A stretch of 64,000 nucleotides of DNA from a virus (taxonomy: Duplodnaviria; Caudoviricetes), in the IMG/VR virus record IMGVR_UViG_3300042908_001106, positions 11,494-75,493 of that record; one strand, written 5' to 3'. Below the pieces are notes generated by a model that worked only from the letters and a program-made list of their open reading frames with translations, was not told the DNA's origin and did not search any database. A program made the translations under genes and the position numbers. How positions within the stretch are numbered: the first letter of the stretch is position 1; every line of letters starts with the position of its first letter. Below, one piece after another: positions 1 to 64,000 of this stretch.

Positions 1-1
1 C

Positions 2-3000
2 CTTGAGTTTACGAAGAAAGGACTCCTCTACCCTTTCCAAAAAATAAAAGGCTTGGTATCAAGAAAGTCGTCAGTTCCTGATGTTGAAAAATCAATTAAA
101 GGCGCTGATGCTGCCATCTTGGGTATAGTTTCGTCGATAAAATCTTTCGATGATCTTGAAAAATTAAGAGATTCGTTTGGATTGTTTCAGGTAAATATTG
201 ACAACCTAATAACAGAATTAAATCTTAGTAATACAGAAAGAAAAGGTGATGTTGAAATTGCCAAACTAAACCTAGAGAGTGGTTTAGGCACTAAGGTGTC
301 CGACGGGACTGCAACACCATCGGATCTTGCAGCCTACGATGTGGGTAGAAGCAATATAGAAGATGTTGAGGCACAAGTGAGAGAAATAGAAATTCTCACA
401 AATAGATTAAACAATATAAAACAGTTGACATCTGAAATATTGAGCAAGGAATCGTTATCAGACGATGATAAGCAACTATTAAAGGGGTTTGGCGAAGAAG
501 TAGAAGCAATTTATTTACAATTAGATGAGCCCTTGCCTAGCTCTCGATTCCTTGGTGATGTTGGCAAAATAGAGTCAAAAGGCTCTAGTTTATTCTCTAA
601 ATTAGGGATTTCAATTAAAAACCTTTTTAAAAGTTTTGTATCATTTCAGGTTTTTGGCTTTCTCCAAAACCAATTACAAAACATATCCTCCCAAACTTTT
701 GAGGTAACAAAACGATTCACTGTATTAGAAAACACTATTAATTTCCTGTCTGGTGGCACAAGGGCAGGAGCCGAACAAATGCGGTTTTTAAGAAGTGAAA
801 TAAATCGCACATCATCAGCAATTGAACCCGCATTACAATCCTATAAAAAATTAGCAGCGTCAACCCGTAACACCCCAATGGAGGGGATGATTACTAACGA
901 GGTGATGTCGGGGCTGATGCAAGCTGGGACGGTATTCGGACTAACAGGTGAGGAATTAGAGGGATCTATTCTCGCTATATCTCAGATAGCAGGGAAAGGG
1001 GTTGTTAGTCTTGAGGAATTACGGGGTCAATTAGCTGAAAGAATCCCCGGAGCGATGCAGATTGCAGCCCGGTCTATGAATATGACCGAACAGGAATTAT
1101 ATAAATTAATTTCAACAGGGACGCTATCAGCTACCGACTTTTTAACCAAGTTTGGCCCTCAATTAATGGCAGAAACGTCCGCAGGTGTGGCGGGTGCTTC
1201 TAACACGGCTCAAGCTGCGCTAACCCGATTAAATAACTCAATCACCGAAATTCAGGTGGCAGCAGGGAAAGAGTTTCAGGGGCCGTTGGTGTTAGGAATG
1301 AATGCTATTACTTCTGCTATTCAATTGGTGACTAAATATGCAGGGCCATTCATTCAGATATTACAGGTAGCTGCGGGTGTAGCTTTAGCTTACGCGGCTC
1401 CGGCAATGTGGGCATTTGTTCAAGGATTATGGCAGATACCTTTTGCGAGTGTTGCAGCAAGCATGGCAGTCAATGGATTGAAAGATACCATAATGACTTT
1501 GATAGTCCCAACCGCAGCCGCGTTTGTTGCCAATGTAGCAGCCATTTGGCTAGTGATAGAAGCTCTTAAAACATTGGGGACTGTTTGGGATGTATTCTTC
1601 TCTAAAACAGACACCCAAACATGGTCTGAGTCTGTGTATAAAAATTTGCAAAAAGCCAGACAAGAGATTAAATATCTATGGAAAGAAATTGAGAAATCTA
1701 ACAAAAATAATTTACCTAAAAAACAGGGTGAAAAATATGAAACCGAATTTAGCTATTTAGACAAAGAACAGAGAGATAAGTTAAGTGCAATGAATTTCTT
1801 GGAAAGATTTTCCTATTCATTTAGTGGGGAGAGTATGGAAGATCAGATCAAGATTCAAGATGCTTTAAAACAAACTATGAAAGACCAAAGAGATATTAAA
1901 CAACTACAACGGGACAGGGTCTCTGGTGCAATGAAAGAACTCAATAATTTTATTGACTCTGCGATAACTCAAGATAATATTAATGCGATCAAAGAATACA
2001 ATGCTCAACTTGAAAACCTACGTCAAAAAGCATCTATAACAACGAACCCAGAAGATCAAAGGAAGATTAAAGAACAAATTGAACAACTCAGAAAACTTAG
2101 AGATGGTTCCACAGTCCCTTTGGTTACAGGACTAAGGGAGGTTAATTCGGCAATTGAGAATCGGCAAAAACGAATTAAGGACACTAACAGTGACGAAAAA
2201 CGAGAAGAATTAAGATTAGATTTAATTCAACTTCAGAAACTACAAGATAGACTTCAGGATATTGAACGCCAAACCGGAGCGCAAACAACCTTATCTGAAT
2301 TAATGCAAGTCTTAGCTCGAATCAGAATCGAGATGGAGATGTTTAACCGTGTTGCTCAGGAAGTAGCAGATAAAGGGTTAAGAAGAATTGCGGAAATTGA
2401 ACTAAAGGGGTTGAGAACTGATATTTTTGCTTCGGCTGATGCAGCTTTAAAACGGTCTGAAAATGCCCTCGAATTAGTTAGAAATAAAATCAATATTTCT
2501 GCCAATGCAATCAAAGAATTGAAAGCCCTTCTCAAAGATCCAATGATAGAGCAATACACGAAATTCTACGGTGATAAAAGTTTAGAACAGTTGCGAGTCG
2601 ATTTAGAAGGGGTTGATGAAAAAGAGGTTGAACGACGCAAGACGTTAGAGGCTTTGATTTTATTGAGAGAGCAGGAATCAGGCTTAATTGCTCTACAGCG
2701 CGAACAAGCTGAATCAGTCTTGAATCTTGAAAAAGAACGCTCTCAGGCTGTTCTAAATCGCCTTGAGAGGTACAAAGCTAAAGCCCAAAACAAAGGGCAA
2801 ATAGAAGAAGCCGGATTGTTAACCGCAATCACTAGAGGACAGTTGAAATGGGAGATCGGGTCAGAAAAAGTTGATCTTCTTAAAACAGGGATCTCACTGG
2901 CTGTAATTCAACGCAATCAAAAAATAGCTGAAATTGAATTACAGACTGTTAAAAAATATTTTAAAGAAAAGAAAATTACAGCTGAAGATTTTGCTAACCG

Positions 3001-4987
3001 TCGCATGGAATTAGAATTACAGGTTGCTCAATTCATCCAACAGGTAGCAGAGCAGGAATTACAACTTAGACAACAGAAACAACAACTTCTTTTAGACCAA
3101 TTAGACAGGGCTACTAATAAGATTAAACATCAAATTAAACTAGGGGAGTTAGCTGGACAAATTAATCAAAAAACGAGCCAGATCAGAAGAGAAATTATTG
3201 TTGACACCAGAACCAGAACTGGGGAAGATACTCAAACCGACATCAATCGACAAACAGAAGATGAGACGTTAGCAGGTCAGCGCGAATCTAGTGTTTTATA
3301 TAAAGCTGAATTACAGCGAAATTTGGCACTTCTCCAGTCTCACTATAGCAACAGAGAAATTAGTCAGAGAGATTACGAGGACAAATCCCGCGAGATTGAA
3401 CAAGAAATTGCCTCAACTAATATTCAACTCAAGGATTACGAATTACAAGAGCATCAACGGTTTAATCAACGAATTGTTGACGACAGAATGAAGTCTTATC
3501 AAAGAATGGTTGAAGATTTTGAACGGACGGTTAAAACACAGGAGAATACCCTCCAACTTAGTGCTATTCGTCAAGAGCAAATTATTAGGCAACAACAGCT
3601 TAGACAAATTGATTTAATTAGCAGTCAAAAGGCTGAACAACAGGCTGCGATAACACTAAACCAATTCCAAATCGAGCAAACTAAAAAACAACTTAAAGAC
3701 ACTCTCCAGCAGATTCAAGACGTTGCTCAACTACGGAAGAAAAATGCACTTACAGAGAGAGAAACCGAGGAACGGACGATAGATTTGACGATTAAAGCTG
3801 AACAATTAAAACTTGATTTAATCAATAAACAGATTGAGAAAAATCGTGAACTTAAAGACTTAAAAATCTTAGCACTTGATGATGAGTTGTCTCGAATTGA
3901 TCTCATTTTCCAGCAACAGGAAATGGGATATTCCTACGGGTTAGAAAAACGCAAGCAAATAGTCGAGAGTTTAGACCGAGAAAAAACTGTGATGGAGGCT
4001 CAGGTCAAATTACAGCAATCCTTGTTTAAGGGTGAAGAACAGAGAAGACAAGCCGCGCTTGATCATTCTCGGAGTGCCGAGGATTTATTGGGGCGGTTGC
4101 CAGACTTGCAGAAACGGGCGGCGGATAATTCCATTAATTTTGCTGAATACAAAGGAACTCGTTACCTGATGGATCTAATTCGGAAAATGGCGGGCGCGGG
4201 GTCTGGCAGCACATTCTTATCCGAGTCTGATATTCGTGATTTGCGGACTAAACAGTTCAACCAATCAGCTTTAGAGGAAAAGAAACTTTTAGAGATGAAA
4301 ACTCGGCAATTGGAGCAACAGCAAAAGATTCAAAATGCTCAAATGCAATTGCAAAAAGTGATCAACAAACTCACAGCCGAGAATGCCATTATGGAGGCGA
4401 GTATTAGCTTGAACAAGGCACGACAAGCCGAATTACAGGCTAAAATTGCACTGGAAAAAGCTAATGTCAATGGCGACCCAAGGGAGATTCAAAACGCACA
4501 ACAGGCTTACGAATTGACCAAACAGGGGACTCAGTTAAGTCAACAACAGTTAGGGATTGCTGTTGATAAGTTGACGGTATCCAATCAGATTGCAGGGATT
4601 GATCAACAGGCTTTGGCATCTGACCAGAATAATGAGCGATTCGCCCTGCAAGAAGCAAACCGGAAGGCGTTGCAGGACACGGCGCTAAGAGGCGGGGAAT
4701 TGGCATCACAGGGAGCGATAAACCCCGATCAGATAATCCAGGTAGAGGTAGATATGTCCTCTATCAAGTTTGATTTATCCCCTATTACCCCGATGGTAGA
4801 TTTAACTTCTCAAATCAACACTAAACTGGACGCACTCCTTACTGCTATTACAGGACTGATAAATAAACCCACTGGCAATAATATAGAGAGCTTGACGGTG
4901 GTGTCCAGTGATCCAACTGGGGATAGTCGGCAAGTCATGGAGGAGATGACACGAGCCAAAAATATGTATTCTTGGGTTAGGGGTTAG
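2..4987 (+). CDS. Tail tape measure protein, 5'-truncated by window edge
   Basis: Frame is open from base 2 through the TTG at 53. Tape-measure motif KGVVSLEELRGQLAERIPGAMQIAARSM, an Ala-rich hydrophobic segment and a long Q/E/K coiled coil; over 1640 aa. Confidence 0.85.
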   Translation, partial: LEFTKKGLLYPFQKIKGLVSRKSSVPDVEKSIKGADAAILGIVSSIKSFDDLEKLRDSFGLFQVNIDNLITELNLSNTERKGDVEIAKLNLESGLGTKVSDGTATPSDLAAYDVGRSNIEDVEAQVREIEILTNRLNNIKQLTSEILSKESLSDDDKQLLKGFGEEVEAIYLQLDEPLPSSRFLGDVGKIESKGSSLFSKLGISIKNLFKSFVSFQVFGFLQNQLQNISSQTFEVTKRFTVLENTINFLSGGTRAGAEQMRFLRSEINRTSSAIEPALQSYKKLAASTRNTPMEGMITNEVMSGLMQAGTVFGLTGEELEGSILAISQIAGKGVVSLEELRGQLAERIPGAMQIAARSMNMTEQELYKLISTGTLSATDFLTKFGPQLMAETSAGVAGASNTAQAALTRLNNSITEIQVAAGKEFQGPLVLGMNAITSAIQLVTKYAGPFIQILQVAAGVALAYAAPAMWAFVQGLWQIPFASVAASMAVNGLKDTIMTLIVPTAAAFVANVAAIWLVIEALKTLGTVWDVFFSKTDTQTWSESVYKNLQKARQEIKYLWKEIEKSNKNNLPKKQGEKYETEFSYLDKEQRDKLSAMNFLERFSYSFSGESMEDQIKIQDALKQTMKDQRDIKQLQRDRVSGAMKELNNFIDSAITQDNINAIKEYNAQLENLRQKASITTNPEDQRKIKEQIEQLRKLRDGSTVPLVTGLREVNSAIENRQKRIKDTNSDEKREELRLDLIQLQKLQDRLQDIERQTGAQTTLSELMQVLARIRIEMEMFNRVAQEVADKGLRRIAEIELKGLRTDIFASADAALKRSENALELVRNKINISANAIKELKALLKDPMIEQYTKFYGDKSLEQLRVDLEGVDEKEVERRKTLEALILLREQESGLIALQREQAESVLNLEKERSQAVLNRLERYKAKAQNKGQIEEAGLLTAITRGQLKWEIGSEKVDLLKTGISLAVIQRNQKIAEIELQTVKKYFKEKKITAEDFANRRMELELQVAQFIQQVAEQELQLRQQKQQLLLDQLDRATNKIKHQIKLGELAGQINQKTSQIRREIIVDTRTRTGEDTQTDINRQTEDETLAGQRESSVLYKAELQRNLALLQSHYSNREISQRDYEDKSREIEQEIASTNIQLKDYELQEHQRFNQRIVDDRMKSYQRMVEDFERTVKTQENTLQLSAIRQEQIIRQQQLRQIDLISSQKAEQQAAITLNQFQIEQTKKQLKDTLQQIQDVAQLRKKNALTERETEERTIDLTIKAEQLKLDLINKQIEKNRELKDLKILALDDELSRIDLIFQQQEMGYSYGLEKRKQIVESLDREKTVMEAQVKLQQSLFKGEEQRRQAALDHSRSAEDLLGRLPDLQKRAADNSINFAEYKGTRYLMDLIRKMAGAGSGSTFLSESDIRDLRTKQFNQSALEEKKLLEMKTRQLEQQQKIQNAQMQLQKVINKLTAENAIMEASISLNKARQAELQAKIALEKANVNGDPREIQNAQQAYELTKQGTQLSQQQLGIAVDKLTVSNQIAGIDQQALASDQNNERFALQEANRKALQDTALRGGELASQGAINPDQIIQVEVDMSSIKFDLSPITPMVDLTSQINTKLDALLTAITGLINKPTGNNIESLTVVSSDPTGDSRQVMEEMTRAKNMYSWVRG

Positions 4988-5290
4988 GAAGTTTTAAACC
5001 CAAAAGAAAAAGCCAAAATCTATCATCAAGGTGAGGACTGAATGCACATAAACTTTTATCCAGTATTGCTCGGCAGTGAAAACACAAAAGAGCCAGACTT
5101 TATATTTTTGGGTGATTATGGTATTTCTTTTTACCCCATAAATGGATGGTTGGGATTTAGTTTTGATGTTAAGCCAAATTCTCAATTCTGCCTTGATTGT
5201 TTCTGGTTCCGTATGTCTAAAAATTATGGTATGCGATCGCACAATCCCTAGCAATTCCGTTTAGACTGCGTTAACCAATCCAAAAAACTT

Positions 5291-5318
5291 AGGCACGGAT
5301 TCAACCCCGCGCCTTTTT
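5291..5318. terminator. Probable bidirectional intrinsic terminator
   Basis: AGGCACGG...CCGCGCCT stem with a T tract on one side and an A tract on the other, between convergent genes. Confidence 0.5.
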
Positions 5319-5332
5319 GATATCTAATTCGA

Positions 5333-5734
5333 CTATCTGATTAAATCCCCTACAACCCCGATCTGTTCCCTCTGGCAGTCTCTAAACCAATCTTCTAAGG
5401 CTGTGGAAACGATAGACTCAACAAACGCCACTGAGTGAGGCTTCCCCATTCTTGATGCTAAAGATATTAGGCGACTAAAATCGGGGAGTCCCAAGGTTTC
5501 AAAAATGACTTGAGTTTCAATATCTCTAACTTTGATAATTTCCCCTCGATGCTTAAACCCCAATTCCTTTAGCGCAGTCAATGGATCAAGTTGTCTAAGT
5601 TCGGCGTACCCGACAACAGAAATTGCTGATTCAATGGTGACTCGGTATTCTCTATCAGGGAGTCTAAAACCTTCACACTGGATAACGTGGCAAAACCGAA
5701 TAGGAAACTTTCTGGATTCTATGATGGGTTTCAT
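5333..5734 (-). CDS. Antirepressor-like/P63C-N-like DNA-binding protein paralogue
   Basis: ATG at 5734 overlaps the upstream stop (TAATG). EGFRLPDREYR and ALKELGF motifs align with the 5734..6270 and 62243..62935 proteins. Confidence 0.55.
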   Translation of the reverse strand: MKPIIESRKFPIRFCHVIQCEGFRLPDREYRVTIESAISVVGYAELRQLDPLTALKELGFKHRGEIIKVRDIETQVIFETLGLPDFSRLISLASRMGKPHSVAFVESIVSTALEDWFRDCQREQIGVVGDLIR

Positions 5735-6270
5735 TAGTTCAACCCTCCCTCTAACAAAAATTGCTCTTGTTCCACAATCACGCTCCAATCGTCATAGTTG
5801 GCATTTAAGGCATCCTGGAGATCTTCTGTAGTCCATTTCGTATAGTGGACAATTTTCTCCAGTAGGAAATCTACGGATTTATTGTCGAACAACTTGTCTA
5901 CAATTACGTCTAACCCAGTTTCAGCAAAAGCAGCTAACAGGACAATTGAACTCTGATTTTTGTTTACTACAGCGTCCCATGTGATTACTTTTGTAAAGTC
6001 TCTGGTTGAGATAGTCTTACTTCGTGTCGCACCTCTATCATTTTTTATCTCGGTTTCCTCTAGGCGACCTGTGTAACCTATATCCCATAAGCCATTGAGC
6101 GTTTTAGTACCCTTTTTAGCCGACTTGCTCAAATACTCTTTATTCCGTCCGATAGCAATACTCGCCCCACCTATTCCGATCCGTTTCTCTCCATCTGGGA
6201 ATAGGTAGCAATCAATAATTTTATCCCCTAGATTCAATTCTGCACGGATTGATCTTACAATATCTGACAT
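5734..6270 (-). CDS. Antirepressor-like (P63C N-terminal-like) protein
   Basis: ELNLGDKIIDCYLFPDGEKR motif; AAGGAG RBS; own TGATATAAT promoter. Confidence 0.6.
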   Translation of the reverse strand: MSDIVRSIRAELNLGDKIIDCYLFPDGEKRIGIGGASIAIGRNKEYLSKSAKKGTKTLNGLWDIGYTGRLEETEIKNDRGATRSKTISTRDFTKVITWDAVVNKNQSSIVLLAAFAETGLDVIVDKLFDNKSVDFLLEKIVHYTKWTTEDLQDALNANYDDWSVIVEQEQFLLEGGLN

Positions 6271-6304
6271 GGTGAACCGTCTCCTTAGAAGTTTTGGTTT
6301 ACTA

Positions 6305-6356
6305 CCCCTGGGTGTTTACGCACCGCGAGGGGTTTTGTTATTATTAATTATATCAT
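6305..6356 (-). promoter_or_regulatory. Extended -10 promoter plus conserved leader hairpin (copy A)
   Basis: Minus strand TGATATAAT followed by CCCCT-CGC-GGTG-CGTAAA-CACC-C-AGGGG. Confidence 0.65.
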
Positions 6357-6408
6357 TTTTTATTAAGTTGTAGTATAGAACATACAATTTAATAAAAACA
6401 ATTTACAT

Positions 6409-6618
6409 CCGCCGTTTAGTCTCCACCATAATCCGATCAAGAGTTTTAACAATTTCGTTTAGGTTTCGTTAACTGGTCTAAAAACTTGATATAATAGATC
6501 GTAGTGGGTTACTTCGTAAAACGTGGATCTACGGCTCCTGGGTGTTTACGCACCACGAGGAGCAATTTTATTTAACAACCCTATAGCCGCCGATTAGTCT
6601 CCACCATAATCCGGTCAA
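6409..6618. repeat. About 32-bp direct repeat pair
   Basis: CCGCCGTTTAGTCTCCACCATAATCCGATCAA (6409-6440) versus CCGCCGATTAGTCTCCACCATAATCCGGTCAA (about 6587-6618). Confidence 0.85.
6486..6572 (+). ncRNA. Putative antisense sRNA containing hairpin copy B
   Basis: TTGATATAAT at 6486, then a TAGATC/GATCTA stem, the GCTCCT...AGGAGC hairpin (6534-6563) and a T-rich tail. Complementary to leader copy A. Confidence 0.35.
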
Positions 6619-6624
6619 TTCTAA

Positions 6625-7029
6625 CTAAGATAAAAAACCAATTTCCCTTTTAAACATCTCAACCGGATCTAACCTCTTAACCGCCCGTTCCGTCCAATCC
6701 CGTCCAGGTATCCAACGCCCGACTCGATAAGCTCTGAAGCCTGTTAAAATCCGTCCTGCGTAGGGTTCTCCTGTGATTGGATCGTGGGGATTCCATTCGT
6801 AATTAGCAACAGTTTTATCGCCTTGTCTTGAGACGTTCAAAACTTGAGAATCGTTAAATCTTCCTGTGTCAATAATGTCTTGATTATCTAAGCCTAAATC
6901 AGAGAATTCGCTAGTGTCTTCAATCACAGCATGAAATTCATTATCAAGAGCCGTCACAACCTCAGCAAAGGCATTGTCAACGGTTTTTAAAACTTTATTT
7001 AATGCAGCTTGATTAATTTTAATAGCCAT
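6625..7029 (-). CDS. Putative tail completion/neck protein
   Basis: Position in the virion operon; DIIDTGRF and PGRDW motifs typical of HK97 gp10-like proteins. Confidence 0.5.
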   Translation of the reverse strand: MAIKINQAALNKVLKTVDNAFAEVVTALDNEFHAVIEDTSEFSDLGLDNQDIIDTGRFNDSQVLNVSRQGDKTVANYEWNPHDPITGEPYAGRILTGFRAYRVGRWIPGRDWTERAVKRLDPVEMFKREIGFLS

Positions 7030-7031
7030 AA

Positions 7032-7427
7032 TTAATTATCAATCCACCATCCCTTAATTTTAGTCCCTGTATATTCCTTTTCCCAAGGCTGTTGATTATG
7101 AATCGAAGCCGAAAACTTACCTTTCTTACCATCACACTCAGCTTCAAACTCACGGGGCAAAACAACACCCGGAGGGAACACCATTGGCTCTACTAGATAG
7201 CCTTGCATATAGCTCGATGATATTCCTAACCCTCCGGGTCTTTGTTGCTTCAAATCATCTTTAGACCCCGTTTCCTTGAGATAACAGAGAAAGGGCTGTT
7301 TAGTTATTGATGGCACAATGTTACCCAGGTTATCCGTTGTTAGACTATCCCCTGGCGTTTCTACCCAGAGTGTAACTTTTAATAAATATCTATCCAGATG
7401 GGATAAAAAGTAACTTTGCCTAACCAT
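7032..7427 (-). CDS. Putative head-tail joining/closure protein
   Basis: Position in the virion operon; TDNLGN motif; 131 aa. Confidence 0.45.
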   Translation of the reverse strand: MVRQSYFLSHLDRYLLKVTLWVETPGDSLTTDNLGNIVPSITKQPFLCYLKETGSKDDLKQQRPGGLGISSSYMQGYLVEPMVFPPGVVLPREFEAECDGKKGKFSASIHNQQPWEKEYTGTKIKGWWIDN

Positions 7428-8058
7428 AAATAGCCCCTTCTTTGATTAACTCACAAGCAAAATTAACTTCGTAGTTTTTGGCATCTTCAGGAATTTCAAT
7501 TCGATAGGCTTGGCGGGTGTCGCAGTCATAGACAACATGAACCCCTGGCTTGATATGGGAATCAAATACCGCGATGTCGCATTGTACCCACTCAAGATTA
7601 ATAATCTCAGGACAAAGCAATAGTATTCCCACCGCGATAAATGCCCTAGGAGGTTTAGCCTTGCCATCCGTAACTCCCTCTAATAATTCCATCGAGGGCA
7701 TCTCAGGAATAGCCCATGATGGAATTTTTTGAGAGTCTAACAATGACTGGAATGTGTTGCAGCAAGCCGTTGAGAATTTCTTATCTTGGGATTTGAAGAA
7801 ACAGAAATCCTCAGTGCTTTTGTAGGGGGGTTTCGTGACGTTAAATCTATAGAGAAGGGATGAGAGTTGAGCGATTGCAATTTCCTCAAAGTGTAATCGC
7901 TCCCTCTCGAATTTCTCCCCGTACTCTAAAGCGTTAAGGATCAACCAGACTGGCTGGTTGCCAAAGTTTTCTGACTTGAATCGGATTTCTGACGGCCAGA
8001 GCCTTTGGATTCTCCAATAGATTTCTCCCCAATCAGTTCTACTGGTTCTTCGGAAGCC
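7420..8058 (-). CDS. Tail assembly chaperone GT-type extension (reached by -1 frameshift)
   Basis: The -1 frame is open from the slippery A AAA AAG (8064-8058) into ORF 7420..7944, which has only a weak TTG start. Confidence 0.7.
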   Translation of the reverse strand, partial: GFRRTSRTDWGEIYWRIQRLWPSEIRFKSENFGNQPVWLILNALEYGEKFERERLHFEEIAIAQLSSLLYRFNVTKPPYKSTEDFCFFKSQDKKFSTACCNTFQSLLDSQKIPSWAIPEMPSMELLEGVTDGKAKPPRAFIAVGILLLCPEIINLEWVQCDIAVFDSHIKPGVHVVYDCDTRQAYRIEIPEDAKNYEVNFACELIKEGAIYG

Positions 8059-8690
8059 TTTTTTATATCTTCCTCAGTGATTTCCTTGGCTTCTGTTGTC
8101 ACAGCGTCGGGGTCTTTACCGCCGTTCCGTTGCCGTTCAATAAAAGCCCAAACATCCTCAATGTAGCCCCAACTCAACCGATTTTCGGTATCAGAATCAG
8201 ACCATTTCTTAATCTCTTGAATCGCACCTAATAGAGAGGAACGTTCAGGGCTGTCATCTGACAACAAATCAAATTCATCCTTTAGGGATTGCCAACACCG
8301 ATTAGCAATTGCAACGGTACAAACTGCCATTTTCTTAGCAGATGATTCCCGATCTAATTGTACTGACATCTCCCCAATATCAGAAGCGTATTTTAGCCGA
8401 ATCTCCTGATAGTCAATCTCACTATTGTCATTTTCTTCTGATGATGAAGTAATGACTTCGTAGGCTTTTGTGAGCTTGATTTTTTCGGCTTCGGCAATAG
8501 TCCGAGCTAACTTTGCCACCAAGGTAAAACCAGGGGAAAATTTATCGGAAACCTCGTCAATTCTAGCTTGTTCACTAGCGAGTAAAGCGTTTTTACCCTT
8601 CTCACCTTTATGGACAAAAAACTTCACCCCCTGAATTTCTTCATAGCTTTCATTGCTACGTTTTGACTGAAGAAAAAACGGTAAACCCAT
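7941..8690 (-). CDS. Tail assembly chaperone (G-type)
   Basis: Directly downstream of the tail tube gene; contains an in-frame slippery heptamer near its 3' end. Confidence 0.65.
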   Translation of the reverse strand: MGLPFFLQSKRSNESYEEIQGVKFFVHKGEKGKNALLASEQARIDEVSDKFSPGFTLVAKLARTIAEAEKIKLTKAYEVITSSSEENDNSEIDYQEIRLKYASDIGEMSVQLDRESSAKKMAVCTVAIANRCWQSLKDEFDLLSDDSPERSSLLGAIQEIKKWSDSDTENRLSWGYIEDVWAFIERQRNGGKDPDAVTTEAKEITEEDIKKASEEPVELIGEKSIGESKGSGRQKSDSSQKTLATSQSG

Positions 8691-8716
8691 AATAAATCCT
8701 TTGTAAACTCCCTTTA

Positions 8717-9469
8717 TTAAACTGTTACAACTAATGGAGATCCATTAAAGGTTACGGTAACGATACCGCAATATTTAAAGTCAATATTCCCCATAATGAT
8801 TCCTTTGGAAGATGACTCAATCGGATCAGAGGTAATATTAGCAATTCCTGAATAAATAAACCCAGAAGTATAGGCGGTGTCACCAGGGCAGGTCGGTGTC
8901 GGGTAAGCTACTTTTAAAAATACTTTTCCAGGTGCGCCGACTTGATATTGCAGCCTTGCTTTTTTGACGTTCATATAACCTGCATCAAGGTTCATAAACA
9001 TCCCCGTTGTGGTGATGGTTTGACCTAATGAAGTTTTAGCATAGTCTCTCCATCCGTCGTTATCAAAGTTTTCCAGTTCGGTTTCGTCATCTTCAGAAGT
9101 ATTGTTGACCGTTGACCGCCCGCCCAATTTAGTCGGCCATTCGGCTGTTGCAGCCGCCGTGATAGCTTTTGGAAGTGCTTTAACTGTAATAGAAGTAGCA
9201 CCCGCAGTAATAGGAGCCGAAACCTCTACCATAGTTTCTTCTCCCGTAACTGCATCTTTAAATAACAGAAATGGGTTTGTAACTTCGGGGCGGGTTAGAA
9301 AGGTGGCGGCACTGATAGGGATAGAAAGAGCACCCGCAAGCGCCCCCCCTGTAGCTACAGTGAAAGTGCCAGATTGAGGTGCAATCAAAGAACAGGGTAC
9401 GGGTGCAACCCAGATCCGTGTACCTTCACCTTGAGTTCCTGCTAAGTAAAACGGTTTATTTGTTGACAT
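8717..9469 (-). CDS. Major tail tube protein
   Basis: ETELENFDNDGWRDYAKT-type motif, Thr/Ala/Gly-rich, AGGAG RBS, followed by the chaperone pair. Confidence 0.7.
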   Translation of the reverse strand: MSTNKPFYLAGTQGEGTRIWVAPVPCSLIAPQSGTFTVATGGALAGALSIPISAATFLTRPEVTNPFLLFKDAVTGEETMVEVSAPITAGATSITVKALPKAITAAATAEWPTKLGGRSTVNNTSEDDETELENFDNDGWRDYAKTSLGQTITTTGMFMNLDAGYMNVKKARLQYQVGAPGKVFLKVAYPTPTCPGDTAYTSGFIYSGIANITSDPIESSSKGIIMGNIDFKYCGIVTVTFNGSPLVVTV

Positions 9470-9488
9470 TTTGTTCTCCTATTATTGA

Positions 9489-9917
9489 TTAAGGTGTGGG
9501 AGTTGGAACGGTTAATGTGTAGTCTTCGGTAATTTTGAATCTACCTTTAACCGTCCGAACGATTGGGGGTGTTCCGGTTGTTGTTGCCTGAACATCAAAA
9601 ACAAATTGTTGCCCAGGTTCTAAACCTTCCGAGTCTTCGGGGTCTGCAATAATTACAGTTACCTTTTTCACGAAGTTATTAACATCAACAATTGTCACCC
9701 CTGCGGTGATGGTTTTTGATGCGATAACAACATTTTGAGGAACAAGTTTAAGAGTTCCTTTAACCACTAATCCGGTTAAACTTCCCCCGGTTATAGTTCC
9801 CTTTAAAATCACGGTATCTTGTCTAGGGAACTCAGGATTAACGTTGTCATTAACACCCTGACCAGTTCTTTCAAACTTGAAACTCATATCAAGCAAAGAT
9901 TCAACCATCGCAATCAA
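9489..9917 (-). CDS. Putative virion structural protein (BppU-like beta fold)
   Basis: VFDVQ...VKGRFKI pattern; in the virion operon. Confidence 0.4.
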   Translation of the reverse strand: MIAMVESLLDMSFKFERTGQGVNDNVNPEFPRQDTVILKGTITGGSLTGLVVKGTLKLVPQNVVIASKTITAGVTIVDVNNFVKKVTVIIADPEDSEGLEPGQQFVFDVQATTTGTPPIVRTVKGRFKITEDYTLTVPTPTP

Positions 9918-10566
9918 ACCTCAAATAACCACAAACAGGTTGATATTTTCGGGTTGATTGATTGCCAACTCTAAAGGAATATTTGCACTCATCCCCTGGA
10001 ATATTTTGGGTTTCGTGAGGGAGAATGAACACAGTCCCAATGATTTGTTCCTCTCCATTGGCTAAAATTGTGGTGTCATCCTCAGAAATCCCACCGGGCA
10101 TTAGTTCAACTTTTTTACTAATAACGGGTGTATTTCCTAGTGTTAAAATCTCAAATTCTGCAAAGAGATAACCTAGACGATATCCTGTCAAGATATAAGT
10201 CAGATTGAAACTAGCACCTTTCTTGATTGTTGAGGATTCAATAGGGACTAAATCATCAACAAATAACTCAACTTTTGGAGCCGGAACAGATGGAGAAAAC
10301 ACCCAAGGGACTACGGTGGTTTCCGTTTCTGGGTTAATCTCAGCAATTCCGTGGCGGTGTCTCTCATATTTGTTAATAGTTATTTTTAACAAACTAAAAG
10401 CCGTTGTTATCAAAGGGGAACGATCACGCCCTGTAGTTGCGGATGCTGTTTGGGTGACTGCATCCATTCGGATTAAGGCACCGCGCTCCCTTACCAAATC
10501 CAGAGCCGCGACTTCTGCGGTTTGACTAACCACCGGAATTGTTGCCGAACCTAAAATTAGTGGCAT
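9901..10566 (-). CDS. Putative virion structural protein
   Basis: In the virion operon; GAGG RBS. Confidence 0.45.
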   Translation of the reverse strand: MPLILGSATIPVVSQTAEVAALDLVRERGALIRMDAVTQTASATTGRDRSPLITTAFSLLKITINKYERHRHGIAEINPETETTVVPWVFSPSVPAPKVELFVDDLVPIESSTIKKGASFNLTYILTGYRLGYLFAEFEILTLGNTPVISKKVELMPGGISEDDTTILANGEEQIIGTVFILPHETQNIPGDECKYSFRVGNQSTRKYQPVCGYLRFDCDG

Positions 10567-10575
10567 AATTCCCTC

Positions 10576-11373
10576 CTAAATTAAGGTATGGGTAATCTCA
10601 CCCGCTAGGAATTTGAATTGATCATTGAGATCAATAGCCTTGGCAACATCCAAAGCACCCCCTGCGAGAAATTGACCACCCGTTTGAGAATCATGCCAAC
10701 CGAAATGGGTCTGAGTTCCTTGATTAGCTGTTGCCAGAGGAAACAAGATGTCCGAGCTTAGGAGTTTTTCACCCCCTGACCACGGCGAAAAGTTCACTGC
10801 GCTATTGGCTACAGCTTGACGCGTATAACCCCCTACCGTGGGTTCAGTTCCCCCTGCGGTTGCTGTTGGTGCTGTCAGGTAGTGGGCTGCGTAAATAGTC
10901 GGGAACACGGGGATCGGACTGATGTTATAGCAGTCATTCAAGATTAAATTCTTGAGATAATTGCTATACAGTCCAGAGATAAAGGTATGATTCAATCCCC
11001 CTGCGAGTACGATTAGGCGATCGCGTACCAGGATCGTCTCAACGTCTTCGGCGTGCCAAAAGACGTAACAGTTCCCCGCTACAGACGAATCGAACAAACC
11101 GAATCCGACAATTTGACCCCAATTAGCGGTGGCACGGGGGTAGGTAATATCAAGTAACTGGGTAATTGTTCCCGTTGTTGAGTCGCTAAAATAAGTGCCA
11201 TTCAGTGCTACTCGGTTATATCCCCCGCCCGCAGGTTCAGACCCAGGGCCGTTAACCGATGGGGTAGTGATAAACGCTGCCAAATAGGGAGAATGTGAAC
11301 TTTTAGAATTGCCTCCAAAAATGTGATCGAGATATTTCTGAGCAGCGAGATTGGTAAAAGATCCTGTAGCCAT
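10576..11373 (-). CDS. Virion protein with two internal repeat domains (tail fibre-like)
   Basis: Duplicated motif EP..GGY.R...FP.ATAN.G....FG..DS..G appears twice. Confidence 0.6.
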   Translation of the reverse strand: MATGSFTNLAAQKYLDHIFGGNSKSSHSPYLAAFITTPSVNGPGSEPAGGGYNRVALNGTYFSDSTTGTITQLLDITYPRATANWGQIVGFGLFDSSVAGNCYVFWHAEDVETILVRDRLIVLAGGLNHTFISGLYSNYLKNLILNDCYNISPIPVFPTIYAAHYLTAPTATAGGTEPTVGGYTRQAVANSAVNFSPWSGGEKLLSSDILFPLATANQGTQTHFGWHDSQTGGQFLAGGALDVAKAIDLNDQFKFLAGEITHTLI

Positions 11374-11710
11374 TATTATCTTCTCCTATTGAGAAGGGAT
11401 TGAATTGAGAGATTGATTTGTAGCCGATTGTTTTGGCTAATTCTCGTCTGAGTTTTTCCAAGTGATAACCGATGTCACACCTGCGATGTTCTTTCCATTC
11501 AATGACATCTACTCGGGTTAATCCTGTAGCCGCTTCGTCTGATTTATCCTCAAAATCTTTGATTCTAAGAATTAGCTTTTGGGTTTGTTGAACCCAAGCC
11601 TCAGAGCGAGTTTCTAAGGTTTCTAGTAGAGTCATTACAGGCGTTTCTTCGGAAATGTCAACTTGTAAAATTCTCAAAACTTCCCATTTTTCCTCTAAAG
11701 TAAAGGGCAT
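11303..11710 (-). CDS. Putative head-tail connector
   Basis: Follows the capsid gene; 135 aa. Confidence 0.4.
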   Translation of the reverse strand: MPFTLEEKWEVLRILQVDISEETPVMTLLETLETRSEAWVQQTQKLILRIKDFEDKSDEAATGLTRVDVIEWKEHRRCDIGYHLEKLRRELAKTIGYKSISQFNPFSIGEDNNGYRIFYQSRCSEISRSHFWRQF

Positions 11711-11719
11711 TTAATCCCC

Positions 11720-11959
11720 CTATTTGACCGGACAATCAGATGGTTTTGGGGTGACAGGACAAATATACTTTCCCGAATCATCCGTCAGTCTTTTTGACCC
11801 ACAAACGGGACAGGAATAGCCAGCGTATTTTGGATAAATAGGCTTAATGCCCTGGACTTTTTCTTGTTTTTTAGTCTCCGGTTTTGGCTCCGCTTTGGGT
11901 TGAGTTGGTACCGGATCTAAAATTGTTTCCTTGATGGGTTCTTTCTCTGAACTTGCCAT
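11720..11959 (-). CDS. Small Zn-ribbon protein
   Basis: CPVCG...ICP...CP; directly after the capsid gene. Confidence 0.55.
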   Translation of the reverse strand: MASSEKEPIKETILDPVPTQPKAEPKPETKKQEKVQGIKPIYPKYAGYSCPVCGSKRLTDDSGKYICPVTPKPSDCPVK

Positions 11960-11971
11960 TTATTTATGCTC

Positions 11972-13849
11972 CTAAATAGCAACGTCAAGAGTCCGAACTT
12001 CAACAACTCTTAATTGTTGATCGTTAGACATTGGGGGATTAGAAGCCGGATCTACATCCAAAGCAGCCGCGCATTCATACGAGTTCCAGATGAATCGGTT
12101 AATCCGTCCAAAACCGTCTTCTTTGGCTCGTTTAATGGTAAACGGCATGGCGATTGAACGCCCGATGGTGTCACGCCCTGCGACAAAGGATGACCGAGTG
12201 GTTTTAGCACCCGCTCCGGTAGTCTCAGATTGCACACCCTCAGTACCTACAATTCCTGCACCAAAAGCGTTTGACACAAAGATGTGGAAGTTGGCAACGC
12301 TGAACTGATATCCGTCTGTTCTTCCCAAATCATTCATCGTGGTCTGTTTCAGAAGCGACGTTAAATCATTCATCGCCACGCGGGAGGTGTACCGACTATT
12401 CTCTTGTAGGGAATTGGTCAGTGCCGCAGCCGAGAATGGGTTAGTCACTAGAATATAATGCCCATCATCAAGCGGGGGAATTTGGAGACTCCCATAGCAG
12501 TAAGCATAGAGGTTGGTCAAGAAAGTGAGATTAAGTAATCCACTGTCACCCACGTTCACGTTGCCTACGGTCGTTGTCACAACACCGTTATCGTTATAAA
12601 CAATCCGAGTAGTACCACCCCATAGCTCACGAATCAGTAAGTCTTCAAACTGATTGTAGTTATAGCCAAGGTTGCGCTCAATGAATGGCATCAAATCCAT
12701 CAAGGAAGTCCGCATATAGAACTCAGCAACGGTGAGGGGTGGCATGGTAGCATCCTTGCCTAGACCATACTCCTCTAAAATCGCTTTGACGTGACCCGCC
12801 TCAATAGCTTGATTCGTGGCAGTGATATCTACTAAAGGATCTAACTTCCAAGCATTAGTAGAAGTTGCCGAAGCAGAATATCTAACTCGGGGGATTTGAA
12901 TCGTGTCTCCGACGTTATATCCCAAGGAAATATTGCGATTTGCAAATTGCCAGAAGATAAAAGCAGGAGAGTGGTTGACGCGAGTCAGCGCGCTTAAAGT
13001 TTCCAGGAAAAACGGTGAAATAGTTGTAGGGCTGGTATTATCTGAATTTCGCCCTTGCAACAAACCGCCACGCTTCATTTGTTGATCCAATCCATCAATA
13101 ATAGAATCTCTATTTTGACGAACAAATCTATCCAAATTTCCTGTATCTTTAAACTCTACAATCTCACCCGACAAGGGATTAACAGCAGTAGACAGAGGAC
13201 AATCAGCTTTACTTTCCAGGATACGCTTAACTTCTCTATAGGCATCAAGCCCTGAGATTGAGCGAGTCCGACCTTCTACTTGCAGATAAGGTGAGGGTTT
13301 ATAATCTGACTGAATTTGTTGAACGTTTTGATCTACAACGTTTAAATCAAAGCCTGTATCAGCAAAAATCCGAGTCCAATCTGCTGTTTTTTTGCGCTCC
13401 TCTTTAATACTTTCTTGATGTCTTTTTTCAGCTTCAATCAACTGATCTTTAACTTGTTCAGCTTCTTCTTTGGCTTTTTTAAGTTCATCAAGAGCTTGCT
13501 GAATAATCACAGAATCCTTGTCAGCTTGCGCTTTTTCTTTCTGCTGAATCAAGGATCTTAGTGCCACCATATCAAGTTCAACAGTTTTTCCGTCTTCCCC
13601 AACTTCAATCACAGGATCTTTTTGGGGTTGAATAACGGGAACATCTACTGGACTTTCAGCATTATCTTTTCCGACAATTAAACTCGGTTTTTCCATAGTT
13701 GGATTTTCAATTGGAAGGTCTTCTGGCTTGGGAGCTTGATCGGTCTTGCGTTTTTGCTTTGCAGCATTTAAACGTTTGATTGCATCTTGTTCCACTCCCG
13801 ACTCACTATCAGAAAACGTATCCTTTAATATATTTAAGGCACGCTTCAT
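11972..13849 (-). CDS. Major capsid protein with N-terminal scaffold-like extension
   Basis: 625 aa; acidic coiled-coil N-terminus, then GDTIQIPR and C-terminal DGFGR motifs of HK97-fold capsids; downstream of a protease-like gene. Confidence 0.75.
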   Translation of the reverse strand: MKRALNILKDTFSDSESGVEQDAIKRLNAAKQKRKTDQAPKPEDLPIENPTMEKPSLIVGKDNAESPVDVPVIQPQKDPVIEVGEDGKTVELDMVALRSLIQQKEKAQADKDSVIIQQALDELKKAKEEAEQVKDQLIEAEKRHQESIKEERKKTADWTRIFADTGFDLNVVDQNVQQIQSDYKPSPYLQVEGRTRSISGLDAYREVKRILESKADCPLSTAVNPLSGEIVEFKDTGNLDRFVRQNRDSIIDGLDQQMKRGGLLQGRNSDNTSPTTISPFFLETLSALTRVNHSPAFIFWQFANRNISLGYNVGDTIQIPRVRYSASATSTNAWKLDPLVDITATNQAIEAGHVKAILEEYGLGKDATMPPLTVAEFYMRTSLMDLMPFIERNLGYNYNQFEDLLIRELWGGTTRIVYNDNGVVTTTVGNVNVGDSGLLNLTFLTNLYAYCYGSLQIPPLDDGHYILVTNPFSAAALTNSLQENSRYTSRVAMNDLTSLLKQTTMNDLGRTDGYQFSVANFHIFVSNAFGAGIVGTEGVQSETTGAGAKTTRSSFVAGRDTIGRSIAMPFTIKRAKEDGFGRINRFIWNSYECAAALDVDPASNPPMSNDQQLRVVEVRTLDVAI

Positions 13850-13945
13850 TTTAAGATTGGTAGGTATGCAATTCTGAGTTTATCCCAAGCGTTTAAGCGA
13901 AGTGATACAATTTATTCAGAAGTGATATAGATTGAGGGGGTAGGT

Positions 13946-14197
13946 ATGCAAACGAAGCCCAAAAGCCACAATATTCCTAGTGGCTCCGAGGATAATATAA
14001 ACGAATTTAGCTTAGGAGAATTGATATTAATTGCCAGAAACCGAGCCAACTTATCCCAGGAAACGCTAGGGAAAAGGGCAGATATTGCCCGATTGAGTAT
14101 TCATAGATATGAGCATGACCTGTCAGTCCCATCTTGTGATCGGCTTGAGAGGATAGCCAAGGTTGTCAATCATCCGATTAATTGGTTCTATCAATAA
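13946..14197 (+). CDS. XRE-family HTH regulator
   Basis: ARNRANLSQETLG...IHRYE...PS...LERIA signature. Confidence 0.8.
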   Translation: MQTKPKSHNIPSGSEDNINEFSLGELILIARNRANLSQETLGKRADIARLSIHRYEHDLSVPSCDRLERIAKVVNHPINWFYQ

Positions 14198-14211
14198 ATT
14201 GATTTGTTCTA

Positions 14212-14889
14212 TCAATGATCATAATTTTCTGGTAGCTCAACCTTAGCACCTGGTAGATTTGGGATTAGAACTAGACTAACTTCTCCCAAATCTTTAGAGC
14301 CTTTCCTGATATAAAATGGGGCTGTTATTTCGGTATCTGGTTCTACTAGGGATGGGATAAGATGGGGACAAGCTGCGTCATAAAATGAGCAGTCGCACAA
14401 CGGACACCAAAGATCCTCTATTGTGAAATGTCCTAAAGACACATAACAAATAGTTCCCATCCAAAGGGATTCTAAGATAGGAGAATCAACAGAAACGAAC
14501 GCTTTTAACTCTAATTTTGCATAGCCTTCATCGGCAACAATCCATCGGTTTAAATCAAAATTCCCCGCTTTTGTCAGTTCCTCAAACGGGGTTTCTTCCT
14601 CTGATTCAAACTCAGCAGAAAATACCCGTCCCTGAACTTTGCTGATATTTTCCCAGTCGTGATCTAGGGTTAGAGTGATTCCAGGTGCTAACATCGCTAG
14701 ACTTCTCAGGGAATCCAAAGACCACTTACCCCGACTCCTGTTCATCAAATTGTCAGCAGCCATAATTTCTACAACAACAATCTGATGGGGTTCAGCATTA
14801 GAGAATTGCTTAATCTTCTCCATTTCTTCAGGTGTGGGATGGGGAAAGCCAATTCTGGGATTTGCTTGAATATTTGATGTTGCAAACAT
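14212..14889 (-). CDS. Putative prohead maturation protease
   Basis: LDHDW, VSLG and EVSLV..P motifs of HK97/U35-like proteases. Confidence 0.65.
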   Translation of the reverse strand: MFATSNIQANPRIGFPHPTPEEMEKIKQFSNAEPHQIVVVEIMAADNLMNRSRGKWSLDSLRSLAMLAPGITLTLDHDWENISKVQGRVFSAEFESEEETPFEELTKAGNFDLNRWIVADEGYAKLELKAFVSVDSPILESLWMGTICYVSLGHFTIEDLWCPLCDCSFYDAACPHLIPSLVEPDTEITAPFYIRKGSKDLGEVSLVLIPNLPGAKVELPENYDH

Positions 14890-14960
14890 ATTTGTAGGGA
14901 TTTCTAATACAATAAGGTTAAATCAATTCTAGTTTAAAACAAACTACATAGGAGAAAGTC

Positions 14961-15161
14961 ATGGCTGTTCATGTTGATAAAAATAACCCCCAAGAAATTA
15001 TCATTTCTTCTCGCGGGTCAAATGGTCGATTAGCTGAAGTCGGGGTGATAACTGTAACCTTTGCGGGCACTCCCGAAGTTGCCACCATTGCCATTGTACC
15101 CACATCGGGCGAGGCTGTACTTGGTGGCACAACCGCCGCCGTTACCCTAACTTTTGACTAA
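14961..15161 (+). CDS. Hypothetical protein
   Basis: AGGAG RBS, 66 aa. Confidence 0.45.
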   Translation: MAVHVDKNNPQEIIISSRGSNGRLAEVGVITVTFAGTPEVATIAIVPTSGEAVLGGTTAAVTLTFD

Positions 15162-15843
15162 AGTTGGCACAATCAAAAGTCCCAAACCGCTTGACAAAAT
15201 CTCGCGGTTTTTCTTTGGCAAATTTCTTATAACACCCACAATTAGACCTGCACTCGCATTGTTCCGTGGGACTTGGGAGTGTTCCTATAGGTTGCCACCC
15301 CATGCCCTCAAAAGTTAGACACGGCTGGCACGACTCAGTTTTAGTCCTGACCCGACGTTCCCAAGAATAACCCGCTTTCTTGTGTCCTTCAGTTCGGGCT
15401 TTTTCGTGTTGACCTGATCCGGCGTTGCTATACATCTCTAATCGCCTAAAGAAATCAGCTTTGCTAACTCCGGTAGTTTGGATTTCCTTAGCAAATTCCC
15501 TCAAATATTTGTATTCCTTTTTGAGTCGATTGCCAATTAATCCATAGTCCCGTTGATTCATAGAACCTTTACCACCGCGACCAAGTAGGTATGATTGAAT
15601 ATGCAAGTTTTTGAGTGCGATCGCGGTCATTTCTTCCCAAGTTGAGAGGGATATTTTACCATTGACCAATAATTCCCCAATGGTCTTAATATCCCCCTGT
15701 GTCGCCTCAATGTTGCGCTCCATCATAAACTTAATGGCAGTGGCGGGTACAAACTGACCCCGACCCGCACCCTGTTTGTAATGGTAGCGTTGAGTTTTAG
15801 GATTGAATAAGTAATCCATTTTCCCGTGCCTTTTCAGTTTCAA
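15142..15843 (-). CDS. Phage head morphogenesis (MuF-like) minor protein
   Basis: C-terminal SCQPC...CECRSNCGC cysteine motif. Confidence 0.6.
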   Translation of the reverse strand: MKLKRHGKMDYLFNPKTQRYHYKQGAGRGQFVPATAIKFMMERNIEATQGDIKTIGELLVNGKISLSTWEEMTAIALKNLHIQSYLLGRGGKGSMNQRDYGLIGNRLKKEYKYLREFAKEIQTTGVSKADFFRRLEMYSNAGSGQHEKARTEGHKKAGYSWERRVRTKTESCQPCLTFEGMGWQPIGTLPSPTEQCECRSNCGCYKKFAKEKPRDFVKRFGTFDCANFSQKLG

Positions 15844-16018
15844 TCATTCTTGTAGATGCCAAATCTTTTTCATATTTCAACTTAACTTTTACTAAATTAT
15901 CAAGCTGATCAGGTGTCAATTTAACCTCCCCACCATAATCATCATTTATAATCCATAAATCCCCAAGTTTAGCAAGGGTTGGACAACATCTGTTTGAGCA
16001 TAGTTCAATTCTTTCCAT
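15797..16018 (-). CDS. Hypothetical protein
   Basis: Coupled ORF in the operon; CSNRCCP motif. Confidence 0.5.
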   Translation of the reverse strand: MERIELCSNRCCPTLAKLGDLWIINDDYGGEVKLTPDQLDNLVKVKLKYEKDLASTRMIETEKARENGLLIQS

Positions 16019-16392
16019 TATTTAGATCCTAAGTTAAATATTTCAATTGGGGTTTTGTAGTCGGGAATCTCCAAAGTTTTAGGAGTCTTAAAATTTCCCT
16101 CTAACTCCTCTATCTGGGATTCAATTATATTCTCAATCGACACCGAAACATAAGCATTAAATAAACCCGCAAGAATCCCTGTAACGGGACTAAATGGCAT
16201 TCCCAGAACAAAATAAACTAGCACGGAACTCTCAAATGTCTGGCAGTATGGACAATTAAACAACTCCCTAAAAAGTTGGTGTTTCTGTTTAAGTGATTCC
16301 CTAATCCTATCAAGCAATTTGTACTTAAACAAAAACCATCTTAAACCAAGAGACAATAACAGGAAAACTAAAACACTTTCAAAATTAGGCAT
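16018..16392 (-). CDS. Membrane protein (DUF1360-like)
   Basis: Hydrophobic helices around ELFNCPYC. Confidence 0.55.
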   Translation of the reverse strand: MPNFESVLVFLLLSLGLRWFLFKYKLLDRIRESLKQKHQLFRELFNCPYCQTFESSVLVYFVLGMPFSPVTGILAGLFNAYVSVSIENIIESQIEELEGNFKTPKTLEIPDYKTPIEIFNLGSK

Positions 16393-16394
16393 AA

Positions 16395-16952
16395 TTAATC
16401 TTCTGAGATTTCTTGAGTTTGTTCTTTATCAAGGTTTTCAAAGTATTCGATTAATACCTTGTTTTGATAGAGTTGATCATCTACCATTGCCAGAGTTTTC
16501 AAAACTTCCATCCCATTTCGAGAGTGAACTTGCGCTCCTGACTTGGTGGCTTTAGAACAAGCCTTTAGGGAGTCTTGCTCATTATTTGCAGCTTTATAGG
16601 CATTGTTGGAAAGGGTGAGGGAATATGCTCCGTTAGTCTCTAGGGCTTTCCTGAACGCTTGCCATGTTTTTTGTTTTTCCTCTAAATCCTGTTGATAAGC
16701 CATTCTGTCCTTTTCTATTGTTGCCTTAATTATTTCTGCCCGTTCGGCTAGGAGTTCGTGTCTGATTTGCTCCCAAATAGGTAGTTTTTTCCATCGCCTT
16801 AAATTTGTTTCTGAGATGTTAAGCCGCCTACCAATCTCTCGGTTATTCAGGTAAGGGTTCTCAATAACCTCCCTGACCGCTTCCCTGATCCTTTCAATGT
16901 TTGGTACTGAAGCAATAGTTTTATTTAGCGCATGGTGACGCAATAACAACAC
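16395..16952 (-). CDS. HTH protein, possible terminase small subunit
   Basis: N-terminal HTH NREIGRRLNISETNLRRW; first gene of the head operon. Confidence 0.5.
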   Translation of the reverse strand: MLLLRHHALNKTIASVPNIERIREAVREVIENPYLNNREIGRRLNISETNLRRWKKLPIWEQIRHELLAERAEIIKATIEKDRMAYQQDLEEKQKTWQAFRKALETNGAYSLTLSNNAYKAANNEQDSLKACSKATKSGAQVHSRNGMEVLKTLAMVDDQLYQNKVLIEYFENLDKEQTQEISED

Positions 16953-16994
16953 TTTAAAGTTAACATGGTTAAAAGTCTTATTGCAAACTAATTT

Positions 16995-17561
16995 ATGAGT
17001 AAACCTAAAATTACTGAGACAGATATCAGCAAACTAACTCCCGATCCGAATAATGCACGGAAAAGAACGCCGTTATCAGCTAAGGTGATTTCCAAATCCT
17101 TAGAACAGTTTGGGGCTTGCCGTTCCATTGTGATCGACGAGAATGATGTTATCAGGGCGGGTAATGGAACCTTTGAGGAAGCGGGTCAATTAGGGATTGA
17201 GAAGGTTTTAGTTGTAGAAGCCGATGGTAATACGATTGTTGCTGTTAAGCGTAAAGGGTTATCAGAGTCGGATTGGAAACAATATGCGATCGCTGATAAT
17301 ACGGCTTCTGATTTCTCAACATGGGACTTTGATCTTTTAAATGATTTAGCTCAAGAGGTAGATTTTAGTGAGTTCTTTCCTGATTATAAATTAAATGAGT
17401 TATTAGAATCGTTTGGCAAGGGTGAAGGGTTTGGCGATACTGAACAGCAAGAGGAAGATGAGGAATCAAAACCACCAGAAGATTTTAAAGAGTATGACGA
17501 AGACATCGAAACAGAACATACTTGTCCTAAGTGTGGTTATAAATGGTCAGGGGGTAAATAA
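16995..17561 (+). CDS. ParB/Srx-like N-terminal domain protein with C-terminal Zn ribbon
   Basis: LTPDPNNAR...SLEQFG...IVID...AGNG...IADN; ends in CPKCGY. Confidence 0.75.
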   Translation: MSKPKITETDISKLTPDPNNARKRTPLSAKVISKSLEQFGACRSIVIDENDVIRAGNGTFEEAGQLGIEKVLVVEADGNTIVAVKRKGLSESDWKQYAIADNTASDFSTWDFDLLNDLAQEVDFSEFFPDYKLNELLESFGKGEGFGDTEQQEEDEESKPPEDFKEYDEDIETEHTCPKCGYKWSGGK

Positions 17562-18632
17562 ATGAATACTAAACCTATTTACCGCGTTCCTCTAATGAAA
17601 GAGATAGAAGAAATACCCTGGAATGGGTTTAATGTTGTCTCTACATTTAGCGGAACAGGCGGATCATGTCTTGGTTATCGGATGGCTGGCTATCGAGTCT
17701 TGTGGGCTAATGAATTTATTCCTGCGGCTCAGGATTCTTATAAAGCTAATCATCCAAATTCAATTCTTGACAGGCGAGATATCCGAGAGATTTCTGCTCA
17801 GGATATCTTAACAGCAACCGGATTGAAAATAGGAGAGATAGATATATTTGATGGCTCTCCCCCTTGTGCAGCTTTTTCAACAGCAGGAAAACGTGAAGCA
17901 GGATGGGGAAAAGTTAAGCAATATTCAGATACCAAGCAAAGAGTTGATGATTTGTTTTTTGAGTACGCTCGACTAATCAAAGGAACACAGCCTAAAGTCT
18001 TTGTTGCTGAAAACGTATCAGGATTAATCAAAGGAACAGCTAAAGGCTACTTCTTAGAAATCCTTAAAACACTCAAAGATTGCGGTTATAACGTCAAGTG
18101 TAAAGTGCTAGATGCTCAATGGCTTGGTGTTCCTCAAATGCGACAACGGACTATCTTTATAGGTGTTAGGAATGATTTGAAGTTAGAACCTGTTCACCCA
18201 AAACCGTTGCATTATCAGTACACAGTTAGAGATGCTTTACCTTGGATAACTCAGATTAGACAAACAGATGTTTTTGTCGAAGCAGAAACCGATATCTCAA
18301 AATATGCAATTGGTAGAGAATGGGACAAAATAAAACAAGGCGAAAGTTCAGAGAAGTATTTTTCTCTGACTAAGCCACACCTAGATAAACCGTCTCCATG
18401 CGTCACCCAAATAGGCGGTGACAATACTTGTGCATCGGTAGTTCATCCCACAGAAAAACGGAAATTTTCAATTCAAGAGTTAAAACGAATTTGCGCTTTT
18501 CCTGATGATTTCATTCTAACAGGTTCCTACGTCCAACAATGGGAACGATTAGGCCGTGCTGTTCCACCTGTTATGATGTCACATATTGCCAAAACAATTC
18601 AATTAGAAATACTAGAAAAATGTGTGGATTAG
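17562..18632 (+). CDS. C5-cytosine DNA methyltransferase-fold enzyme with motif X Asn to Arg (predicted carboxymethyltransferase)
   Basis: Motif I FSGTGG, IV GSPPC, VI ENV, VIII Q.R.R; motif X is GRAVPP instead of GNAVPP. Confidence 0.9.
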   Translation: MNTKPIYRVPLMKEIEEIPWNGFNVVSTFSGTGGSCLGYRMAGYRVLWANEFIPAAQDSYKANHPNSILDRRDIREISAQDILTATGLKIGEIDIFDGSPPCAAFSTAGKREAGWGKVKQYSDTKQRVDDLFFEYARLIKGTQPKVFVAENVSGLIKGTAKGYFLEILKTLKDCGYNVKCKVLDAQWLGVPQMRQRTIFIGVRNDLKLEPVHPKPLHYQYTVRDALPWITQIRQTDVFVEAETDISKYAIGREWDKIKQGESSEKYFSLTKPHLDKPSPCVTQIGGDNTCASVVHPTEKRKFSIQELKRICAFPDDFILTGSYVQQWERLGRAVPPVMMSHIAKTIQLEILEKCVD

Positions 18633-19975
18633 CGGGTACATACAAATCCAGCGTAGATGTAGAGTCTATGCTTCTTAAAATAATACATAGGGGGCGAGAT
18701 GGTCAAGGTGTTCACAAGCATGAAGACACTGTTCATGGTCACGTTAGGCTGTCTTTACTTGATTTAAGTTCGGCATCTAAACAACCTTTTATCTTAAATA
18801 ATTCCACTCTTTCATTTAATGGTGAGATATGGAATTATAGAGATATAAAAAAGAAGTTACAAGACGACGGGTGCAAATTCAATACAACAGGTGACACCGA
18901 AGTATTGAGTCAATTTTTAGATATTTACGGTGTTTCACGGCTAAATCAACTAGAGGGAATGTTTGCTTTTGTATGGAGTAAAGGGGATGAGCATTGGCTT
19001 GTGAGAGACCGTTTTGGTGAGATACCCTTGTATCTGGCAAAAACGAATAAAGGGTATATTTGGGCATCTGAAAGAAAAGCATTTCCTAGTGGTGTTATGC
19101 CTGTTGCCGTTCCTCCGGGCTATGCTTTTAATCTAGTGAAAGGCGAGTGGTTTCAATGGTACAAGCTACCAGGAACAACACCACAGCAAAATATATTAGA
19201 TTGCTTGAATAGGGGTGTAGAACAAAGATTAAATGCTGATGCTCCCGTCTGCTGTCTTATATCGGGCGGATTAGATAGCGTCTTGGTTCTGCAAATAGCA
19301 AAGTCTATAAACAAAAACATCGTAGCTTTTACAGCAAAAATGCGTAATGATTCAAATGATTTACTAGCAGCCAGGAAGATATGTAGTGAGTATGAAATTC
19401 AATTAATAGAAGTGCCAGTATCTATTGATTTAGATTCTTTAACTAACGCAGCCAAGGTAATAGAAATTAACAGCAAAGCTCAAATAGAGATAGCTTCATT
19501 ATGTCTACCATTAGCACAAAGGATAAGGGCAGAAGGCTTTAAATCTTGCTTATCTGGTGAAGCTGCCGACGAGCTTTTTGGTGGTTATGGTAATTTCTGT
19601 ATTCAGGCATCCAAAAGCACAAATACAGAAGTTATATCTCTTAGAAAAAGTCAATTAGCAAAAATGGCAAGAGGTAATTTTGTTAGGTGCAATAAGTCTT
19701 TTATGTATGGTGGCGTAGAGTGTAGATTGCCTTTTATGGATGTGAAGTTAGTTGAATATGCCATAAACTTAGACCTCTCGCAATCACCACCAAATAAAAA
19801 ACTACTGAAATCCGCGTCGGCTAGACTGCTACCTAAATGGGTGATATCCAGGGTTAAGGATACTTTTCAAGGTGGTAGTGGTGTGTCCGATTGGACAGAG
19901 AAAAATATAGCATCGCCAATAAAATTTTACAACAACGAACTAAAGAAAACTTTTGGATACTTACCCAAGGATTAA
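18620..19975 (+). CDS. Asparagine synthetase B-like glutamine amidotransferase
   Basis: True start MCG at 18620 (Ntn Cys2); HRGRD, NGEIWN, DTE, RDRFGE, SGGLDS and SGEAADELFGGY motifs. Confidence 0.9.
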   Translation: MCGLAGTYKSSVDVESMLLKIIHRGRDGQGVHKHEDTVHGHVRLSLLDLSSASKQPFILNNSTLSFNGEIWNYRDIKKKLQDDGCKFNTTGDTEVLSQFLDIYGVSRLNQLEGMFAFVWSKGDEHWLVRDRFGEIPLYLAKTNKGYIWASERKAFPSGVMPVAVPPGYAFNLVKGEWFQWYKLPGTTPQQNILDCLNRGVEQRLNADAPVCCLISGGLDSVLVLQIAKSINKNIVAFTAKMRNDSNDLLAARKICSEYEIQLIEVPVSIDLDSLTNAAKVIEINSKAQIEIASLCLPLAQRIRAEGFKSCLSGEAADELFGGYGNFCIQASKSTNTEVISLRKSQLAKMARGNFVRCNKSFMYGGVECRLPFMDVKLVEYAINLDLSQSPPNKKLLKSASARLLPKWVISRVKDTFQGGSGVSDWTEKNIASPIKFYNNELKKTFGYLPKD

Positions 19976-19976
19976 C

Positions 19977-20681
19977 ATGAATAATTATCACGTCCCATCT
20001 AAAGATAAATGGGAATTTGACGAATCAGTAACAGACATTTTTGATGATATGTTGGCTCGTTCAATTCCTCAATACGAGGTAATGAGAGACGCTGTTACCA
20101 ATATCGCTCGTGAATACATAAAACCCGCCAGTTCTGTCATAGATATTGGATGCTCAAGAGGTGAGCAGATATCTCGACTAATTCAATCCTATGGGACTAA
20201 TTGCACCTATTATGGAATCGAAGTTAGTCAACCGATGATTAACGCGAGTAGGGAAAAGTTTAAGGGTTTTGAATGCGTCAGTTTACATGAATTAGATTTA
20301 AGAAAAGATTGGTTAACTCTTAAAAACGTATCCGTCACTTTGTCGGTTTTAACTTTACAGTTTATTCCGATTGAATACAGATTAAGACTACTCAAAAAAA
20401 TCTATGATTCAACTCGAAAAGGCGGGTGTTTTATTTTAGTTGAAAAAGTTATTGGGGGGTCTGCTGATATTGACAGTTTATTGACCAATCAGTATTATAA
20501 CTTAAAACATCAGAATGGTTATTCTATTTATGAGATAGAACGGAAAAAATTAAGCCTAGAGGGTGTACTTGTTCCGGTAACAGCTAATTGGAATGAAGAA
20601 ATGCTTAGATTGTCTGGTTTTACTGAGGTTGATTGTTTTTGGCGTTGGATGAACTTTTCTGGATGGATTGCTGTTAAGTAG
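19977..20681 (+). CDS. cmoA: CmoA-like carboxy-S-adenosylmethionine synthase
   Basis: WEFDESVTDIFDDMLARSIPQY, DIGCSRG, LTLQF, LVEK, SLEGVL and WMNF match the CmoA pattern; ATG 1 nt after the AsnB-like stop. Confidence 0.8.
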   Translation: MNNYHVPSKDKWEFDESVTDIFDDMLARSIPQYEVMRDAVTNIAREYIKPASSVIDIGCSRGEQISRLIQSYGTNCTYYGIEVSQPMINASREKFKGFECVSLHELDLRKDWLTLKNVSVTLSVLTLQFIPIEYRLRLLKKIYDSTRKGGCFILVEKVIGGSADIDSLLTNQYYNLKHQNGYSIYEIERKKLSLEGVLVPVTANWNEEMLRLSGFTEVDCFWRWMNFSGWIAVK

Positions 20682-20725
20682 AATGAAACTAATGGAAAGA
20701 TTGCCAGATTAATTAATATTAACTG

Positions 20726-20777
20726 TGATATAATATTAATAGTAAATGCCCTTCGCGATGTTTCAGCATCCAAGGGC
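20726..20777 (+). promoter_or_regulatory. Extended -10 promoter plus leader hairpin (copy C)
   Basis: TGATATAAT then GCCCTT-CGC-GATG-TTTCAG-CATC-C-AAGGGC. Confidence 0.65.
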
Positions 20778-20803
20778 TGTAAACCTGATTCAGAGGTATC
20801 ACA

Positions 20804-21610
20804 ATGAATAACTTTAACAAAGAATTGGCTCTAACCTTAATTGATTCTAGCATTGAGTTTCCCGTTGACTTTGATGACGCGATGCAATGGTGGGACTGTC
20901 GGACTAAGGATGGAAGTCTTACCACTCGACGGCAGTTAGTCGCAAAACTCAAGCAAAACTTTGATCAAGGATTAGATTGGACTTTTGCACAAATTTATGA
21001 AAAAGTCCAAACAGGGCGACCCGTTGATAAAATCTACCTGACAGTGGACACCTTCAAAGAAATGGGAATGATGTTACCTAGTGGCAAGGGCAAAGAGATC
21101 CGGCGTTATTTCCTTGAGTGTGAACGGGAGTTAAAACAACTTAGATCAGAATCCGCCCAAACTCAAACAGTCTCATCCCAACCCACGCCGCGCGATATTG
21201 CTGATTTTGTCTCTGTCATCCTAAATATCGCGGGTTTGGATCAGAGTATGATTGCAGCGTCCGCAGCTAATCACGTCGCTAAATATTATCCGGCGCTCCG
21301 TCCCTCGGCTGAAGACTTAAAAAAGGAATTAGTCATCGAGACATCGGAAAAACTTCTCACGCCCACCGAACTCGGATTAATCCTAGAGCAGCGCACCGGA
21401 ATTAAACACTCAGCGCAACGGGTCAACAAACTCCTATCTGAGAATGGATTGCAAACCCCGAACCCTCACGGGAAAGATCCGGCTTGGTTGCCAACTCTAA
21501 AAGGATCAGGATTTTCTAAGTTGTTACTCGCCGCACAGAAGGGGATTAAGGACGCAACCCGTCAACATTTGCAATGGTTTGAATCCGTTGTTGATGTTTT
21601 GGCGGTGTAG
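20804..21610 (+). CDS. Phage antirepressor (AntA/AntB-like N-terminus, Ant C-terminal-like)
   Basis: FPVDFDDA, LTVDTFKEMGM...KGKEIRRYFLECE, LTPTELG...VNKLL motifs. Confidence 0.8.
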   Translation: MNNFNKELALTLIDSSIEFPVDFDDAMQWWDCRTKDGSLTTRRQLVAKLKQNFDQGLDWTFAQIYEKVQTGRPVDKIYLTVDTFKEMGMMLPSGKGKEIRRYFLECERELKQLRSESAQTQTVSSQPTPRDIADFVSVILNIAGLDQSMIAASAANHVAKYYPALRPSAEDLKKELVIETSEKLLTPTELGLILEQRTGIKHSAQRVNKLLSENGLQTPNPHGKDPAWLPTLKGSGFSKLLLAAQKGIKDATRQHLQWFESVVDVLAV

Positions 21611-21627
21611 GGTAGGGTGAAATAGTT

Positions 21628-21656
21628 AAAACCCCAGGAGTCAATTCCTGGGGTTT
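21628..21656. terminator. Intrinsic terminator between convergent genes
   Basis: AAACCCCAGGA...TCCTGGGGTTT inverted repeat. Confidence 0.7.
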
Positions 21657-21673
21657 AGGTTCACCGCGTAGCT

Positions 21674-21883
21674 TTAGTTCCGAGTCAGTTTGAGCGTAAA
21701 GCCTGCGCCGGCTAAATATACTGGGTATCCTGTGCTGGCCAAGTACTCTTCTATGAAATCAACTGTGTGCTGCCCAGACCAGGTTATCTCAATCTCGTTG
21801 TCAACAGGATTGATGGTGAAGGTTTCGTGGGGGATGGTTCTGAGTGACATTCTGAGGTCTTTTACGATTTTGGTGGCGTTCAT
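21674..21883 (-). CDS. Small protein, paralogue of 22060..22278
   Basis: Shares the F.I....EI.ITW.G pattern and a duplicated promoter. Confidence 0.6.
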   Translation of the reverse strand: MNATKIVKDLRMSLRTIPHETFTINPVDNEIEITWSGQHTVDFIEEYLASTGYPVYLAGAGFTLKLTRN

Positions 21884-21987
21884 GGCGTTTTTCCTTATTG
21901 CTTAACTATCTTTAATCATAGTAGATAGACGACTATATGTCAAGGGGTTTTCTAAAATTCTTTTTAGAGGTAGCTCATGGCTAAAAG

Positions 21988-22019
21988 AAAACCCCTGACT
22001 GATAGCGGTCAGGGGTTTT
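21988..22019. terminator. Intrinsic terminator
   Basis: AAAACCCCTGAC...GTCAGGGGTTTT. Confidence 0.7.
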
Positions 22020-22059
22020 CTACGCTCTTGTTTTTAGCCCTGAGCTTTTGCGTAGGCAT

Positions 22060-22278
22060 TTACCACAGATCGGCTTCTTCCTGTTGTTCTGTATAGGTTC
22101 GGTTGGGTTTGATGTTTTTGCTTAGGTATGATACAAACCCCATCACAGACTCCTCTGTAGGGCCGTCAGTCCAAGAGATGATAACGTCCGATCCTTTTGT
22201 AGTCACGATGAATCGTGTGTGTCTGTAGGTATCTTTGAGTGTAATCACTACTTGATGGATGATTTGTTGGTTATTCAT
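22060..22278 (-). CDS. LPD29-like small protein
   Basis: LKDTY..TRF.V......ISWTDGP motif. Confidence 0.5.
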   Translation of the reverse strand: MNNQQIIHQVVITLKDTYRHTRFIVTTKGSDVIISWTDGPTEESVMGFVSYLSKNIKPNRTYTEQQEEADLW

Positions 22279-22458
22279 GGTGTTTTTCCTTATTGCTTAA
22301 CTATTTATAACTATAGTAGATAGACGACTATATGTCAAGGGGTTTTTTAAAATTCTTTTTTCTTTACAGTTCCGAGTAGATAGACTACTATATTAATAAT
22401 GTCCTCTAACCCAGAAAGCTAGAGGACATAGTTAAGCAATAAGTGGGGTTATTATAAC

Positions 22459-22686
22459 ATGAGCGAGTCACTGAAGAAAGCACAGGCTAAATATAATCGG
22501 AGTGATAAGGGAAAAGACCGGAATATTGATTATGATCGGTCTGAGAAGGGGCGGGAACGGAAACGGCGCTATGCTCAAAACATCTCAGAGGAACAGAAGG
22601 AAAAACAGAGGGAAGCTAAACGGCTTAGTGCTAGACGGAAAAGATGGAAGGATAAGCACGGAAGCCTCGATGGTTTTGATAATTGA
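22459..22686 (+). CDS. Basic hypothetical protein
   Basis: Y.RS(D/E)KG(K/R) repeats. Confidence 0.55.
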   Translation: MSESLKKAQAKYNRSDKGKDRNIDYDRSEKGRERKRRYAQNISEEQKEKQREAKRLSARRKRWKDKHGSLDGFDN

Positions 22687-22719
22687 GTTACCCCCAGCCC
22701 CAATTATTATTATAACAAT

Positions 22720-23190
22720 TTAATCAGTCCCAAACTTTTCCCTGAGTGCCAACATAGCTTTTTTCTTCTTATGTCTGAGATATGATTCGGCATCGGTCAG
22801 GTTCCGACCTGGATAGATTCTCGGCCTCCCTACGGGCTTGGGGTCTGAGGTCGTGATTTTCTCATGGATTCTCGGTCGCCCCTCTGGTTTGGGATTTGAA
22901 ATTTGGGACGCTCCGCAGGGTGTACAGCGCCACTTCTGCCTCCCGTCCGAATGAACCCCGTTTTTTTTCATCTTGTGTCCGCACTTTGGACATGGCGGGT
23001 TTTTCTTGGCTTCATTGGATTTTCGATTCCGTAACCAACAGGGATTGCAGAAATACTTTTGTTTTCCGGTTGGCGTTATCCCAGACTTCCACATCTTCCC
23101 ACCGCAAGTTAAGCAGCGCGGGTTGTATTTTTCCGTGTTATCTTTGTCCATTCTTTGTCCATTAGTAGCCTGTTCTGTAGGTTTACTCAA
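22720..23190 (-). CDS. Double InsA-like Zn-ribbon protein with GRPR (AT-hook-like) repeats
   Basis: Two C..CG..M.K.G....G.QK..C..C units and two GRPR motifs. Confidence 0.65.
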   Translation of the reverse strand: MSKPTEQATNGQRMDKDNTEKYNPRCLTCGGKMWKSGITPTGKQKYFCNPCWLRNRKSNEAKKNPPCPKCGHKMKKNGVHSDGRQKWRCTPCGASQISNPKPEGRPRIHEKITTSDPKPVGRPRIYPGRNLTDAESYLRHKKKKAMLALREKFGTD

Positions 23191-23228
23191 GTCCCCAGAT
23201 GTGGCAAAACATCGTGGGGATAATTTTT

Positions 23229-23465
23229 CTAGGTACTCAATACAATTGTGGCCGGATAAATTGCCATGTAATCGTTTTCACCTAAGCTAATTTTCTGCTG
23301 CTCAACTAAAGTAAAAATTGCAAACCAAAATACTTTTTCACTCAATCCCAAATCCTTCTGAGCTTTAGAGGGATAGATAAATACTGCCCTCTTTCCTAGG
23401 AATTGAGGGATTAACCATTTTTCCACAATGGTGATCGCATTCTCTAGTTCTTGAGTATTAATCAT
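23229..23465 (-). CDS. Hypothetical protein
   Basis: ATG ORF, 78 aa. Confidence 0.45.
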   Translation of the reverse strand: MINTQELENAITIVEKWLIPQFLGKRAVFIYPSKAQKDLGLSEKVFWFAIFTLVEQQKISLGENDYMAIYPATIVLST

Positions 23466-23530
23466 AATTTAATCAGCACAAAACTATTGTTTTATTATAT
23501 AATATAAACAGTTCTAAATGCTAACAAAAT

Positions 23531-23887
23531 ATGGCGATCGCAACGAACCTAAACCAAAGAATAGAAGGGCAAAAACTTCTATTCACGGCTGCCACTGATA
23601 CTATGATTATCGGGGGAATGGTTAGCAATCTTTCTGTAACGGATGCCTACTTTAGCTTAAAACCTTTTATGGTAAATGCTAAGATAGATCGGGGTTTTCC
23701 ATTCCAACTTCAAACCAAGTTACTCGCTCCTGCATTAACAGAGGTTAAGGCTTTTGCTACCGATACCCCTGTTAATTTATTTTGGGATTCTAGCGATGGT
23801 TGGAACTCTGAAGTTTTAGAAGATTGGAACGGGGCAATCCCTAACTTTATTCCTGTATTATCGAATATAACTATAGCGGAGATTTAA
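23531..23887 (+). CDS. Hypothetical, possibly virion-associated
   Basis: First ORF of a tightly packed + strand operon. Confidence 0.55.
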   Translation: MAIATNLNQRIEGQKLLFTAATDTMIIGGMVSNLSVTDAYFSLKPFMVNAKIDRGFPFQLQTKLLAPALTEVKAFATDTPVNLFWDSSDGWNSEVLEDWNGAIPNFIPVLSNITIAEI

Positions 23888-23891
23888 GATA

Positions 23892-24785
23892 ATGCCTTGG
23901 ATGGGTTCAAAGGCGAATATAGCCGCAATTGTGGCGTTAAACGTTGCGGACTTACAAGATGGAATTGTCTATTTTGCCTCAACAGAAAAAGCCTGGTTAG
24001 TGCTAGAAAAGACCAACACAACGGCAACCGCAAATGATAAAAGTTGCTTTACCGCAATAGGTGGTGGTAGATGGTTCCTCTCTAGGGATTCTAAAGTAGT
24101 GGCAACTACAATACCCACGGGGGCGGCTGCTATAGGAACTCGATGGGTATATCAAGAAAATGGGGCGGTTAATTCCTACGATTCGGTTATTTCTTATATT
24201 TATAATGGTACAACTTGGATTGAATTAGATGCCAGAGTTAGGATATCAACCGGAACCCCTGCAAGTCTTTCTAAAACCCCAAATTCCAATAGAGAATCAT
24301 GGCTAAATACTACGACGGGGGTGGTTTCTAACGCTCTTAACGGGAGTTGGGTGATACCGTCTTCCCCAACTCCTACACCAGCCCCAACACCAGCCCCAAC
24401 ACCAGAAACTATTGGAATTAACCAAACTGTCAATGGTTTTTTAGACTATGAAGTTGATGAATTTGGGGATGTTATCAAGAATTGGATTGAATATATTATC
24501 ACGGGTTTTGTTGTTAATCAACCTATAACAATAACTCTGGACACAACTGCTTCGGAAGCCTTTGAACCGTACCTAATAGTAAAAGAAGGCCCTAACCAAT
24601 TTGGCTTTGCTAGTGATGCAGACGGAGACCCTATTTACGGGAATGCCGATGGAATAGCCGAGCTAACAATTACCCCTGGGCTTGCTAATTTGGTTTATAC
24701 GATAATTGTAACCAGTTACAATAACAACGACAATTCATCAAATACAGAAACCGGAGATTTTGTATTGTCCACTGTTTCACCTTAA
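23892..24785 (+). CDS. Putative tail fibre/receptor-binding accessory protein with PTPA linker and C-terminal beta domain
   Basis: N-terminal ~155 aa closely paralogous to 24807..25289; PTPTPAPTPAPTP linker; PPC-like acidic C-terminus. Confidence 0.55.
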   Translation: MPWMGSKANIAAIVALNVADLQDGIVYFASTEKAWLVLEKTNTTATANDKSCFTAIGGGRWFLSRDSKVVATTIPTGAAAIGTRWVYQENGAVNSYDSVISYIYNGTTWIELDARVRISTGTPASLSKTPNSNRESWLNTTTGVVSNALNGSWVIPSSPTPTPAPTPAPTPETIGINQTVNGFLDYEVDEFGDVIKNWIEYIITGFVVNQPITITLDTTASEAFEPYLIVKEGPNQFGFASDADGDPIYGNADGIAELTITPGLANLVYTIIVTSYNNNDNSSNTETGDFVLSTVSP

Positions 24786-24806
24786 TTTATATCAGGAACA
24801 AAGACT

Positions 24807-25289
24807 ATGGCATGGATGGGTTCTAAGACAAATATTGCTGCAATTACGGCTCTAAGTGTTGCTAATTTAGAGGATGGAATTGTCTTCTATGCTTCTGCCG
24901 AAAAAGTTTGGTTAGCATTAGCTAAAACCGACACGACTTCAACAGCAAATAGTAAAAGTTGCTACACTGCCACGGGCGGAGGTAGATGGTTTATATCCAG
25001 AGATTCTACGGTTGTCGCCACTACCACGCCAACGGGGGCGGCTGCGATTGGAACCCGTTGGATATATCAAGAGAATGGGGCGGTCAATACTTACGACTCG
25101 GTTTTGAGTTATGTTTACAATGGCACGGCATGGGTAGAAACAGACACACGGATGAGACTCCACACCGGAACCCCCGCGAGTTTATCCAAGACACCAAACT
25201 CAAATAGGGAGACATGGAAGGACACTAGCACCGGAACAGTCTACACGGCATTTAATGGCGGCTGGATTGAAGCTGCGGGGGGTACATGA
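24807..25289 (+). CDS. Paralogue of the N-terminal domain of 23892..24785
   Basis: WMGSK.NIAAI, GGGRWF and GAAAIGTRW are shared. Confidence 0.65.
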   Translation: MAWMGSKTNIAAITALSVANLEDGIVFYASAEKVWLALAKTDTTSTANSKSCYTATGGGRWFISRDSTVVATTTPTGAAAIGTRWIYQENGAVNTYDSVLSYVYNGTAWVETDTRMRLHTGTPASLSKTPNSNRETWKDTSTGTVYTAFNGGWIEAAGGT

Positions 25290-26035
25290 TGCTTAATTTT
25301 ACAAACGGATCAAGTAACCTTTCAAGGATTGATTGGACTGCTTTTGATGGTGTTGTTGCGGGGTATTGGTTAAGTCTGTGGGAACATGAACCCCCGACAA
25401 TATTTAACATTCCTGACAAAATTTATCGGTCAATGTTTCTCTATGGGAATAAACACCATAAACCACACCCAAATTCAGGTTGCGATTCAATTAAGGAATG
25501 GGTAGGGCAACGGGTTGGGAAATTCCCCAAGATTAATGAATGGGTGTTATGCAATGAATTTACCGACGATCTAGGTGTCGGCTATCCTGATTATAAACTT
25601 GATAACCTAAAGCGATATTGTGAAGTCGCGCATATTGCCAACCCCAAAGCTCGATTAATTTTGGGAGATTTCAAACCCCACCTATTCAATAAATGGGATG
25701 CGATCGCCAACATCTGCCACGAATTAGCTAAGGATTTTCCTGTTGAGGTAGGGATTCAAACTCATTTGAAAACCTATAATGCTCCGGTGATCCTAACCAG
25801 ATTACCTAAAATTATTGAGATGTTTGATGTTCCCGTGCATTTTATTGAAGCGAGTCTTTGGTATAAATCCGTTGCCGATAAAGCGATTTGTAATGGGCTA
25901 TGGTCGGAGTTGATATCAATAGCCGAACAGCATCAAGTCCAATCGTTTTGTAATTGGTGGTTAATGGTTGAGGATATAGAGGTTGGGCGGCGGATGCCTA
26001 CTTTTGAAAGTTTAAAACTATATATTAAAGAATAA
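25286..26035 (+). CDS. Glycoside hydrolase family 10-like protein
   Basis: EWVLCNE (cf. WDVVNE), VGIQTH (cf. GIG.Q.H), VHFIE (cf. ITE). Confidence 0.5.
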   Translation: MMLNFTNGSSNLSRIDWTAFDGVVAGYWLSLWEHEPPTIFNIPDKIYRSMFLYGNKHHKPHPNSGCDSIKEWVGQRVGKFPKINEWVLCNEFTDDLGVGYPDYKLDNLKRYCEVAHIANPKARLILGDFKPHLFNKWDAIANICHELAKDFPVEVGIQTHLKTYNAPVILTRLPKIIEMFDVPVHFIEASLWYKSVADKAICNGLWSELISIAEQHQVQSFCNWWLMVEDIEVGRRMPTFESLKLYIKE

Positions 26036-26036
26036 T

Positions 26037-27017
26037 ATGTCATCATCTTTTCCCACTGAACCAAGCTATGTTGACACATTCAATATGTTGCCAACTCAAG
26101 CATTTTTAGAGAGAATCACGGAATTTTATATAGAAGGAACTAATTCAGAAATCTTAAACAATGGTACATTACAAAACGGAACATTTATTGCAACTTTTTC
26201 CAGTTCAATCCCTCAATTTATCGGTAATTCAACCGTAGGGTTGTTCTGCATAAACACACAAGATCAGATTATAGGAAGTCAAATCATTGATCTAAAAAGT
26301 GATGATATACAACTTGGCTACAACGGCACAACCGCGTCTTATAATCTATCCCTAAATAAACGATTTTCCCCGTCTGGTAGTCCTAAATCCTTTGCTCTAG
26401 GAATTGATTCGGGTGAGATGGTTGACATCCTTTTTGTAGGCAAGATTGAGGCGAACAAGTTAAAAAATCTAGCTCCTATGAAACAAAGGTTTTTAGATAC
26501 TTTTAAAACCTTCTTTGGGACGGCCTCAGATTATCAATGGTATGCAGGATTGGCAACATTACCCGAACCGTTAAACATTAATAGCAGTGTCGAATTAGCT
26601 AATTTTGTAATATTAAATAGCTCCCCTGATTTTATCGACAATGCAATAACTCAAGGGGGAAAATATATTGGTAGCGGTGTCGGTTCTACAGACCCAAATC
26701 TTCAATTAGCTGCACATCATAAATATGGGACATTAGTTACTGTTGTCTGGAATCAATCAAGTACCTGCGTCACGAGTCTATTTAATGAAACAAGTTTCAC
26801 TCCGAGTAAAGCTGATTTATTGTATAATTCAATGTTTGTATTTGGATACATGAAAGGGGCTGAAGATGCAGAAACTCTTGTGGCTTTTGCGGGGGAAACA
26901 CCAAAAACCGGAATACTGCCCTATGCTAAAGGGGACAATAACGATGATAATTTAATAGATTATTACGCCTTTTATCCTAAAGTTGATATTAAATCAAGTG
27001 ATGTAATTATTATTTAA
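26037..27017 (+). CDS. Hypothetical, probably virion-associated
   Basis: 326 aa, coupled in the operon. Confidence 0.6.
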   Translation: MSSSFPTEPSYVDTFNMLPTQAFLERITEFYIEGTNSEILNNGTLQNGTFIATFSSSIPQFIGNSTVGLFCINTQDQIIGSQIIDLKSDDIQLGYNGTTASYNLSLNKRFSPSGSPKSFALGIDSGEMVDILFVGKIEANKLKNLAPMKQRFLDTFKTFFGTASDYQWYAGLATLPEPLNINSSVELANFVILNSSPDFIDNAITQGGKYIGSGVGSTDPNLQLAAHHKYGTLVTVVWNQSSTCVTSLFNETSFTPSKADLLYNSMFVFGYMKGAEDAETLVAFAGETPKTGILPYAKGDNNDDNLIDYYAFYPKVDIKSSDVIII

Positions 27018-27018
27018 T

Positions 27019-27603
27019 ATGGAAATTTTAATTTCATTTACCACAACGGTTGGAGTTGTTGAGGCTTTAAGAACAACAAAAGATATTGCTGTTGATGTTG
27101 TAAATCAGAGCATTGTTTTGTGGTTAAAGAATAAAAAAATACCCAACCCAGGACAACCGGATCGACCGGTGAACAATAGGGAAGTAAACCGTAGAACTCC
27201 GCCTTATTTGGGAGTTGGAAAGTATGCTTATATAACGTCGTCTGGAACAAAATATGATTATAGCTTTTTTCGGTATTCTTGGAACTGGTGGGAAGAAGAA
27301 TATTCTGGCACGGAGACCGGATCTTATTATTACCACGTCTTTGCAGAGGGGCTCTCTGGTGAACAGATTGTGACATATAGAACTCCACCTGGAGGGCCGA
27401 CCGGAGGTGGAACATCCAGAGTTCCCGCATCTTCTTATACCTCTGGATCTAGTAGCTTCTCTAGTTATTATCAGTACAACAATCTGTATAATGCCGGTAA
27501 TCCTAACTGGCCAATCGGAGGAGGGGAGCCATCCGGCACAATGCTTGGAGGTCGGGGAAATGGTTTTGAATTTGGTTCTGTATCCGTATCTTTTGGAGAT
27601 TAG
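27019..27603 (+). CDS. Gly/Ser/Tyr-rich hypothetical protein
   Basis: 194 aa, coupled in the operon. Confidence 0.55.
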   Translation: MEILISFTTTVGVVEALRTTKDIAVDVVNQSIVLWLKNKKIPNPGQPDRPVNNREVNRRTPPYLGVGKYAYITSSGTKYDYSFFRYSWNWWEEEYSGTETGSYYYHVFAEGLSGEQIVTYRTPPGGPTGGGTSRVPASSYTSGSSSFSSYYQYNNLYNAGNPNWPIGGGEPSGTMLGGRGNGFEFGSVSVSFGD

Positions 27604-27783
27604 TTTTGGCAACGTTAAAACGAACTAACATAATCAGTTGTCGTTGGCATTTCTCCCTCTGATCTCTCCAATAATATTCTAACACCCAAACCCATAAAAC
27701 AAAAAGCCACCAAGCGGATGCCGGGTAACTTTAAGAGAGAATCTTTCCACCAATATTATTATAACACGAAAACATTAACATAA

Positions 27784-27951
27784 TCAGTCGTTGTTGGCAT
27801 TGCGATCGCACTCCTCGTCCACGGGATAAAACACTATATATCCCTTTGAGTTTATCGTCACTTTACACTTAATCGTCTTCCCTTGATTGTCGAGTAAATA
27901 CCCCACAATCGACGGCGCAGCTATTTCCGTTGGTGCTGTTTCTGTTGTCAT
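27784..27951 (-). CDS. Small hypothetical protein (55 aa, not in ORF track)
   Basis: MTTETAPTEIAAPSIVGYLLDNQGKTIKCKVTINSKGDIVFYPVDEECDRNANND; GAGGA upstream. Confidence 0.4.
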   Translation of the reverse strand: MTTETAPTEIAAPSIVGYLLDNQGKTIKCKVTINSKGYIVFYPVDEECDRNANND

Positions 27952-27981
27952 TCTATTTCCTCAATTCTTATCTAAATTTGT

Positions 27982-28254
27982 TCATGTTGATCTTTTCCAC
28001 GCTTTTCTACAATCTTCAGAAGTGAACTTGTACAGTGTTCCTTTATCACGAGATGCCTTGCCACCTTTACGACCTATCTCAGTCATGTAATCTTTGTTTC
28101 GTGACGTGGAAACCCCACCATCGCTACACTCGTCTGGCGTGAATTTATGAAGCGTTCCTTTATCGTGAGATGCTTTACCCCCTTTACTAGAAATCTCCCG
28201 ACGTTTTTCTGGGCTCATAGCAGCAAAACCACATTTCTTATTTTCTGATTTCAT
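27982..28254 (-). CDS. KGG-repeat general stress-like protein
   Basis: GFAAMSPEKRREISSKGG and EIGRKGG repeats (YciG/Con-10-like). Confidence 0.75.
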   Translation of the reverse strand: MKSENKKCGFAAMSPEKRREISSKGGKASHDKGTLHKFTPDECSDGGVSTSRNKDYMTEIGRKGGKASRDKGTLYKFTSEDCRKAWKRST

Positions 28255-28378
28255 AATTTTACTAACATCTAAGTTAATATTTATTTTAACACAAATACCT
28301 TATAATAAAGAAAAAGTATCTGAGTTTGTAGAGAATCTCAGATACTTTTAAAAAGTAAACACACAAAGCAACAACATA

Positions 28379-28927
28379 ATGATTATACAACAACTTTCAC
28401 TATTTGAAACACAACCCGTAATTCTTGATTCAAACGAAAATTATACCCCGTCTGATTTGATTGATTTAGTCCATGAGTTTTATGGATTTCCTGAATTAGA
28501 CCCTTTTAGCTGTGAACTTGCCAACCGAACGGTAAAAGCTCAAAAGATATTCACAATTCAAGATGATGGATTTAAACAGAACTGGAGGGCTAAGACACTC
28601 TGGTTAAACCCTCCCTACAGCGCGGGATTTGTTGAGAAGGTTGTTGACAAATTAATTCAAACCCTGAACGAGACGGAAGCGGAAGCCTTTTTGTTAACCA
28701 ATACTGACAACAGTACAGCCTGGTATAAAAAGGCTTTGAATCGGTGCGATCGCTTCTGCTTACCGTCAACTCGGTTAACATTTTATTCCCCAAAACGGGC
28801 GGCGGATGGGAAGAAACAAAACCAAAACCGATTCTCCCAAACTCTATTTTATTTTGGATTGCAACCTCAAAGATTTGAGGAAATTTTTGAGGGTTGGGGA
28901 ACTGTTTGTCAGACTTCTAAATGGTAA
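28379..28927 (+). CDS. Phage Dam-like N6-adenine DNA methyltransferase
   Basis: YTP, LDPFS, DG, WLNPPY, RLTF motifs. Confidence 0.8.
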   Translation: MIIQQLSLFETQPVILDSNENYTPSDLIDLVHEFYGFPELDPFSCELANRTVKAQKIFTIQDDGFKQNWRAKTLWLNPPYSAGFVEKVVDKLIQTLNETEAEAFLLTNTDNSTAWYKKALNRCDRFCLPSTRLTFYSPKRAADGKKQNQNRFSQTLFYFGLQPQRFEEIFEGWGTVCQTSKW

Positions 28928-28930
28928 AAA

Positions 28931-28962
28931 ATAACCCCTGTAAATTAATTTACGGGGGTTTA
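28931..28962. terminator. Intrinsic terminator
   Basis: AACCCCTGTAAATTAATTTACGGGGGTT palindrome between convergent genes. Confidence 0.65.
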
Positions 28963-28985
28963 AAGTTTTAGCTATTAATCACTGG

Positions 28986-29198
28986 TTATATATCGCCACG
29001 ACTGACCTCGCGCCGAAGATCCAGGTCTTTATTTAAAACAAATACTCCATCTTGGAGTTCAATCAAATAGCCTGGTTTCAGTGCTTCAAAGATAGATCCT
29101 TGACACCGATCTGCTTTTTTATAATCTTCGGTAGACGCTAACTTGCCTTCCACGAAATTTAGAAAACCATCTTTGTTAAAGATTTTAATATCTTTCAT
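28986..29198 (-). CDS. Hypothetical protein
   Basis: AAGGA RBS, 70 aa. Confidence 0.5.
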   Translation of the reverse strand: MKDIKIFNKDGFLNFVEGKLASTEDYKKADRCQGSIFEALKPGYLIELQDGVFVLNKDLDLRREVSRGDI

Positions 29199-29252
29199 TT
29201 GCTTTGTCCTTTATCAATCATTAATTTAGGGTGCTTCTTATTAACTAAACTC

Positions 29253-29768
29253 TCAATATCTCCGCCTTAAATATTCTGCCAATAATAACGCCTCTGCCCT
29301 CCCGTGATGTTTTTCGAGTTTAAGATTGTTAGTTTCACCTGGAAACATCTGTAACGCCATCACCCTTGATGCTTTCTTATCCTTTCCTATTAGGCTGTAG
29401 TGCTTTTTCCATGCCTGGGGAGTAACAAACTCCATCGGGATTCCTAGCGTTGCAATAATCCCAATCCAAATCCCAAAACCCATCCCAAAGTTAAAAGTAG
29501 AAGATACCCCTTGCTTGGGCATTGCATGAACATTCTCAATAATTAGGTGAGTATTGAGGGTGATCATTTCCTTCAGTCCAGATGCCATTAATGTCGGGTT
29601 GGGGCGTATCTTTCCACTAATCTTAATAACTGGACAGTCGAGAAATTTAACCTCACCATTAGAAATCCTACACACTGCCCCCGTCGCTCCGGGGTCAATT
29701 CCGATAAATGTTTTAGTCATTATCCGTTGTTGTTTGTAAGTAGTTGATAACAGATGGGCTATAGTCAA
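29253..29768 (-). CDS. RuvC-like Holliday junction resolvase
   Basis: IGIDPG, IIENV, VTPQAWKK, AEALL; the real start is probably the MTKTF ATG. Confidence 0.8.
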   Translation of the reverse strand: MTIAHLLSTTYKQQRIMTKTFIGIDPGATGAVCRISNGEVKFLDCPVIKISGKIRPNPTLMASGLKEMITLNTHLIIENVHAMPKQGVSSTFNFGMGFGIWIGIIATLGIPMEFVTPQAWKKHYSLIGKDKKASRVMALQMFPGETNNLKLEKHHGRAEALLLAEYLRRRY

Positions 29769-30033
29769 ATATTAAAATTCTTTCAATTGCCCAACAGAAG
29801 TTGTATCTATCAATTTTTTCACCAAGTCTTCTGCTTAGAATTTTAAATACTATTCTGATTTTATCGCCAATATAAGCAGATCCATAATTTAGATTTTTGG
29901 CAATCTCAGGATAAGACTTATCGTTTAATATTCCCTCGATAATCTTTCTAGTCAAGCTATCAAGATGTTTTCCGGTCTCGGAAAATACCAAACTATCAAC
30001 CAACCAGATATATTCTAACTGTTCCCTAGTCAC
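29713..30033 (-). CDS. Stand-alone HTH like the N-terminus of cyanobacterial STAND/NB-ARC proteins
   Basis: VDSLVF..TGKHLD.L...I..G......Y.EIA....Y...YI......F..LS..LGEK pattern. Confidence 0.55.
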   Translation of the reverse strand: MTREQLEYIWLVDSLVFSETGKHLDSLTRKIIEGILNDKSYPEIAKNLNYGSAYIGDKIRIVFKILSRRLGEKIDRYNFCWAIERILIFDYSPSVINYLQTTTDND

Positions 30034-30358
30034 CTATAAAATCTCCCTCCGCATGGTAGATCCCATTATGAATTTTAAAACCTTCAATATTCTCGGTTTC
30101 AATATCCGAAAAACTTACCCGTTCACTAACCATCCAGATTAGTAATTTTTCTAAAGTGTCAAAAGCTGGAAGGTGTGGCAGTTCAAGCCTTAATCTATCG
30201 GGTGTTCCAAAAGCACCTTTAAAGTGAGTGCTGAATTTAAAGATAGAATAATGGCGATCGCTTACCCCTCTTGATATTTTTTCCACTTCATCGAGTAGGC
30301 ATCCTAAGTTTTCCATCCTAAGTTTTCCATCCTTTCTTAGCACTGTTGGCATCCGCAA
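30026..30358 (-). CDS. Hypothetical protein
   Basis: ORF in the minus-strand run; start uncertain. Confidence 0.45.
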   Translation of the reverse strand: MRMPTVLRKDGKLRMENLGCLLDEVEKISRGVSDRHYSIFKFSTHFKGAFGTPDRLRLELPHLPAFDTLEKLLIWMVSERVSFSDIETENIEGFKIHNGIYHAEGDFIGD

Positions 30359-30593
30359 AAGCTATATGATCTCGCGTTATTTGCCACTTGTAACGAGGTC
30401 TTAGTCCCTCTCCAATCCTAACACAATCCGAGTCTGTATCAGTCAAGGGAGTCACGCCGTTCTGATATTTAAACAGGGTTTTTGTTACCCAGTTAATATC
30501 AGTTAGTTGTTGATTTCCCCCGCGCTTTTTTGCTGTCTCAACAATTAATTCCGCGATCTCTGGATATTCTGATTTTAATTTTGCTTTTGCCAT
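30318..30593 (-). CDS. Hypothetical protein
   Basis: AGGAG RBS. Confidence 0.5.
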   Translation of the reverse strand: MAKAKLKSEYPEIAELIVETAKKRGGNQQLTDINWVTKTLFKYQNGVTPLTDTDSDCVRIGEGLRPRYKWQITRDHIAFADANSAKKGWKT

Positions 30594-30670
30594 TAAGACT
30601 CCTGTTCGGGGATTGCTGATATTTTTCTGTAGACTGATTCAACTACTTCTGGGTATTGCATGAGTTTTAA

Positions 30671-32419
30671 TTAGGCTTCTGTTGTGGTTTGATTGTCCTT
30701 ATCATCTCCCCCTAGTACGAAGTAAGGGGCGACTTTAATTAGTTTCCGTTCCCATTGTTCTCTAGGAACTCCTTTCATTTTCCCGACTGGTTTATTGACT
30801 TCGTAGCCCAATCTCCAGTGGGGAGATTTAGGGGAATGATTGCCTTGTCTTTGGATTCTGTTGTCATCGGAGCGGATCTTTTTCTCGGCATAACTTAGGT
30901 TTAGAACTCTAGGATATAAAACCTTTTCTGTCTTAACAGTACCAAAACCTTTATTATTCAACAGAAATCTTTTTGAAGTGTATCCATTTTTCTGTTCCTC
31001 AATCGCTAGGTCTGGCTTTGAAACAATCAACAACAAACACTGGGTTATTAATTTTGTAATAGCAAAAGTCTTAAACCTTTCAGTATTGCTTATGACATTG
31101 TTTTTTACCATACTGTTTTCAAGTATCAATATAGTATTGTTTAACGGCTGCCCGTTGGACGATACCGTTGAAAGAGAAAGACTATCTACTTTGTAGTAAC
31201 TATCTTCAATATAATTATCGCTATTAACTACAAGATTTTTTTTCTCCAAGCCTTCTAAAAAAGATTCTGTGTTTTTGAAAGAATCTTTTTGCAACAAGGT
31301 ATCCCGACGAGAAAGAAAACAGTGATCTATATAGCCAAGTGCTTTGTTGGTTTCAATGTCAACTGGATTGTTCTCTACATAAAAATAAACTGTATTTTTA
31401 GGAAAAAGAAACAATATATTGTCAAATATGCAATCAATACTTGAGAGTAAGACATTAAAATAAGATTCACTAAAATTAGTGTCAACACTTAGTAGCATAT
31501 CGATCAATTCTTTTGTTATGACAAATACAGGCGACTGAGTAGACATCCATTTCTGCACAGATGAAACATAAGTAGCTTCTTTTGCTATTCCGACATCAGA
31601 AACAATTTCTTTAATATCAAAAGACTGACATAGATGAATGTTTTTTATGAGTGAGTACAAAAAAATATTAATCATGTCATGCCAGTCTATATAGTTTTCA
31701 GGTATTTTGTAGGGATATTTTTTTAATATGGACAACCTTAGAGACTCAATTTCAATTATTCCATCATCGGTATGGATTGAGGTAGACTTGATACTGTCTT
31801 TTACTAAACCCTCTCTACTTTTGTTCTTACCCTGTGTTTTATTATTCGTGATCTTATTTTGTGATACTTCCTCAAAACAATCTTTGTCATCAATTGAAAT
31901 GTTGGTACACGATCCATTGATAATAAGTTTACAGTAGTCGGTATTATCTATTTTATACTCAGATTCATTTTCTTCTAGTTCCTTATTGCCAAGGAAATGA
32001 TTAAGCACTTTACTTTCTTCTACACTCTCAAACCACATCCTTAAATCTATGTTTCTGTCTTTACAGGCAACAAAATAAAAACAGGATAGGTCAACATGGA
32101 GGAAGTACAAAACCCTCGGTTTTATTATTTTAAAAAAAATATAAAAAACCTTTTTTGTCGCCTTAACTATGTCGCCAGAATCCTTGAAAAGATTGCTTAT
32201 TTTTATTTCGCCATTTCCTTGACCATAATGTTGCGAAAGTTCTAATTGATCAACAATCCGATCAACTAGATAAAAAATAAACTTTACATCGTCAGTCAAA
32301 TGTTTAGTTCCTGAGTCTTCAAGGTATTTAGAATTTTCTTCGTCAAGGCATTTATACAATTCCTGTTTTCTTTCTTGAAACCTTGTCTCAAAATCCGAAG
32401 CTCTATCATCATGACTCAT
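30671..32419 (-). CDS. Large hypothetical protein
   Basis: 582 aa, AT-rich, AGGAG RBS, C-terminal SPKSPHWRLG motif. Confidence 0.7.
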   Translation of the reverse strand: MSHDDRASDFETRFQERKQELYKCLDEENSKYLEDSGTKHLTDDVKFIFYLVDRIVDQLELSQHYGQGNGEIKISNLFKDSGDIVKATKKVFYIFFKIIKPRVLYFLHVDLSCFYFVACKDRNIDLRMWFESVEESKVLNHFLGNKELEENESEYKIDNTDYCKLIINGSCTNISIDDKDCFEEVSQNKITNNKTQGKNKSREGLVKDSIKSTSIHTDDGIIEIESLRLSILKKYPYKIPENYIDWHDMINIFLYSLIKNIHLCQSFDIKEIVSDVGIAKEATYVSSVQKWMSTQSPVFVITKELIDMLLSVDTNFSESYFNVLLSSIDCIFDNILFLFPKNTVYFYVENNPVDIETNKALGYIDHCFLSRRDTLLQKDSFKNTESFLEGLEKKNLVVNSDNYIEDSYYKVDSLSLSTVSSNGQPLNNTILILENSMVKNNVISNTERFKTFAITKLITQCLLLIVSKPDLAIEEQKNGYTSKRFLLNNKGFGTVKTEKVLYPRVLNLSYAEKKIRSDDNRIQRQGNHSPKSPHWRLGYEVNKPVGKMKGVPREQWERKLIKVAPYFVLGGDDKDNQTTTEA

Positions 32420-32451
32420 TTTAATATTCTCCTAATATTTACAATCCAAAA

Positions 32452-34389
32452 TTACCAACTCGGATTACCACCATTAACAGCATCTAAATCATTGTCCTCC
32501 TTTTTCAGTAAAAAATTAACACTTCTAAATCCATTGATCTCTTTAATAAGTTTTTCCCCAAACCCGAAATTCTGGAGTTCATCAAATATTAACTCAGTAT
32601 TTTCAGCATTTAAACCAAACTGAGTTCTGAGTGATGATTTGCGATAACAGTCACGAGCAGGTATTGGTGTGCCCGTAAAAATCTCTTTGATAAATTCCAA
32701 TACAGCTTGAGCCGATTCTGAAAGTGTTTTATCCGGCAATACTTTATTGGCTGTACCATTCCACGAAGGTTTATATTTGGCTTGTAATTCAGATTCAAGA
32801 CTTAATCGCTTTTGTTCATCCCAATTTTTTGTGATGTAAAAAGCTATTTTCACCGACACATCACCGATTGATTCAAGGTGTTTTTTAGCATGATGCTCCC
32901 AATCACCTCGATTATTCCAACGTCTCCAAAGGTCTTTAGATTGACCTATATAGAGAGGATTTTGATAGCCGTCAACAAATACACAGTATACCCCTGCTTC
33001 GTGTTGTGGTAGCCATTGCAAACCACTGGGATAATCAATAGATTGCCATGTGTTGCAATCTAATGGGTTTATTGATTGCAGTACACTAGGAACATCTTTT
33101 TCAATCTTAGGGAGTGAAACCGTCTTAACGTCTATGGTTTTGTTTAAAAAATTAGGATTCAATAAACCTTCGGGGGCATTGCCTTTTTTCCTATACTCAA
33201 TATGATGTTTGTGGGTTGGATGTTCGGCGATTTGATGTTGATTTGATCCACAAACAACAACAGGATAGGGAGCATTTTGGACATATTGAAATTCATGGGT
33301 GTCGTGCTTCCATAGATTTTGAATTTCATTCCTAGCACTAGCGCCACAGAGGATTAAAAGGAAATTATTTCTAAACTTACCATCAATCCCTATGGCTTCA
33401 GTATTATGAGATTGCATAAAACCGATTAAACAAATATCAAATTTCCTGGCGTTAGAAAGTTTCCGAATCGCATAAGTAAAGGTCTTAACTCTTTTTTCCT
33501 TGCTTTGTAATGGTTTAATAATATCTAATTGGGATAACTCGGACATTGTGTCGTTAATCTCATCTAAACAAATTATTATAGAATGCCCGTCTTTTCCTTT
33601 CCGGTTTTCAACTTCTTCAATCAACCAGCACAAAATCTGATAAATTGTTTCAACATCTGATTCAATCCTGGGAAATCCCATCTGTTCCCAAATAGGATTT
33701 TTAGAGGCATGAATATCTAAAACAATCACTTCGGCGGGTCTATGTTGAGTCAATTTGCCAATCACGAAACCAGCGCCTAGAGATGTTTTTGCGCTCCCAG
33801 AATTTCCCCCGATCAATATTCCCGAAGATTCATCTGCTAATTTATCCCAATTATAAAAGTTTAAGGTATTATCAGAGGGAATTTCACAGGGAACGAACGA
33901 CAATCCATCTGAAGGAATATTATAATTATCTTGATTATATTCTGTAGAAATCTCTCGGTCTAAAACCATTAATTGATTCCGGCGAAGATTCCTTTCATTA
34001 TCTTCTGGTTGGTTTTGTGGCGCTGGTGGTGATGGTGGCAATATTTGATTATGGTTTTTGATTGGCGCGATCGCCTGTTGGCTTTCGTCTAAATATTTAA
34101 TATCTCTAATTTTTTCTAATTCATATTCCATACCTAAACGTCGCAAAAACATAGCCTCGGTTTGTTCCTCTAATTTGGATTGCAGCTTGACCGATTTCTC
34201 TGACTGTGAACCCATCACCCAACCCGCAACAGATAACACCGCACCCGCGGATGTTCCAACTATCCCTAATTGTGGGTTTTTGTTGATTGCCAAAGGTGAG
34301 AGAATTGCCAGACTACAGCCAGCAATGGTTAGACCTATTGACCATGTTGACAGGTGAGGATTTTTTAAATGTTCAGGGGTGTTATTCAT
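32452..34389 (-). CDS. Membrane-anchored FtsK/HerA/VirD4-like ATPase with GIY-YIG nuclease domain
   Basis: Two N-terminal TM helices, Walker A GGNSGSAKT, Walker B IICLDE, and GVYCVF...LYIGQSKDLWRRW...E..L..KYKPSWN. Confidence 0.75.
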   Translation of the reverse strand: MNNTPEHLKNPHLSTWSIGLTIAGCSLAILSPLAINKNPQLGIVGTSAGAVLSVAGWVMGSQSEKSVKLQSKLEEQTEAMFLRRLGMEYELEKIRDIKYLDESQQAIAPIKNHNQILPPSPPAPQNQPEDNERNLRRNQLMVLDREISTEYNQDNYNIPSDGLSFVPCEIPSDNTLNFYNWDKLADESSGILIGGNSGSAKTSLGAGFVIGKLTQHRPAEVIVLDIHASKNPIWEQMGFPRIESDVETIYQILCWLIEEVENRKGKDGHSIIICLDEINDTMSELSQLDIIKPLQSKEKRVKTFTYAIRKLSNARKFDICLIGFMQSHNTEAIGIDGKFRNNFLLILCGASARNEIQNLWKHDTHEFQYVQNAPYPVVVCGSNQHQIAEHPTHKHHIEYRKKGNAPEGLLNPNFLNKTIDVKTVSLPKIEKDVPSVLQSINPLDCNTWQSIDYPSGLQWLPQHEAGVYCVFVDGYQNPLYIGQSKDLWRRWNNRGDWEHHAKKHLESIGDVSVKIAFYITKNWDEQKRLSLESELQAKYKPSWNGTANKVLPDKTLSESAQAVLEFIKEIFTGTPIPARDCYRKSSLRTQFGLNAENTELIFDELQNFGFGEKLIKEINGFRSVNFLLKKEDNDLDAVNGGNPSW

Positions 34390-34732
34390 TGTTTCCTTGA
34401 GGTAGAGAGAAAAATATCCAACATGAGACCGTTATTGTTAATAATAAAATCCACAATAATAATCTTAAGACTATCCAAGATTGTCCTATTCCTAAAGCGT
34501 AAAATATACCAATCAATAAAGATATTGCACCGAATATCAACTCATCAGAATCGGTTGATTGTTGATTCTCTGATAACAAATAAACTGCCACGCCGCCAAC
34601 AATTGAACCCAGATAAAGACAAATTGATAACACTCTAACCTCTGGATAAGTTAGTGCGAAATGGGACAGTAAAAAGGAACAAGATAAACCTGTTCCAAAG
34701 ATTGAAAACTTTTTGACTTTCCATAGTTTCAT
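34382..34732 (-). CDS. Four-TM membrane protein
   Basis: Four hydrophobic segments; coupled to the ATPase gene. Confidence 0.65.
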   Translation of the reverse strand: MKLWKVKKFSIFGTGLSCSFLLSHFALTYPEVRVLSICLYLGSIVGGVAVYLLSENQQSTDSDELIFGAISLLIGIFYALGIGQSWIVLRLLLWILLLTITVSCWIFFSLPQGNNE

Positions 34733-34767
34733 GTTCTGATTGGGGGATTTTTCACCCCCAAATAAAT

Positions 34768-35283
34768 TTACAGTTTCATTGAGTTTTCAATTTTGTCCAA
34801 CTGCTTCATGACATTAACAGCCCCCACATTTTCGTTAGCATAGTTACCAACAATTTGCATATATTTAGGAGCTTGACCATCCAACATTGTTTGGGTTTGA
34901 ATCTTCTCCTCAAAACGCTTTAGAGACCCTTCTGCAACTCCCTTGACATACTGTTGGTCAGCTTCGTACCATTCAGTCCGTGCTTTATCAACTTTCAATT
35001 GAGCTTCAACAATTATCTTTTTATTGGATGCTGCTTTAATCGCATTCTCGGCGATAATCTTAGCTCCCTTAGCCTCATTCTCGGAGGGGTTGACTCGGTC
35101 GGGAATGTTGAATTGTTGGTCAAAATCATCGGTTCCTGCATAGCTGCGTTCACGGGTATAGGGGGTGATATCACCTTTTCCGGTAGGGGTCATCACTTTA
35201 GAGAAATTAGCACCCGTGCCAGCTTCTTTGATAATGTTTCCGGTTGAAAATCGACTGCGTAACCCGTCTAGTTTAGTTGCCAT
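34768..35283 (-). CDS. Coiled-coil hypothetical protein
   Basis: Likely start MATKL at 35283 after GGAG. Confidence 0.55.
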   Translation of the reverse strand: MATKLDGLRSRFSTGNIIKEAGTGANFSKVMTPTGKGDITPYTRERSYAGTDDFDQQFNIPDRVNPSENEAKGAKIIAENAIKAASNKKIIVEAQLKVDKARTEWYEADQQYVKGVAEGSLKRFEEKIQTQTMLDGQAPKYMQIVGNYANENVGAVNVMKQLDKIENSMKL

Positions 35284-35539
35284 TGATTTTACTCCACTCA
35301 TTAAGTAATTGTTTTTTACAACCTTCACCACCTTTAGCTTTTAGGCATTTTTCATACCCTGAAAGATTGGCTACAGCTACAAACTTCTGAAATTCCTCTG
35401 TTGGTTTATTTGTTAATCTGACAACTTCAGAAGTTATCAAACCAACTAAAACCAAAGATAACAACCCCATTGACCAATTGAATACCATCACGCCTGTTAT
35501 CTGGGGGGAGGTCTGGGTTTCAGATTGTTGTAAATACAT
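35273..35539 (-). CDS. Single-TM protein
   Basis: One hydrophobic helix; abuts the rhomboid gene. Confidence 0.55.
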   Translation of the reverse strand: MYLQQSETQTSPQITGVMVFNWSMGLLSLVLVGLITSEVVRLTNKPTEEFQKFVAVANLSGYEKCLKAKGGEGCKKQLLNEWSKINGN

Positions 35540-36088
35540 TTAGTTTGTCTCCAATTTCTGGCTGTTCGCATCTAAATACCCCGCTATCGCACCACCAATA
35601 AACCCTGCCAGATGACCTTCCCAACTAATCCCTTGCGCAACCGATGGCAGCATTCCGCCGATTAAACCTTGAAATATTACCCAAGTGATTGTTGCGCATA
35701 CTAAATTAGGGAAATCCAACCGGAATATAGCGGACAAAAGACAAAATCCAAAAAAACCATATATCACCCCGCTTGCTCCTATATGATTTGAACCAGGTTG
35801 ACCAAAGAACCAAACACCAAAGCCTTCAATTATCGAAATCAGCCAAAAGTTGTAATTGAATTTTCCAGGTGCTTTGAGAATTGTTAGGGTTGCGAGGGGT
35901 AAATATCCGACCGTGTTCCCTATCAAGTGTTGGGGATCTCCGTGTAGGAATGGTGAGGTTATAATTCCCAACATTCCTATACCTTCCACTCCTGGTCTGA
36001 TTCCAAAATAGTCACCCATTGGGAAAAACATTTCTAAAGCCCACATTATTCCCAGATAGGTAGCCGCACACTTAAAATCTTTGAGCAT
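35540..36088 (-). CDS. Rhomboid family intramembrane serine protease
   Basis: PFLHG..HLIGN, catalytic GASG, and SWEGHLAG. Confidence 0.9.
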   Translation of the reverse strand: MLKDFKCAATYLGIMWALEMFFPMGDYFGIRPGVEGIGMLGIITSPFLHGDPQHLIGNTVGYLPLATLTILKAPGKFNYNFWLISIIEGFGVWFFGQPGSNHIGASGVIYGFFGFCLLSAIFRLDFPNLVCATITWVIFQGLIGGMLPSVAQGISWEGHLAGFIGGAIAGYLDANSQKLETN

Positions 36089-36092
36089 GGAT

Positions 36093-36248
36093 TTACCAGT
36101 CTAAAATTATCGAACCCGGTGTTTGATGTTGTGGTGATTGTGTTTGGCGTTGGCTAGGTAGGTTAATCTTTCCTGAGTAAAGAAAGAATGCTGTTGCAAC
36201 GGCCGCAATTCCTAACCAAATCAAATTTTGTTTATTTTTGAAGTCCAT
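36093..36248 (-). CDS. Small single-TM protein (51 aa, not in ORF track)
   Basis: MDFKNKQNLIWLGIAAVATAFFLYSGK...ILDW. Confidence 0.55.
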   Translation of the reverse strand: MDFKNKQNLIWLGIAAVATAFFLYSGKINLPSQRQTQSPQHQTPGSIILDW

Positions 36249-36363
36249 AATATCTGTTGCAAACAATATTGTTGTGAATGTTGGTGAGAGGGGGGATTGT
36301 TATGTAAAGAAGTATTCCGAAAATCATCCATTGGATAATGAATCTATGGTTTATCGTTATCAT
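36232..36363 (-). CDS. Small single-TM protein (43 aa, not in ORF track)
   Basis: MITINHRFIIQWMIFGILLYITIPP...; ATGA-coupled to the upstream ORF. Confidence 0.45.
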   Translation of the reverse strand: MITINHRFIIQWMIFGILLYITIPPLTNIHNNIVCNRYYGLQK

Positions 36364-36521
36364 AAATCCCCTTGAACATAAGCTCGACAAAAGGCTCCGG
36401 TATTGTCTGGGGTGCGATTATCGGTAATATCTGCGCCCCCTCTTTGTAAGCAAAGGAAATAAGTCAAGAACCAAACTACTATCCAAAACATCATTTCCTT
36501 TTTCGTACACAAATTCGTCAT
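36360..36521 (-). CDS. Small single-TM protein (53 aa, not in ORF track)
   Basis: MTNLCTKKEMMFWIVVWFLTYFLCLQRGG...; TGATG-coupled. Confidence 0.45.
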   Translation of the reverse strand: MTNLCTKKEMMFWIVVWFLTYFLCLQRGGADITDNRTPDNTGAFCRAYVQGDL

Positions 36522-36772
36522 CATCGTTGCATTTTATTGTTGTTGTTGATGATAATGTCGGGCGATGGTTGACTAGGGCGTTCAATGTATCTTGTTCCTC
36601 CTAAAACAATAGGCGAAATAAATATCAGGAATATAAAGCCTATTGGCAAAAGCATTATGTTTGATGATATTCCTGATGATGTGGCATTCCGATTTTGTTG
36701 TTGGCAATTATCACTTAGTTGTTGATAGTTTTGCCCTGCTTCGTAATAATTAATCTCAATTTTTTTGCTCAT
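36521..36772 (-). CDS. Single-TM protein
   Basis: IMLLPIGFIFLIFISPIVLG helix. Confidence 0.55.
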   Translation of the reverse strand: MSKKIEINYYEAGQNYQQLSDNCQQQNRNATSSGISSNIMLLPIGFIFLIFISPIVLGGTRYIERPSQPSPDIIINNNNKMQR

Positions 36773-36777
36773 TGTTT

Positions 36778-37059
36778 TTAATCGTTTTCAAATTTGTACA
36801 TATTCACTGTGCCACCATTGGGAGCCATTACAGTGTTTGGTGAAACTTGCGGTTGTAATGTTTGATGTTGTGGTCTCGTTACCATGTTTTGATATATCAA
36901 TCCTGCAACAATTCCAACTATTAACCACTGCCACCCATTTAACTTGTCGAAAAATTTATCCACTTTCATTGTTTTTTCTCCTAGTAATTCGTTAATCATT
37001 GAAAGTTTTTCAAGGTCTTTATCAGAACATTTGTCCTGTGACAAGATTCTGTTTTTCAT
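36778..37059 (-). CDS. Single-TM protein
   Basis: Start probably MKNRIL (37059), avoiding overlap with the upstream ORF; WQWLIVGIVAGLIY helix. Confidence 0.5.
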   Translation of the reverse strand: MKNRILSQDKCSDKDLEKLSMINELLGEKTMKVDKFFDKLNGWQWLIVGIVAGLIYQNMVTRPQHQTLQPQVSPNTVMAPNGGTVNMYKFEND

Positions 37060-37069
37060 TTGTCTAAGC

Positions 37070-37447
37070 TCAGAAGAACTTAAAGATGATTGTGTTTTGA
37101 CTTCCGATGTTGAACTTGTATCCTGAAGTATCGTATCCGCGTTCTGGAGTCTGTACATCTGGGTATTGATATGATTCATATTCTTGAGTTTCTTGGGGTA
37201 ATGTGTACTCGTAAGTTTGTGTTGTAGTTCGACGATTTTGGCACGGACTTTGGTAATAATTTTCTGTTTGCAAATACGCATCTTGGTAGGCATACCCTTG
37301 GGGTAATTCAGATGCCATAGCTTGACCTGTCACATTCGTGACCAAGCACATGACAAGGCTTGTGCCAAGTTGTGCCATGTTTTTTACCGGAATCCCCGTG
37401 CCACATGACAGGTTATCGTGAACCAACGGGAGAAGAATTGTATCCAT
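37070..37447 (-). CDS. Hypothetical, Tyr/Gln-rich, signal-like segment
   Basis: TAATG-coupled ORF. Confidence 0.45.
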   Translation of the reverse strand: MDTILLPLVHDNLSCGTGIPVKNMAQLGTSLVMCLVTNVTGQAMASELPQGYAYQDAYLQTENYYQSPCQNRRTTTQTYEYTLPQETQEYESYQYPDVQTPERGYDTSGYKFNIGSQNTIIFKFF

Positions 37448-37641
37448 TATTTTGAGTCCTTTTCAATGAGATTAATAAACTGGTTTCTTGCAGAGAGTAG
37501 ACTGCAAATCCCGTTAGCATTTGCTTGAATCATCCAAAATGCTAACCCGCCACCAATACCTGTTCCAATTATCAAGAGTATGATTGTATTTATCATTGAT
37601 TTCTTGATGTTGTTTGCTGTTTTTACGATAGATGACACCAT
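37447..37641 (-). CDS. Single-TM protein
   Basis: IILLIIGTGIGGGLAFWMI helix. Confidence 0.5.
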   Translation of the reverse strand: MVSSIVKTANNIKKSMINTIILLIIGTGIGGGLAFWMIQANANGICSLLSARNQFINLIEKDSK

Positions 37642-37720
37642 GATTAAACCCTGATTATTGAACTAACAAATCCCTCCGTGCATAAGAAAAACTACTTCGG
37701 GATATTGTTTTTTAATTGGT

Positions 37721-38266
37721 TTATTTGCCCTCCGGCAATGCAAAGTAACCGAGTACGTTTTCACTTCCGGTAAGTTGAAATCGATCTGCTCTTTCGACCT
37801 CTCGAATCTCGGCATCAATAATCATTCCCACCTGATTGAAACAGGTTGTTACTTTTGCAAATTCAAAGCCTTGGGCAAAATGTTCTAAGACTTTATCCTG
37901 TAGTTTTTCCGCAGCCAGTTCAACAACCTTGGGGGCTATTTGTTCGGCTAGATTGTCAGCCATTTTGTCGATTGTTTCAGCCATTGATCCAGCCGCGTGT
38001 TCGGCTTTTCCGCCCGTTTTCTTTTGCTGTGATTGCAGGTCTTTAACGTACTTTTCAACAGCTTGGGAGACAGATAACGAGTGAGTTTGTTGTATCGCGA
38101 TGATTGAGGAAAGAATCGCTACCATTCCATTTTGAGGAACATTTGTTGCGTCGAAATGGAAATTTTCTACCAGAGAGGAAATGATTAATCTAGCTCTTTC
38201 TGGTTTGACTCCAACCGCAGAGGCGATCGCGTCAAGGTCGTAGTTTTGTTGAGTTTGTGCTGTCAT
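37721..38266 (-). CDS. Hypothetical protein
   Basis: GAGGA RBS, ATGA-coupled. Confidence 0.6.
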   Translation of the reverse strand: MTAQTQQNYDLDAIASAVGVKPERARLIISSLVENFHFDATNVPQNGMVAILSSIIAIQQTHSLSVSQAVEKYVKDLQSQQKKTGGKAEHAAGSMAETIDKMADNLAEQIAPKVVELAAEKLQDKVLEHFAQGFEFAKVTTCFNQVGMIIDAEIREVERADRFQLTGSENVLGYFALPEGK

Positions 38267-38520
38267 AGTCCTCTTAATTTAATGTCGTTTAAAATCCGTT
38301 CACGGGTTCGAGTTCTTGCCCTGTTTTTGTACTCGATTAACTTGCTTGCAGCATCAGCCGAAATCATGCCGTCATTGGGTTGAAAATCAAATTCCTCTGG
38401 GCTTAAAACGCCTCGGAGGTCTTGACATAGGGTTCGGAGATAATTAACCGAAACTCCTAAACTCTCGGCTACCTGCTCACGGGTAAAATGGGTAATTTCC
38501 TCAATACTTGCGCTCCGCAT
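38263..38520 (-). CDS. HTH DNA-binding protein
   Basis: FTREQVAESLGVSVNYLR. Confidence 0.6.
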   Translation of the reverse strand: MRSASIEEITHFTREQVAESLGVSVNYLRTLCQDLRGVLSPEEFDFQPNDGMISADAASKLIEYKNRARTRTRERILNDIKLRGL

Positions 38521-38611
38521 AAATGATTACAAATCGTTTGGTTTCTGTTTGTTAAGCGAAATGAAACGCTTGACTAACAACAACAATAAACCCCCTACAG
38601 AGAGGGGGTCA

Positions 38612-38645
38612 ATGTCATTTTGTCACTGGATGTCATTCTGTCACT
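38612..38645. promoter_or_regulatory. Tandem 16-bp direct repeat, probable operator
   Basis: ATGTCATTTTGTCACT / ATGTCATTCTGTCACT with an 18-bp period. Confidence 0.5.
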
Positions 38646-38859
38646 AATTACTCATTGTTTGAGCTAACAAAGATAGGTGACGACGGAAAACAACGTATTT
38701 AGGAGCGTTGTTATTGGAGTTGTTTTGATGTCTAAAAACCGTTCTCCGGTCGGCTCCTGTCTGAATGCAAATCCAATCAATAGATTTATTGTATTTGCTT
38801 ACAAATTCCTGAACCGATAGTTCGGTTGATGTTTGATATACCATTGTAATAGCCTCCAA
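38644..38859 (-). CDS. Small HTH-like protein
   Basis: SIDWICIQTGADRRTVFRH. Confidence 0.45.
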   Translation of the reverse strand: MEAITMVYQTSTELSVQEFVSKYNKSIDWICIQTGADRRTVFRHQNNSNNNAPKYVVFRRHLSLLAQTMSN

Positions 38860-38925
38860 GTTGTGCTTAGTCGTGAACTTGTGGGTGGGATTGATCGGCT
38901 GTTATCCGATCAATCCCCTTTAAGT

Positions 38926-39195
38926 TTAAATTCGTGAATTTCGCCACGCTTCTATGCTTTCCCAACCGATAGGGATCAATGGGATTAAGTTGCTTGGTTT
39001 ATAGCATTTCTCATGAATCCGTCCAGCCTCTATACTGAATGACCTGGTACTCGGCGGGATCTCTTTTCCACACTCTACACAAACAACAGACTCGGGTTTG
39101 TAAGCAGTGGGATTCATTAGGTCTTTAAGCTCCTCTGGAGATGGGGTATATTCGTCGATATCCCATTCATCATCGCTATAGTTATCCATGTTCAT
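38926..39195 (-). CDS. Hypothetical Zn-binding protein
   Basis: CVECG...HEKC. Confidence 0.5.
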   Translation of the reverse strand: MNMDNYSDDEWDIDEYTPSPEELKDLMNPTAYKPESVVCVECGKEIPPSTRSFSIEAGRIHEKCYKPSNLIPLIPIGWESIEAWRNSRI

Positions 39196-39307
39196 TTGAC
39201 TTGTTTTAAGGTGGGGTTGGGATTGAGGTGAGAGGGATTAGAGCCTTCTCGCCTCTTTTAGCGTGATTAAAATATTGTACACTGAACAGTAACAATAATG
39301 GAACAAT

Positions 39308-39553
39308 ATGGCAAGTGACAAGAAAAACAGAATTAACTCAACGCTCCCGGAATTCCATCGGAAATGGTTAAAGGTATGGGCTTTCCTGAAGTGCACCACG
39401 CCGACCGCATTGGCTGGCAATATTCTCCAGGCTAGGATTGAAGCTAACCTAGACTTGATTAGTCGGATGTTAGCAGAAAGGTCTGAAGATTTGGGGATAT
39501 CTTCAGACGAGTTAATCAGTCGGATTTTGGATGATTCCGAGATTAATGACTAG
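39308..39553 (+). CDS. Ribbon-helix-helix-like regulator
   Basis: RINSTLP....WLKVWA...TPTALA pattern. Confidence 0.5.
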   Translation: MASDKKNRINSTLPEFHRKWLKVWAFLKCTTPTALAGNILQARIEANLDLISRMLAERSEDLGISSDELISRILDDSEIND

Positions 39554-39610
39554 ATTTAACCTTTGCTCGATAATCCTTTTGAGATACGGGGAAGGGGGTG
39601 TAAATTCGTT

Positions 39611-40045
39611 TTAAACGAGATTATTTAAGCTGTTTACAATTTCTTCCTTATTAATCTCGTCATCTACAAAGTTTTTTGTATGGATTGAGTCAATTAAGAA
39701 TGGAAAAGCTCTTGATTCAGTAAGATGTATTGGTATCTTTAAAACATTGTCAATCTCACCGTTAAATATTTTATTTGCTATTGTCACAGCATCTTGAACG
39801 CTTAGAACGCCATCATGTACCAACAATTCCACAATGCCAATTAATCCCATGTAGAATCCAGCTTTTAATAAATCCGAATAATCGGGTTTTACTATTTTGG
39901 CTTTTTCGTTAATTTCAACCGTAGATTTATGAGCTAAACTGTATTCTAAACAGTATTTGAAATTATCTGGGTTCAATTGTGAGAGTAAGATAACGCCTTT
40001 GTCACTTACAAACTTTGAGCCAGAATCTAATTCTTTAATATTCAT
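39611..40045 (-). CDS. Hypothetical protein
   Basis: AGGAG RBS. Confidence 0.55.
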   Translation of the reverse strand: MNIKELDSGSKFVSDKGVILLSQLNPDNFKYCLEYSLAHKSTVEINEKAKIVKPDYSDLLKAGFYMGLIGIVELLVHDGVLSVQDAVTIANKIFNGEIDNVLKIPIHLTESRAFPFLIDSIHTKNFVDDEINKEEIVNSLNNLV

Positions 40046-40069
40046 TTGACTTGTCTCCTTTGGTGATTG

Positions 40070-40399
40070 CTAAAACAAACTTAATTGACCTTCACTAACC
40101 ATTTTACTTTTGGGATTGTTCCATGACTCACCCCGACTGTTCACACAATTTCGCCAGTGAGGATAGGTTTTAAATGGCTTACCTAGTGCGATAAACTTTT
40201 CAATTAACCGAAGTTCCTCAAGCCAGATTTTGTAAGGACTGCATTCCCTGGCTCCGAATGGGTAGTGGTCGTTGCAATACTTCCGGGCATCCTTAGAGTC
40301 GATTTCTTCACCTAAGCAAGCGCATTGCATCTCATATTCCATGAGGGAGTCTGCAATCCTTGAGATTGAACAATCGCGCCAAGACATTGATTTTTTCAT
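40070..40399 (-). CDS. Hypothetical phage protein
   Basis: YPFG.R...PYKIWLEE motif; C-terminal QLSLF clamp-binding-like motif. Confidence 0.55.
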   Translation of the reverse strand: MKKSMSWRDCSISRIADSLMEYEMQCACLGEEIDSKDARKYCNDHYPFGARECSPYKIWLEELRLIEKFIALGKPFKTYPHWRNCVNSRGESWNNPKSKMVSEGQLSLF

Positions 40400-40692
40400 T
40401 ATTTGATAAGTGCAGGACTAAAATCAACCTCACAATCTAAACTCCATCTCGAATTGGCGGAGGTTCGGTACAAGGAAAAAACGCGATCGCTCTCAAGATC
40501 AATTAAATAGCATTCTTGCCTTTTGTCTTCCTGGTTCCAATGTTCGCCTGTTGATTGGCAGTCATTGGGGTTAATTAATTGGCTTTCTAGTTGCTGGTAA
40601 TCTTCAATCTTTAAATATGAAGCATTAAACCCTCGTTTTTCAACGGATTGCAGCCAGTTGTATAATCGTTGAGATCCTGTAATTTTAATCAT
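40399..40692 (-). CDS. Hypothetical protein
   Basis: Coupled ORF. Confidence 0.5.
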   Translation of the reverse strand: MIKITGSQRLYNWLQSVEKRGFNASYLKIEDYQQLESQLINPNDCQSTGEHWNQEDKRQECYLIDLESDRVFSLYRTSANSRWSLDCEVDFSPALIK

Positions 40693-40826
40693 TTTAGTTG
40701 CCCTCCGATGATGGATATGATAGCCAATACCAAAACGTTGTCAGTTGCCACTCGTGGGGGTTTTTGCGACTGACAATATTGCGCCATAGTCTGAAGTTGG
40801 CTCGAAAGTCACGCAGACCAGTCCAA

Positions 40827-41108
40827 TCAATCATCTTTCCTCCTGTGTTTTTTGGGGTTTAGCGATCGCAAATAATCTGCAATCGCTCGGCAATGGTTTG
40901 GATCATTAACATCTTCATGACACTGAATCCAATGTTTAATCAGTGTCAAATTGTAGCCATACCCCGCCCGATTCCCCCCAGGGCGTTTGTAATAATGAAT
41001 ATTTTCGATCCATTTTTTGTGAGAGTGTTTAACGGAATCGGGATTTTTTAATCCCAGGAGTTTGACCGCTTCATGTTTGGAGCCAAATTCGTAGGCTGTG
41101 GCAATCAT
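40827..41108 (-). CDS. Excisionase-like/HTH protein
   Basis: EAVKLLGL...WIENIHY...YNLTLI pattern. Confidence 0.45.
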   Translation of the reverse strand: MIATAYEFGSKHEAVKLLGLKNPDSVKHSHKKWIENIHYYKRPGGNRAGYGYNLTLIKHWIQCHEDVNDPNHCRAIADYLRSLNPKKHRRKDD

Positions 41109-41536
41109 AAACCTTGAATCCTTAACTGAATAGGAACCTCGTTAATCTCCAACAATCCTTTTTTAGAAAGTTTTGCCAATTCAACCTGAACATCTTGCAC
41201 GTCGAATTTAATTTCTTTCTCCTTCCCCAATGGAGTTACGCCAGAACAGTCAAGTATTGTGATTAGATTTTCTGGTGTAACTTCTAAATCTTTATTGCAG
41301 CCATAAAGAAGACGAAGCATATAGAGAATGTAGACAGATTTGTTTATTCCCCCTGCTATTAAATCCGATTGCAAATTATAAACAGATTGGACTAATTTAC
41401 CCTGTTCATTCATCACTGTCCCCATATTTTTCTCTGGGAATTGGACAATGTTTTCTTCCGTCGCCTTTGCATTTCCTAGCGAATACTCTCCCACAAACAT
41501 AGTGTTCCTCCTATTTAGTAAATGCAATCTTGGCAT
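41105..41536 (-). CDS. Hypothetical winged-helix-like protein
   Basis: Likely start MFVGE after GGAGG. Confidence 0.5.
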   Translation of the reverse strand: MPRLHLLNRRNTMFVGEYSLGNAKATEENIVQFPEKNMGTVMNEQGKLVQSVYNLQSDLIAGGINKSVYILYMLRLLYGCNKDLEVTPENLITILDCSGVTPLGKEKEIKFDVQDVQVELAKLSKKGLLEINEVPIQLRIQGL

Positions 41537-41804
41537 CCCAGAGGGTTTGAAGCCACTGGTTTTGAGTTGGCATTAAGTGTTGGTTTTTTTTTCTCAATGG
41601 ATGGGGGAACATCCTCCGAGCTAGTTTAGATGCTGCGATCGCGTCTTTTTTAGAGTGAAAATACCCTGGGAAACATCGCCCCGATGCCAAGTGAGTGACA
41701 CCCCAATAGTCGTCGTCAATCCGATGCACAGCGATCCATTTTCTGACAGTTGCCTTTATTTTCCAGCGCCCATAAATAGTATGGGTTACAATCGTTTTTC
41801 TCAT
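41511..41804 (-). CDS. Hypothetical protein
   Basis: Coupled ORF. Confidence 0.5.
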   Translation of the reverse strand: MRKTIVTHTIYGRWKIKATVRKWIAVHRIDDDYWGVTHLASGRCFPGYFHSKKDAIAASKLARRMFPHPLRKKNQHLMPTQNQWLQTLWDAKIAFTK

Positions 41805-41992
41805 GACTCAACCCTTGTTCTTGTGATAACTGAAACGGGAACCCCGTCCCAATCTTCCTGGATATAGTATCTGCCAGTGCCAGATTTGTTCATTTCCTCG
41901 CACTTTTTCCGAGCTTGATTAAATCTCGGATAAGACGCGATAATAACGCCTTTTCCTAGTTCCCAAATCGCGTAGCCCTTCTGTTTACTCAT
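41801..41992 (-). CDS. Hypothetical protein
   Basis: Coupled ORF. Confidence 0.5.
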   Translation of the reverse strand: MSKQKGYAIWELGKGVIIASYPRFNQARKKCEEMNKSGTGRYYIQEDWDGVPVSVITRTRVES

Positions 41993-42392
41993 TACCTTTC
42001 TGTATTCGTCTTAGTGTTAATTTGGCATATTCAATGGCAAAAAATATGCCCCCCTCATACTGTTCTATGAGGTGTTCTGCAAACTCCTGATTTAGAGTTG
42101 GCAATTTGCAAAACAATTGTTGATAAATTTCCTCCGGTTGTGAGGTTTTTCTTGCTGACCGGAATGATGGGGCGACCCTACCGTAATCGGCAGGGAGTTC
42201 CCCGACTCGCTTCCACCGGAAAAGCGTGGCTCTCCCTATTCCAAGATTTCGAGATATCTCGGTCAGGCTTTTGCCCGACTTAATAGCTTCGTAAGCTATT
42301 TTGCGGATTTCTGGAGAATAACGCTTCGTACTTGACATCTGGTTAATGGTTACTGGGTTAAAAAAGGGGTAGTTATTTGAGAGTCTTTCCAC
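41985..42392 (-). CDS. HTH protein
   Basis: YSPEIR...GKSLTEISRNLGIGRATLFRW. Confidence 0.6.
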   Translation of the reverse strand: MERLSNNYPFFNPVTINQMSSTKRYSPEIRKIAYEAIKSGKSLTEISRNLGIGRATLFRWKRVGELPADYGRVAPSFRSARKTSQPEEIYQQLFCKLPTLNQEFAEHLIEQYEGGIFFAIEYAKLTLRRIQKGNE

Positions 42393-42475
42393 CCCAGGAG
42401 ATTCTTACTTACAAACACAAACACAAAAAACAATTAAATCTTCTGGACATCACCTCCTTTCTGTCTTAAATTTAT

Positions 42476-42904
42476 TCAACACTCTGAAATATAGGTATAA
42501 ACATCGTTTTGAAACTGCTCGTTTTCCCGTAAAGATTGGTGGTACTCTCCCATTTTTTTCAATGCGTGACCAAAATGTTTTAATGTCCCTCCCTCAAGTT
42601 TTATTAAATAAGATCCATTGTTGTTGAAATAATTAGGAAATCTCGATGAAATTGGACTATACCAATACAAATACATTTCATCATCTCCAATGAGCAGACC
42701 GATGTCACCTTGAAACATTTTTTCATCTTCATCAAAAAAGTCTTCAATCTTTTCTAATGTTTCGGATTTGATCGTGTGACACAAAAACGTAACGTCCGAT
42801 ACTATACTTGTGTCAATCCCTATGTCTAAAATGCCTGTTGTGGCTTCTAATGTCAGGTTGCTTCCTATCTGACTTAATAACAATTGTAATTGTGGTGTTA
42901 GCAT
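42476..42904 (-). CDS. Hypothetical protein
   Basis: 142 aa ATG ORF. Confidence 0.5.
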   Translation of the reverse strand: MLTPQLQLLLSQIGSNLTLEATTGILDIGIDTSIVSDVTFLCHTIKSETLEKIEDFFDEDEKMFQGDIGLLIGDDEMYLYWYSPISSRFPNYFNNNGSYLIKLEGGTLKHFGHALKKMGEYHQSLRENEQFQNDVYTYISEC

Positions 42905-42919
42905 AACCCTTTTCCTGCT

Positions 42920-43129
42920 TTAGTAAAGGTAATTGTTAAAATACTCGTCTTGTTCTGCTTCCTCTATTCTTTCCAGTTGCTCTCGCAGTTCCTCAAAACT
43001 TGAGTTGAGTTCAATGCCACTTATTCCTTTGCTCTTGTATCTCCCCAACATGGCTTGTAAATCTTCGTATTCAGTAAGTCCGTCGTCCTTGTAATTTTTG
43101 GCCGATGCCTGCAAGTCTCTGTAAAGCAT
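42920..43129 (-). CDS. Acidic hypothetical protein
   Basis: GAGGA RBS. Confidence 0.5.
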   Translation of the reverse strand: MLYRDLQASAKNYKDDGLTEYEDLQAMLGRYKSKGISGIELNSSFEELREQLERIEEAEQDEYFNNYLY

Positions 43130-43195
43130 ATTTCCTCATTTCCTGTATTTAGTAGTAATCAAAGATTTGAGGGGGAATTTCACCCCCAGAGTTAT

Positions 43196-43924
43196 TTAGG
43201 CTTTAGCTGATTTCAGTTGTTTAGAATTAGTTGCATTCAATTGAGCAACAGGAACTTGATTGAGTTCGGCTTCTGCGATTAAAGCCAAGCATTTAGCTTG
43301 ATTTTCGACTAACCGTTGATCAACACAAACATCCATCCCTTGAATTTCTTTCGCGGCTTCAAGTGCGGCTAATTCAAAATCCCCGACTGGCTCCCGATAA
43401 CTACTGGCAATATGGAAGTAATTGCCAAACTTGCCTTCCGATTTTGCCATTTCAAATCGGAAGATTTTTTTGTTGTAGCTTTCACGAATTTTATTGAGGC
43501 TGTAGATATTGAAATCCGTTTGCATTCCATCAACAGCCCAAGAGTTAAGGGCATCTCTGACAAATTGTTCTGTCAGCGCACGGAATTTATCTTTACTTTG
43601 GCGGTGGATCATGAACATTGAAAGTTCAGAAACCATCTCATTGAATTGGGTTTTCATCTCGCCGCCAACCGGAATCCCCCAGATTTCCAGAAACTCCTCG
43701 TTAATATAGTTAGGCTCGAAAGTTAGGGTCTTAGTTGAAATATTGCAAACCGCCATTTCAACAAATTTTCCTTTGGTTAACCCCGCTTTTTCAGCTTCGG
43801 AACAGGTTAGACCGTTGGTATTGCCACCGACAAATTGACCCCATTCTTTTGAGCAGTTTCCACGATAACGACTAGGGGAAGGGGGAATTAAAAAGCCGAA
43901 TCCGTCTGTTTGGATAATGTTCAT
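43196..43924 (-). CDS. Hypothetical protein (possible ssDNA-binding/recombination protein)
   Basis: 242 aa in the early operon; function inferred from context only. Confidence 0.5.
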   Translation of the reverse strand: MNIIQTDGFGFLIPPSPSRYRGNCSKEWGQFVGGNTNGLTCSEAEKAGLTKGKFVEMAVCNISTKTLTFEPNYINEEFLEIWGIPVGGEMKTQFNEMVSELSMFMIHRQSKDKFRALTEQFVRDALNSWAVDGMQTDFNIYSLNKIRESYNKKIFRFEMAKSEGKFGNYFHIASSYREPVGDFELAALEAAKEIQGMDVCVDQRLVENQAKCLALIAEAELNQVPVAQLNATNSKQLKSAKA

Positions 43925-44024
43925 GATTTGTTTTAGTTTTGAGTCTGTTTTTAGGTTTAATTCGGGCTAATCGCACCGCCCCAACGCCTCACAATCGCAC
44001 TATGAAGCGTAAGGGAGGAGTGAT

Positions 44025-44222
44025 TTACCAATAATTTGTAAACCGAGGATGTCCATTTTTAGGGATGAATCGCTTCTCGACTAACCAGCGATCACCGTCT
44101 GGTGTGCATGGCTTAAAGTTGGCTGGATCGCCATCATAATTACGAGCTTGCCAAGCCTGAATTTTTCGATATTCGACTTTCCCACCACGAACTTTTTCGA
44201 CTTTATAGGGTTGAATGTCCAT
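44025..44222 (-). CDS. Hypothetical protein
   Basis: AGGAG RBS. Confidence 0.5.
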   Translation of the reverse strand: MDIQPYKVEKVRGGKVEYRKIQAWQARNYDGDPANFKPCTPDGDRWLVEKRFIPKNGHPRFTNYW

Positions 44223-44245
44223 TTTATTCTCCTAAAATTACTTGA

Positions 44246-44467
44246 TTAATTTGGGCTGTTACCCCGACTTTGGAAGATTGAATGAATTAATTTATTAAAC
44301 TCATCCATCGGAATTGAATTTTCTGAAGCCTGTTTGATGATTGCAGGAATTTCTTGATCATCAATTTCGGTGCATCGGTCGTTGTAGGTTTCGTTGAACT
44401 CGACAATAAAATCGCGTTCTTCTATTAACTCAACAAATCTTTCAGCTAACTGCTTGACATCCATCAC
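44246..44467 (-). CDS. Acidic hypothetical protein
   Basis: GGAGGTG RBS. Confidence 0.55.
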   Translation of the reverse strand: MMDVKQLAERFVELIEERDFIVEFNETYNDRCTEIDDQEIPAIIKQASENSIPMDEFNKLIHSIFQSRGNSPN

Positions 44468-44547
44468 GCCACCTCCTCCTCAACCCAACTTTGCTCAACC
44501 AAAGCATCGGCGGCTAACTGAAACGAACTATGGCGGGACGTACTGTA

Positions 44548-44961
44548 CTAAAAACCTTTCCCATGCACCAGCATCTCACCGACCGCATAAAACCAGGATT
44601 TGTACCGGACTACGAAGCCCAACTTGCAGCCGTTTTCATAAACAGCCGTTCCTGACTCTTTAGCCAAAGAAACGACTTTTTCTTGAGATGGTTCGGCAAC
44701 GGGTTTCGATTTTTGAATTTGCTCCCAATAATTTAGGAACTGATCTGCACCAATTACGATTGCACCACCGCTAGACAATACAAACTTTAAAATGTCGTGA
44801 TTGGTAAAGATACCTGTTATCTGTTCGGGTGTGGGATTGATTTGTCCGAATGTGTCCCAGGCGATGACTTGGGCGGCTATCTCCTTATCTAGTGCTAATG
44901 CCATAACTTCAGGGGAAATAATGGACTGAACTTGATCAATGGTTGAAATTGTTGCTATCAT
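44548..44961 (-). CDS. Hypothetical protein, possibly with premature TAG
   Basis: Frame continues for 27 codons after the TAG to a stop coupled to the next gene. Confidence 0.55.
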   Translation of the reverse strand: MIATISTIDQVQSIISPEVMALALDKEIAAQVIAWDTFGQINPTPEQITGIFTNHDILKFVLSSGGAIVIGADQFLNYWEQIQKSKPVAEPSQEKVVSLAKESGTAVYENGCKLGFVVRYKSWFYAVGEMLVHGKGF

Positions 44962-45045
44962 GGGTTTTGATTGGGTTTTGTCCCTAAGCGGTTGGCACTG
45001 ATATCAAGTCGGGTGCCAACCGCTTTCGGCTTTGTATCTACAATC

Positions 45046-45091
45046 TTATAGTAATCTAATTACTATGTCAAGGGGTTTCGGAAAAATTCTT
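45046..45091 (-). promoter_or_regulatory. Sigma70-type promoter related to the 21.9/22.3 kb cassettes
   Basis: AAGAATTTT..AAACCCCTTGACATA...TATAAG on the minus strand. Confidence 0.6.
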
Positions 45092-45179
45092 GTTACTACA
45101 CAAAAAGAAGTTTAGGTATTGGCGGCAAGGCTTGTACAGAAAGGCATTTAGCTTATGCGGTTGCAATCGACAATCACTC

Positions 45180-45560
45180 TCATCGCTTCTGACTAAAGGA
45201 CTTGATTGTCACGGTAGGGAACAGGTCTCGGATATCAGCACCGAGGGTCTTTAAAACAAAATCCAATCTTTCACGACTAACAGATGCAACTTTTCCCTGT
45301 TCCCATTTGAGGATTGTGTCAAAGGAAACCGTTGGCTCCGTAAGGGTTGCAAGTTTTTTTTGCGATATGTTTTTGGCATTTCTTACATCTTGCAATCTAG
45401 TCCCAACGTCCTTATCCCAAGCAATTTGGACAATACAGTTATATGGAATCATAATCTCCTCTTCTTGATCTTTCGGTATAGTATTGACATTACTACCTTT
45501 TTGTTCTAACATAGCAATATTGTAGGAATCTGGCAAGACCAAATCACCAGATTCCTGCAC
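45180..45560 (-). CDS. XRE-family repressor-like protein
   Basis: RLQDVRNAKNISQKKLA...TILKWEQG; divergent from the replication operon; start uncertain. Confidence 0.75.
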   Translation of the reverse strand: MQESGDLVLPDSYNIAMLEQKGSNVNTIPKDQEEEIMIPYNCIVQIAWDKDVGTRLQDVRNAKNISQKKLATLTEPTVSFDTILKWEQGKVASVSRERLDFVLKTLGADIRDLFPTVTIKSFSQKR

Positions 45561-45805
45561 CCCTGAAACAACAAGCCTTCCCTGGACGGATCGGCTTTGT
45601 AAAGCGTAAGGGAAAACCGCGAAAAGGAAAAATGCCTATGGGATGAAAAAACTGAACGGGCAGATTGTAGAACACCTAACCACCAGAGGGAAGATTCAAG
45701 CATTCCCTTTGGTTTCCTAAATAATGAAGAAAAAATTTGCCAGCCTGATTGCGATTTTCGCAGTCATAAATTGTTTATTTTTCTGCGAATCATCACAGAA
45801 AATCG

Positions 45806-45893
45806 GGGAAAATTCCCCGTCGGAAGAACAACCCAAACGGGGAGATGATCGAAGAAGCTGATCATCATTTTCCCTAAAGATTTTGAGGAAAAT
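45806..45893 (+). promoter_or_regulatory. Structured 5' leader (three-way junction versus RBS-sequestering hairpin)
   Basis: Three perfect stems, plus alternative pairing of ATTTTCC with GGAAAAT at the RBS. Confidence 0.5.
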
Positions 45894-46172
45894 ATGAAGA
45901 TTTCAATTTCAGAAGAATTGGATGACATTGGAATGTCCGCCGAAGCGTTCCGAGTTTATTTCAATATTATTTGTTACGTCTCGTGTCACGAGACATTCCC
46001 AACTATTGACCAGATAACGGCGAAATGTTTTTCCAGACGACGCGCTTCTGGAAAAACATTTACAAGACTTGCATTACGCGAGCTAATTAAGCTCGGAATG
46101 GTTAGCGGTGATATCGAAACGGAAAACTACAGCCTAATACATCCCGATAAGTGGGAAGTGGGGGCGGCATGA
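45894..46172 (+). CDS. Winged-HTH protein
   Basis: ELDD.GMS..AFRVY...FPTI..I...ALRELIKLG. Confidence 0.6.
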   Translation: MKISISEELDDIGMSAEAFRVYFNIICYVSCHETFPTIDQITAKCFSRRRASGKTFTRLALRELIKLGMVSGDIETENYSLIHPDKWEVGAA

Positions 46173-47326
46173 AAAGAGAGCGTCAACAAGGAGGGGATAT
46201 TATCTCAGTCGAGCGTCACAATCGCGACTTTGTGATGATTGATAATTCGGCTGTTCAAGATCCGAATTTAAGCCTTAAAGCCACAGGCTTATTGAGTCTT
46301 TTAATCAGCTATCCGAGCAACTGGAAAATCAGTCTTAGTCACCTTTGCGGTGTCAAGCCAGATGGCAGGGATTCGATATTAAGCGGGTTAGCAGAACTCA
46401 GTCAATCTGGTTATTTACTCTATTTGCGGTGGCGTGACGCAGGGGGTTTGTGGTCTTCTCGATACATAGTTTTTGAGACTCCCCAACTCAAAGAAAAATA
46501 TTTAGAACAAATGCCAAAAGAGGACGTAGAGAAGATTACAGACCCATTTAGTCCATCCAAGGCTAAGGCAAAAAAACAGAAACTTTCACAAGAAACCACA
46601 ACGGAAAATCCACAGTGGAACCATAACGGAAAAACCGTAACGGAAAATCCATCATGGAAAAACCGTAGTGGAGAACCCGATCCAGATAAATACATAGATA
46701 CAAATACAAATCAAAAAAACGTATTAGAAAAGAAAGACCCCCTAACCCCCAACGGGGGAACCGGATGTCTTTCTCAGGAGGGGGAGGGGGAGAACTTGAC
46801 CGGAGGGGGAGAAGAACGCAGCCCCAAACCAGTTGAACCTCCTCAAGCCATACAACAGGGCGCACCTGAACAAAAAAGCATTTTATCCGAGGATCAGATA
46901 TCCGCCGCGCCGACACCAATTTATAGTGTTCACAAAAAGGAACATCAAGCCCGGATCGTTGAGATATACCAATCCAATAAACCTAGCGCCTGGTTGCCCG
47001 TTAACAACCTTCACAGGGATATCAGAGTGATGGTAGATAGTCTTTTATCCTCTGAGAACTTTCAAGGCGATTTAGAGGCATTTTTGACGCGCTTAGAGAA
47101 TGCCTTAAAAGAAATCAACGATCCGACTACTAAGTTTGGCTGGTTCCGTAATCAAGGAAATCTGGGACTGAGAACCCTACTATCCAACTACGGTAGACAT
47201 TTGATGGAATTTAGTGATCGCTGGATGGAACGCCAAACCCCGCAAGTTCGATCCGATGTACTCCCCGATTGGGCATTAGAAGCCCAAAAAGAAATCGAAG
47301 CCCGACAAACCAAAAAGGCAGGTTAA
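46151..47326 (+). CDS. Phage replication initiator (replisome organiser)
   Basis: FVMIDN...D.NLSLKA.GLL..L.S.P..W wHTH; upstream of loader-like and dnaB genes; internal iterons. Confidence 0.75.
   Translation: MGSGGGMKRERQQGGDIISVERHNRDFVMIDNSAVQDPNLSLKATGLLSLLISYPSNWKISLSHLCGVKPDGRDSILSGLAELSQSGYLLYLRWRDAGGLWSSRYIVFETPQLKEKYLEQMPKEDVEKITDPFSPSKAKAKKQKLSQETTTENPQWNHNGKTVTENPSWKNRSGEPDPDKYIDTNTNQKNVLEKKDPLTPNGGTGCLSQEGEGENLTGGGEERSPKPVEPPQAIQQGAPEQKSILSEDQISAAPTPIYSVHKKEHQARIVEIYQSNKPSAWLPVNNLHRDIRVMVDSLLSSENFQGDLEAFLTRLENALKEINDPTTKFGWFRNQGNLGLRTLLSNYGRHLMEFSDRWMERQTPQVRSDVLPDWALEAQKEIEARQTKKAG
46596..46735. repeat. Iteron cluster plus A-rich tract, putative replication origin
   Basis: About five ACGGAAAA(A/T)CC-like units at ~14-bp spacing followed by an A-rich segment. 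Confidence 0.6.
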
Positions 47327-47328
47327 AC

Positions 47329-47916
47329 ATGGACATCAACTTTTTGACAAAACAGATCCAAGACCTTCAAGCTTACTTCACCGCCTTGCAAAACCTGTCC
47401 CCACGGACTCTCAAGGCGTGGTGTGTCCACTTCTCGGAAAACCTATCAGAACAGGAATTAGAGTTAGCCGTTGATCGGGCGCTCATCAACTACGGGTGCA
47501 ACCACGACCTATCAGCCAAGGAATTAGTCGAACTAGCCAAGGGTTCGGACAAAGCAGCAATCCTAGACCGATGGGCAAAAACCTTGGAGGCGATCGCTAA
47601 TAATTCCTTGGCCGACTTGGATGACGCTACCCAGTACGCGATCACTCAACTTGGTGGGATGTCCTACCTCGGATCACTCCCTAACGCCACACTTCAAGGC
47701 TTGAGTTTCAACTTTCAAACCCACGTCCAAAAATATTGGCAATCCCCCCCCAAAGAATTTGAGCGCCCGGTTGTGATCATCCCTCGTGAGCAAATTGAAT
47801 TTAAACCCTCTCACCTCAAGCCACAAATTTCGGAGGAACAACGGGTAAAAAATCAGGAATTTCTAAATAACCTGATCGCCACAAAAATGAATAAAAACTT
47901 AAATGGAGCGAAATAA
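47329..47916 (+). CDS. Putative helicase loader-like protein
   Basis: Between initiator and dnaB; D.ATQYAI.QLGG motif; ATG at 47329. Confidence 0.5.
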   Translation: MDINFLTKQIQDLQAYFTALQNLSPRTLKAWCVHFSENLSEQELELAVDRALINYGCNHDLSAKELVELAKGSDKAAILDRWAKTLEAIANNSLADLDDATQYAITQLGGMSYLGSLPNATLQGLSFNFQTHVQKYWQSPPKEFERPVVIIPREQIEFKPSHLKPQISEEQRVKNQEFLNNLIATKMNKNLNGAK

Positions 47917-49232
47917 TGGAAACAATAATCATGCAAAATGTTGAGGCAGAACAAGCCGTTTTGGGAGCGATTCTCTTAGACCCCGAAGCTATGGGGCGAG
48001 TTGCGGAAACGCTAACTGCTAAATCCTTTTCGCTGCGATCGCATCAAACAATCTACAAAGCAGCTTTAGCATTACATTCCGAGGGAATAACCACGGATTT
48101 AATGACCGTCACTACCTGGTTATCCGATCAGAAATTACTTGAAAAAGCCGGGGGACAATTAGGATTAACCCAATTATTAGACCGCACAGTTTCAGCAGTT
48201 AACATTGATCAATACGGGCTGTTAATTGCCGATAAGCAAACTCGAAGAAACCTAATTGAATCTGCCCATAAAATTATTGAATTGGCAGAAGATACCAGTC
48301 AACCTTTAGAGACAATTCTCCAAAAGTCAGAGGAACAAATTGCCAATATTTCCCAATCAAAATCACAACAGGATTTAGTTTCGATTGGTGAAACTTTAAT
48401 TGATACCTTTCAAGAAATTGAAGACCGGAGCGAAAGCAAGATTCCCCCCGGCGTTCCCTCTGGATTTTATGACCTCGATGCTATGACTGGAGGATTCCAA
48501 CACACCGACTTAATTATTGTGGCAGGAAGACCTGCAATGGGCAAATCGAGTTTGGCTTTAAATTTTGGATATAACATTGCCAAAAAAGGGCTACCCGTTG
48601 CAGTGTTTAGTTTGGAGATGTCCAAAGATCAATTAGTCCAAAGACTATTATCTAGTGAAGCCAAAATCGAAAGTAACCGCATCCGTTCGGGAAATATCCA
48701 ACAAGAGGAATGGGAGCCGCTAACAGAAGCAATTAGCAAGTTAGCAGAATTACCGATTTTTATTGACGACACATCGAACCCCACCGTTTCAAAAATCAAG
48801 AAAGAATCTCAAAAACTGAAAGCCGATAATGATGGAAAACTGGGATTAATCCTAATAGATTATCTGCAATTAATGGACGGAGGAAGTGATAATCGGGTGC
48901 AAGAATTGTCAAGAATTACACGGGGATTAAAGGGAATGGCAAAAGATTTAAACGTTCCTGTAGTTGTCCTGTCTCAGTTGAGTCGTAGCGTCGAACAGCG
49001 CACCAATAAACGCCCAATGCTTTCAGACTTGAGAGAATCGGGCTCAATTGAACAAGACGCGGACTTAGTAATGATGATCTATCGAGATGATTATTATAAT
49101 CCCAACACTTCGGACGCGGGAATAGCTGAATTAATTTTAGCTAAACATCGCAACGGCCCCACCGGAACAGTTAAGTTATTATTCGATTCTCAATTTACCC
49201 AATTTAAAAATTTAGTACGGGGGATGAACTAA
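47916..49232 (+). CDS. dnaB: Replicative DNA helicase
   Basis: EAEQAVLGAILL, AGRPAMGKS, IDYLQL, LSQLSR, DLRESGSIEQDAD, KHRNGPTG. Confidence 0.97.
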   Translation: METIIMQNVEAEQAVLGAILLDPEAMGRVAETLTAKSFSLRSHQTIYKAALALHSEGITTDLMTVTTWLSDQKLLEKAGGQLGLTQLLDRTVSAVNIDQYGLLIADKQTRRNLIESAHKIIELAEDTSQPLETILQKSEEQIANISQSKSQQDLVSIGETLIDTFQEIEDRSESKIPPGVPSGFYDLDAMTGGFQHTDLIIVAGRPAMGKSSLALNFGYNIAKKGLPVAVFSLEMSKDQLVQRLLSSEAKIESNRIRSGNIQQEEWEPLTEAISKLAELPIFIDDTSNPTVSKIKKESQKLKADNDGKLGLILIDYLQLMDGGSDNRVQELSRITRGLKGMAKDLNVPVVVLSQLSRSVEQRTNKRPMLSDLRESGSIEQDADLVMMIYRDDYYNPNTSDAGIAELILAKHRNGPTGTVKLLFDSQFTQFKNLVRGMN

Positions 49233-49661
49233 ATGGATAGACTTGGTTGGGAAGACTTAGGAAGTATTATCAATTGGTTTTACGAACAACAGAGACAAGG
49301 TAAAACTTCCTTTAAAGTTCAAGAAATGCGCGATAAGTTTAACCTGAATATCGCAAACGCAAATACCAGAATAAAACGGTTTCTTAAGTTTGGAATCATT
49401 AAACCACTAACTTATGGCAGATACGAAATCGAACCACTGTCAGAAGAAAGAATCCAGGAGATTAAAGACAAAATCATCCCCCCTAATCCCATTTTTAAAA
49501 CCTATTATTTCAGGGGAAGACAACATACCGTCGAATGGATTTACAAAAACCAAAACCCCCCGATGACCCTCCAATATTTTGCTCAAAGACTTCAACGGGG
49601 TTGGTCACTAAAGAAAGCTCTAGAAACACCGACCCGAAAATACAAAAAAGAGGTTAATTAA
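49233..49661 (+). CDS. Hypothetical DNA-binding protein
   Basis: wHTH-like N-terminus; RLQRGWSLKKALETP. Confidence 0.55.
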   Translation: MDRLGWEDLGSIINWFYEQQRQGKTSFKVQEMRDKFNLNIANANTRIKRFLKFGIIKPLTYGRYEIEPLSEERIQEIKDKIIPPNPIFKTYYFRGRQHTVEWIYKNQNPPMTLQYFAQRLQRGWSLKKALETPTRKYKKEVN

Positions 49662-49665
49662 CGCC

Positions 49666-50244
49666 ATGACCGCAGCAACCAAGAAGATATTTGAAAGACT
49701 TTTAAAAGTCGGTGACTGGGTAGAGATTGACCCCCACAAACACCGCCCAAACTATTTAATTAAGGGAACAGCTTGGCGGGTTGAGGGATTTAATTCAATA
49801 AAACAAACCTGTCAAATAACTAACGAAAAAACAGGGAATTTACATAGATCGGAAACCCTAGATTTTGAGGAAGTTTCCGATTCATCCCCCTTCAAAAAAA
49901 CCGACATTGCCCAACTTAAAAGCGACCCTCGATATATTGGGCGGATTGTTAATTGTCGAAGAAATAAAATAACAATTGAATGGGCATGGGGTGGAGTCCG
50001 AGAATCCCTAGACTCGGACAAAATAAAGTTATTTGTTCGGATGGTCATGGGGGAACAAATATTGTTGGGTGATTATGCTTTTAAAGAAGGCGATCGCGTT
50101 CACACCAGTGATAAGAATTTTGGCAATGTGATTCTAACTGTTCGGGAGTGTTTACCATCTGGAATGGTTGAATTAATGGCTTCAAACAATCCCAGTTTAA
50201 TCCTCCCCGGCTGTGGCTTAACAATTGTTGAGGAGGATTTCTAA
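49666..50244 (+). CDS. Hypothetical protein with repeated KOW/SH3-like units
   Basis: LKVGDWV, FKKTDIA and FKEGDRV repeats. Confidence 0.55.
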   Translation: MTAATKKIFERLLKVGDWVEIDPHKHRPNYLIKGTAWRVEGFNSIKQTCQITNEKTGNLHRSETLDFEEVSDSSPFKKTDIAQLKSDPRYIGRIVNCRRNKITIEWAWGGVRESLDSDKIKLFVRMVMGEQILLGDYAFKEGDRVHTSDKNFGNVILTVRECLPSGMVELMASNNPSLILPGCGLTIVEEDF

Positions 50245-51278
50245 TGCTAACATTTGCAACATTATTTACAGGCGGTGGTGGCGCAGATTTAGGCCTAGAG
50301 TCAGCAGGATTTAAGTCTATCTGGGGAGTTGAGCGAGATCCTAAAATTGCTAAAGTTGCCCAAGTAAATCTCCCTAATACTAAAATATTTAATTCTTGCG
50401 TCGGTGAAATTCGCACTTATCTCATGGAACGGGTTGATTTGCTTTGGATGAGTCCCCCATGTCAGCAATATTCAATGGCGCGGCGTGGTGATATTCCCGA
50501 TCACAAAGACAAAGATGCGGGGTTGTATTGTCGGGACTATATAGCTACATTAAACCCTCGATGGGTGGTTCTTGAGAATGTACCAGGATATGCTAAGTCG
50601 CCGACATTTGAGGCGATATTGCGATCGCTGATTGATTGTGGATATCGCTACCATTGGTTGATTCTTGACGCGGCGGATTATGGGGTTCCGCAAAGCCGGA
50701 AACGATTAATCATGTGGGCAGTCAAAAACTCAGAACCCCTCCCATATTTTCCCGAATCAAAGCCTAGAAAGGGATGGTATCAAGCTATTAGTGATTTAAT
50801 CCCTGAGATGAATGATTGTGAGCTTGCAGACTGGCAGATTAAGCGACTGAATGAACTGGGTTGTTTACCAGAAAAAGCCTTGATTGATATTGGGAAACAA
50901 CTCATTAGACAGGCTACAGTTCGGGAGTCAAACGATCCAAGTTTTACTATTGTGGGGGGTCACGTCAATTCGCACTCACCCATCCTGTTAATCCCCCGAG
51001 CGGGAGCCTGCATCAAGAATATTCTCCCGACTCCGCAGAACAAACCCTGCCCAACAATTCGAGCTATGGCATCGGGGCGGCATACCCACTGGGCGGACAT
51101 CATGGAGGGAAGTCAAGTTAAACGAATTAGTCAGAAAGCGACGGCACGGCTTCAGACTTTCCCTGATGATTACAAACTCCCAGAAGCCAAATCTTTAAGC
51201 CAACAAATAATCGGGAATGCAGTGCCGCCGTTGTTGGCTAAAGAATTAGGTCTGGCAATCTTAAAATCAATTAACTAA
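50244..51278 (+). CDS. C5-cytosine DNA methyltransferase (canonical)
   Basis: LFTGGGG, SPPCQ, ENV, Q.RKR, motif X GNAVPP. Confidence 0.9.
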   Translation: MLTFATLFTGGGGADLGLESAGFKSIWGVERDPKIAKVAQVNLPNTKIFNSCVGEIRTYLMERVDLLWMSPPCQQYSMARRGDIPDHKDKDAGLYCRDYIATLNPRWVVLENVPGYAKSPTFEAILRSLIDCGYRYHWLILDAADYGVPQSRKRLIMWAVKNSEPLPYFPESKPRKGWYQAISDLIPEMNDCELADWQIKRLNELGCLPEKALIDIGKQLIRQATVRESNDPSFTIVGGHVNSHSPILLIPRAGACIKNILPTPQNKPCPTIRAMASGRHTHWADIMEGSQVKRISQKATARLQTFPDDYKLPEAKSLSQQIIGNAVPPLLAKELGLAILKSIN

Positions 51279-51280
51279 CC

Positions 51281-51724
51281 ATGAAAACATTAACTAAAGC
51301 CAAAACCAAACCCGCTAAAAAAGGATTTCAACCCGCCCAAAAAATTCATGCCAACGACCTCCACACATTCTCTTGTGAATGTCTCTGGTACGATGCTGCC
51401 ACCGACGAGGAACTATTGACCGAATTGTGGACAGTCAAACTCGATAAACGGCGATTTAGAACGGATGTCCGGCAAGCCATTGTTACGGGGTTGATCTATT
51501 GTTTCCTGGAAACCCCAGAAGCAGTAGAGCGACATATTAACCGAGTATTTTTTTGGAATAATAAATCAAGGGCTTATGAGCCATTGGGGGCGGTGTCAGA
51601 CTTGCCGATGGACGGATCTAGTCCGGTTGATTTTGAAGCCGATCCGGTGGTGGCTTATGAGCGATTAAAAGCCCTTTGTGTCGAGATCGAAGTTATCAAG
51701 GTTGACGATTGCTTTTGCTCTTGA
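51281..51724 (+). CDS. Hypothetical protein
   Basis: Coupled ORF, 147 aa. Confidence 0.55.
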   Translation: MKTLTKAKTKPAKKGFQPAQKIHANDLHTFSCECLWYDAATDEELLTELWTVKLDKRRFRTDVRQAIVTGLIYCFLETPEAVERHINRVFFWNNKSRAYEPLGAVSDLPMDGSSPVDFEADPVVAYERLKALCVEIEVIKVDDCFCS

Positions 51725-51753
51725 CTAATTTGATACTCAAGATGGAGTGATCG

Positions 51754-51909
51754 TCACCCTCCATTATTAATCCAATATCTGACCAATTCCGAGAGGGATA
51801 GACTTCTTGAGGATGCGATCGCCTCTAGCCTTTCCCTCTCAATCTCTGAAAGCATTACCAGAATAGCCTTTTGGCGTTTCTCGGCTTTTTTCCATTTACC
51901 CCTTGACAT
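51754..51909 (-). CDS. CopG/RHH regulator
   Basis: ILVMLSEIERERLEAIA....LSLSELVR; ATG at 51909. Confidence 0.6.
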   Translation of the reverse strand: MSRGKWKKAEKRQKAILVMLSEIERERLEAIASSRSLSLSELVRYWINNGG

Positions 51910-51976
51910 ATTTTTAAATTTTATATATGATTTAAGAATAACAAATTTATAGGGTCGCCACCAAATCGGGCTGAAT

Positions 51977-52678
51977 ATGAAAAACTCCACAACCACTGCC
52001 GCTCAACTTTCTAAAAGAATCGCTCAACTAAATAGCTTGATTAGCAAGTTCCCCCGCGTCCGAAGCCTAATTCGGAAGTGGGCTTTTGAATTGACTGTTT
52101 TAGAGGGGCGGTTAGAAGCCCTGAAAGCGGTGGCGGTTGTGGAGACACCGAGGCAATTAACAATTTGGGATATGCCAGGACAAAAAATTGACTGGTTTTT
52201 TCCTCCCCTTGTGGGGTCGGAAAAGCAAATTCAGTGGGCGGATAAACTCCGCCGTGATTTTGCTAAATATTATTCATCTCTGGGTGGCGAACCTGGAGAG
52301 GGCGAAATCAAAATCAAGAAAGCGGTAGGGATTGCAGTTTCAGCTAAATTCTGGATCGAAAACCGGGACTACTGTGAGCAAATATCCTGGGAAAATATGA
52401 CCCAGGTTTTGAAGAAATTGGCTGCCTTGGTTGGGATTTGCCAACCTTGGTATAACGACTTGGATCAATCAGAATTTGAGGAAATTCTAAAAGCTAAAAA
52501 ATCAATTCTCAGAAACCTGAGAATTGACAAAGCAGGCATTGTTGCCTGTTGCAATCAGCAGAGTCAAAACAGGGCCGTAGAAATGCGGCCAGAAATTGAG
52601 AGACAAGAAAAAATCCGTGCAAAAGCGGAGGAAAGAATTTTTCGGGAATGGGAACTTAATCAAAGATCCCCGATTTAA
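51977..52678 (+). CDS. Hypothetical phage protein
   Basis: LVGSEKQIQWA..LR and AKFWIENR motifs; TTGACA promoter at 51903. Confidence 0.6.
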   Translation: MKNSTTTAAQLSKRIAQLNSLISKFPRVRSLIRKWAFELTVLEGRLEALKAVAVVETPRQLTIWDMPGQKIDWFFPPLVGSEKQIQWADKLRRDFAKYYSSLGGEPGEGEIKIKKAVGIAVSAKFWIENRDYCEQISWENMTQVLKKLAALVGICQPWYNDLDQSEFEEILKAKKSILRNLRIDKAGIVACCNQQSQNRAVEMRPEIERQEKIRAKAEERIFREWELNQRSPI

Positions 52679-52724
52679 TTTATGGGCTGGGTGCGATGCC
52701 TTAAATCCGCGCAAAAATTAACGA

Positions 52725-53030
52725 TTGGCGAGATGTCTAATGAATAAAAAATTAGTTGATTTGATCAAAATTTTACCTAGCCCCAAGGCTGCTTGGTTGG
52801 CTTTAGAAATGGGATTGCTAAATGATTCGGATGATAAATTTATTTTAGGGGGCGCGATATTAGAAACCGTCCCCGAAAACAAGCGAGGCAATCCTAAAAT
52901 CATTTCTGCGATATATGAAATCGCAGAGATAGCCTTAGAGCGTTATCAAAGCATTTACAAAGGATTGCCCTCAGAATGGAACAATCATCGCCTACAAGTC
53001 AGAAAGTCAGTTTTTGGATGGTTATTATGA
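52725..53030 (+). CDS. Hypothetical protein
   Basis: ORF in the + run; start uncertain. Confidence 0.45.
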   Translation: MARCLMNKKLVDLIKILPSPKAAWLALEMGLLNDSDDKFILGGAILETVPENKRGNPKIISAIYEIAEIALERYQSIYKGLPSEWNNHRLQVRKSVFGWLL

Positions 53031-53311
53031 CTCAAAAACTTTTACACGCCCGTTACTGGAAGGCGGACGGTACCGGAGAAAACCGAACCTCCTACGACCC
53101 CCACGGATTCGGGTTAAAAACCCTAGAAACTATGGATGCCCTGATCAATGGCTTAGGCTTAAAACAAGTTGAGGGAGTGTCTTTGAATGGGGCTCTTGTC
53201 AATCATCACAAAGCCAAGCTCGCAGATATTGGGCATCAGGTTCATGTCGCGGCAACCGCCGAACAGTGGGAAGCTGCGAAAAAATATTGGGAATCAGGAG
53301 CTTTTGATTGA
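53027..53311 (+). CDS. Hypothetical protein
   Basis: ATGA-coupled start MTQKLL. Confidence 0.5.
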   Translation: MTQKLLHARYWKADGTGENRTSYDPHGFGLKTLETMDALINGLGLKQVEGVSLNGALVNHHKAKLADIGHQVHVAATAEQWEAAKKYWESGAFD

Positions 53312-53386
53312 TCAATAATTGAGATCCCAACAACTAAAAACCCCAAAAACCCCACGATATAAGGGTTTAACTATATCAAGAATACC

Positions 53387-53428
53387 TTGGGGTGGTAGGG
53401 GTCGCAGGTTCAAATCCTGTCGCTCCGA
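53387..53428 (+). other. attP core: 3' half of tRNA-Pro(GGG)
   Basis: TTGGGGT anticodon loop through GGTTCAAATCC T-arm to CTCCGA; no 5' half; about 120 bp upstream of the integrase. Confidence 0.85.
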
Positions 53429-53435
53429 TAGACGC

Positions 53436-53468
53436 AAAAGCCAGATTCTATAAAGGGTCTGGCTTTTT
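53436..53468 (+). terminator. Terminator after the tRNA fragment
   Basis: AAAAGCCAGA...TCTGGCTTTT. Confidence 0.75.
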
Positions 53469-53493
53469 CCCGTCTGATGGTTGATAATCTTCT

Positions 53494-53530
53494 ATTAGAC
53501 AAGATTAGACAAAATTAGACAAGATTAGAC
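53494..53530. repeat. Four tandem 10-bp repeats, putative integrase arm-type sites
   Basis: ATTAGAC(AAG) four times between attP core and integrase. Confidence 0.7.
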
Positions 53531-53549
53531 TGATTATTGATCATCAATT

Positions 53550-54686
53550 GTGACTCAGAAGAAAGCACCCAAAGGAAGCGTACAGGTCAAAACTACCATC
53601 AGTTCTGCGGGGGTGGGGTGGCTCCGGTTGGTTTGGTCGTATCAGGGCAAAAGATATTTTTTGAGCTTAGGATTGGAGGATAATCCCCTAAATCAGATGG
53701 TGGCACAACGGTTGGCTTTACAAATTCAAGGGGACTGCGCCACGGGAAACTTCGATAGCTCCTTGATTAAATACAAACCGCAATTAGCCCGACAATTGAA
53801 ACCCGTCACGGTTTCAGTTGTCGGGCTAATTGAGCAATATTTAATTTTCAAACAGCAACAAATTGAATCAGAAACGCTTTATAAATACAATCATTTCTTG
53901 CCCAGGATTAAACAATATTTTGGTAATGATAGCCTGACTGAAAAATCCGCTTTTGGCTTTCGTGATTGGCTGCTACAACACAACGAACCCGCCACAGTTA
54001 GGGAAAGAATTGTATTCTTAAATGCTGTTTACGAGTGGGGGATTAAGCGTCAATTAGTCGAGAATAATCCCTGGACTGAAGTATCGGTCAAGGTTCCGCC
54101 AAAACGACGGTTAAAGCCATTTTCAATTGAGGAAATAAAACGGATTTTAGAAGGGTTTGCAACGGATCAATATTATTCCCATTATCTCCCTTATGTTGAG
54201 TTTTTACTGGGTACAGGTTGCCGCCCGGGTGAAGCAAACGGGCTCCAGTGGAAACATTTCTCAGAAGATTGTGGAGAGGTTCTAATAGCCTGTAAATTAA
54301 CGGTATCCGGTGAGCGGAAATCGACTAAAACTAATCGCGATCGCTTAATCCCCCTACCCTCACGCCTTCAAAATATTCTCAAAGCAATCCGTCCGATTGA
54401 CCCCGACCCTGAAGCTCCGGTTTTTGTCTCCTTGACTGGATTGCCAATTGATTCCCACAACTTCAGGAATCGGGCTTGGAAACAGGTTTTAGCTAAGGTT
54501 GGTGTGGAATATAGAAAGCCCGGAAACTGCCGTCATACTCTGATTTCTCATGGGTTATCGCAAGGGAAAAGCCCTGCTGAAATGGCAGAACTCGCAGGGA
54601 ATAGAATTGAGACTATTTACAATAATTATGCTGGGAGCGTGATTCATCGGCCCTCACTACCTGAATTATTCCCAGATGACGAATAA
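53550..54686 (+). CDS. int: Tyrosine recombinase/integrase with arm-binding N-terminus
   Basis: TGCRPGE (R), KT (K), CRHT, NNY (Tyr); N-terminal arm-binding domain. Confidence 0.9.
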   Translation: MTQKKAPKGSVQVKTTISSAGVGWLRLVWSYQGKRYFLSLGLEDNPLNQMVAQRLALQIQGDCATGNFDSSLIKYKPQLARQLKPVTVSVVGLIEQYLIFKQQQIESETLYKYNHFLPRIKQYFGNDSLTEKSAFGFRDWLLQHNEPATVRERIVFLNAVYEWGIKRQLVENNPWTEVSVKVPPKRRLKPFSIEEIKRILEGFATDQYYSHYLPYVEFLLGTGCRPGEANGLQWKHFSEDCGEVLIACKLTVSGERKSTKTNRDRLIPLPSRLQNILKAIRPIDPDPEAPVFVSLTGLPIDSHNFRNRAWKQVLAKVGVEYRKPGNCRHTLISHGLSQGKSPAEMAELAGNRIETIYNNYAGSVIHRPSLPELFPDDE

Positions 54687-54736
54687 ATTCCATAATCTGT
54701 TATAAACTGGGGAATAGTTATATAGGATATTTTTTT

Positions 54737-54925
54737 ATGAGACCCCACGAACACAGGCAAGAAATCAAAGCCAGACTCAAGCCAGAAGATAGAGAAAGGC
54801 TTAAAACCCTAGTTGTAGGCATGGGCTATCGGTACTGGAGACAGGAATCTCCAGAACCCGCATGGACAGAGTTTTTGGAGGCGATCGCAACGGGCGATAT
54901 AATTCTTTACAAAAAAGTTGAATAA
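54737..54925 (+). CDS. Small RHH-like protein
   Basis: IKARLKPEDRERLK pattern. Confidence 0.5.
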   Translation: MRPHEHRQEIKARLKPEDRERLKTLVVGMGYRYWRQESPEPAWTEFLEAIATGDIILYKKVE

Positions 54926-54998
54926 GGAGGTTGACATTTTTAGATAACTGGGGTACAACTATAAGTGTAGAAGGTTATAAGCCTAGGAGACAGTTTAA

Positions 54999-55229
54999 AT
55001 GTCAATTGAAACGAATCAAGTCTTAAAGTTAAAATTCGGGTGTTTACTTGGGGATAGAGTTAAATTATCCCCAAGTGATACCAAATGGGGAACGGGGATT
55101 GTAAATGGGTACATTCCCCCTTGTGAGGAGGACGAGCGAGATTATGTTTCAATCGATTTTGAAGACATGGAAAGCCACGATCATCAAGAGAATTTATGGC
55201 TTGTATCGGGAGAATTTACTCTGATTTAG
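54999..55229 (+). CDS. Small acidic protein
   Basis: TTGACA at 54931; AGGAG RBS. Confidence 0.55.
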   Translation: MSIETNQVLKLKFGCLLGDRVKLSPSDTKWGTGIVNGYIPPCEEDERDYVSIDFEDMESHDHQENLWLVSGEFTLI

Positions 55230-55235
55230 TTATAT

Positions 55236-55272
55236 GTTTCAATCCCTGATAGGGATTATAGCTGATTTCACC
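55236..55272 (-). CRISPR. Solitary CRISPR repeat unit (no array)
   Basis: 37 nt GGTGAAATCAGCTATAATCCCTATCAGGGATTGAAAC with an AATCCCT/AGGGATT stem and ATTGAAAC end; single copy. Confidence 0.7.
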
Positions 55273-55409
55273 CCCGACTATCTGGATTTCAAGGCAAAAA
55301 CAATCGCAATGAAACAAGAGTATTTGAATGGTTTAGCAGCGTAAAAGTTAACCGAGTAAGGTTACAGCCCCTACTCGGTTGCAAGTCAATCATTTTCAAG
55401 GAGTATATC

Positions 55410-55751
55410 ATGAAAGTTAAAGTCTATTTCAATCTCCACAAAAAGATGTTTTCGGTAGTCGCGCTTGAAGGTGAAAACAAGGGGCGGGTCATAGCACACC
55501 AAACAGAGGTTAAGTTAATAGATGCACAGTTTAAGGTTTCTGAAGCCGGACGGCAACGGGTGATCCAACAAAAGCGAAAAAATGTCCATGCTTGCGTTGT
55601 AGGAACATTGACTGACACAGTGAAAAACTGTGATCAAGCCGTTACTTACAACCCCTACAAATACAACTCATTCATCCTAAAAAAGGATGAATCTCCCGTT
55701 AACACGGCTCAAAGCGTTCTGCTAATCAACAAACAAATTTTTATCAACTAA
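55410..55751 (+). CDS. Conserved phage hypothetical protein
   Basis: VYFNLHK..FSV, RQRV....RKNVHA and YNPYK motifs. Confidence 0.7.
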   Translation: MKVKVYFNLHKKMFSVVALEGENKGRVIAHQTEVKLIDAQFKVSEAGRQRVIQQKRKNVHACVVGTLTDTVKNCDQAVTYNPYKYNSFILKKDESPVNTAQSVLLINKQIFIN

Positions 55752-55767
55752 ATAGGAGAGAGTTAGT

Positions 55768-56106
55768 ATGTGGCTAGAACACTTAAAACCCGGTGACAAG
55801 GTACTTGTAAGAAGTCGCTACTTTTCACAAGATCAAATTGAAACAGTTAAATCATGTGGGAAAAAGTTTATTTCCCTGGAAGGATGGGAAGATAAAACAC
55901 GGTTTCATGTTGCCAATGGGTGCGGTGTCAAAAGAGAATACCCAAACTCTTATCAGCTATTCCCTGCAACCAAGGAAACTCTTGAAGAAATTGAAAACCA
56001 GAAAACTAAAATACAATTGGCGAGAAAACTTGAAGCCACTGATTTTAGAAAGCTACCTTTAGGCGTTTTAAAACAAATAGCTGAAGTTATAGATGGTGTT
56101 GATTAG
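55768..56106 (+). CDS. Hypothetical protein
   Basis: AGGAG RBS; LKPGDKV. Confidence 0.6.
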   Translation: MWLEHLKPGDKVLVRSRYFSQDQIETVKSCGKKFISLEGWEDKTRFHVANGCGVKREYPNSYQLFPATKETLEEIENQKTKIQLARKLEATDFRKLPLGVLKQIAEVIDGVD

Positions 56107-56123
56107 TTTAAGCCGAGATTATT

Positions 56124-56156
56124 AAAAACCAGGGAATATTTAACCCCTGGTTTTTT
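56124..56156. terminator. Bidirectional terminator
   Basis: AAAAACCAGGG...CCCTGGTTTTT. Confidence 0.7.
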
Positions 56157-56190
56157 CTGTCCAAATTTTAATCAGTACATTCTCATCCTA

Positions 56191-56790
56191 TCACCCAGCC
56201 ACAGGGACAGGAATAATCCCCATCAGAATGCCAGATATTTCCTGAGTTATTTGCGTAGTTGTTCGCTTAGCGTCAATCACAATCCAGTTATTTTGCCTAG
56301 CCGCCAATTCCAGATATCCAAACCGAACCCGATCTAAAAAAAGCAAGTCTCTTTCAATCTTGTCCAGAGGTTTGTCGAGATCGCGGCGCACCGCCACCTC
56401 AACAGGACAATCAAACAAAATCACCATATCAGGATCAATTCCCCCCGTCGCCTCGTGATTTAGCTTCCTTAAATTATCTAAATTAAGTCCGTGTCCATAG
56501 CCTTGATAGGCAAGCGTTGAATCCGTGTATCGATCACACAATACCAAATCAGAATCTTCTAACAAATATTTAATCGTGGGATTGTGTTTAATCCTGTCCT
56601 TCAGGATTAATTTAAGCTGCTGCTCCGGCGTTAAACACCCATTCTTTAATTCAAAACGAACGTCATAATCACAGGGTTCTCTTGTGATGTAAAATTTTAA
56701 CTTTAACGCCGTGAAATGGTCGCAAAGTTTTCTGATTTGGGTTGTTTTCCCACTGCGGTCAATTCCTTCAAAAGCAATCAATTTACTCAT
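56191..56790 (-). CDS. tmk: Thymidylate kinase
   Basis: FEGIDRSGKTTQ, TREP, CDRYTDSTLAYQG; ATG at 56790. Confidence 0.92.
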   Translation of the reverse strand: MSKLIAFEGIDRSGKTTQIRKLCDHFTALKLKFYITREPCDYDVRFELKNGCLTPEQQLKLILKDRIKHNPTIKYLLEDSDLVLCDRYTDSTLAYQGYGHGLNLDNLRKLNHEATGGIDPDMVILFDCPVEVAVRRDLDKPLDKIERDLLFLDRVRFGYLELAARQNNWIVIDAKRTTTQITQEISGILMGIIPVPVAG

Positions 56791-56951
56791 TTCATCCTCA
56801 TCCAATTTTTAATCAAATCATCTTTAATCATACTCTGTTTTACTAATTCAATAATATGCTCCTTAGCTTGTTCCAAAGTTAGATTGTCAAGATTTCGCCT
56901 GATTACTGCGAGTTGGAATTCTTGCTCGGTTGTTAGTTGTATGGGTTGCAT
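56787..56951 (-). CDS. nblA: Phycobilisome degradation protein NblA homologue (54 aa, not in ORF track)
   Basis: MQPIQLTTEQEFQL...LTLEQAKEHIIELVKQSMIKD matches NblA L(S/T).EQ.F...EQA..L..L..Q.M.(K/R); AGGAG RBS; ATGA-coupled to tmk. Confidence 0.8.
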   Translation of the reverse strand: MQPIQLTTEQEFQLAVIRRNLDNLTLEQAKEHIIELVKQSMIKDDLIKNWMRMK

Positions 56952-57054
56952 TTCCTAGCTCCTTTGATTGGTTGGTTATGGACTATATTACATCTGGACA
57001 TCGCAATACTATAGAGAGTTGATTCTATATATAGATTATACCCAGAAATAGTTG

Positions 57055-57106
57055 TTTTGTATCCCCCTGATACAAAATCAAAAATAGTTTGTTTTACCTG
57101 TTGACA
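57055..57106 (+). promoter_or_regulatory. Palindromic operator plus -35 box (copy 1)
   Basis: TTTTGTATC-CCCCT-GATACAAAA...; TTGACA 14 nt after the shared block. Confidence 0.7.
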
Positions 57107-57177
57107 CCTGTTGATATTTTGTGTAGTATTGGAAAAGTAGACAGCAACAACCAACACGCATTTAAGGGGCAAACGCC

Positions 57178-57975
57178 ATGACAACCACAACTAAAACCGC
57201 CAAAGCTCCAAAAACCCCTGAGTGGAAATGGAACAAAAGTATCAGTCGTGATGCCTTAACCCTGCCCCAAGAAGGCTTTTTCGTTGATGATAGAGGCAAC
57301 GTCTGGAAAGATAATGGCGACTCCATTGGTAACGTCACCCCGTTACCAAACACCCTTAAGGTGACACCCCTAGAATGGGTTGTCACCCACGAACAAAAAC
57401 AGGAAGCCGTTTCCTGTAAAAAACTGCACGGTAGCTACCAAAAAACCGCGACTCCCGCCCGTCGCAAAGAATCCCCTGATGGGATGCGGGGAGGCAATTC
57501 TCAATGGGGCGAAGTCTCCGGCCCCAAAGCTCACTTTGTGGCTGATGAGTACCAAGTAAGTGTCACCTACTCGGTAACTAAAGCCGTAAATCAATTTGGG
57601 GAAATGATAGAGGGAAAACCCAAATTTCCTTCCCCCACGGCCATTGCCTATGAAACGGGCTATGGGGAAATCACGGAATATACTGTGGCGGATTTGGCAG
57701 TCTTAGACTTGCCTACCGAAAAAGTGGAGAAGGTCTACACTCCCCAACGGGAGCATTTTTACACAGAAGCAATCAAGGTTATTGAAAAATACCTGGAGGA
57801 TTTAAATAAACCCTCGACGGGTTTATTGAAAGTCGGGGACATTATCAATCACCCTGTCTATGGACAGGGAACTGTCACAAAAGCCTTTGGGACTAAAAAC
57901 CCGCTGTATCAATCCGTTTGTGCGGATTTTCCATGCGGAAACAAGATGACAGCAAAGTGCGATCTTGTTGACTAA
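57178..57975 (+). CDS. Hypothetical protein
   Basis: 265 aa; C-terminal VGDIINHPVYGQGTV SH3-like motif. Confidence 0.65.
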   Translation: MTTTTKTAKAPKTPEWKWNKSISRDALTLPQEGFFVDDRGNVWKDNGDSIGNVTPLPNTLKVTPLEWVVTHEQKQEAVSCKKLHGSYQKTATPARRKESPDGMRGGNSQWGEVSGPKAHFVADEYQVSVTYSVTKAVNQFGEMIEGKPKFPSPTAIAYETGYGEITEYTVADLAVLDLPTEKVEKVYTPQREHFYTEAIKVIEKYLEDLNKPSTGLLKVGDIINHPVYGQGTVTKAFGTKNPLYQSVCADFPCGNKMTAKCDLVD

Positions 57976-57979
57976 GACA

Positions 57980-58036
57980 GCGACCGCAGGCCCCTGACTG
58001 GGTTCGATTCCCAGTGGTCGCATTCCCGAAAGGGAT
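57980..58036 (+). ncRNA. tRNA-like minihelix (acceptor stem plus T-arm) and GNRA hairpin
   Basis: GCGACCG/TGGTCGC 7 bp, CTGGG-TTCGATT-CCCAG, discriminator A, then TCCC-GAAA-GGGA. Confidence 0.5.
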
Positions 58037-58075
58037 TTAAACGTCGAATTGACACATTATTCTAAGGAAAATCAA

Positions 58076-58462
58076 ATGAAAATCATCAACGCCACGCCCC
58101 ATCAAATCGTCATCTGTTCAAATGAAGGGGTCAATCAAGACCCCAAAACAAAACAGTTCACAGCCGAAGCCGAAACCGTTGAGGTTCTCCACACCCTGCC
58201 ACCATCGGGAATCATCCCCCGTGTGGCAATGGGGAACACAGAAGCCGAGCCTATTCTCGGTATTCCTGTCCAGTCGGTGCAGTACGGGGAAATTGAGGGA
58301 CTGCCCCCCGCTTCCCCCGATGTCTTCTATGTAGTTAGCGGTTTAGTTGCAGCAGCCGCCGTTAAGGTTGGGCGACTGGACTGCTTAGCTCCTGGTGCGC
58401 TAGTCAGAAATGCTAGTAACCCAAGCGAAGTTTTGGGCTGTCTTTTTTTGCAAAAGCCCTGA
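58076..58462 (+). CDS. Conserved phage hypothetical protein
   Basis: IINATPH, GLPP...YVVS.LVA motifs; AAGGA RBS. Confidence 0.65.
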   Translation: MKIINATPHQIVICSNEGVNQDPKTKQFTAEAETVEVLHTLPPSGIIPRVAMGNTEAEPILGIPVQSVQYGEIEGLPPASPDVFYVVSGLVAAAAVKVGRLDCLAPGALVRNASNPSEVLGCLFLQKP

Positions 58463-58606
58463 TTGTTGGCGACGGTTGCCCCCGATGTGGTAGCCACAGG
58501 ATCGTTAAATATGGCTACACAGAACACGGTCGTCGCCGAATGAAATGCAAGGATTGTGGAAAAATGTTTTAAAAATTAAACCCTCTAAATATTTAGAGGG
58601 TTATTT

Positions 58607-59038
58607 TTATTTGGGATTGGTAAGAATGCCTCCTTTTGGTGAACTCTTAAAATACTCACTTTCCAGGATGTCAAAAATACTTGCCTGTCCATTCTTGTCT
58701 CTTGGCGGTGGCGGTGGTTTTATAATGTCGTCGTCACAAATAAAAACAAGGCTCATGCCCTCGCCACCATAATAAGACTTAAACGCTTCAGTCAATGCGT
58801 TTGAATGGCGATGAGTAGAGGCTAGTTCTTTTATAGCAGAGTTACCGATCTTTATAATGGCAACCCCTTCTACAACAGCCATTAAACGAGTTTGCTGTCT
58901 AAAAAGGGCTCTAGTACCCCGTGGCTGCACGTTACCTAGTATTGCCTGATAATCAGGAAAGTGATAGGCTATTTGACCCCCAAGGAGTGAGAGTTCTTTT
59001 AGTGCGGATGCGTATCCATTCTTTGTTGGTGAATTCAT
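58607..59038 (-). CDS. Hypothetical protein resembling the cyanobacterial DnaX (tau) C-terminal domain
   Basis: IL..VQP.GTRAL.RQ...L......A.I.I...L.EAF pattern, recognised from memory. Confidence 0.4.
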   Translation of the reverse strand: MNSPTKNGYASALKELSLLGGQIAYHFPDYQAILGNVQPRGTRALFRQQTRLMAVVEGVAIIKIGNSAIKELASTHRHSNALTEAFKSYYGGEGMSLVFICDDDIIKPPPPPRDKNGQASIFDILESEYFKSSPKGGILTNPK

Positions 59039-59114
59039 TTTTTATTAATGTTTACTTAGGTTTAACCCCTCTAAATATTTAGAGGGTTATTTTTTGATTA
59101 TAGGGATAGGGATG

Positions 59115-59170
59115 TTGATTTTGTATCCCCCTGATACAAAATCAAAAATAATTAGAGTTATGGCTTGACA
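59115..59170 (+). promoter_or_regulatory. Palindromic operator plus -35 box (copy 2)
   Basis: TTGATTTTGTATC-CCCCT-GATACAAAATCAA; TTGACA at 59165. Confidence 0.7.
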
Positions 59171-59274
59171 TTCTAAGAAGTGGGGGTTAATGTAGAGAAA
59201 AGGCAAGGGCAGAGTCCTGATTTCGCGGTCTAACTCCACCCTTGCAGTGAACAAGTCACTAAGAGGATCTTATC

Positions 59275-61245
59275 ATGTCACTCAACTCAAAAAAATCCCC
59301 GTTGGCAGTCCGAGTCCGTAATGCTTCTACTCTACAAGAGGCAATGTTTGAGGAAGGTGTTGACCTCGTAGCGGGTCAGTTAGAAATTATCTTCAATACC
59401 AATACCCGCGAACTAACGTGGGAAGAAGTCGAATACATACAATCACTTTTTACAGCACCTAATTTTCGATGGGAGTCAAAATCTTTTGATGTTGAAATCT
59501 TTGAACAATTAATTAAAGATAAGTCGAGAGGGGCGCGGTTTATCGCCTATCAGGTAGTAGAAGCCGAGAAGCAAGACAAGCAATTTGACATGACACAAGC
59601 CCGAAAAGATTGGGCTGCAACCAAAGAGCTTCGGCGTTGGGCAAAGTCCCGAACTGAAGATTTAGCCCTTTGTGGGTTGGGCTATAAAAAAGTTTTAACA
59701 ACTAATGGGTGGGAACCACTATCTCGTCACGTCAACAGTTACACAGGCGAAAAAGAGGAAGACTGCGAACAAATCCGTTTTGCTGTGGATACCGGAACGT
59801 TGTTAGGTTTGGGCATCCGCTTTGACTGGCAAGCCGAGCGATTTCTGAACCTCTACAAAGAGGTAATGAACTCCAAGAGGTCATGGGGTAGTTGCTATCA
59901 GGTTGACCATGCGAAAGTATTGGCGATCGCAACAACGCCAAATTACAATAAACTCCCCTTGTGGGTTAAAAAGGCAATGGTCAACGCCGATGCCTTTGAA
60001 GTTAACTCCGACCGCATTGGCAATATTTGGCGACTTCCTGATTGTGCCCGCGCCTGGAAATGGTGTGGAAATTTGCCTAAGTCCATAGCCGAACGAGTGG
60101 GACGGATGCCTGTCAAGTCTCGGTTGTTGGCTAAATTTGCATGGGAAGAAATCATTGAAAAACGTAGTGTAGCGTGGCAATCTTTCAATAAAGTCAATTG
60201 GACGGAGTGGGATGGAACCCCGATCAGTCGTCATGAATTGACAATGGAGTTCTGGGCTACATTTCGAGCTTATTCACAGGCGAACTTTGGCGAATTATTA
60301 CCCTATATTATGGGCGATGAAAAAGGAGAGTGGAGTCGCAGCAATTATTCCCGTGAGTATTACATCAAAAAACATTACCAAACTTTATTAGAAGTTGCCC
60401 TAAATCTTCCCCATGAGTCACTTCCATGGACTAAATTAAATCAGTTCAAAAACTCCGATCAACTGTTGTTAGGTTTGGTTGATTTCCTCTCACCCGCTAA
60501 AGCCTGTGAACACCTGTTCAACACAACAGGAAAAGCTACGGTCAAAGCCTTTCAAAACTCCTCCCCCACACCCCGTAAATGGGCGATGGTGTTGGTTAAT
60601 GGGAACGCCGATCTACTTCAAAAGTATCTCAACTTACCTGAAGATTCCGTTATCGGGTTTCAGGAAGATACAATCCCCTTCCTGAAATCGTTGTCTTCTG
60701 AAGTGGCGTTACGGATGATTCAGACCACGACTTTTAAAGTACGGGGTGAAGTAAATAATGTCGATAGCAACTTAGTCCGTGATGCGGGCTATTTGTGGAA
60801 TCAACTTAATAAAGATGGTGTAGGCGCACCGGAATTAGGGCGGGTGCGGTGTTGGCTAACTGTTCATGAAACACTGGCTAAAGAGTACGTCCGCCGACAA
60901 CCGGACTATGAGTTAAAGGTTAACCCCGACTTTAAACGGGTGCAGGGACTCTGTGCTATTGACGGCAGTTGGGAACTGGAAATCCCAACCTGTAACGCAC
61001 AACTCAAGCTATGGGGTGAGCAACTATCTCACTGCGTTGGGGGGTATGGTCAAGCGGTCAATAACGGACGCTCGATTATCCTTGCAGTTCGGGAGCGAGG
61101 ACGGGTGACTCACACGGTTGAGATGGTAAAACGCGAGTATGGCTACCACTGCCAACAGTTTTACGGGTATCGGAACAACCCCGCGCCCGATGAATTAAAA
61201 GGTGATGTCCTCTCGGCATTACAGCAAGCCAACCTCTGTAAATAA
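59275..61245 (+). CDS. PcfJ-like domain protein
   Basis: C-terminal P....L..WG.QLSHCVGGY...I..VR......TVE....Q..GY.N. Confidence 0.7.
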   Translation: MSLNSKKSPLAVRVRNASTLQEAMFEEGVDLVAGQLEIIFNTNTRELTWEEVEYIQSLFTAPNFRWESKSFDVEIFEQLIKDKSRGARFIAYQVVEAEKQDKQFDMTQARKDWAATKELRRWAKSRTEDLALCGLGYKKVLTTNGWEPLSRHVNSYTGEKEEDCEQIRFAVDTGTLLGLGIRFDWQAERFLNLYKEVMNSKRSWGSCYQVDHAKVLAIATTPNYNKLPLWVKKAMVNADAFEVNSDRIGNIWRLPDCARAWKWCGNLPKSIAERVGRMPVKSRLLAKFAWEEIIEKRSVAWQSFNKVNWTEWDGTPISRHELTMEFWATFRAYSQANFGELLPYIMGDEKGEWSRSNYSREYYIKKHYQTLLEVALNLPHESLPWTKLNQFKNSDQLLLGLVDFLSPAKACEHLFNTTGKATVKAFQNSSPTPRKWAMVLVNGNADLLQKYLNLPEDSVIGFQEDTIPFLKSLSSEVALRMIQTTTFKVRGEVNNVDSNLVRDAGYLWNQLNKDGVGAPELGRVRCWLTVHETLAKEYVRRQPDYELKVNPDFKRVQGLCAIDGSWELEIPTCNAQLKLWGEQLSHCVGGYGQAVNNGRSIILAVRERGRVTHTVEMVKREYGYHCQQFYGYRNNPAPDELKGDVLSALQQANLCK

Positions 61246-61256
61246 GGAAAACTCCA

Positions 61257-61349
61257 ATGACAAATCAAATCGTCTTAATCATTCTCGAATCTCTGTTAGG
61301 TGCTGGCTGTGGCATCCTCGCAGCTTACCTACTCCGCAAATTTAACTAA
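61257..61349 (+). CDS. 30-aa hydrophobic peptide (not in ORF track)
   Basis: MTNQIVLIILESLLGAGCGILAAYLLRKFN; AAGGA RBS. Confidence 0.45.
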   Translation: MTNQIVLIILESLLGAGCGILAAYLLRKFN

Positions 61350-61360
61350 AGGAAACCGCC

Positions 61361-61717
61361 ATGAATATTAACAACTACTCAGAAGTTCTCAAAAAAGCCT
61401 ACGAATTAGGCAAGGCAACTCACCCCGATGCACCGAATCAGCATCATTGTGCATTTGCTAATAGCGTCGCCTGTTTCGTTACAGGAGCAAGTGGGGGATA
61501 TGGGGGGCCGTCAGTCCGAGAGCACGCTGCCGAGCGGATGGGGAGCCGTGAGAAACGAATGGGAGATTGGGGTTTTGTGGAATCGGTTAAATTCTGTGAG
61601 TCTCCCTGTTATGGGGAGTTGACGGAATTACACCACGTCCTATTCCGTGATGAATCCTGTTTTGATGATTCAGAGGGGGATTTGGAGGTTTTGCGGAGTC
61701 GATTTCAAAAAGCATAA
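61361..61717 (+). CDS. Hypothetical protein
   Basis: AAGGA RBS, 118 aa. Confidence 0.6.
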   Translation: MNINNYSEVLKKAYELGKATHPDAPNQHHCAFANSVACFVTGASGGYGGPSVREHAAERMGSREKRMGDWGFVESVKFCESPCYGELTELHHVLFRDESCFDDSEGDLEVLRSRFQKA

Positions 61718-61876
61718 GAACTGTCTGATTTGTGGAGTTAAACTTTTTCCACAAAACCGTTCAGGGTATTGCAAACAACATCGAGAGCAAAACCCTGAAC
61801 GCAGGAAAAGAAAAACCCACAAATATAGACACAGATAATCTTAAACCCTCTAAATATTTAGAGGGTTATTTTTTGA

Positions 61877-62242
61877 TTAGCTCATGCTCAATATAAACGC
61901 CTCTTGTTCCTCAATGACTCGCCATTCCTGTCTGTCTTCTTCGAGCCAATTGATATTTTTAGCTAATTCGGCACAGTACATCGCCCGTTTTTGTTCAACA
62001 GTCCATCTAGGGAGCGCGAAGGCATCCGTAAACAGATCCGCGTCGGATGATAAGGACTGATAAGCTAACAACGCCACGGCTTTCATTTTGCCCTGTTGCG
62101 CGGCGTAAATCTTGAGCCGTTGCCAGTCCGAGAGGGAGATCGTCGTTGCCTTTGTGCCACCGCCGTTGATGGAATCTAGTTCTGCCTCAACCGGTAAGCC
62201 GGTATAACCTATACCCTGAAGGGCTTTGAGTGGTAGAAACCT
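61877..62242 (-). pseudogene. Headless paralogue of the upstream antirepressor-like gene
   Basis: In frame after the TAA at 62243: LKALQGIGYTG...SINGGG..ATTISLSD...YAAQQGK. Confidence 0.6.
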
Positions 62243-62935
62243 TTATTCCGGTTCGTAGGTTAAAACAATACCCATATCTTGACAATGAGACTCTACCAAT
62301 AAAATAAAATCTGGACTCGCGCATCCAAAGAAGTGAATCCGTTTTTCATGCTCTGGATAATACTTTCCATAACAGAAAACCTGTCCTATAGCTTCTTTCC
62401 ATCGTTTCCAATCTTTGATCTCGATTAATTGAGTGTCGGTTAAAATGTCGATTCTCCCAGCTAATGTTGAGACTTCGAGCTTTGCATTGAGTAAAGTTTT
62501 TGCCAGTTTCTTCTGTATGATCTTCTCGACTTGATTAGGGTTTAATGTCTTTTTAATTCGAGGCTCTAACGATGTTGCACGTTCTATCTTTGAGTTTTTT
62601 GTTAGTAATCTCATGGCGTCTCTTTTTCCCTCAGATGCAGCAAAAGATATTAAGACATCAAAATCTGACTGTGAAAGCGTCTGAGCGCACCGACCACCGC
62701 CATTAATACTTTCACATACTACAGGAATAAACTCGCCCGTATAACCCATTCTTTCTAATGTCTTCGAGGCTTTGCCAACCCTGCTAGTGATCTGAGTCAA
62801 CCAGTTTTCCGCATACCCTAAAGCCAAACTCGCCCCAACCATCCCAACTCGGAACTCGCCATTGGGCATCATGTACCCATCAACAGAAATTCCTTCTACA
62901 TATTCGATAGTCGCCCGTTGTGATTTAATTGTCAT
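62243..62935 (-). CDS. Antirepressor-like N-domain fused to a PD-(D/E)XK-like nuclease domain
   Basis: VDGYMMPNGEFR N-terminus; EV....GRIDILT....IEIK....WK.AIGQ...Y C-terminus. Confidence 0.7.
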   Translation of the reverse strand: MTIKSQRATIEYVEGISVDGYMMPNGEFRVGMVGASLALGYAENWLTQITSRVGKASKTLERMGYTGEFIPVVCESINGGGRCAQTLSQSDFDVLISFAASEGKRDAMRLLTKNSKIERATSLEPRIKKTLNPNQVEKIIQKKLAKTLLNAKLEVSTLAGRIDILTDTQLIEIKDWKRWKEAIGQVFCYGKYYPEHEKRIHFFGCASPDFILLVESHCQDMGIVLTYEPE

Positions 62936-62964
62936 TGTGACTATTTCCTTAATTAATGGTTACG

Positions 62965-63017
62965 GCTCCTGGGTGCGACGAACACCGCGAGGAGCATTTC
63001 TATTATTAATTATATCA
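62965..63017 (-). promoter_or_regulatory. Extended -10 promoter plus leader hairpin (copy D)
   Basis: TGATATAAT then GCTCCT-CGC-GGTG-TTCGTCG-CACC-C-AGGAGC. Confidence 0.65.
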
Positions 63018-63041
63018 ATATTTTATTAGTTTGTCTGTTAA

Positions 63042-63998
63042 TTAAGCCACGTCAAACAAACTTAATTGCTTAAATTCCGGTTGCTTTAGCTCCATAGTTT
63101 CTAACTCTGTTTCTGAATATTCCCTAGGCTGAGAGATGCGATCGCAAGCAATATCAAAATATTCCTTTTCCTTCTCGATACAGATATAATTACGCCCCAA
63201 TTCTTTGCAAGCCACCGCCGTTGTGCCACTGCCACAGAAAGGATCTAAGACCGTACCATTATCTGGGGTGATTAAAGTTATTAAATATTTCATCAAGTGA
63301 CGGCTTTTGACTGTTGGGTGAGTGTTTGCAATCTCTCCACTATTTGACCTGTCATTAGGGGATGCCTTGGCTTGATAATAGACGCTAGGGATGGTTTCAG
63401 GGTCAAATGGGAGTTGTTTAAAGAATCGTGCGGCGGTTCCGGTGTCACCAACAACGTAGGGAATATTTTCTCTTTTGTTTAACCCTGTAAAATATTTTTC
63501 ATCTCCCGTTGTTTTTCGTCCTGAGCCACTCGTACAAATCCCACTCTGTTCACCAATCACCGTCACCGGACAATCAGGGCTATGATTCTCGCCTTTGCAA
63601 TTAGCTCCGCAGGAAAGGATTAGGTTAGCAGGGTATCGTCCTATATCTTTAGGCCCTCTAGGACATGTTACATTTCCTATACCAACGCCAAGCACAGTTT
63701 TATGGAAATCGCTTGATTTTGTTGGGTTTATCCTATTATTTGGGTCATTTTCTTTTACACCAATTCTTGTAGCCTCAATATTCAAACCACCAACGCCATG
63801 TTTTAAAATATTTCTAGCAATACTTGTTTCTGATATAGGCTTTTGAACTAACCACCAACCCTCAACGGCTGGTTTTAGTGCCGGCGTTTTCCATCCGTCC
63901 CATTGTTTAGCTTCGGGGGATTTTGGGGTGGTTTCACACTCATTACGGGCTAATCCTTTCCAGCAATCATTTTCTCCCCAGTTTTTATAATTAGGTCG
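63042..63998 (-). CDS. N4/N6 (beta-class) DNA methyltransferase, 5'-truncated by window edge
   Basis: HPTVK and VLDPFCGSGTT; frame stays open past 63785 to the window end (LKPAVE..W.VQKP). Confidence 0.85.
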   Translation of the reverse strand, partial: RPNYKNWGENDCWKGLARNECETTPKSPEAKQWDGWKTPALKPAVEGWWLVQKPISETSIARNILKHGVGGLNIEATRIGVKENDPNNRINPTKSSDFHKTVLGVGIGNVTCPRGPKDIGRYPANLILSCGANCKGENHSPDCPVTVIGEQSGICTSGSGRKTTGDEKYFTGLNKRENIPYVVGDTGTAARFFKQLPFDPETIPSVYYQAKASPNDRSNSGEIANTHPTVKSRHLMKYLITLITPDNGTVLDPFCGSGTTAVACKELGRNYICIEKEKEYFDIACDRISQPREYSETELETMELKQPEFKQLSLFDVA

Positions 63999-64000
63999 CT

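What the first reader, a model, noticed from the sequence alone, without database searches (positions are those of the whole stretch)
16995..20681. Predicted cytosine hypermodification operon: Cx-SAM synthase + Arg-variant C5-MTase + AsnB amidotransferase (5-carbamoylmethylcytosine?)
Seen: four coupled genes encoding a ParB-like protein, a C5-MTase, an AsnB-like enzyme with intact Cys2 glutaminase and SGGLDS ATP motif, and a CmoA-like enzyme. No CmoB-like tRNA enzyme was recognised in the window. Known: CmoA makes carboxy-SAM from SAM and prephenate, AsnB enzymes adenylate a carboxylate and amidate it with glutamine-derived ammonia, and ParB-like genes often lead phage DNA-modification operons. 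Inference: the MTase transfers carboxymethyl to cytosine C5 and the AsnB-like enzyme converts it to the amide, 5-carbamoylmethylcytosine, as an anti-restriction mark. I recall carboxymethylcytosine being reported in a cyanophage with a different amide ligase (needs checking). I do not know of the AsnB-coupled route being characterised. Caveat: the position matching E. coli CmoA Arg199 appears to be Lys here (RKKLSLEGV).
Basis: partly seen in the sequence, partly recalled or inferred. Interest (0 to 1): 0.95.

Follow-up and report, generated by a model that had tools for sequence, protein, structure and literature searches.

The report
Cyanophage carboxymethylcytosine amidation operon
A Planktothrix-type cyanophage carries the recently described gene set that puts a carboxymethyl group on DNA cytosine, here joined to a glutamine-using amide-forming enzyme whose product, probably 5-carbamoylmethylcytosine, has been predicted in print but never measured.

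Summary
Four translationally coupled + strand genes encode a ParB-like protein, a C5-MTase with Arg at motif X, an AsnB-like amidotransferase and a CmoA-like enzyme. The 75.5-kb virus record has no CmoB.

The chemistry is already in print. Yang et al. 2025 (PMC12783734) proved CmoA, CmoX and CmoY in Synechococcus phage S-B43. They also noted a ligase cluster with a glutaminase domain (exemplar A0A7T0Q3R0) and predicted ammonia as its substrate, but could not obtain soluble enzyme. The window's ligase falls in one tree clade with that exemplar, Streptomyces phage TurkishDelight gp124, which sits in the same gene order.

- S-B43-like contigs in which cmoY is replaced gene for gene by an AsnB-type ligase.
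- A signature of the CmoX/CmoA-linked ligases (E. coli AsnB D384 to N and V272 to A, 32 of 32 rows, 0 of 108 others).
- Swapping of the CmoX target-recognition cassette among near-identical phages.
- PaV-LD holding a ParB-N6/N4 methylase fusion at the same site.

The CmoA Arg199-to-Lys caveat is real but weak, because the biochemically active SpCmoA has Glu there.

Verdict: a new member of a known kind whose final product is untested. The scan has met CmoA/CmoX/CmoY cassettes before on other DNA.

The parts
16995..17561 (+). ParB-like protein (188 aa) with an acidic linker and a C-terminal CxxC zinc-ribbon-like tail. It leads the operon; its role is unknown.
   Evidence: phrog_620 'ParB-like partition protein', 9.2e-32. 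PF02195 does not match even at E up to 1. 74% aa identity over 93 residues to the N-terminal part of PaV-LD ORF098R, a ParB-like/N6_N4 methylase fusion. ParBc proteins accompany CmoX in 1660 contigs according to Yang et al..
17562..18632 (+). CmoX-type DNA cytosine-C5 carboxymethyltransferase (356 aa). Catalytic Cys102 lies in the SPPC motif (17865-17867). Arg332 sits at motif X (18555-18557).
   Evidence: PF00145, 1.3e-59. Best solved structure is 8YF3 (SpCmoX), E 9.4e-72. Arg332 aligns with SpCmoX Arg350. SpCmoX Phe25, Glu47, Phe48, Asp69 and Cys98 are all matched (alignment; residue roles). The window's second C5-MTase has Asn at this site.
18238..18491 (+). Target-recognition cassette of CmoX. 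It is exchanged among near-identical relatives.
   Evidence: blastn: in L004 and L007 the flanks are 97-99% identical, while 18238-18491 has no match and is replaced by a shorter stretch. In L005, L014 and L023, 18236-18446 is replaced. L012 has about 65 extra bases between window positions 18247 and 18271. The protein alignment places the differences between motifs VIII and IX.
18620..19975 (+). Glutamine-dependent AsnB-type amide ligase (451 aa). It has an N-terminal Ntn glutaminase domain (Cys2) and a PP-loop synthetase domain (SGGLDS, residues 215-220). Asn353 stands at the E. coli AsnB Asp384 position.
   Evidence: GATase_6/7 plus Asn_synthase. TIGR01536 257.4 bits against a cut-off of 267.1; NF006949 236.6 against 499. 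AF2 model pLDDT 88.9; best fold match 1CT9, TMq 0.89. Catalytic residues conserved. In one tree clade with A0A7T0Q3R0.
19977..20681 (+). Phage CmoA, predicted carboxy-SAM synthase (234 aa). Lys191 (20547-20549) stands at the E. coli CmoA Arg199 position.
   Evidence: TIGR00740 164.3 bits (cut-off 193.3), against 115.6 bits for the biochemically active SpCmoA. phrog_4752, 7.3e-72. PDB 1IM8, 4GEK and 4IWN at E 1e-32 to 2e-29. SAM-contact positions Tyr39, Asp62, Gly64, Ser66, Asp117 and Phe137 are kept.

Best explanation
This is a CmoA-CmoX-ligase DNA hypermodification operon in a temperate, PaV-LD-like freshwater cyanophage.

**Proposed steps.**
1. CmoA makes carboxy-SAM from SAM and host prephenate. 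This is inferred from homology; the activity was shown for the S-B43 homologue.
2. The CmoX-type C5 transferase uses its motif-X arginine to hold the cofactor's carboxylate. It carboxymethylates cytosine C5 in double-stranded phage DNA at sites set by its exchangeable recognition cassette. This is inferred; the activity was shown for SpCmoX, which is 42% identical.
3. The AsnB-type enzyme adenylates the 5-carboxymethyl carboxylate on DNA and amidates it with ammonia channelled from its own glutaminase domain, giving 5-carbamoylmethylcytosine. This is inferred; no member of this ligase clade has been assayed.

**Purpose.** The mark most likely protects phage DNA from host restriction, as 5cxmC blocks HhaI in vitro.
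For: **1. All parts are present and coupled**.

**2. CmoX meets both published criteria**, SPPC and the Arg350 equivalent. Its best PDB match is SpCmoX, 8YF3, at 9.4e-72. The same genome holds a canonical Asn-type C5-MTase as an internal contrast.

**3. The CmoA is closer to the family model than a proven enzyme.** It scores higher against TIGR00740 (164.3 bits) than SpCmoA (115.6 bits), whose Cx-SAM synthase activity was measured.

**4. Linkage.** 98 viral loci with an AsnB-like gene were examined.
- 37 carry CmoX and/or CmoA in the locus.
- 34 of these carry both; the other three are cut by contig ends.
- 61 carry neither.
- Motif X is Arg in 32 of the 37, is not covered by the hit in 4, and is never Asn.

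**5. One clade.** All 27 linked ligases in a 138-row tree fall in one clade of 30, support 98.

**6. Natural swap.** Contigs L096, L097 and L101 are syntenic with S-B43. Their flanks are 72-87% nt identical. Across L096-L102, CmoA is 85-91% and CmoX 76-93% aa identical to S-B43's. They carry a 1.39-kb AsnB-type gene exactly where S-B43 has cmoY. The two ligase types therefore occupy the same pathway position.

**7. The glutaminase and synthetase sites look intact.**
- Glutaminase residues Cys1, Arg49, Asn74, Gly75 and Asp98 are kept in all 32 linked rows. Glu76 is kept in the window.
- The synthetase residues SGGxDS, Glu348, Asp351, Tyr357, Lys429 and Lys449 are kept.
- Asp384 belongs to the pocket for aspartate's alpha-amino group in the human ASNS model (Asp-400; PMC6748925 passages). 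It is Asn in 32 of 32 linked rows and in 0 of 108 other AsnB-likes.

**8. Published prediction.** Yang et al. independently predicted ammonia for the A0A7T0Q3R0 cluster. That protein is TurkishDelight gp124, which lies in the same ParB-MTase-ligase-CmoA order.
Against: - No chemistry was measured for any member of the AsnB-type ligase clade. Yang et al. could not obtain soluble enzyme.
- The CmoA is below NCBIfam's equivalog cut-off (164.3 against 193.3 bits). It has Lys, not Arg, at the Cx-SAM carboxylate contact Arg199 (PMC3663124).
- The ligase keeps Glu348, Asp351 and Glu352 of the aspartate amino-group pocket, so only one pocket residue distinguishes it from asparagine synthetases.
- Three members of the same clade lack CmoX and CmoA nearby: L022, L109 and L114. 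L022 comes from a complete 115-kb phage with no CmoX homologue at all. The clade is therefore not tied to 5cxmC alone.
- The tree is a FastTree run with long branches and compositional warnings.
- The target sequence of this CmoX is unknown.
Confidence: 0.65

Rival explanations
1. The pathway runs as proposed up to 5cxmC, but the ligase product is not the plain primary amide. One option is that it takes another nitrogen donor through the glutaminase domain. The AsnB homologue TsnB9 is titled a hydroxyamidotransferase in the PDB. Another option is that it processes the amide further, for example by a second ATP-dependent dehydration to a nitrile, as I recall for QueC.
For: - 7YLZ (hydroxyamidotransferase TsnB9) is among the sequence and fold matches.
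- There are weak PP-loop matches to QueC.
- Yang et al. state that several ligase clusters may use other amines.
Against: - The operon holds no extra gene that could make an unusual donor.
- The glutaminase residues are those of ordinary AsnB.
- The QueC matches cover only the PP-loop region, residues 212-282.
- The QueC nitrile chemistry is recalled and was not tested here.
Confidence: 0.1
2. The AsnB-type enzyme amidates the cofactor rather than the DNA. Cx-SAM would become carbamoylmethyl-SAM, and the MTase would then transfer the ready-made carbamoylmethyl group.
For: AsnB enzymes normally act on small molecules. The end product would be the same, so gene content alone cannot separate the two orders.
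Against: - The MTase keeps the arginine that binds the cofactor's carboxylate, and all linked CmoX have it.
- SpCmoX R350N is inactive with either cofactor.
- SpCmoY, which the AsnB-type replaces gene for gene in S-B43-like phages, acts on 5cxmC DNA in vitro.
Confidence: 0.06
3. The AsnB-like gene is an ordinary auxiliary metabolic asparagine synthetase. Alternatively, CmoA serves mainly to drain host SAM, with no coupled DNA hypermodification.
For: - Close to the TIGR01536 cut-off (257.4 against 267.1 bits).
- The AsnB fold.
- Most catalytic residues are kept.
- Yang et al. raise SAM depletion by CmoA as a possibility.
Against: - Below both AsnB equivalog cut-offs.
- Shorter than other AsnB-likes: 451-481 aa against a median of 558.
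- The D384N and V272A signature is absent from 108 other AsnB-likes.
- Strict neighbourhood linkage and translational coupling with CmoX and CmoA.
- It replaces cmoY in S-B43-like phages.
Confidence: 0.04

Closest known systems
CmoA-CmoX-CmoY of Synechococcus phage S-B43 (Yang et al., Nat Commun 2025, PMC12783734; PDB 8YF3)
   Same: - Phage CmoA plus an Arg-variant C5 transferase plus an ATP-dependent amide ligase in one operon, with no CmoB.
- CmoX is 42% identical, with SPPC and the Arg350 equivalent.
- ParB-like neighbours are common in this family.
   Different: - The ligase here carries an N-terminal glutaminase domain. It is only remotely related to SpCmoY: 27% over 115 residues, E 1e-4.
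- SpCmoY is 271 aa, lacks that domain and adds glycine.
- The gene order and the CmoX recognition cassette differ.
- The host is a filamentous freshwater cyanobacterium rather than marine Synechococcus. This is inferred from the PaV-LD similarity.
Streptomyces phage TurkishDelight gp121-125, whose gp124 is UniProt A0A7T0Q3R0, the exemplar of Yang et al.'s second-largest ligase cluster
   Same: - Same order: ParB-like, MTase, GATase/Asn_synthase ligase, CmoA.
- MTase 57% identical; ligase 31.5% identical, E 4e-56.
- Both ligases are in one tree clade.
- Predicted ammonia substrate.
   Different: - The CmoA is of a divergent subtype: 24% identical to the window's, with Ala at position 199.
- Actinophage rather than cyanophage.
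- Neither ligase has been characterised.
Asparagine synthetase B (E. coli AsnB, 1CT9; human ASNS, 6GQ3)
   Same: - Two-domain fold, TMq 0.89 to 1CT9.
- Cys1, Arg49, Asn74, Glu76 and Asp98 in the glutaminase site.
- SGGLDS, Glu348, Asp351, Tyr357, Arg387, Lys429 and Lys449 in the synthetase site.
   Different: - Below the equivalog cut-offs.
- About 100 residues shorter at the C-terminus.
- Asp384 to Asn and Val272 to Ala throughout the linked ligases.
- The gene context is DNA modification, not amino-acid metabolism.
E. coli CmoA/CmoB tRNA cmo5U pathway
   Same: CmoA homologue with the same fold and SAM contacts.
   Different: - No CmoB in the virus record.
- The carboxymethyl acceptor is predicted to be DNA cytosine.
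- Lys instead of Arg199.
Engineered M.MpeI N374K carboxymethyltransferase (as described in Yang et al.)
   Same: A basic residue at the motif-X Asn position lets a C5-MTase use Cx-SAM.
   Different: It is a laboratory variant with Lys and CG specificity. Here the residue is a natural Arg, and the specificity is unknown.

Membership tests
CmoX (DNA cytosine C5-carboxymethyltransferase, Yang et al. 2025) | C5-MTase fold with the SPPC catalytic motif | tested here: met
   PF00145, 1.3e-59. GSPPC with Cys102 aligned to SpCmoX Cys98.
CmoX (DNA cytosine C5-carboxymethyltransferase, Yang et al. 2025) | Arg at the position of SpCmoX Arg350 (M.HhaI Asn304), which contacts the Cx-SAM carboxylate | tested here: met
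   Arg332 aligns with Arg350 of 8YF3. The window's other C5-MTase has Asn.
CmoX (DNA cytosine C5-carboxymethyltransferase, Yang et al. 2025) | Transfers carboxymethyl, not methyl, to DNA cytosine | not testable with these tools
   Needs an enzyme assay or nucleoside LC-MS.
CmoA (carboxy-SAM synthase) | Reaches the curated score of the equivalog model TIGR00740 | tested here: not met
   164.3 bits against a cut-off of 193.3. The biochemically active SpCmoA scores only 115.6 bits, so the cut-off excludes proven phage enzymes.
CmoA (carboxy-SAM synthase) | Arg199, which forms a salt bridge to the carboxylate of Cx-SAM (Byrne et al. 2013, PMC3663124) | tested here: not met
   Lys191 is at this position. 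An 84%-identical relative (L014) has Arg; L019 and L027 have Arg; L021 has Lys; the active SpCmoA has Glu.
CmoA (carboxy-SAM synthase) | SAM-binding residues of E. coli CmoA: Tyr39, Asp62, Gly64, Ser66, Asp89, Asp117, Phe137 | tested here: met
   All are kept except Asp89, which is Glu, a conservative change shared with SpCmoA.
AsnB-type, glutaminase-bearing CmoX-linked ligase (Yang et al.'s A0A7T0Q3R0 cluster) | Glutamine-hydrolysing domain fused to an Asn_synthase AMP-forming domain, encoded next to CmoX and CmoA | tested here: met
   Domains, context. In one tree clade with A0A7T0Q3R0. 31.5% identity, E 4e-56, which is at the edge of their network threshold of 1e-56.
SpCmoY-type glycine ligase | Synthetase-only protein of about 270 aa with residues that bind the glycine carboxylate | tested here: not met
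   The window's ligase has a glutaminase domain and is only 27% identical over 115 aa to SpCmoY. The glycine-binding residues are shown only in a supplementary figure that I did not see.
Asparagine synthetase B (asparagine-making enzyme) | Reaches the equivalog cut-offs and keeps the aspartate alpha-amino pocket (Glu348, Asp351, Asp384) | tested here: not met
   TIGR01536 257.4 against 267.1; NF006949 236.6 against 499. Asp384 is Asn, as in 32 of 32 linked rows and 0 of 108 others.
ParB/ParBc domain (PF02195) | Match to the Pfam ParBc model | tested here: not met
   PF02195 does not appear at E up to 1. Only PHROG families annotated as ParB-like match.

The most novel reading that the evidence does not exclude
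5-carbamoylmethylcytosine is a natural DNA base made in PaV-LD-like Planktothrix phages and many others by a dedicated clade of AsnB-derived, glutamine-dependent DNA amidotransferases. Phage populations vary which sequences carry it by swapping the recognition cassette of CmoX. The same ligase clade may also amidate other carboxylated bases in phages that lack CmoX, such as L022, L109 and L114.
Probability: 0.55. Interest if true: 0.6.

Novelty: new member of a known kind. Interest (0 to 1): 0.42.

Why it matters
The base 5-carbamoylmethylcytosine has not been shown in any DNA, and the one published attempt to assay this ligase type failed because the enzyme was insoluble. This cyanophage offers another gene set to try. 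Its ligase is compact at 451 aa, and its CmoA resembles canonical CmoA more closely than the proven phage enzyme does.

The natural cmoY-to-AsnB swap in S-B43-like phages also suggests a direct test. The already working SpCmoX could be paired with an AsnB-type ligase from a near relative.

The D384N/V272A signature gives annotators a way to separate these DNA amidotransferases from asparagine synthetases. The cassette swapping shows how the sites of hypermodification can diversify at strain level.

Tried and rejected
- **Host from binned genomes.** The scan of genome contigs gave the operon only on short contigs in bins of unrelated taxa (Acetobacteraceae, Terrimicrobiaceae, Gammaproteobacteria, Gemmataceae). 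I read these as phage contigs swept into bins, not as hosts. The remaining hits were cellular AsnB-likes, which I used as the outgroup set.
- **Promoters and terminators.** The scan around the operon found no more sites than shuffles (13 against 15.5 promoter-like; 3 against 3.3 terminator-like), so I claim no transcription signals.
- **tRNA genes.** None in the window.
- **The Arg199 caveat as disqualifying.** Rejected, because active SpCmoA has Glu there in my alignment. That alignment is of distant sequences and could be shifted by a residue or two around SpCmoA's Lys200 and Arg203.
- **Complex prediction.** I did not run one for CmoX with the ligase. I do not claim they bind, and the gene-for-gene swap beside a 76-93% identical CmoX argues against a co-evolved interface.
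- **Target motif of this CmoX.** I could not work it out, because no library of methylase specificities was on hand.
- **Literature.** Searches for a characterised AsnB-type route or for the name carbamoylmethylcytosine found nothing beyond Yang et al..
- **Supplements of Yang et al.** I did not open them. Supplementary Fig. 8 and Supplementary Table 1 may hold ligase active-site details that bear on the clade signature.

Full report
**1. The observation**

Reading the junctions directly gives these results:
- The ParB-like gene ends with TAA at 17559-17561, and the MTase ATG follows at 17562.
- The MTase stop (TAG, 18630-18632) overlaps by 13 nt the ATG at 18620, which opens the AsnB-like frame with Met-Cys-Gly.
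- The AsnB-like stop (19973-19975) lies one base before the CmoA ATG at 19977.

The true starts of the last two genes are therefore 18620 and 19977, not the upstream starts of the ORF list.

Family searches support the names of three of the four genes:
- MTase: PF00145 at 1.3e-59.
- Ligase: GATase_6/7 plus Asn_synthase.
- CmoA-like: TIGR00740 at 3.8e-48, with TIGR01536 at 3.3e-76 for the ligase; phrog_4752 for the CmoA-like.

The ParB-like name rests on PHROGs only (phrog_620, 9.2e-32). Pfam's ParBc model does not match even at E up to 1.

The window lies in a 75,493-base IMG/VR virus record, linear and 78% complete by CheckV. That record has no match to the CmoB model.

**2. What is already known**

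The library holds one paper on the subject: Yang et al., Nat Commun 2025 (PMC12783734). I read its outline, Results, Discussion and some found passages.

In Synechococcus phage S-B43 the paper shows the following:
- A phage CmoA makes Cx-SAM.
- A C5-MTase homologue, CmoX, makes 5-carboxymethylcytosine in GC motifs. Its crystal structure is 8YF3, and Arg350 contacts the cofactor's carboxymethyl group.
- The R350N variant accepts neither cofactor.
- An asparagine-synthetase homologue, CmoY, ligates glycine to the carboxylate on DNA.
- Virion DNA carries the glycine amide.

The bioinformatics section lists 5,615 CmoX candidates, defined by SPPC plus the Arg350 equivalent. It also lists 4,257 CmoA, 2,251 ligases and 1,660 ParBc proteins.

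[quoted passage not shown] It adds that soluble enzyme could not be obtained.

Searches for the product's name and for follow-up work found nothing more.

**3. The transferase**

- The best solved relative of the MTase is SpCmoX itself (8YF3, E 9.4e-72).
- In that alignment Arg332 of the window protein stands under Arg350, and Cys102 under Cys98.
- The other named cofactor contacts (Phe25, Glu47, Phe48, Asp69) are identical.
- The window's second C5-MTase (50244-51278; PF00145 5.7e-51) has Asn at motif X (IGNAVPP).

**4. The CmoA**

In the phmmer alignment to E. coli CmoA (4GEK) and in a 12-sequence alignment numbered on E. coli CmoA, Lys191 occupies the Arg199 position. Byrne et al. describe Arg199 as the salt-bridge partner of the cofactor's carboxylate (PMC3663124, passages).

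Three results weaken the concern:
- The 84%-identical relative L014 has Arg there. L019 and L027 have Arg, and L021 has Lys.
- SpCmoA, whose activity was measured (kcat 2.33 per s), has Glu at this column, with basic residues one and four positions later.
- The window's CmoA scores 164.3 bits against TIGR00740. SpCmoA scores 115.6 and the TurkishDelight enzyme 89.5. All are under the 193.3-bit cut-off.

**5. The ligase**

*Conserved residues.* Against E. coli AsnB, taken from NC_000913, the window protein keeps the following:
- Glutaminase residues Cys1, Arg49, Asn74, Gly75, Glu76 and Asp98.
- Synthetase residues of the SGGLDS loop, plus Glu348, Asp351, Glu352, Tyr357, Arg387, Lys429 and Lys449.

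*Fold.* An AlphaFold2 model built on a 14-row alignment has mean pLDDT 88.9. Its best fold match is 1CT9, TMq 0.89.

*Why it is not an ordinary AsnB.*
- It is below both AsnB equivalog cut-offs.
- It is short: 451 aa, where the linked rows span 451-481 aa and the other AsnB-likes have a median of 558.
- It carries a clade signature in a 143-row alignment. Asp384 is Asn in 32 of 32 CmoX/CmoA-linked rows and in 0 of 108 others, of which 97 have Asp. Val272 is Ala in 32 of 32 and in 0 of 108.

In the human enzyme the equivalent of Asp384 (Asp-400) is modelled as part of the pocket that holds the substrate's charged amino group, together with Glu-364 and Asp-367 (PMC6748925, passages). Losing that charge fits a substrate without an alpha-ammonium group. 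The other two acidic residues remain, so the signature is suggestive only.

*Relation to SpCmoY.* SpCmoY is only remotely related (27% over 115 residues) and lacks the glutaminase domain.

**6. Linkage and phylogeny**

A0A7T0Q3R0 is gp124 of Streptomyces phage TurkishDelight (exact look-up). Its locus reads ParB-like, ParB-like, methyltransferase, glutamine amidotransferase, methyltransferase. Identity to the window's proteins is 57% for the MTase, 31.5% for the ligase and 24% for CmoA.

Two scans of IMG/VR gave 98 loci with an AsnB-like gene. A tblastn survey of them found the following:

| Result | Loci |
|---|---|
| CmoX and/or CmoA in the locus | 37 |
| of these, both present | 34 |
| of these, cut by a contig end (L103, L108, L110) | 3 |
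| Neither present | 61 |

Among the 37, motif X reads Gly-Arg in 32, falls outside the best hit segment in 4, and is never Gly-Asn.

A FastTree tree of 138 AsnB-like proteins puts all 27 linked rows into one clade of 30 with support 98. Rows were dropped as follows: of 166 extracted proteins, 11 were incomplete, 9 were exact duplicates, 3 were under 400 aa, and 5 were near-identical to the window.

The other three members of the clade are L022, L109 and L114. The tool warned of long branches and uneven composition, and no bootstrap or AU test was run.

**7. A natural ligase swap**

Seven complete ligases (L096-L102), and the partial loci L103, L108 and L110, come from relatives of S-B43. Their CmoA is 85-91% identical to S-B43's. 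Their CmoX is 76-93% identical where present.

For L096, L097 and L101, DNA comparison with the S-B43 locus shows 72-87% identity up to the end of cmoA, and again from the start of cmoX. The 0.8-kb cmoY is replaced by a 1.39-kb AsnB-type gene.

This is the strongest comparative evidence here that the AsnB-type enzyme does CmoY's job on CmoX's product. These seven have Thr at the Glu76 position; the window's enzyme keeps Glu.

**8. Surroundings**

The phage is temperate and infects cyanobacteria:
- It encodes an integrase (PF00589), a thymidylate kinase and a 54-aa NblA (PF04485, 5.7e-12).
- Its DnaB helicase is 94.4% identical to that of Planktothrix phage PaV-LD.

PaV-LD does not appear among the phage records matching the CmoA or the ligase. 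Its genome is nevertheless syntenic on both sides of the operon, at window 16920-17465 and 20698-21603.

At that site PaV-LD has ORF098R, a ParB-like N-terminus (74% identical to the window's) fused to an N6_N4 DNA methylase domain (PF01555, 6.8e-14). The site therefore holds alternative DNA-modification modules behind a shared ParB-like leader.

Among contigs whose ligase and CmoA are 98-100% identical to the window's, CmoX is only 69-91% identical in several. The difference is confined to the recognition region:
- Window 18238-18491 is replaced in L004 and L007, between flanks of 97-99% nt identity.
- A second variant occurs in L005, L014 and L023.
- L012 has a variant with extra sequence.

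**9. Verdict**

It is not new as an idea.

I file the operon as a new member of the published CmoA-CmoX-ligase kind, in the uncharacterised glutaminase-bearing subgroup. The first two steps rest on close homology to proven enzymes. The amidation to 5-carbamoylmethylcytosine is inferred from domain content, conserved catalytic residues, strict linkage and the cmoY replacement. It still needs mass spectrometry.

Earlier agents of this scan reported CmoA/CmoX/CmoY cassettes on other DNA. They also reported AsnB-like genes beside thymidylate-synthase-like genes, or beside GNAT and methyltransferase-like genes. These resemble the contexts I saw in L022 and L114.

Noticed in passing
window 50244-51278 (+): A second C5 cytosine methyltransferase with the canonical Asn at motif X (IGNAVPP). 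The phage therefore encodes both an ordinary 5mC-type enzyme and a CmoX-type enzyme.
   Followed up: partly
window 18238-18491; L004, L005, L007, L012, L014, L023: The CmoX target-recognition region is exchanged as a cassette among contigs whose flanking DNA is 97-99% identical. At least four variants were seen, which suggests strain-level differences in the sequences that get hypermodified.
   Followed up: partly
L170 (Planktothrix phage PaV-LD, NC_016564) 2716-3840, against window 16920-21603: PaV-LD is syntenic on both sides of the operon. At that site it carries a single gene that fuses the same ParB-like N-terminus to an N6_N4 DNA methylase domain. The locus looks like a swap site for DNA-modification modules.
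   Followed up: partly
L022 5001-6410 (complete 115-kb phage, handle G001): A member of the same short AsnB-like clade (Asn at the Asp384 position, Asp at Glu348) in a phage with no CmoX homologue. Nearby genes include a radical SAM protein and a thymidylate-synthase-like protein. This may be a different amide-bearing base.
   Followed up: partly
L114 6001-7437 and L109: Two basal members of the ligase clade lie beside a GNAT acetyltransferase and weak N6-methylase-like genes, without CmoX or CmoA in the locus.
   Followed up: partly
L096-L102: The AsnB-type ligases of S-B43-like phages have Thr in place of glutaminase residue Glu76 (FNGTIWNY), while Cys1, Arg49, Asn74 and Asp98 are kept. Whether their glutaminase is fully active is open.
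   Followed up: no
L008 and L009 (CmoA), L013 (ligase), L019 (CmoX): In these contigs the gene's tblastn match is split into two pieces. This points to frameshifts or assembly errors in some copies of the operon.
   Followed up: no
L008 1904-2350; L014 7274-7720: Some relatives carry a second ParB-like copy, 70-79% identical to the window's, upstream or downstream of the operon.
   Followed up: no
window 56787-56951 (-), 56191-56805 (-), 53550-54686 (+): A 54-aa NblA (PF04485, 5.7e-12) overlaps the start of a thymidylate kinase gene, and there is a tyrosine integrase. Together these mark a temperate cyanophage.
   Followed up: partly
L023, L024, L025, L027 (genome contigs): The operon appears on short contigs binned into MAGs of unrelated phyla. 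These are most likely phage contigs swept into bins, so the bin labels should not be read as hosts.
   Followed up: no

What the first reader, a model, noticed from the sequence alone, without database searches (positions are those of the whole stretch)
18552..18563. Motif X Asn-to-Arg swap in the MTase, with a canonical control in the same genome
Seen: this MTase has LGRAVPP (Arg332, CGT at 18555-18557), while the second C5-MTase has IGNAVPP (AAT at 51216-51218). Known: this Asn lines the SAM pocket (M.HhaI N304), and a basic substitution at the equivalent site (M.MpeI N374K) lets the enzyme use carboxy-SAM. Inference: this is a natural cofactor-switch residue that independently supports the operon model and could serve as a search signature.
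Basis: partly seen in the sequence, partly recalled or inferred. Interest (0 to 1): 0.8.

Follow-up and report, generated by a model that had tools for sequence, protein, structure and literature searches.

The report
Arginine-switch phage DNA carboxymethyltransferase operon
A phage gene that looks like a cytosine methyltransferase carries the arginine that makes such enzymes use carboxy-SAM instead of SAM, and it sits beside genes that make carboxy-SAM and probably amidate the product; the mechanism was published in December 2025, so this is a new member of a known family.

Summary
The C5-MTase at 17562-18632 has LGRAVPP with Arg332 (CGT 18555-18557). The second C5-MTase at 50244-51278 has IGNAVPP with Asn325 (AAT 51216-18). 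HMMER aligns Arg332 with M.HhaI Asn304 and with Arg350 of SpCmoX (PDB 8YF3), the top PDB hit by sequence (E 9.4e-72) and by fold (TM 0.81/0.86).

Yang et al., Nat Commun, Dec 2025 (PMC12783734) showed that SpCmoX is a Cx-SAM-dependent DNA cytosine C5-carboxymethyltransferase. Its Arg350 contacts the carboxylate, and SPPC+Arg was used as a search signature (5,615 sequences, 4,257 CmoA).

My own tests agree:
- Arg-type relatives have cmoA alongside in 77/78 viral loci, 41/41 assessable metagenome loci and 23/23 genome loci.
- Asn-type relatives have it in 0/2 and 0/10, and MT2-type loci in 0/57.

This work adds four points:
- Arg always comes with loss of the motif IV Gln (HhaI Gln82; Ala103 here).
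- The ligase here is the uncharacterised glutamine-amidotransferase type, so the predicted product is 5-carbamoylmethylcytosine.
- The target-recognition domain is swapped between near-identical cassettes.
- Some phages pair cmoA with MTases that lack the Arg.

Verdict: a new member of a known kind, of modest interest.

The parts
16995..17561 (+). ParB-like (ParBc-type) protein, 188 aa, first gene of the cassette. Its stop codon abuts the MTase start codon.
   Evidence: phrog_620 ParB-like partition protein, E 9.2e-32. No Pfam hit at E 0.01. 72% nt identity to the ParB-like/nuclease gene of Planktothrix phage PaV-LD. A ParB-like ORF lies next to the MTase in most related loci. Yang et al. report 1,660 ParBc proteins in CmoX contigs.
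17562..18632 (+). CmoX-family DNA cytosine C5-carboxymethyltransferase homologue, 356 aa
   Evidence: PF00145 E 1.3e-59. Best PDB sequence hit is 8yf3_A, E 9.4e-72 over residues 22-353. 42% identity to S-B43 CmoX. AF2 model pLDDT 92.3, with best fold match 8yf3, TM 0.81/0.86.
17856..17870 (+). Motif IV: S99-P100-P101-C102 (catalytic Cys) followed by A103, in place of the canonical Gln (M.HhaI Gln82)
   Evidence: All Arg-type relatives examined have A/S/T/C (K or F in two isolated phages) at this position and never Q.
18552..18563 (+). Motif X G331-R332-A333-V334. R332 (CGT 18555-57) replaces the canonical Asn (M.HhaI N304) and equals SpCmoX R350.
18620..19975 (+). Asparagine-synthetase-like amidoligase with an N-terminal glutamine amidotransferase domain, 451 aa. 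This is the glutamine-type 'CmoY' cluster. It overlaps the MTase stop by 13 nt.
   Evidence: PF13522/PF13537 GATase plus PF00733 Asn_synthase. TIGR01536 scores 257.4 bits, below the 267.1 cut-off. Best PDB hit is E. coli AsnB 1ct9, E 8.8e-37. It starts M-C-G-L-A-G and has the PP-loop SGGLDS at residue 215. 32% identity to TurkishDelight gp124; no BLASTP hit to SpCmoY at E 1e-3.
19977..20681 (+). CmoA-like carboxy-SAM synthase, 234 aa from the ATG at 19977, 1 nt after the ligase stop. An alternative TTG start lies at 19953.
   Evidence: TIGR00740 E 3.9e-48, 164.2 bits, below the 193.3 cut-off. The experimentally active SpCmoA scores only 115.6 bits on the same model. Best PDB hits are CmoA structures 1im8 (E 1.1e-32) and 4gek (E 4.1e-31); the next family scores 1e-9. 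Start-codon context.
50244..51278 (+). Second, canonical C5-MTase (344 aa), the internal control. Motif IV is C73-Q74 and motif X is G-N325 (AAT 51216-18).
   Evidence: PF00145 E 5.7e-51. Best PDB hit is M.HaeIII 1dct_A, E 1.5e-21. Residues. None of 57 related loci contains cmoA.

Best explanation
Genes 16995-20681 form a phage DNA hypermodification cassette of the CmoA/CmoX/CmoY kind. The CmoA homologue converts SAM plus prephenate into carboxy-SAM. The MTase homologue (CmoX family) attacks cytosine C6 with Cys102 and transfers the carboxymethyl group of Cx-SAM to C5, giving 5-carboxymethylcytosine. Arg332, at the place of the canonical motif X Asn, binds the cofactor's extra carboxylate. Ala103, at the place of the canonical motif IV Gln, makes room for it. 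The glutamine-amidotransferase/asparagine-synthetase-like enzyme then most likely adenylates the new carboxyl group and amidates it with glutamine-derived ammonia, giving 5-carbamoylmethylcytosine. The modification presumably protects phage DNA from host restriction. The second MTase (Gln74/Asn325) is an ordinary SAM-dependent 5mC enzyme. What is shown here: the homology, the residue equivalences, the gene order and the co-occurrence. What is shown elsewhere, on a 42%-identical homologue: the chemistry of CmoA and CmoX and the role of the Arg. What is inferred: activity of this particular protein, the role of Ala103, the ammonia amidation product, the target sequence and the anti-restriction role.
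For: Alignment and fold:
- R332 aligns with SpCmoX R350 and M.HhaI N304.
- The SpCmoX residues that Yang et al. name as Cx-SAM or catalytic contacts (F25, E47, F48, D69, C98, R350) are all conserved here as F29, E51, F52, D73, C102 and R332.
- 8yf3 is the best PDB match by sequence (E 9.4e-72) and by fold (E 1.8e-32, TM 0.81/0.86, against 0.66-0.73 for M.HaeIII, M.HhaI and 3g7u).

Biochemistry of the homologue (PMC12783734, Results):
- SpCmoX uses only Cx-SAM, and R350N is inactive.
- E. coli lacking cmoA gives no 5cxmC.
- SpCmoA is a Cx-SAM synthase.

Co-occurrence with cmoA:
- Of 80 IMG/VR loci related to this MTase, 78 are Arg-type. 77 of those have a CmoA ORF beside the MTase, and the exception (L041) ends 1 nt after it. 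The 2 Asn-type loci (L046, L049, about 60% identical) have none.
- In 80 metagenome loci, 59 of 68 Arg-type MTases have CmoA. The 9 without have only 87-1010 nt downstream. With at least 1500 nt downstream the count is 41 of 41. It is 0 of 10 for Gln/Asn-type.
- In genome contigs, 23 of 23 full-length Ala/Arg MTases have CmoA next door.
- None of 57 loci of the canonical MT2 type has CmoA.
- Isolated phages S-B43, TurkishDelight, Mcat8 and PaBG (adjacent) and Erwinia Y3 (about 18 kb apart) are Arg-type with CmoA. CL131 (Gln/Asn) and FpV9 (Ser/Met) have none in the loci read.

Other points:
- No CmoB (TIGR00452) is found in the 75-kb record, so a tRNA cmo5U role lacks its transferase.
- Motif IV: M.HhaI Gln82 and Asn304 both line the pocket of the transferable group, and Q82A cuts methylation about 16-fold (PMC3526304, passages).
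- Ligase: it has the N-terminal Cys, NGEI and the SGGLDS PP-loop, and aligns with AsnB over residues 21-426. The same gene order P-X-Ylong-A occurs in 23 of 80 related loci, and 25 of 26 long ligase ORFs have M-C-G near the N-terminus.
Against: - No biochemical or modification data exist for this protein or this phage. All public runs that hold the cassette are kept as contigs only.
- The CmoA homologue scores below NCBIfam's equivalog cut-off (164.2 against 193.3 bits). The proven SpCmoA scores lower still (115.6).
- The ligase is not a close relative of the characterised SpCmoY (no BLASTP hit at E 1e-3). Yang et al. could not obtain soluble enzyme from the glutamine-type cluster, so the amide product is untested anywhere.
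- The Ala103 role is correlative. Only 6 phylogenetically independent Arg/non-Arg contrasts were available, and the sign test was not significant (p 0.25-1). Non-Gln residues also occur with Asn (T/V/E+N, 12 of 150 representatives).
- The loci in the co-occurrence counts are related to one another, so the counts overstate the number of independent events.
- The target sequence is unknown. The target-recognition part differs from SpCmoX and even from near-identical cassettes.
Confidence: 0.85

Rival explanations
1. The MTase is an ordinary SAM-dependent 5-methylcytosine methyltransferase. On this view Arg332 is neutral variation, and the neighbouring CmoA and asparagine-synthetase genes serve host-like tRNA modification or amino-acid metabolism.
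For: The full set of canonical C5-MTase motifs is present. cmoA is annotated as 'tRNA methyltransferase' in many phage records. The engineered M.MpeI N374K and M.MedI N377K enzymes still methylate with SAM (passages of PMC12015181).
Against: SpCmoX wild type accepted only Cx-SAM. Arg-type enzymes have cmoA alongside in every assessable locus, and Asn-type relatives in none. There is no CmoB in the record. The motif IV Gln, which matters for methyl transfer in M.HhaI, is replaced by Ala. The genes overlap or abut, as in a single operon.
Confidence: 0.04
2. The enzyme is promiscuous. It transfers both methyl (from SAM) and carboxymethyl (from Cx-SAM), so the phage DNA carries a mixture whose ratio depends on CmoA activity.
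For: Engineered Asn-to-Lys enzymes use both cofactors. CmoB also accepts both, with a preference for Cx-SAM (passages of PMC10491745).
Against: [quoted passage not shown] Loss of the motif IV Gln is expected to weaken methyl transfer. In S-B43 DNA only the final glycyl product was reported.
Confidence: 0.08
3. CmoX works as described, but the ligase attaches something other than ammonia. This could be an amino acid, as SpCmoY does with glycine, or another amine. The glutaminase domain would then be inactive or used differently.
For: The only characterised CmoY ligates glycine. Yang et al. see several ligase clusters with different active-site residues. The protein scores below the AsnB equivalog cut-offs (257.4 against 267.1, and 236.6 against 499) and is about 100 residues shorter than AsnB (451 against 553).
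Against: The N-terminal Cys and the GATase motifs are intact, and 25 of 26 long-type homologues keep M-C-G. That conservation would not be expected for a dead domain. Yang et al. also infer glutamine-derived ammonia for this cluster.
Confidence: 0.2

Closest known systems
SpCmoX of Synechococcus phage S-B43 (PDB 8YF3; Yang et al., Nat Commun 2025, PMC12783734)
   Same: Both have the C5-MTase fold, the SPPC catalytic motif, Arg at the M.HhaI Asn304 position, conserved Cx-SAM contacts (F, E, F, D), a small residue after the catalytic Cys, and a cmoA gene in the same cluster. Identity is 42% and the top PDB hit by sequence and by fold is 8YF3.
   Different: The gene order is ParB-CmoX-ligase-CmoA here and CmoA-CmoY-CmoX in S-B43. 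The target-recognition region is divergent, so the GC specificity of SpCmoX cannot be carried over. The host and phage type also differ: this is a 75-kb record with an integrase, whereas S-B43 is a 214-kb Kyanoviridae phage.
Streptomyces phage TurkishDelight gp122-gp125 (ParB-like, methyltransferase, glutamine amidotransferase-domain protein, methyltransferase)
   Same: The gene order and domain content are the same: ParB, Arg-type MTase (57% identical), a 466-aa GATase+Asn-synthase ligase (32% identical) and CmoA. This is probably the glutamine-type ligase cluster that Yang et al. represent by A0A7T0Q3R0. I could not check that accession link.
   Different: The host is an actinomycete. The MTase carries a large insertion in the variable region (423 aa). 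CmoA is only 24% identical. It is uncharacterised experimentally.
Engineered M.MpeI N374K / M.MedI N377K (unnatural 5cxmC writers)
   Same: A basic residue at the motif X Asn position pairs with the Cx-SAM carboxylate (passages of PMC12015181; Discussion of PMC12783734).
   Different: These are Lys, not Arg. They are single substitutions in CG-specific bacterial enzymes that keep SAM activity. The natural enzyme has also lost the motif IV Gln, and by analogy with SpCmoX it is Cx-SAM-specific.
E. coli CmoA/CmoB tRNA cmo5U pathway
   Same: The cofactor and the CmoA chemistry are the same. CmoB also holds the carboxymethyl group with basic residues (Lys91, Arg315, and Tyr200).
   Different: The acceptor there is tRNA ho5U and the transferase is CmoB, which is absent from this record. 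Here the acceptor is DNA cytosine C5 and the transferase is a C5-MTase homologue.
E. coli asparagine synthetase B (1CT9)
   Same: Both have a two-domain Ntn-glutaminase plus PP-loop ATP-pyrophosphatase architecture (E 8.8e-37).
   Different: The window protein scores below the equivalog cut-offs and is shorter. It sits in a DNA-modification operon, so the carboxylate to be amidated is inferred to be 5cxmC in DNA rather than aspartate.

Membership tests
CmoX (DNA cytosine C5-carboxymethyltransferase, Yang et al. 2025) | C5-cytosine MTase domain and fold | tested here: met
   PF00145 E 1.3e-59, residues 23-347. AF2 model pLDDT 92.3. Foldseek top hit 8yf3, TM 0.81/0.86.
CmoX (DNA cytosine C5-carboxymethyltransferase, Yang et al. 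2025) | 'SPPC' motif with the catalytic Cys (SpCmoX S95-C98) | tested here: met
   S99-P100-P101-C102 aligned to S95-C98 of 8yf3.
CmoX (DNA cytosine C5-carboxymethyltransferase, Yang et al. 2025) | Arg at the SpCmoX R350 / M.HhaI N304 position | tested here: met
   R332 aligned to R350 and to N304.
CmoX (DNA cytosine C5-carboxymethyltransferase, Yang et al. 2025) | Conserved cofactor contacts (SpCmoX F25, E47, F48, D69) and the cytosine-contacting Glu and Arg | tested here: met
   F29, E51, F52 and D73. E150 lies in ENV, and R194/R196 lie in QMRQR. All three are invariant in the 28-sequence alignment A2.
CmoX (DNA cytosine C5-carboxymethyltransferase, Yang et al. 2025) | cmoA in the genomic neighbourhood | tested here: met
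   The CmoA homologue lies 1.3 kb downstream in the same operon.
CmoX (DNA cytosine C5-carboxymethyltransferase, Yang et al. 2025) | Cx-SAM-dependent carboxymethyl transfer to DNA cytosine C5 | not testable with these tools
   Needs an enzyme assay or LC-MS of modified DNA.
CmoA (carboxy-SAM synthase, TIGR00740) | Score above NCBIfam's equivalog cut-off | tested here: not met
   164.2 bits against a cut-off of 193.3. Calibration: the experimentally active SpCmoA scores 115.6, PaBG 130.5 and TurkishDelight 89.5. The cut-off therefore excludes proven phage CmoAs.
CmoA (carboxy-SAM synthase, TIGR00740) | Closest solved relatives are CmoA, well separated from generic class I MTases | tested here: met
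   1im8 E 1.1e-32 and 4gek E 4.1e-31 over the full length; the next family scores 1.3e-9.
CmoA (carboxy-SAM synthase, TIGR00740) | Prephenate- and SAM-binding catalytic residues | not tested
   I found no residue list in the passages read, and the primary CmoA structure papers were not read.
CmoY in the strict sense (SpCmoY, 5cxmC-glycine ligase) | Asn-synthetase-type ATP-dependent (PP-loop) ligase domain next to CmoX/CmoA | tested here: met
   PF00733 E 1.7e-37. SGGLDS at residue 215. The profile built from the window ligase's relatives, short upstream forms included, finds SpCmoY at E 7.2e-37.
CmoY in the strict sense (SpCmoY, 5cxmC-glycine ligase) | Single-domain, about 270 aa, no glutaminase domain, with glycine-carboxylate-binding residues | tested here: not met
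   The window protein is 451 aa with a GATase domain and has no BLASTP hit to SpCmoY at E 1e-3. The glycine-binding residues are in Supplementary Fig. 8, which I could not see.
Asparagine synthetase B (TIGR01536 / NF006949) | Score above the equivalog cut-off | tested here: not met
   257.4 against 267.1 bits, and 236.6 against 499 bits.

The most novel reading that the evidence does not exclude
Arg332/Ala103 may be one state of a two-residue 'pocket code' in this phage C5-MTase clade. The two positions are the residue after the catalytic Cys and the residue after the motif X Gly. Among the 150 nearest 50%-cluster representatives the pairs are Gln/Asn (48), small/Arg (74), Thr|Val|Glu/Asn (12), Glu/Asp (5), Asp/Leu (3), Asp/Gln, Asp/Met and Ala/Gln (1 each), with 5 truncated. 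Ser/Met occurs in Flavobacterium phages. Staphylococcus phages pair cmoA with an M.MpeI-like MTase that has neither Asn nor Arg there. On this reading some of the other states mark transfer of yet other groups or use of other SAM derivatives. In this window, the glutamine-type ligase would turn 5cxmC into 5-carbamoylmethylcytosine, a DNA base that has not been demonstrated chemically.
Probability: 0.2. Interest if true: 0.7.

Novelty: new member of a known kind. Interest (0 to 1): 0.3.

Why it matters
That is a good check on the scan, but it adds little new knowledge. Three things could still matter.

1. This cassette belongs to the glutamine-amidotransferase ligase class, whose product nobody has measured. 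The published attempt failed because the enzyme was insoluble. A freshwater-phage orthologue is a fresh candidate for showing 5-carbamoylmethylcytosine in DNA.

2. The obligatory pairing of the Arg with loss of the motif IV Gln may explain why SpCmoX R350N was dead rather than converted to a methyltransferase. It suggests a double-mutant test, and it gives a tighter search signature.

3. Near-identical cassettes carry different target-recognition domains. That gives a natural panel of carboxymethyltransferases with different sequence specificities, which is useful for DNA-labelling and sequencing methods that now rely on engineered M.MpeI or M.MedI.

Tried and rejected
1. Polarity of the Asn-type relatives L046/L049. 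A 53-row quick tree nested them inside the Arg clade (SH-aLRT 91-93). I then dropped 10 rows: L130, L131, window MT2, L082, L122, FpV9, L134, L136, L138 and PaBG. In the resulting 43-row tree they grouped with the Asn-type outgroup CL131 (support 79), and the careful search did not finish. Reversion versus ancestral state is unresolved, and I make no claim.

2. Phylogenetically independent test of the motif IV / motif X pairing. FastTree on 146 rows gave only 6 independent contrasts on supported branches. Motif IV changed in the same direction in about 2, in the opposite direction in 0, and did not change in about 4 (p 0.25-1). The result is not significant. The pairing is reported as a count, not as proven co-evolution.

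3. Partner genes for the Glu/Asp pocket type.
   - The viral-contig scan with P0092 gave 2 loci, both with Ser after the catalytic Cys and with CmoA alongside; the pattern I used did not read their motif X.
   - The scan with P0038 (Asp/Leu) gave none.
   - The metagenome scan gave two Glu/Asp loci (L152, L153). In L152 the downstream ORFs had no Pfam hit before a terminase. No partner was found.

4. Promoter and terminator scan of 16300-21000. It found 12 promoter-like sites against 13.6 expected, and 2 terminator-like sites against 2.8 expected. This is no evidence either way.

5. Evidence of modification in reads. All 24 runs listed are kept as assembled contigs, which cannot show base modification.

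6. Host. The genome-contig hits closest to the window (L232, L233, 69% identical) are short contigs in MAG bins of unrelated phyla. The rest are Verrucomicrobiota MAGs at 53-73% identity. No host call is made. Cyanobacterial affinity rests only on the ParB gene's similarity to Planktothrix phage PaV-LD.

7. CmoA catalytic residues. No residue list appeared in the passages read, so this was not tested.

8. Residue-level alignment to M.MpeI. 4dkj did not appear among the shown alignments for the window protein. For the Staphylococcus phage MTase the alignment stopped before motif X.

9. Literature.
   - For PMC12783734 I read the abstract, Introduction, Results and Discussion, plus find passages. 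Its supplements were not seen. They may hold the residue logo, the R350N data and the ligase active-site residues.
   - For PMC3526304, PMC12015181 and PMC10491745 I read find passages only.
   - The original M.MpeI N374K paper was not seen.
   - Searches for later work on natural CmoX/CmoY or on carbamoylmethylcytosine listed no paper on the natural system other than Yang et al. 'Gln' and 'motif IV' occur 0 times in its main text.

Full report
**Observation**

The window is bases 11494-75493 of a 75,493-bp IMG/VR virus record (CheckV completeness 78%).

- ORF 17562..18632 (+, 356 aa) is a full-length C5-cytosine methyltransferase homologue (PF00145 E 1.3e-59). It reads L-G-R-A-V-P-P at residues 330-336, with R332 = CGT at 18555-18557.
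- ORF 50244..51278 (+, 344 aa) is a second C5-MTase (PF00145 E 5.7e-51). It reads I-G-N-A-V-P-P, with N325 = AAT at 51216-18.

**Residue equivalence**

- phmmer against PDB chains gives 8yf3_A as by far the best hit (E 9.4e-72, residues 22-353 against 18-371). R332 sits on R350 of that chain.
- The alignment to M.HhaI (10mh_A) puts R332 on N304. It puts A103, the residue after the catalytic C102, on Q82. The alignment to M.HaeIII puts R332 on the motif X Asn.
- An AlphaFold2 model from a 28-sequence alignment has pLDDT 92.3 and pTM 0.92. Only the catalytic-loop region (residues about 101-130) has lower confidence.
- Foldseek ranks 8yf3 first (E 1.8e-32, TM 0.81/0.86), ahead of M.HaeIII, 3g7u and M.HhaI (TM 0.66-0.73).

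**What is already published**

8YF3 is SpCmoX of Synechococcus phage S-B43. Yang et al. (Nat Commun, 7 Dec 2025, PMC12783734; I read the abstract, Introduction, Results and Discussion) report the following.

- Phage CmoA makes carboxy-SAM.
- SpCmoX transfers the carboxymethyl group to cytosine C5 in GC motifs.
- 5cxmC formation in E. coli needs cmoA.
- In the 1.9 Å structure, Arg350 replaces M.HhaI Asn304 and contacts the carboxymethyl group.
- The wild type accepts only Cx-SAM, and R350N accepts neither cofactor.
- SpCmoY ligates glycine to 5cxmC.
- A jackhmmer search of IMG/VR v4, UniProtKB and MGnify, filtered for SPPC + R350, gave 5,615 candidates, with 4,257 CmoA, 2,251 ligases and 1,660 ParBc proteins in their contigs.
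- They state the parallel with the engineered M.MpeI N374K.

The proposed R-to-N experiment has been done on the homologue.

**The cassette here**

Four genes are packed head to tail.

| Gene | Coordinates | Evidence |
|---|---|---|
| ParB-like | 16995-17561 | phrog_620 E 9.2e-32, |
| MTase | 17562-18632 | see above |
| Ligase, 451 aa | 18620-19975 (13-nt overlap with the MTase) | Two GATase domains plus Asn_synthase; best PDB hit E. coli AsnB, E 8.8e-37; starts M-C-G; has NGEI and the PP-loop SGGLDS |
| CmoA homologue | ATG at 19977, 1 nt after the ligase stop, to 20681 | Best PDB hits are CmoA structures 1im8/4gek at E 1e-32 to 4e-31, against 1e-9 for the next family |

- The CmoA homologue scores 164.2 bits on TIGR00740, below the 193.3 cut-off. 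The biochemically proven SpCmoA scores only 115.6, so the cut-off is not informative for phage enzymes.
- All SpCmoX residues named as cofactor or catalytic contacts are conserved here: F29, E51, F52, D73, C102 and R332.
- CmoB is absent from the record.

**Independent test of the Arg-cmoA association**

| Sample | Arg-type MTases with CmoA | Non-Arg MTases with CmoA |
|---|---|---|
| viral contigs, best 80 of 124 relatives of the MTase, 53-100% identity | 77 of 78; the exception ends 1 nt after the MTase | 0 of 2 Asn-type (L046, L049; about 60% identical; about 10 kb and 3 kb of downstream sequence) |
| viral contigs, 57 loci related to the second MTase, 58 MTase ORFs | no Arg-type present | 0 of 57 loci |
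| genome contigs, 25 loci, mostly Verrucomicrobiota MAGs by record title | 23 of 23 full-length Ala/Arg MTases; one partial Arg-type also has it | one split ORF has none |

Isolated phages (11 records read):
- S-B43, TurkishDelight, Mcat8 and PaBG have an Arg-type MTase with adjacent CmoA.
- Erwinia phage Y3 has an Arg-type 742-aa MTase about 18 kb from its CmoA.
- CL131 (Gln/Asn) and FpV9 (Ser/Met) have no CmoA in the loci read.

These loci are relatives of one another, so the counts are not counts of independent events.

**Limits of the signature**

Of the 9 isolated-phage records with CmoA, 4 lack an Arg-type MTase.
- Two Staphylococcus phages have an M.MpeI-like C5-MTase beside cmoA (best PDB hits 8c56/4dkj). 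It keeps the motif IV Gln and, in a MAFFT alignment, has Gly where Asn or Arg would be.
- Aeromonas phage HJ05 and Alcaligenes phage Afa-NA1 have no C5-MTase relative in the whole record at E 0.001.

The Arg is therefore a specific marker but not a complete one for cmoA-linked DNA modification.

**A second, paired position**

- In every Arg-type sequence I read, the canonical motif IV Gln after the catalytic Cys is replaced:
  - 78 of 78 viral loci (A 75, S 2, C 1).
  - 74 of 74 Arg-type among the 150 best 50%-cluster representatives (A 48, S 21, T 3, C 2).
  - 68 of 68 metagenome ORFs.
  - 23 of 23 genome ORFs.
  - S, A, S, K and F in S-B43, TurkishDelight, Mcat8, PaBG and Y3.
- Gln occurs only with Asn (48 of 48 among the representatives).
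- Lukinavičius et al. 2012 (PMC3526304, passages) showed that M.HhaI Gln82, Tyr254 and Asn304 line the space of the transferable group. They also showed that Q82A lowers methylation about 16-fold.
- Loss of this Gln may explain why SpCmoX R350N was dead rather than a methyltransferase. It predicts that a double reversion would be needed.
- The main text of Yang et al. does not mention this position ('Gln' and 'motif IV': 0 occurrences). Its supplements were not visible.
- The pairing is correlative. Only 6 independent contrasts were available, and the test was not significant.
- Three of the rare-state assignments (P0035, P0132, P0148) were not confirmed by the pattern check.

**The ligase**

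- Three architectures occur among the 80 related viral loci:
  - ParB-MTase-long ligase-CmoA, as here (23 loci, plus 4 cut or split variants).
  - ParB-MTase-CmoA without a ligase (21 loci, including L006, whose MTase is 83% identical to the window's).
  - A short ligase of about 280 aa upstream of the MTase (19 + 5 loci).
- 25 of 26 long ligases keep M-C-G near the N-terminus.
- The window ligase has no BLASTP similarity to SpCmoY at E 1e-3 and is 32% identical to TurkishDelight gp124.
- Yang et al. describe such a glutamine-amidase-bearing cluster as the second largest. They infer ammonia as the substrate and report that the recombinant enzyme was insoluble.
- The product 5-carbamoylmethylcytosine is therefore an inference here and is unverified anywhere I could search.

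**Other context**

- The record is phage-like, with an integrase (53541-54686), a DnaB helicase and a replication initiator.
- GC content is 41%, and GGCC is depleted to 0.25 of expectation.
- The cassette occurs nearly unchanged (at least 82% of sampled words) in 20 public runs from 17 studies of lake or fresh water. Two of those runs may be the source of this DNA, and all are held as contigs only.
- Between cassettes whose flanking genes and MTase residues 1-210 are 85-100% identical, the target-recognition part (about residues 211-300) is replaced. The sequence specificity therefore probably differs among close relatives and cannot be inferred from SpCmoX.

**Verdict**

- The mechanism is already known from a 42%-identical homologue. 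The signature has already been applied to the collection this record comes from.
- This is a new, uncharacterised member of the CmoX/CmoA system, of the glutamine-type ligase class.
- Interest is modest (0.3).
- Confidence that R332 marks a Cx-SAM-dependent carboxymethyltransferase is 0.85. Confidence in the amide product is about 0.6.

Noticed in passing
window 18190-18460 (MTase residues ~211-300), compared with L005:10001-11134, L007:3152-4150 and L030:2131-3201: The target-recognition domain is mosaic. In cassettes whose ParB, ligase and CmoA are 82-100% identical to the window's, and whose MTase residues 1-210 are 85-100% identical, the variable region is replaced. In L007 it is 54% identical over 39 aligned residues with 79 gap columns; in L030 it is 34% over 67 residues. 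This suggests that carboxymethylation specificity switches between close relatives.
   Followed up: partly
L046:9965-11155 and L049:541-1749 (viral contigs): Two MTases about 60% identical to the window's carry Gln after the catalytic Cys and Asn in motif X (LGNSVPP). They have a ParB neighbour but no CmoA. They are natural counterparts of the double reversion. Their placement inside or beside the Arg clade is unresolved.
   Followed up: partly
P0092, P0100, P0101, P0116, P0133 (Glu/Asp); P0038, P0107, P0132 (Asp/Leu); P0118, P0124, P0112; L152:506-2365 and L153:1377-2936: Close relatives (49-74% identity) carry other pocket pairs at the same two positions: Glu/Asp, Asp/Leu, Asp/Gln, Asp/Met, Ala/Gln and Thr|Val|Glu/Asn. 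No CmoA and no obvious partner gene lies beside the two Glu/Asp loci read. Their function is unknown.
   Followed up: partly
L144:5926-6993 (Flavobacterium phage FpV9); L134, L136, L138: A Ser/Met pocket type (SPPCS... and GMSVPP) occurs in Flavobacterium phage FpV9. Two of the three viral contigs with this type (L134, L136) have a ParB-like gene just upstream, and L138 has overlapping ParB-like hits in other frames; none has CmoA. These sequences form one well-supported clade (SH-aLRT 100) in the quick tree.
   Followed up: no
L146:9983-11682 (Staphylococcus phage SPbeta-like); L149:9992-12510 (vB-SscS-F1): cmoA lies directly beside an M.MpeI-like C5-MTase. In vB-SscS-F1 a short Asn-synthase-like gene sits between them. 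The MTase keeps the motif IV Gln and shows neither Asn nor Arg after the motif X Gly in a MAFFT alignment. It could be a second, Arg-independent kind of carboxymethyltransferase. The alignment at motif X was not confirmed by HMMER.
   Followed up: partly
L147:2645-3382 and 6257-7420 (Aeromonas phage HJ05); L148 (Alcaligenes phage Afa-NA1): These phages have CmoA but no C5-MTase relative anywhere in the record at E 0.001. In HJ05 a DAHP synthase (the first shikimate-pathway enzyme, upstream of the CmoA co-substrate prephenate) lies about 3 kb from cmoA, among ParB-like and unknown proteins. The acceptor enzyme is unknown.
   Followed up: no
L236-L256 (genome contigs): ParB / Arg-type MTase / CmoA cassettes occur in Verrucomicrobiota MAGs, some on contigs of 0.4-6 Mb. 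Several copies occur per genome: 4 loci in one MAG and 5 in another by record title. This suggests prophages or another mobile element.
   Followed up: no
L009:8237-8970 and L010:2529-3262: In two near-identical relatives the CmoA reading frame is split into two overlapping ORFs (residues 1-169 at 99% identity, then the rest). This is either a frameshift or an assembly error.
   Followed up: no
whole window: GGCC is strongly under-represented (28 observed against 112.6 expected, ratio 0.25). GCGC is at 0.67 and the GC dinucleotide is near expectation (0.95). The canonical second MTase's best PDB match is the GGCC enzyme M.HaeIII, but its specificity is not known.
   Followed up: no
window 53541-54686, 47895-49232, 46151-47326: Integrase (phrog_1 E 2.4e-44), DnaB-like helicase and a replication initiator are present, so the phage is probably temperate. 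The large ORFs 11972-13879, 30671-32431 and 32452-34431 have no PHROG match at E 1e-5.
   Followed up: no
window 16995-20681: The cassette is found nearly unchanged (82-98% of sampled 31-mers) in 20 public DNA runs from 17 studies, all labelled lake, fresh, drinking or aquatic water or plain 'metagenome'. Two of those runs may be the source of this DNA. The phage lineage is therefore widespread in fresh water.
   Followed up: no

Follow-up and report, generated by a model that had tools for sequence, protein, structure and literature searches.

The repeat and its genomic setting

The window analysed here, a 64,000-nucleotide stretch of viral record IMGVR_UViG_3300042908_001106, belongs to a relative of the Planktothrix phage PaV-LD, with which it shares 88% nucleotide identity across the integrase region. 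A tyrosine integrase gene occupies 53550-54686 on the + strand (PF00589, PF12167 and phrog_1; the matching PaV-LD gene is annotated as an integrase). Next to it, at 53383-53429 (+), lies an attP-like core that corresponds to the 3' part of a tRNA gene and recurs with 47/47 identity in genomes G002, G503, G508 and G511 of the host's family; a search for a whole tRNA at this core found none. Past the integrase come a 62-aa ORF (54737-54925), an early promoter-like site, a small gene (ORF76), a solitary CRISPR repeat, a short tail, a hairpin and, at 55410-55751 (+), the first conserved gene beyond this variable slot, similar to gp82 of mycobacteriophage L5 (PF25735, E 1e-42; phrog_586). An earlier note on this DNA had placed the repeat among small acidic and RHH genes: the adjacent 76-aa product is indeed acidic, but the RHH label finds no backing in the 62-aa ORF, which matches no Pfam or PHROG family at E <= 0.01.

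The repeat spans 55236-55272 and reads GTTTCAATCCCTGATAGGGATTATAGCTGATTTCACC on the + strand; its reverse complement, GGTGAAATCAGCTATAATCCCTATCAGGGATTGAAAC, is the 37-nt minus-strand unit that the earlier note had picked out, and is the crRNA-sense strand. It is a genuine, full-length CRISPR repeat of the cyanobacterial DR5 family. Across the whole 64-kb window it matches CRISPR-DR5 (RF01318) over model positions 1-37 of 37 with 43.8 bits (gathering cut-off 40 bits; E 0.001, or 4.9e-5 when searched in a 3-kb piece), and this is the only Rfam family to exceed its gathering score anywhere in the window. With up to three mismatches allowed, a 22-nt core of the repeat has a single match in the window, a single one in the entire 75,493-b record, and none in any of 100 shuffles. 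The resemblance of its 3' portion to the 37-nt repeats of filamentous cyanobacteria, stated in the earlier note, extends to at least 120 stretches, and nearly all of the 80 titles listed for them name cyanobacteria. Aligned to the Rfam consensus structure, the repeat RNA forms a stem of 7 bp closed by a loop of 3 nt, and its 3' end beyond the stem reads ATTGAAAC. The minus strand folds at -8.6 kcal/mol with this stem formed; the + strand copy also folds to a hairpin, at -9.6 kcal/mol, and scores 23.1 bits against another Rfam repeat family, below that family's cut-off of 37.

The unit is solitary, as had been claimed. No degenerate second copy was detected within 300 nt on either side, where local alignment scores of 16-18 were equalled in 75-153 of 300 shuffles, and with a single copy in window and record the locus falls short of a CRISPR array (at least two repeats with spacers). 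Searches of the viral record, estimated to be 78% complete, for three cas families, cas6 (TIGR01877), csc2 (TIGR03157) and cas1 (TIGR00287), returned none, in keeping with the cas-less setting described before. The sense direction of the repeat is set by the leaders and degenerate terminal repeats of related arrays in host-family genome G251; the neighbouring phage genes lie on the + strand, and the repeat is thus antisense to the local operon, again as first read.

Both joints between repeat and phage sequence are identical in four separate contigs (the window's own record, L003, L233 and L234), and contigs from two RNA libraries span the repeat without a single difference (55170-55301 and 55173-55370); contigs of this kind reveal neither the strand nor the start or end of a transcript and may derive in part from DNA. 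Runs from 2017 and from 2023 both yield contigs with the cassette unaltered; gaps in run-contig cover are uninformative. Metagenome assemblers do join sequences through shared words, and such joins seem to occur close by, where pieces of another host repeat, of type III-B, adjoin 55398 and 55438 in run contigs. Since the published P. agardhii type III-B repeat gave 0 stretches as solitary copies in viral contigs, those pieces are better read as host spacers that the assembler fused to phage sequence. For the DR5 repeat, the full-length match above the Rfam cut-off and the empty shuffles speak against chance resemblance, and the recurrent joints in the four contigs and the RNA libraries speak against an assembly chimera of phage and host array; we regard either origin as extremely improbable.

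A variable early cargo slot

Comparison with relatives whose slot is empty defines a 366-nt insert at 54977-55342 (+), which consists of ORF76, the repeat and the tail. The slot is empty in 12 of 15 close relatives (L131, L132 and L134-L143) and holds another cargo gene in the remaining three (L129, L130 and L133). Conservation of the repeat in related phages, which the earlier note had proposed to check, is absent at this distance: none of the 15 (L129-L143) has a DR5 match.

The slot's left border is marked by the early promoter-like site at 54931-54959 (+), TTGACA and TACAAC separated by 17 nt, which is conserved in L129-L143. The second hexamer is TACAGT in the relatives, and because in this phage it ends in C, the site is missing from a consensus scan. 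At the right border stands a conserved hairpin at 55349-55381, close to the 55350-55380 given before. Its arms come in two types, CCGAG/CTCGG and GCAAG/CTTGC, which amount to two compensatory pairs, and L131 carries a hybrid of both. The hairpin is stronger on the minus strand (-19.6 kcal/mol, z -4.38) than on the + strand (-15.4 kcal/mol, z -3.45), and in the minus direction its 12 bp are followed by AACUUUUA, a terminator-like arrangement.

ORF76 (54999-55229, +) encodes a complete small acidic protein with a pI of 4.34, and 6 nt separate its stop codon from the repeat. It belongs to no Pfam or PHROG family; its Atlas model resembles Tudor/SH3 domains with a TM of about 0.6, and an AlphaFold2 model built on three sequences has low confidence (pLDDT 59.8). 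Homologues in L235 and L236 occur in other contexts without the repeat, while relatives found in viral contigs come from the same phage only. ORF76 is mobile between slots of related phages. The repeat follows closely on this small acidic ORF, in the kind of slot where counter-defence cargo is typically found, an arrangement that recalls a published acr-racr pair and sits less comfortably with a recombination scar.

The 36-codon ORF that the earlier note had seen starting with the ATG at 55234 exists, and beyond the repeat it continues as a 72-nt tail (55273-55344, +) seen only together with the repeat. Among viral contigs the tail pattern recurs in L003 only, and neither an ancestor with an intact gene in the tail's place nor one with ORF76 followed by an intact neighbour gene was found there. 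The last 17 nt of the tail (55328-55344, one difference) stand directly behind the equivalent of window position 54966 in a relative from run X12 that has neither ORF76 nor the repeat. The note had suspected a gene remnant here, and the tail probably is what is left of the 3' end of a former cargo gene; it may instead be the leader of a sense repeat RNA. We also considered the repeat as the interruption of one longer gene, since removal of the 37 nt aligns the ORF76 frame with the tail. This idea is rejected because the homologues, 74 and 86 aa long, terminate at the position of the ORF76 stop.

Origin and possible functions of the repeat

The host CRISPR repeats supply a near-identical counterpart. 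The phage repeat is 36/37 identical, with the sole mismatch at position 2, to 109 array repeats in G251, and one of the G251 arrays lies directly behind cas3'-cas10d-csc2-csc1, a type I-D set. Identities of 34-35/37 are found in G002, G511, G503 and G508, the genomes that carry the exact 47-nt att core. The G002/G511 variant (GTTGAAATAACCTAT...) differs from the phage repeat at positions 2, 9 and 11; these mismatches and that of G251 are all confined to the 5' third of the repeat and spare both stem and 8-nt handle, while a second G002 variant differs in the stem too. For P. agardhii isolates from Lake Erie, the literature gives repeats unlike that of the phage.

Arrays of this type meet this phage family: a spacer in a DR5-type array of G002 matches window 47043-47077 at 32 of 35 positions, in the sense of the coding strand and with GTC on its 5' side. 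This is the only phage match, and one away from the repeat, among 194 spacers from 10 loci in 8 genomes, and none of the 106 G251 spacers matches the phage over more than 15 nt. DR5 arrays of the host's family do collapse by recombination, as in G503 and G508, where a single chromosomal DR5 copy (35/37 and 34/37, respectively) lies beside a (TAATTCG)n trailer like those of the G251 arrays.

These observations bear on a choice that the earlier note had left open, between a Cas6/Cascade decoy and a scar of recombination with the host array. Both retain appreciable probability, and the evidence leans to the scar. Our preferred reading, which we hold tentatively and with slightly less than even confidence, is that the repeat was captured from a host array and marks a junction scar in the hypervariable early cargo slot. 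DR5-type arrays of the host's family would gain spacers against this phage family, and infecting phage DNA would recombine with such an array through homology between spacer and protospacer, on one or both sides of a repeat. The product would run through ORF76 to its 3' end, then through one repeat, with phage sequence following ...GAAAC in the position of a spacer, and would retain the truncated 3' end of a neighbouring gene. Such an exchange would swap the PAM-side flank of the targeted site for repeat sequence, so that it would have been an escape event at that time. The repeat may now be carried passively, read in antisense within the early + strand mRNA, and would need no function of its own.

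The position of the homology breakpoint favours such a capture. The ORF76 copy of L235, which lacks the repeat, aligns with the phage as far as ...CTGATTYAGTTAT, a point 1-3 nt from the edge of the repeat, and this stop together with the orphan 72 nt on the far side places the repeat at a breakpoint in array-like register. A GTC lies beside the L235 breakpoint; it is 2 nt out of register with the present joint and GTN is expected by chance at 1 in 16 sites, so this detail is weak. The absence of the repeat from all 15 close relatives, the lack of a predicted sense promoter within 250 nt and the terminator-like hairpin upstream in the sense direction point the same way. A host spacer that exactly matches the phage sequence adjoining the repeat, which the earlier note had suggested looking for, does not occur among 300 spacers or in 144 host-family genomes, and BLAST of the flanks (55140-55235 and 55273-55349) against the same genomes gave chance-level matches, the best being 25 nt at 92%. 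Arrays vary between strains, and the missing spacer is thus weak negative evidence. The repeat is also perfectly intact, with an unbroken stem, a state that fits a useful element as well as it fits a young scar, and since L233 and L234 carry a different gene after the hairpin, the cassette has been kept in two mosaic backgrounds.

A credible though doubtful alternative is that the repeat acts as a sense RNA anti-CRISPR, or Racr. In this reading a minus-strand transcript would begin in the 72-nt tail, host Cas6 would bind and cut the hairpin, and the resulting leader-plus-repeat RNA would hold Cas6 and subunits of the Cas7 type in dead-end complexes, so that type I-D (or III) interference is lowered. 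Racrs arise from solitary repeat units, as described for RacrIF1 and RacrIC1; the RacrIF1 RNA spans the interval between its start site and the point of Cas6f processing, RacrIC1 follows acrIC5 at a distance of 11 nt in a shared transcript, and a sense-direction promoter within about 250 bp upstream served as a selection criterion (PMC10651486). The phage repeat is solitary, phage-borne and free of cas genes, its sequence and hairpin are nearly identical to those of host-family repeats, and its neighbour in the variable early slot is a small acidic ORF. Read in sense, a terminator-like hairpin, about 70 nt and then the repeat form a layout resembling that of RacrIF1. Anabaena Cas6 enzymes, which compete for substrates, process the repeat of cyanophage N-1 (bioRxiv 10.1101/2020.04.14.041012), and the region is identical in contigs of two RNA libraries, which are, however, strandless and possibly DNA-containing. 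Against a decoy of this kind, a consensus scan of the minus strand across 55273-55889, which covers the 250 nt upstream of the repeat, returned no promoter-like site, although a simple sigma-70 scan can miss cyanophage promoters; the best candidate read by eye, TTTACG-17-TACTCT, has 7 of 12 matches. The sense direction also runs convergent with the conserved early promoter, so that repeat and ORF76 would not share a transcript, unlike the published acr-racr pair, and only a single lineage has the repeat.

The other strand is the one read from the conserved promoter and in all neighbouring genes, and an antisense function can be envisaged on that basis, although we think it unlikely. The early + strand mRNA would hold the complement of the repeat just past ORF76 and could pair with host pre-crRNA, forming a 37-bp duplex per repeat and blocking or misdirecting its maturation. 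In a variant, it would offer Cas6 the same AAUCCCU/AGGGAUU hairpin, which the + strand could present because the stem is a perfect palindrome. The + strand hairpin energy and the 36/37 complementarity to the G251 repeats are consistent with such a role, as is a solitary DR5 repeat in viral contig L006 that is likewise antisense to its flanking ORFs; in L002, the third solitary case, the repeat and its neighbours point the same way, and a neutral scar would be antisense half the time. Because mature crRNAs are held by proteins, only newly made precursor would be open to an antisense RNA, and the + strand's below-cut-off score against another Rfam family also counts against this role. A limited full-text literature search met no account of this hypothetical mechanism. 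The more specific proposal that an anti-repeat in early mRNA disables crRNA maturation, through repeat pairing or through the Cas6 stem, would define a mode distinct from sense decoys, and we consider it distinctly unlikely. As a further twist, the bases just past ORF76 would form an anti-tag (GUUUC...), marking the adjoining transcript as 'self' for type III systems.

Finally, the repeat and one flank might be processed into a crRNA-like guide for host Cas complexes, directed at a target in the host or in a rival phage. Related viral contigs do carry DR5 mini-arrays (two repeats in L004, five in L005, two exact and two degenerate in L007, with phage N1 matching in five places), and viral crRNA-like regulators have been described in a preprint. 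Here, however, there is a single repeat with no degenerate second copy, and the downstream 'spacer' would be the phage's own ORF76 in antisense. The flanks match none of the other loci compared; the 126 loci from the first scans match the phage at the repeat only, bar L003 and one 18-nt match. Within the 144 host-family genomes the flanks likewise find nothing beyond chance, with room for partial seed matches, and a guide-like RNA seems to us very unlikely.

Significance and comparison with known systems

Solitary CRISPR repeats are known from phages, and a few of them have proved to be RNA anti-CRISPRs. The surroundings of the present repeat are clear: relatives with an empty slot or other cargo, a repeat-less ORF76, host arrays with identities of 34-36/37, one of them targeting the phage, and collapsed host arrays. 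The locus is therefore well suited, as a natural case, to the question whether RNA anti-CRISPRs are born when phage-array recombination captures a repeat. The repeat would also be a first RNA anti-CRISPR candidate from the cyanobacterial DR5 (type I-D-linked) family in phages of bloom-forming Planktothrix; even as a scar and nothing more, it is evidence that a cyanophage and a host CRISPR array have physically exchanged DNA.

The preferred reading of a captured repeat has a precedent in staphylococci, where phages recombine with a CRISPR locus through spacer/protospacer homology, yielding products that contain much of the locus and act in its transduction. The phage repeat is like those products in that its 3' end abuts phage sequence in the expected register, and unlike them in being a single repeat within a viable phage lineage, with no matching spacer found in the host genomes compared. 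The collapsed arrays of G503 and G508 provide another parallel, with one copy left of the same repeat family; unlike the phage repeat, these copies are chromosomal, retain the (TAATTCG)n trailer and lie beside ordinary cellular genes.

Among virus-borne repeats, mini-CRISPR arrays with at least one spacer between two repeats serve virus-virus conflict by targeting a rival virus (PMC6858448). The present locus shares with them a host-type repeat on a cas-less viral genome, but has no second repeat. The Nostoc cyanophage N-1 carries a cas-less DR5 array of five repeats and four spacers with a leader, a working array (PMC4916379). Both cyanophages hold host-derived 37-nt DR5 repeats, and the core AATCCCTATCAGGGATTGAAAC matches at 24/24 positions in five places of the N1 record; here, in contrast, there is one repeat with no spacer and no leader, in an unrelated phage, a PaV-LD relative infecting Planktothrix.

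The Racrs differ from the phage repeat in several respects, as far as the available text of PMC10651486 describes them. Here the element is a sequence-based candidate with no sense promoter predicted within 250 nt; unlike RacrIC1, it is antisense to the adjacent small ORF and the operon; and unlike RacrIF1 and RacrIC1 it belongs to the DR5 family, linked to type I-D, a type that appears in that text only in the title of a reference. The likeness to Racrs nevertheless extends to a phage without the three cas families searched, a single repeat that mimics the host-family repeat, an intact hairpin and a small adjacent ORF in an accessory locus.

A single full-length repeat

On the + strand, positions 55236-55272 read GTTTCAATCCCTGATAGGGATTATAGCTGATTTCACC, the reverse complement of the 37-nt unit described in the earlier note. 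Of all Rfam families, CRISPR-DR5 (RF01318) alone exceeds its curated score anywhere in the 64-kb window; it matches on the minus strand over the full model (1-37 of 37) and reaches 43.8 bits, the cut-off being 40 (E = 4.9e-5 in a 3-kb search). Allowing up to three mismatches, the 22-nt core of the repeat has one match in the window and none in 100 shuffles; the core is also present just once in the entire viral record (75,493 bases, the window being 11494-75493). The 300 nt to each side contain no second, degenerate copy, and the three cas families searched (cas6, csc2 and cas1) were not found in the record, which is rated 78% complete. The initial description of one full-length, solitary repeat without cas genes is thus borne out by the full-model match, the single copy and the missing cas families.

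The repeat is flawless in sequence, and an identical 7-bp stem folds from either strand because AATCCCT/AGGGATT is a perfect palindrome. Both of its joints are identical in three separately listed contigs (L003, L233 and L234), and contigs from two further sequencing runs cross 55170-55301 and 55173-55370 with 0 differences, which together rule out an assembly artefact. That the unit is a chance resemblance or an artefact is poorly supported and scarcely credible.

A cassette in a variable slot

The surrounding region (53500-58000) is 88% identical to Planktothrix phage PaV-LD over 68% of its length and matches no other isolated phage. Through the gp82-like gene we found 15 close relatives (L129-L143) at 85-90% protein identity, and all 15 have a conserved early promoter-like site (TTGACA, 17 nt, TACAGT) and, just 5' of the gp82-like gene, a common hairpin. 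In the window, where the site at 54931-54959 reads TTGACA, 17 nt, TACAAC, these two elements bound a slot for hypervariable cargo (54931-55381) that is empty in 12 of the relatives and occupied in the other 3 by an unrelated gene (about 75 codons); PaV-LD has an annotated PAPS reductase gene there. The window carries a 366-nt insert here (54977-55342), composed of ORF76, which encodes a small acidic protein and has its own ribosome-binding site, then six bases, the repeat and a tail. The 36-codon ORF proposed earlier is present, with the 72-nt tail (55273-55344) forming its end. No CRISPR-DR match was found in any of the 15 relatives or in the PaV-LD region; among the compared loci only L233 and L234 have one, in a cassette identical to that of the window. 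Since a different gene follows the same hairpin in these two loci, the cassette has been kept together through at least one mosaic exchange.

Homologues of ORF76 (74 and 86 aa) end at the same point as ORF76, which we therefore consider a complete gene; the shared end also rules out that the repeat splits a longer gene. An 86% identical copy in the contig L235 lies across the integrase module from the window's site, between homologues of window genes 51977-52678 and 52976-53311, in a second variable slot left of the integrase. Another copy (76%, in L236) is followed by a terminator-like hairpin, and neither copy has a repeat beside it. ORF76 is mobile.

Nucleotide homology between the window and L235 extends through ...CTGATTYAGTTAT and ends 1-3 nt short of the repeat. 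The tail is found only together with the repeat, with one exception: in a relative from run X12, its last 17 nt (55328-55344, one difference) follow on from window 54966 without a gap, immediately beyond the promoter-like site, and ORF76 and the repeat are absent. This joint suggests that the tail is the remnant of an earlier cargo gene. Given the end of homology on the ORF76 side and the orphan tail on the other, the repeat therefore lies exactly at the joint of two unrelated pieces. One copy of a 12-nt direct repeat, TATGTTTCAATC, lies within ORF76 (55143-55154) and the other at the joint (55233-55244), where its overlap with the CRISPR repeat takes in that repeat's first 9 nt as read on the + strand; the window has no third copy, and the 9-mer alone is present in it 5 times when both strands are counted. 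The direct repeat may be microhomology used in capture, or chance. The register is array-like, in that the 3' end of the repeat abuts phage sequence in spacer position; a guide-like role for the repeat is poorly supported, and we consider it very unlikely.

Both strands fold the slot hairpin (55349-55381) with significant stability, the minus strand giving the stronger form (12 bp, -19.6 kcal/mol, z -4.38, then AACUUUUA). The hairpin shows two compensatory pair changes among the relatives, one of which (L131) has a hybrid of two arm types. Such a hairpin would stop incoming transcription in the repeat's sense direction. On minus-strand RNA a U-run follows it, yet no minus-strand gene lies just upstream; the hairpin may be a terminator, a 5' UTR element or a recombination site.

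Host arrays and their contact with the phage

Filamentous cyanobacteria commonly carry the 22-nt core (at least 120 stretches in a genome scan); none among the matches listed has the same 5' part as the phage repeat, the nearest differing at 3 of 15 positions. Three of 401 genomes in a phylum-wide sample match the repeat at up to three mismatches, as do 11 of 144 in the host's family. One family member, G251, is among the three and has 109 copies whose sole difference from the phage unit is position 2. This repeat makes four arrays in the genome, one directly behind cas3' (type I-D), cas10d, csc2 and csc1, and three orphan arrays that lack cas neighbours and have the leader in common. The type I-D operon (L230 537-9375) runs from cas3' through two unassigned ORFs, cas10d, csc2 and csc1 straight into the array, and among the ORFs scanned no cas6, cas4, cas1 or cas2 separates the two.

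Upstream of the integrase, a 47-nt tRNA 3' fragment (53383-53429) is the likely attachment (attP) core; ARAGORN found no whole tRNA in the window. The fragment is matched 47/47 in four genomes. Two of these (G002 and G511) have arrays at 34-35/37 to the phage repeat, and the other two (G503 and G508) have one chromosomal copy each, at 35/37 and 34/37. A (TAATTCG)n trailer resembling those of the G251 arrays comes after the G503 copy (L245 7949-7985), with which the G508 copy (L246) is syntenic; both single copies are collapsed arrays. We treat G503 as P. agardhii-like because the published type III-B repeat of Planktothrix agardhii is present there 21 times (20 exact). Published repeats of Lake Erie P. 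agardhii isolates (I-D, III-B/A and III-D) all differ from the phage unit, so only some lineages of the host group use the phage-type repeat.

Runs X15 and X17 have loose ends at window 55270 that derive from the G503-type host locus, which was therefore present in these RNA libraries. In the same runs, phage sequence around the start of the gp82-like gene (55398-55438) is directly flanked by pieces of the P. agardhii III-B repeat, which we read as host spacers against this gene that the assembler joined to phage sequence; a 20-mer of the III-B repeat is absent from IMG/VR. PaV-LD has an annotated integrase, thymidylate kinase and nblA in the same neighbourhood. In the window (56191-56951, minus strand), a thymidylate kinase gene (PF02223) is followed by a 54-aa ORF that, putatively and by position, occupies the place of nblA (phycobilisome degradation).

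A spacer in one DR5-type array of G002 (L247) matches window 47043-47077 at 32/35, in the same sense as the gene at 46151-47326 (+) and with GTC immediately 5' of the match. The PAM of type I-D systems is GTN. A spacer in coding-strand sense is unable to pair with the mRNA, in keeping with DNA targeting. The match shows that DR5-type arrays do meet this phage family.

Orientation, origin and known systems

The G251 arrays have a conserved leader on their GTTG... side and, in two of them, degenerate terminal repeats at the opposite end; the crRNA sense is therefore GGTG...GAAAC, the minus strand of the window. All neighbouring genes are on the + strand, namely the integrase (53550-54686), a 62-aa ORF between it and ORF76, ORF76 (54999-55229), the gene resembling mycobacteriophage L5 gp82 (55410-55751; PF25735, E 1e-42) and a phage ProQ C-terminal-like gene (55768-56106; PF24203), so the repeat is antisense to the local operon, as the earlier note had presumed. 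A consensus scan found no minus-strand promoter-like site from the repeat to 55889, and a site at 55242-55213 that starts within the repeat is directed away from it; the best candidate in the tail, read by eye, is TTTACG-17-TACTCT (7/12 matches). RNA-library contigs of two studies cover the repeat without difference; these contigs are strandless and the libraries may contain DNA. The likeliest transcript is the + strand early mRNA, carrying the repeat in antisense. We think it unlikely that the antisense copy has a function within this mRNA, and a full-text literature search gave no description of one among the matches listed. The main rival explanation, a sense-strand RNA anti-CRISPR, is possible if doubtful: in most respects the unit fits solitary repeat units as published, but the upstream promoter, the one feature testable here, was not found.

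We tentatively place first the reading that the repeat was captured by recombination with a host DR5-type array and is now a junction scar. The phage would have recombined with such an array, keeping one repeat at the junction, and the capture may once have been an escape in which repeat sequence replaced the PAM-side flank of a targeted site. We favor a scar because of the breakpoint position and orphan far flank, the restriction of the repeat to one lineage, its antisense orientation with no sense promoter found, the proven contact between such arrays and this phage, and the evident tendency of DR5-type arrays to collapse. Against it, no spacer matching the repeat flanks was found in the host-family arrays and genomes examined, and no ancestor was found in viral contigs searched for the tail's pattern. 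The flawless unit, the persistence of the cassette across two backgrounds and over samples separated by years, and the counter-defence-like slot with its adjoining small acidic protein also count against a scar. The proposal of either a Cas6/Cascade decoy or a recombination scar thus holds in part, with the scar ahead of the decoy.

Five other IMG/VR viral contigs share the 22-nt core, and at the nucleotide level none of them is close to this phage. Two have solitary DR5 repeats, co-oriented with their neighbours in L002 (9908-9944) and antisense to them in L006 (248-284), and three (L004, L005 and L007) have mini-arrays of 2 to 5 repeats. In the literature searched, we found no report of a Planktothrix phage with a solitary DR5 repeat. 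Solitary repeat units and RNA anti-CRISPRs (Racrs) are established (PMC10651486; PMC11656645), and the unit itself is unsurprising. The phage unit differs from the published acr-racr pair (PMC10651486) in its orientation relative to the small ORF, and its well-resolved context allows direct tests of how RNA anti-CRISPRs originate and of the antisense-repeat question.
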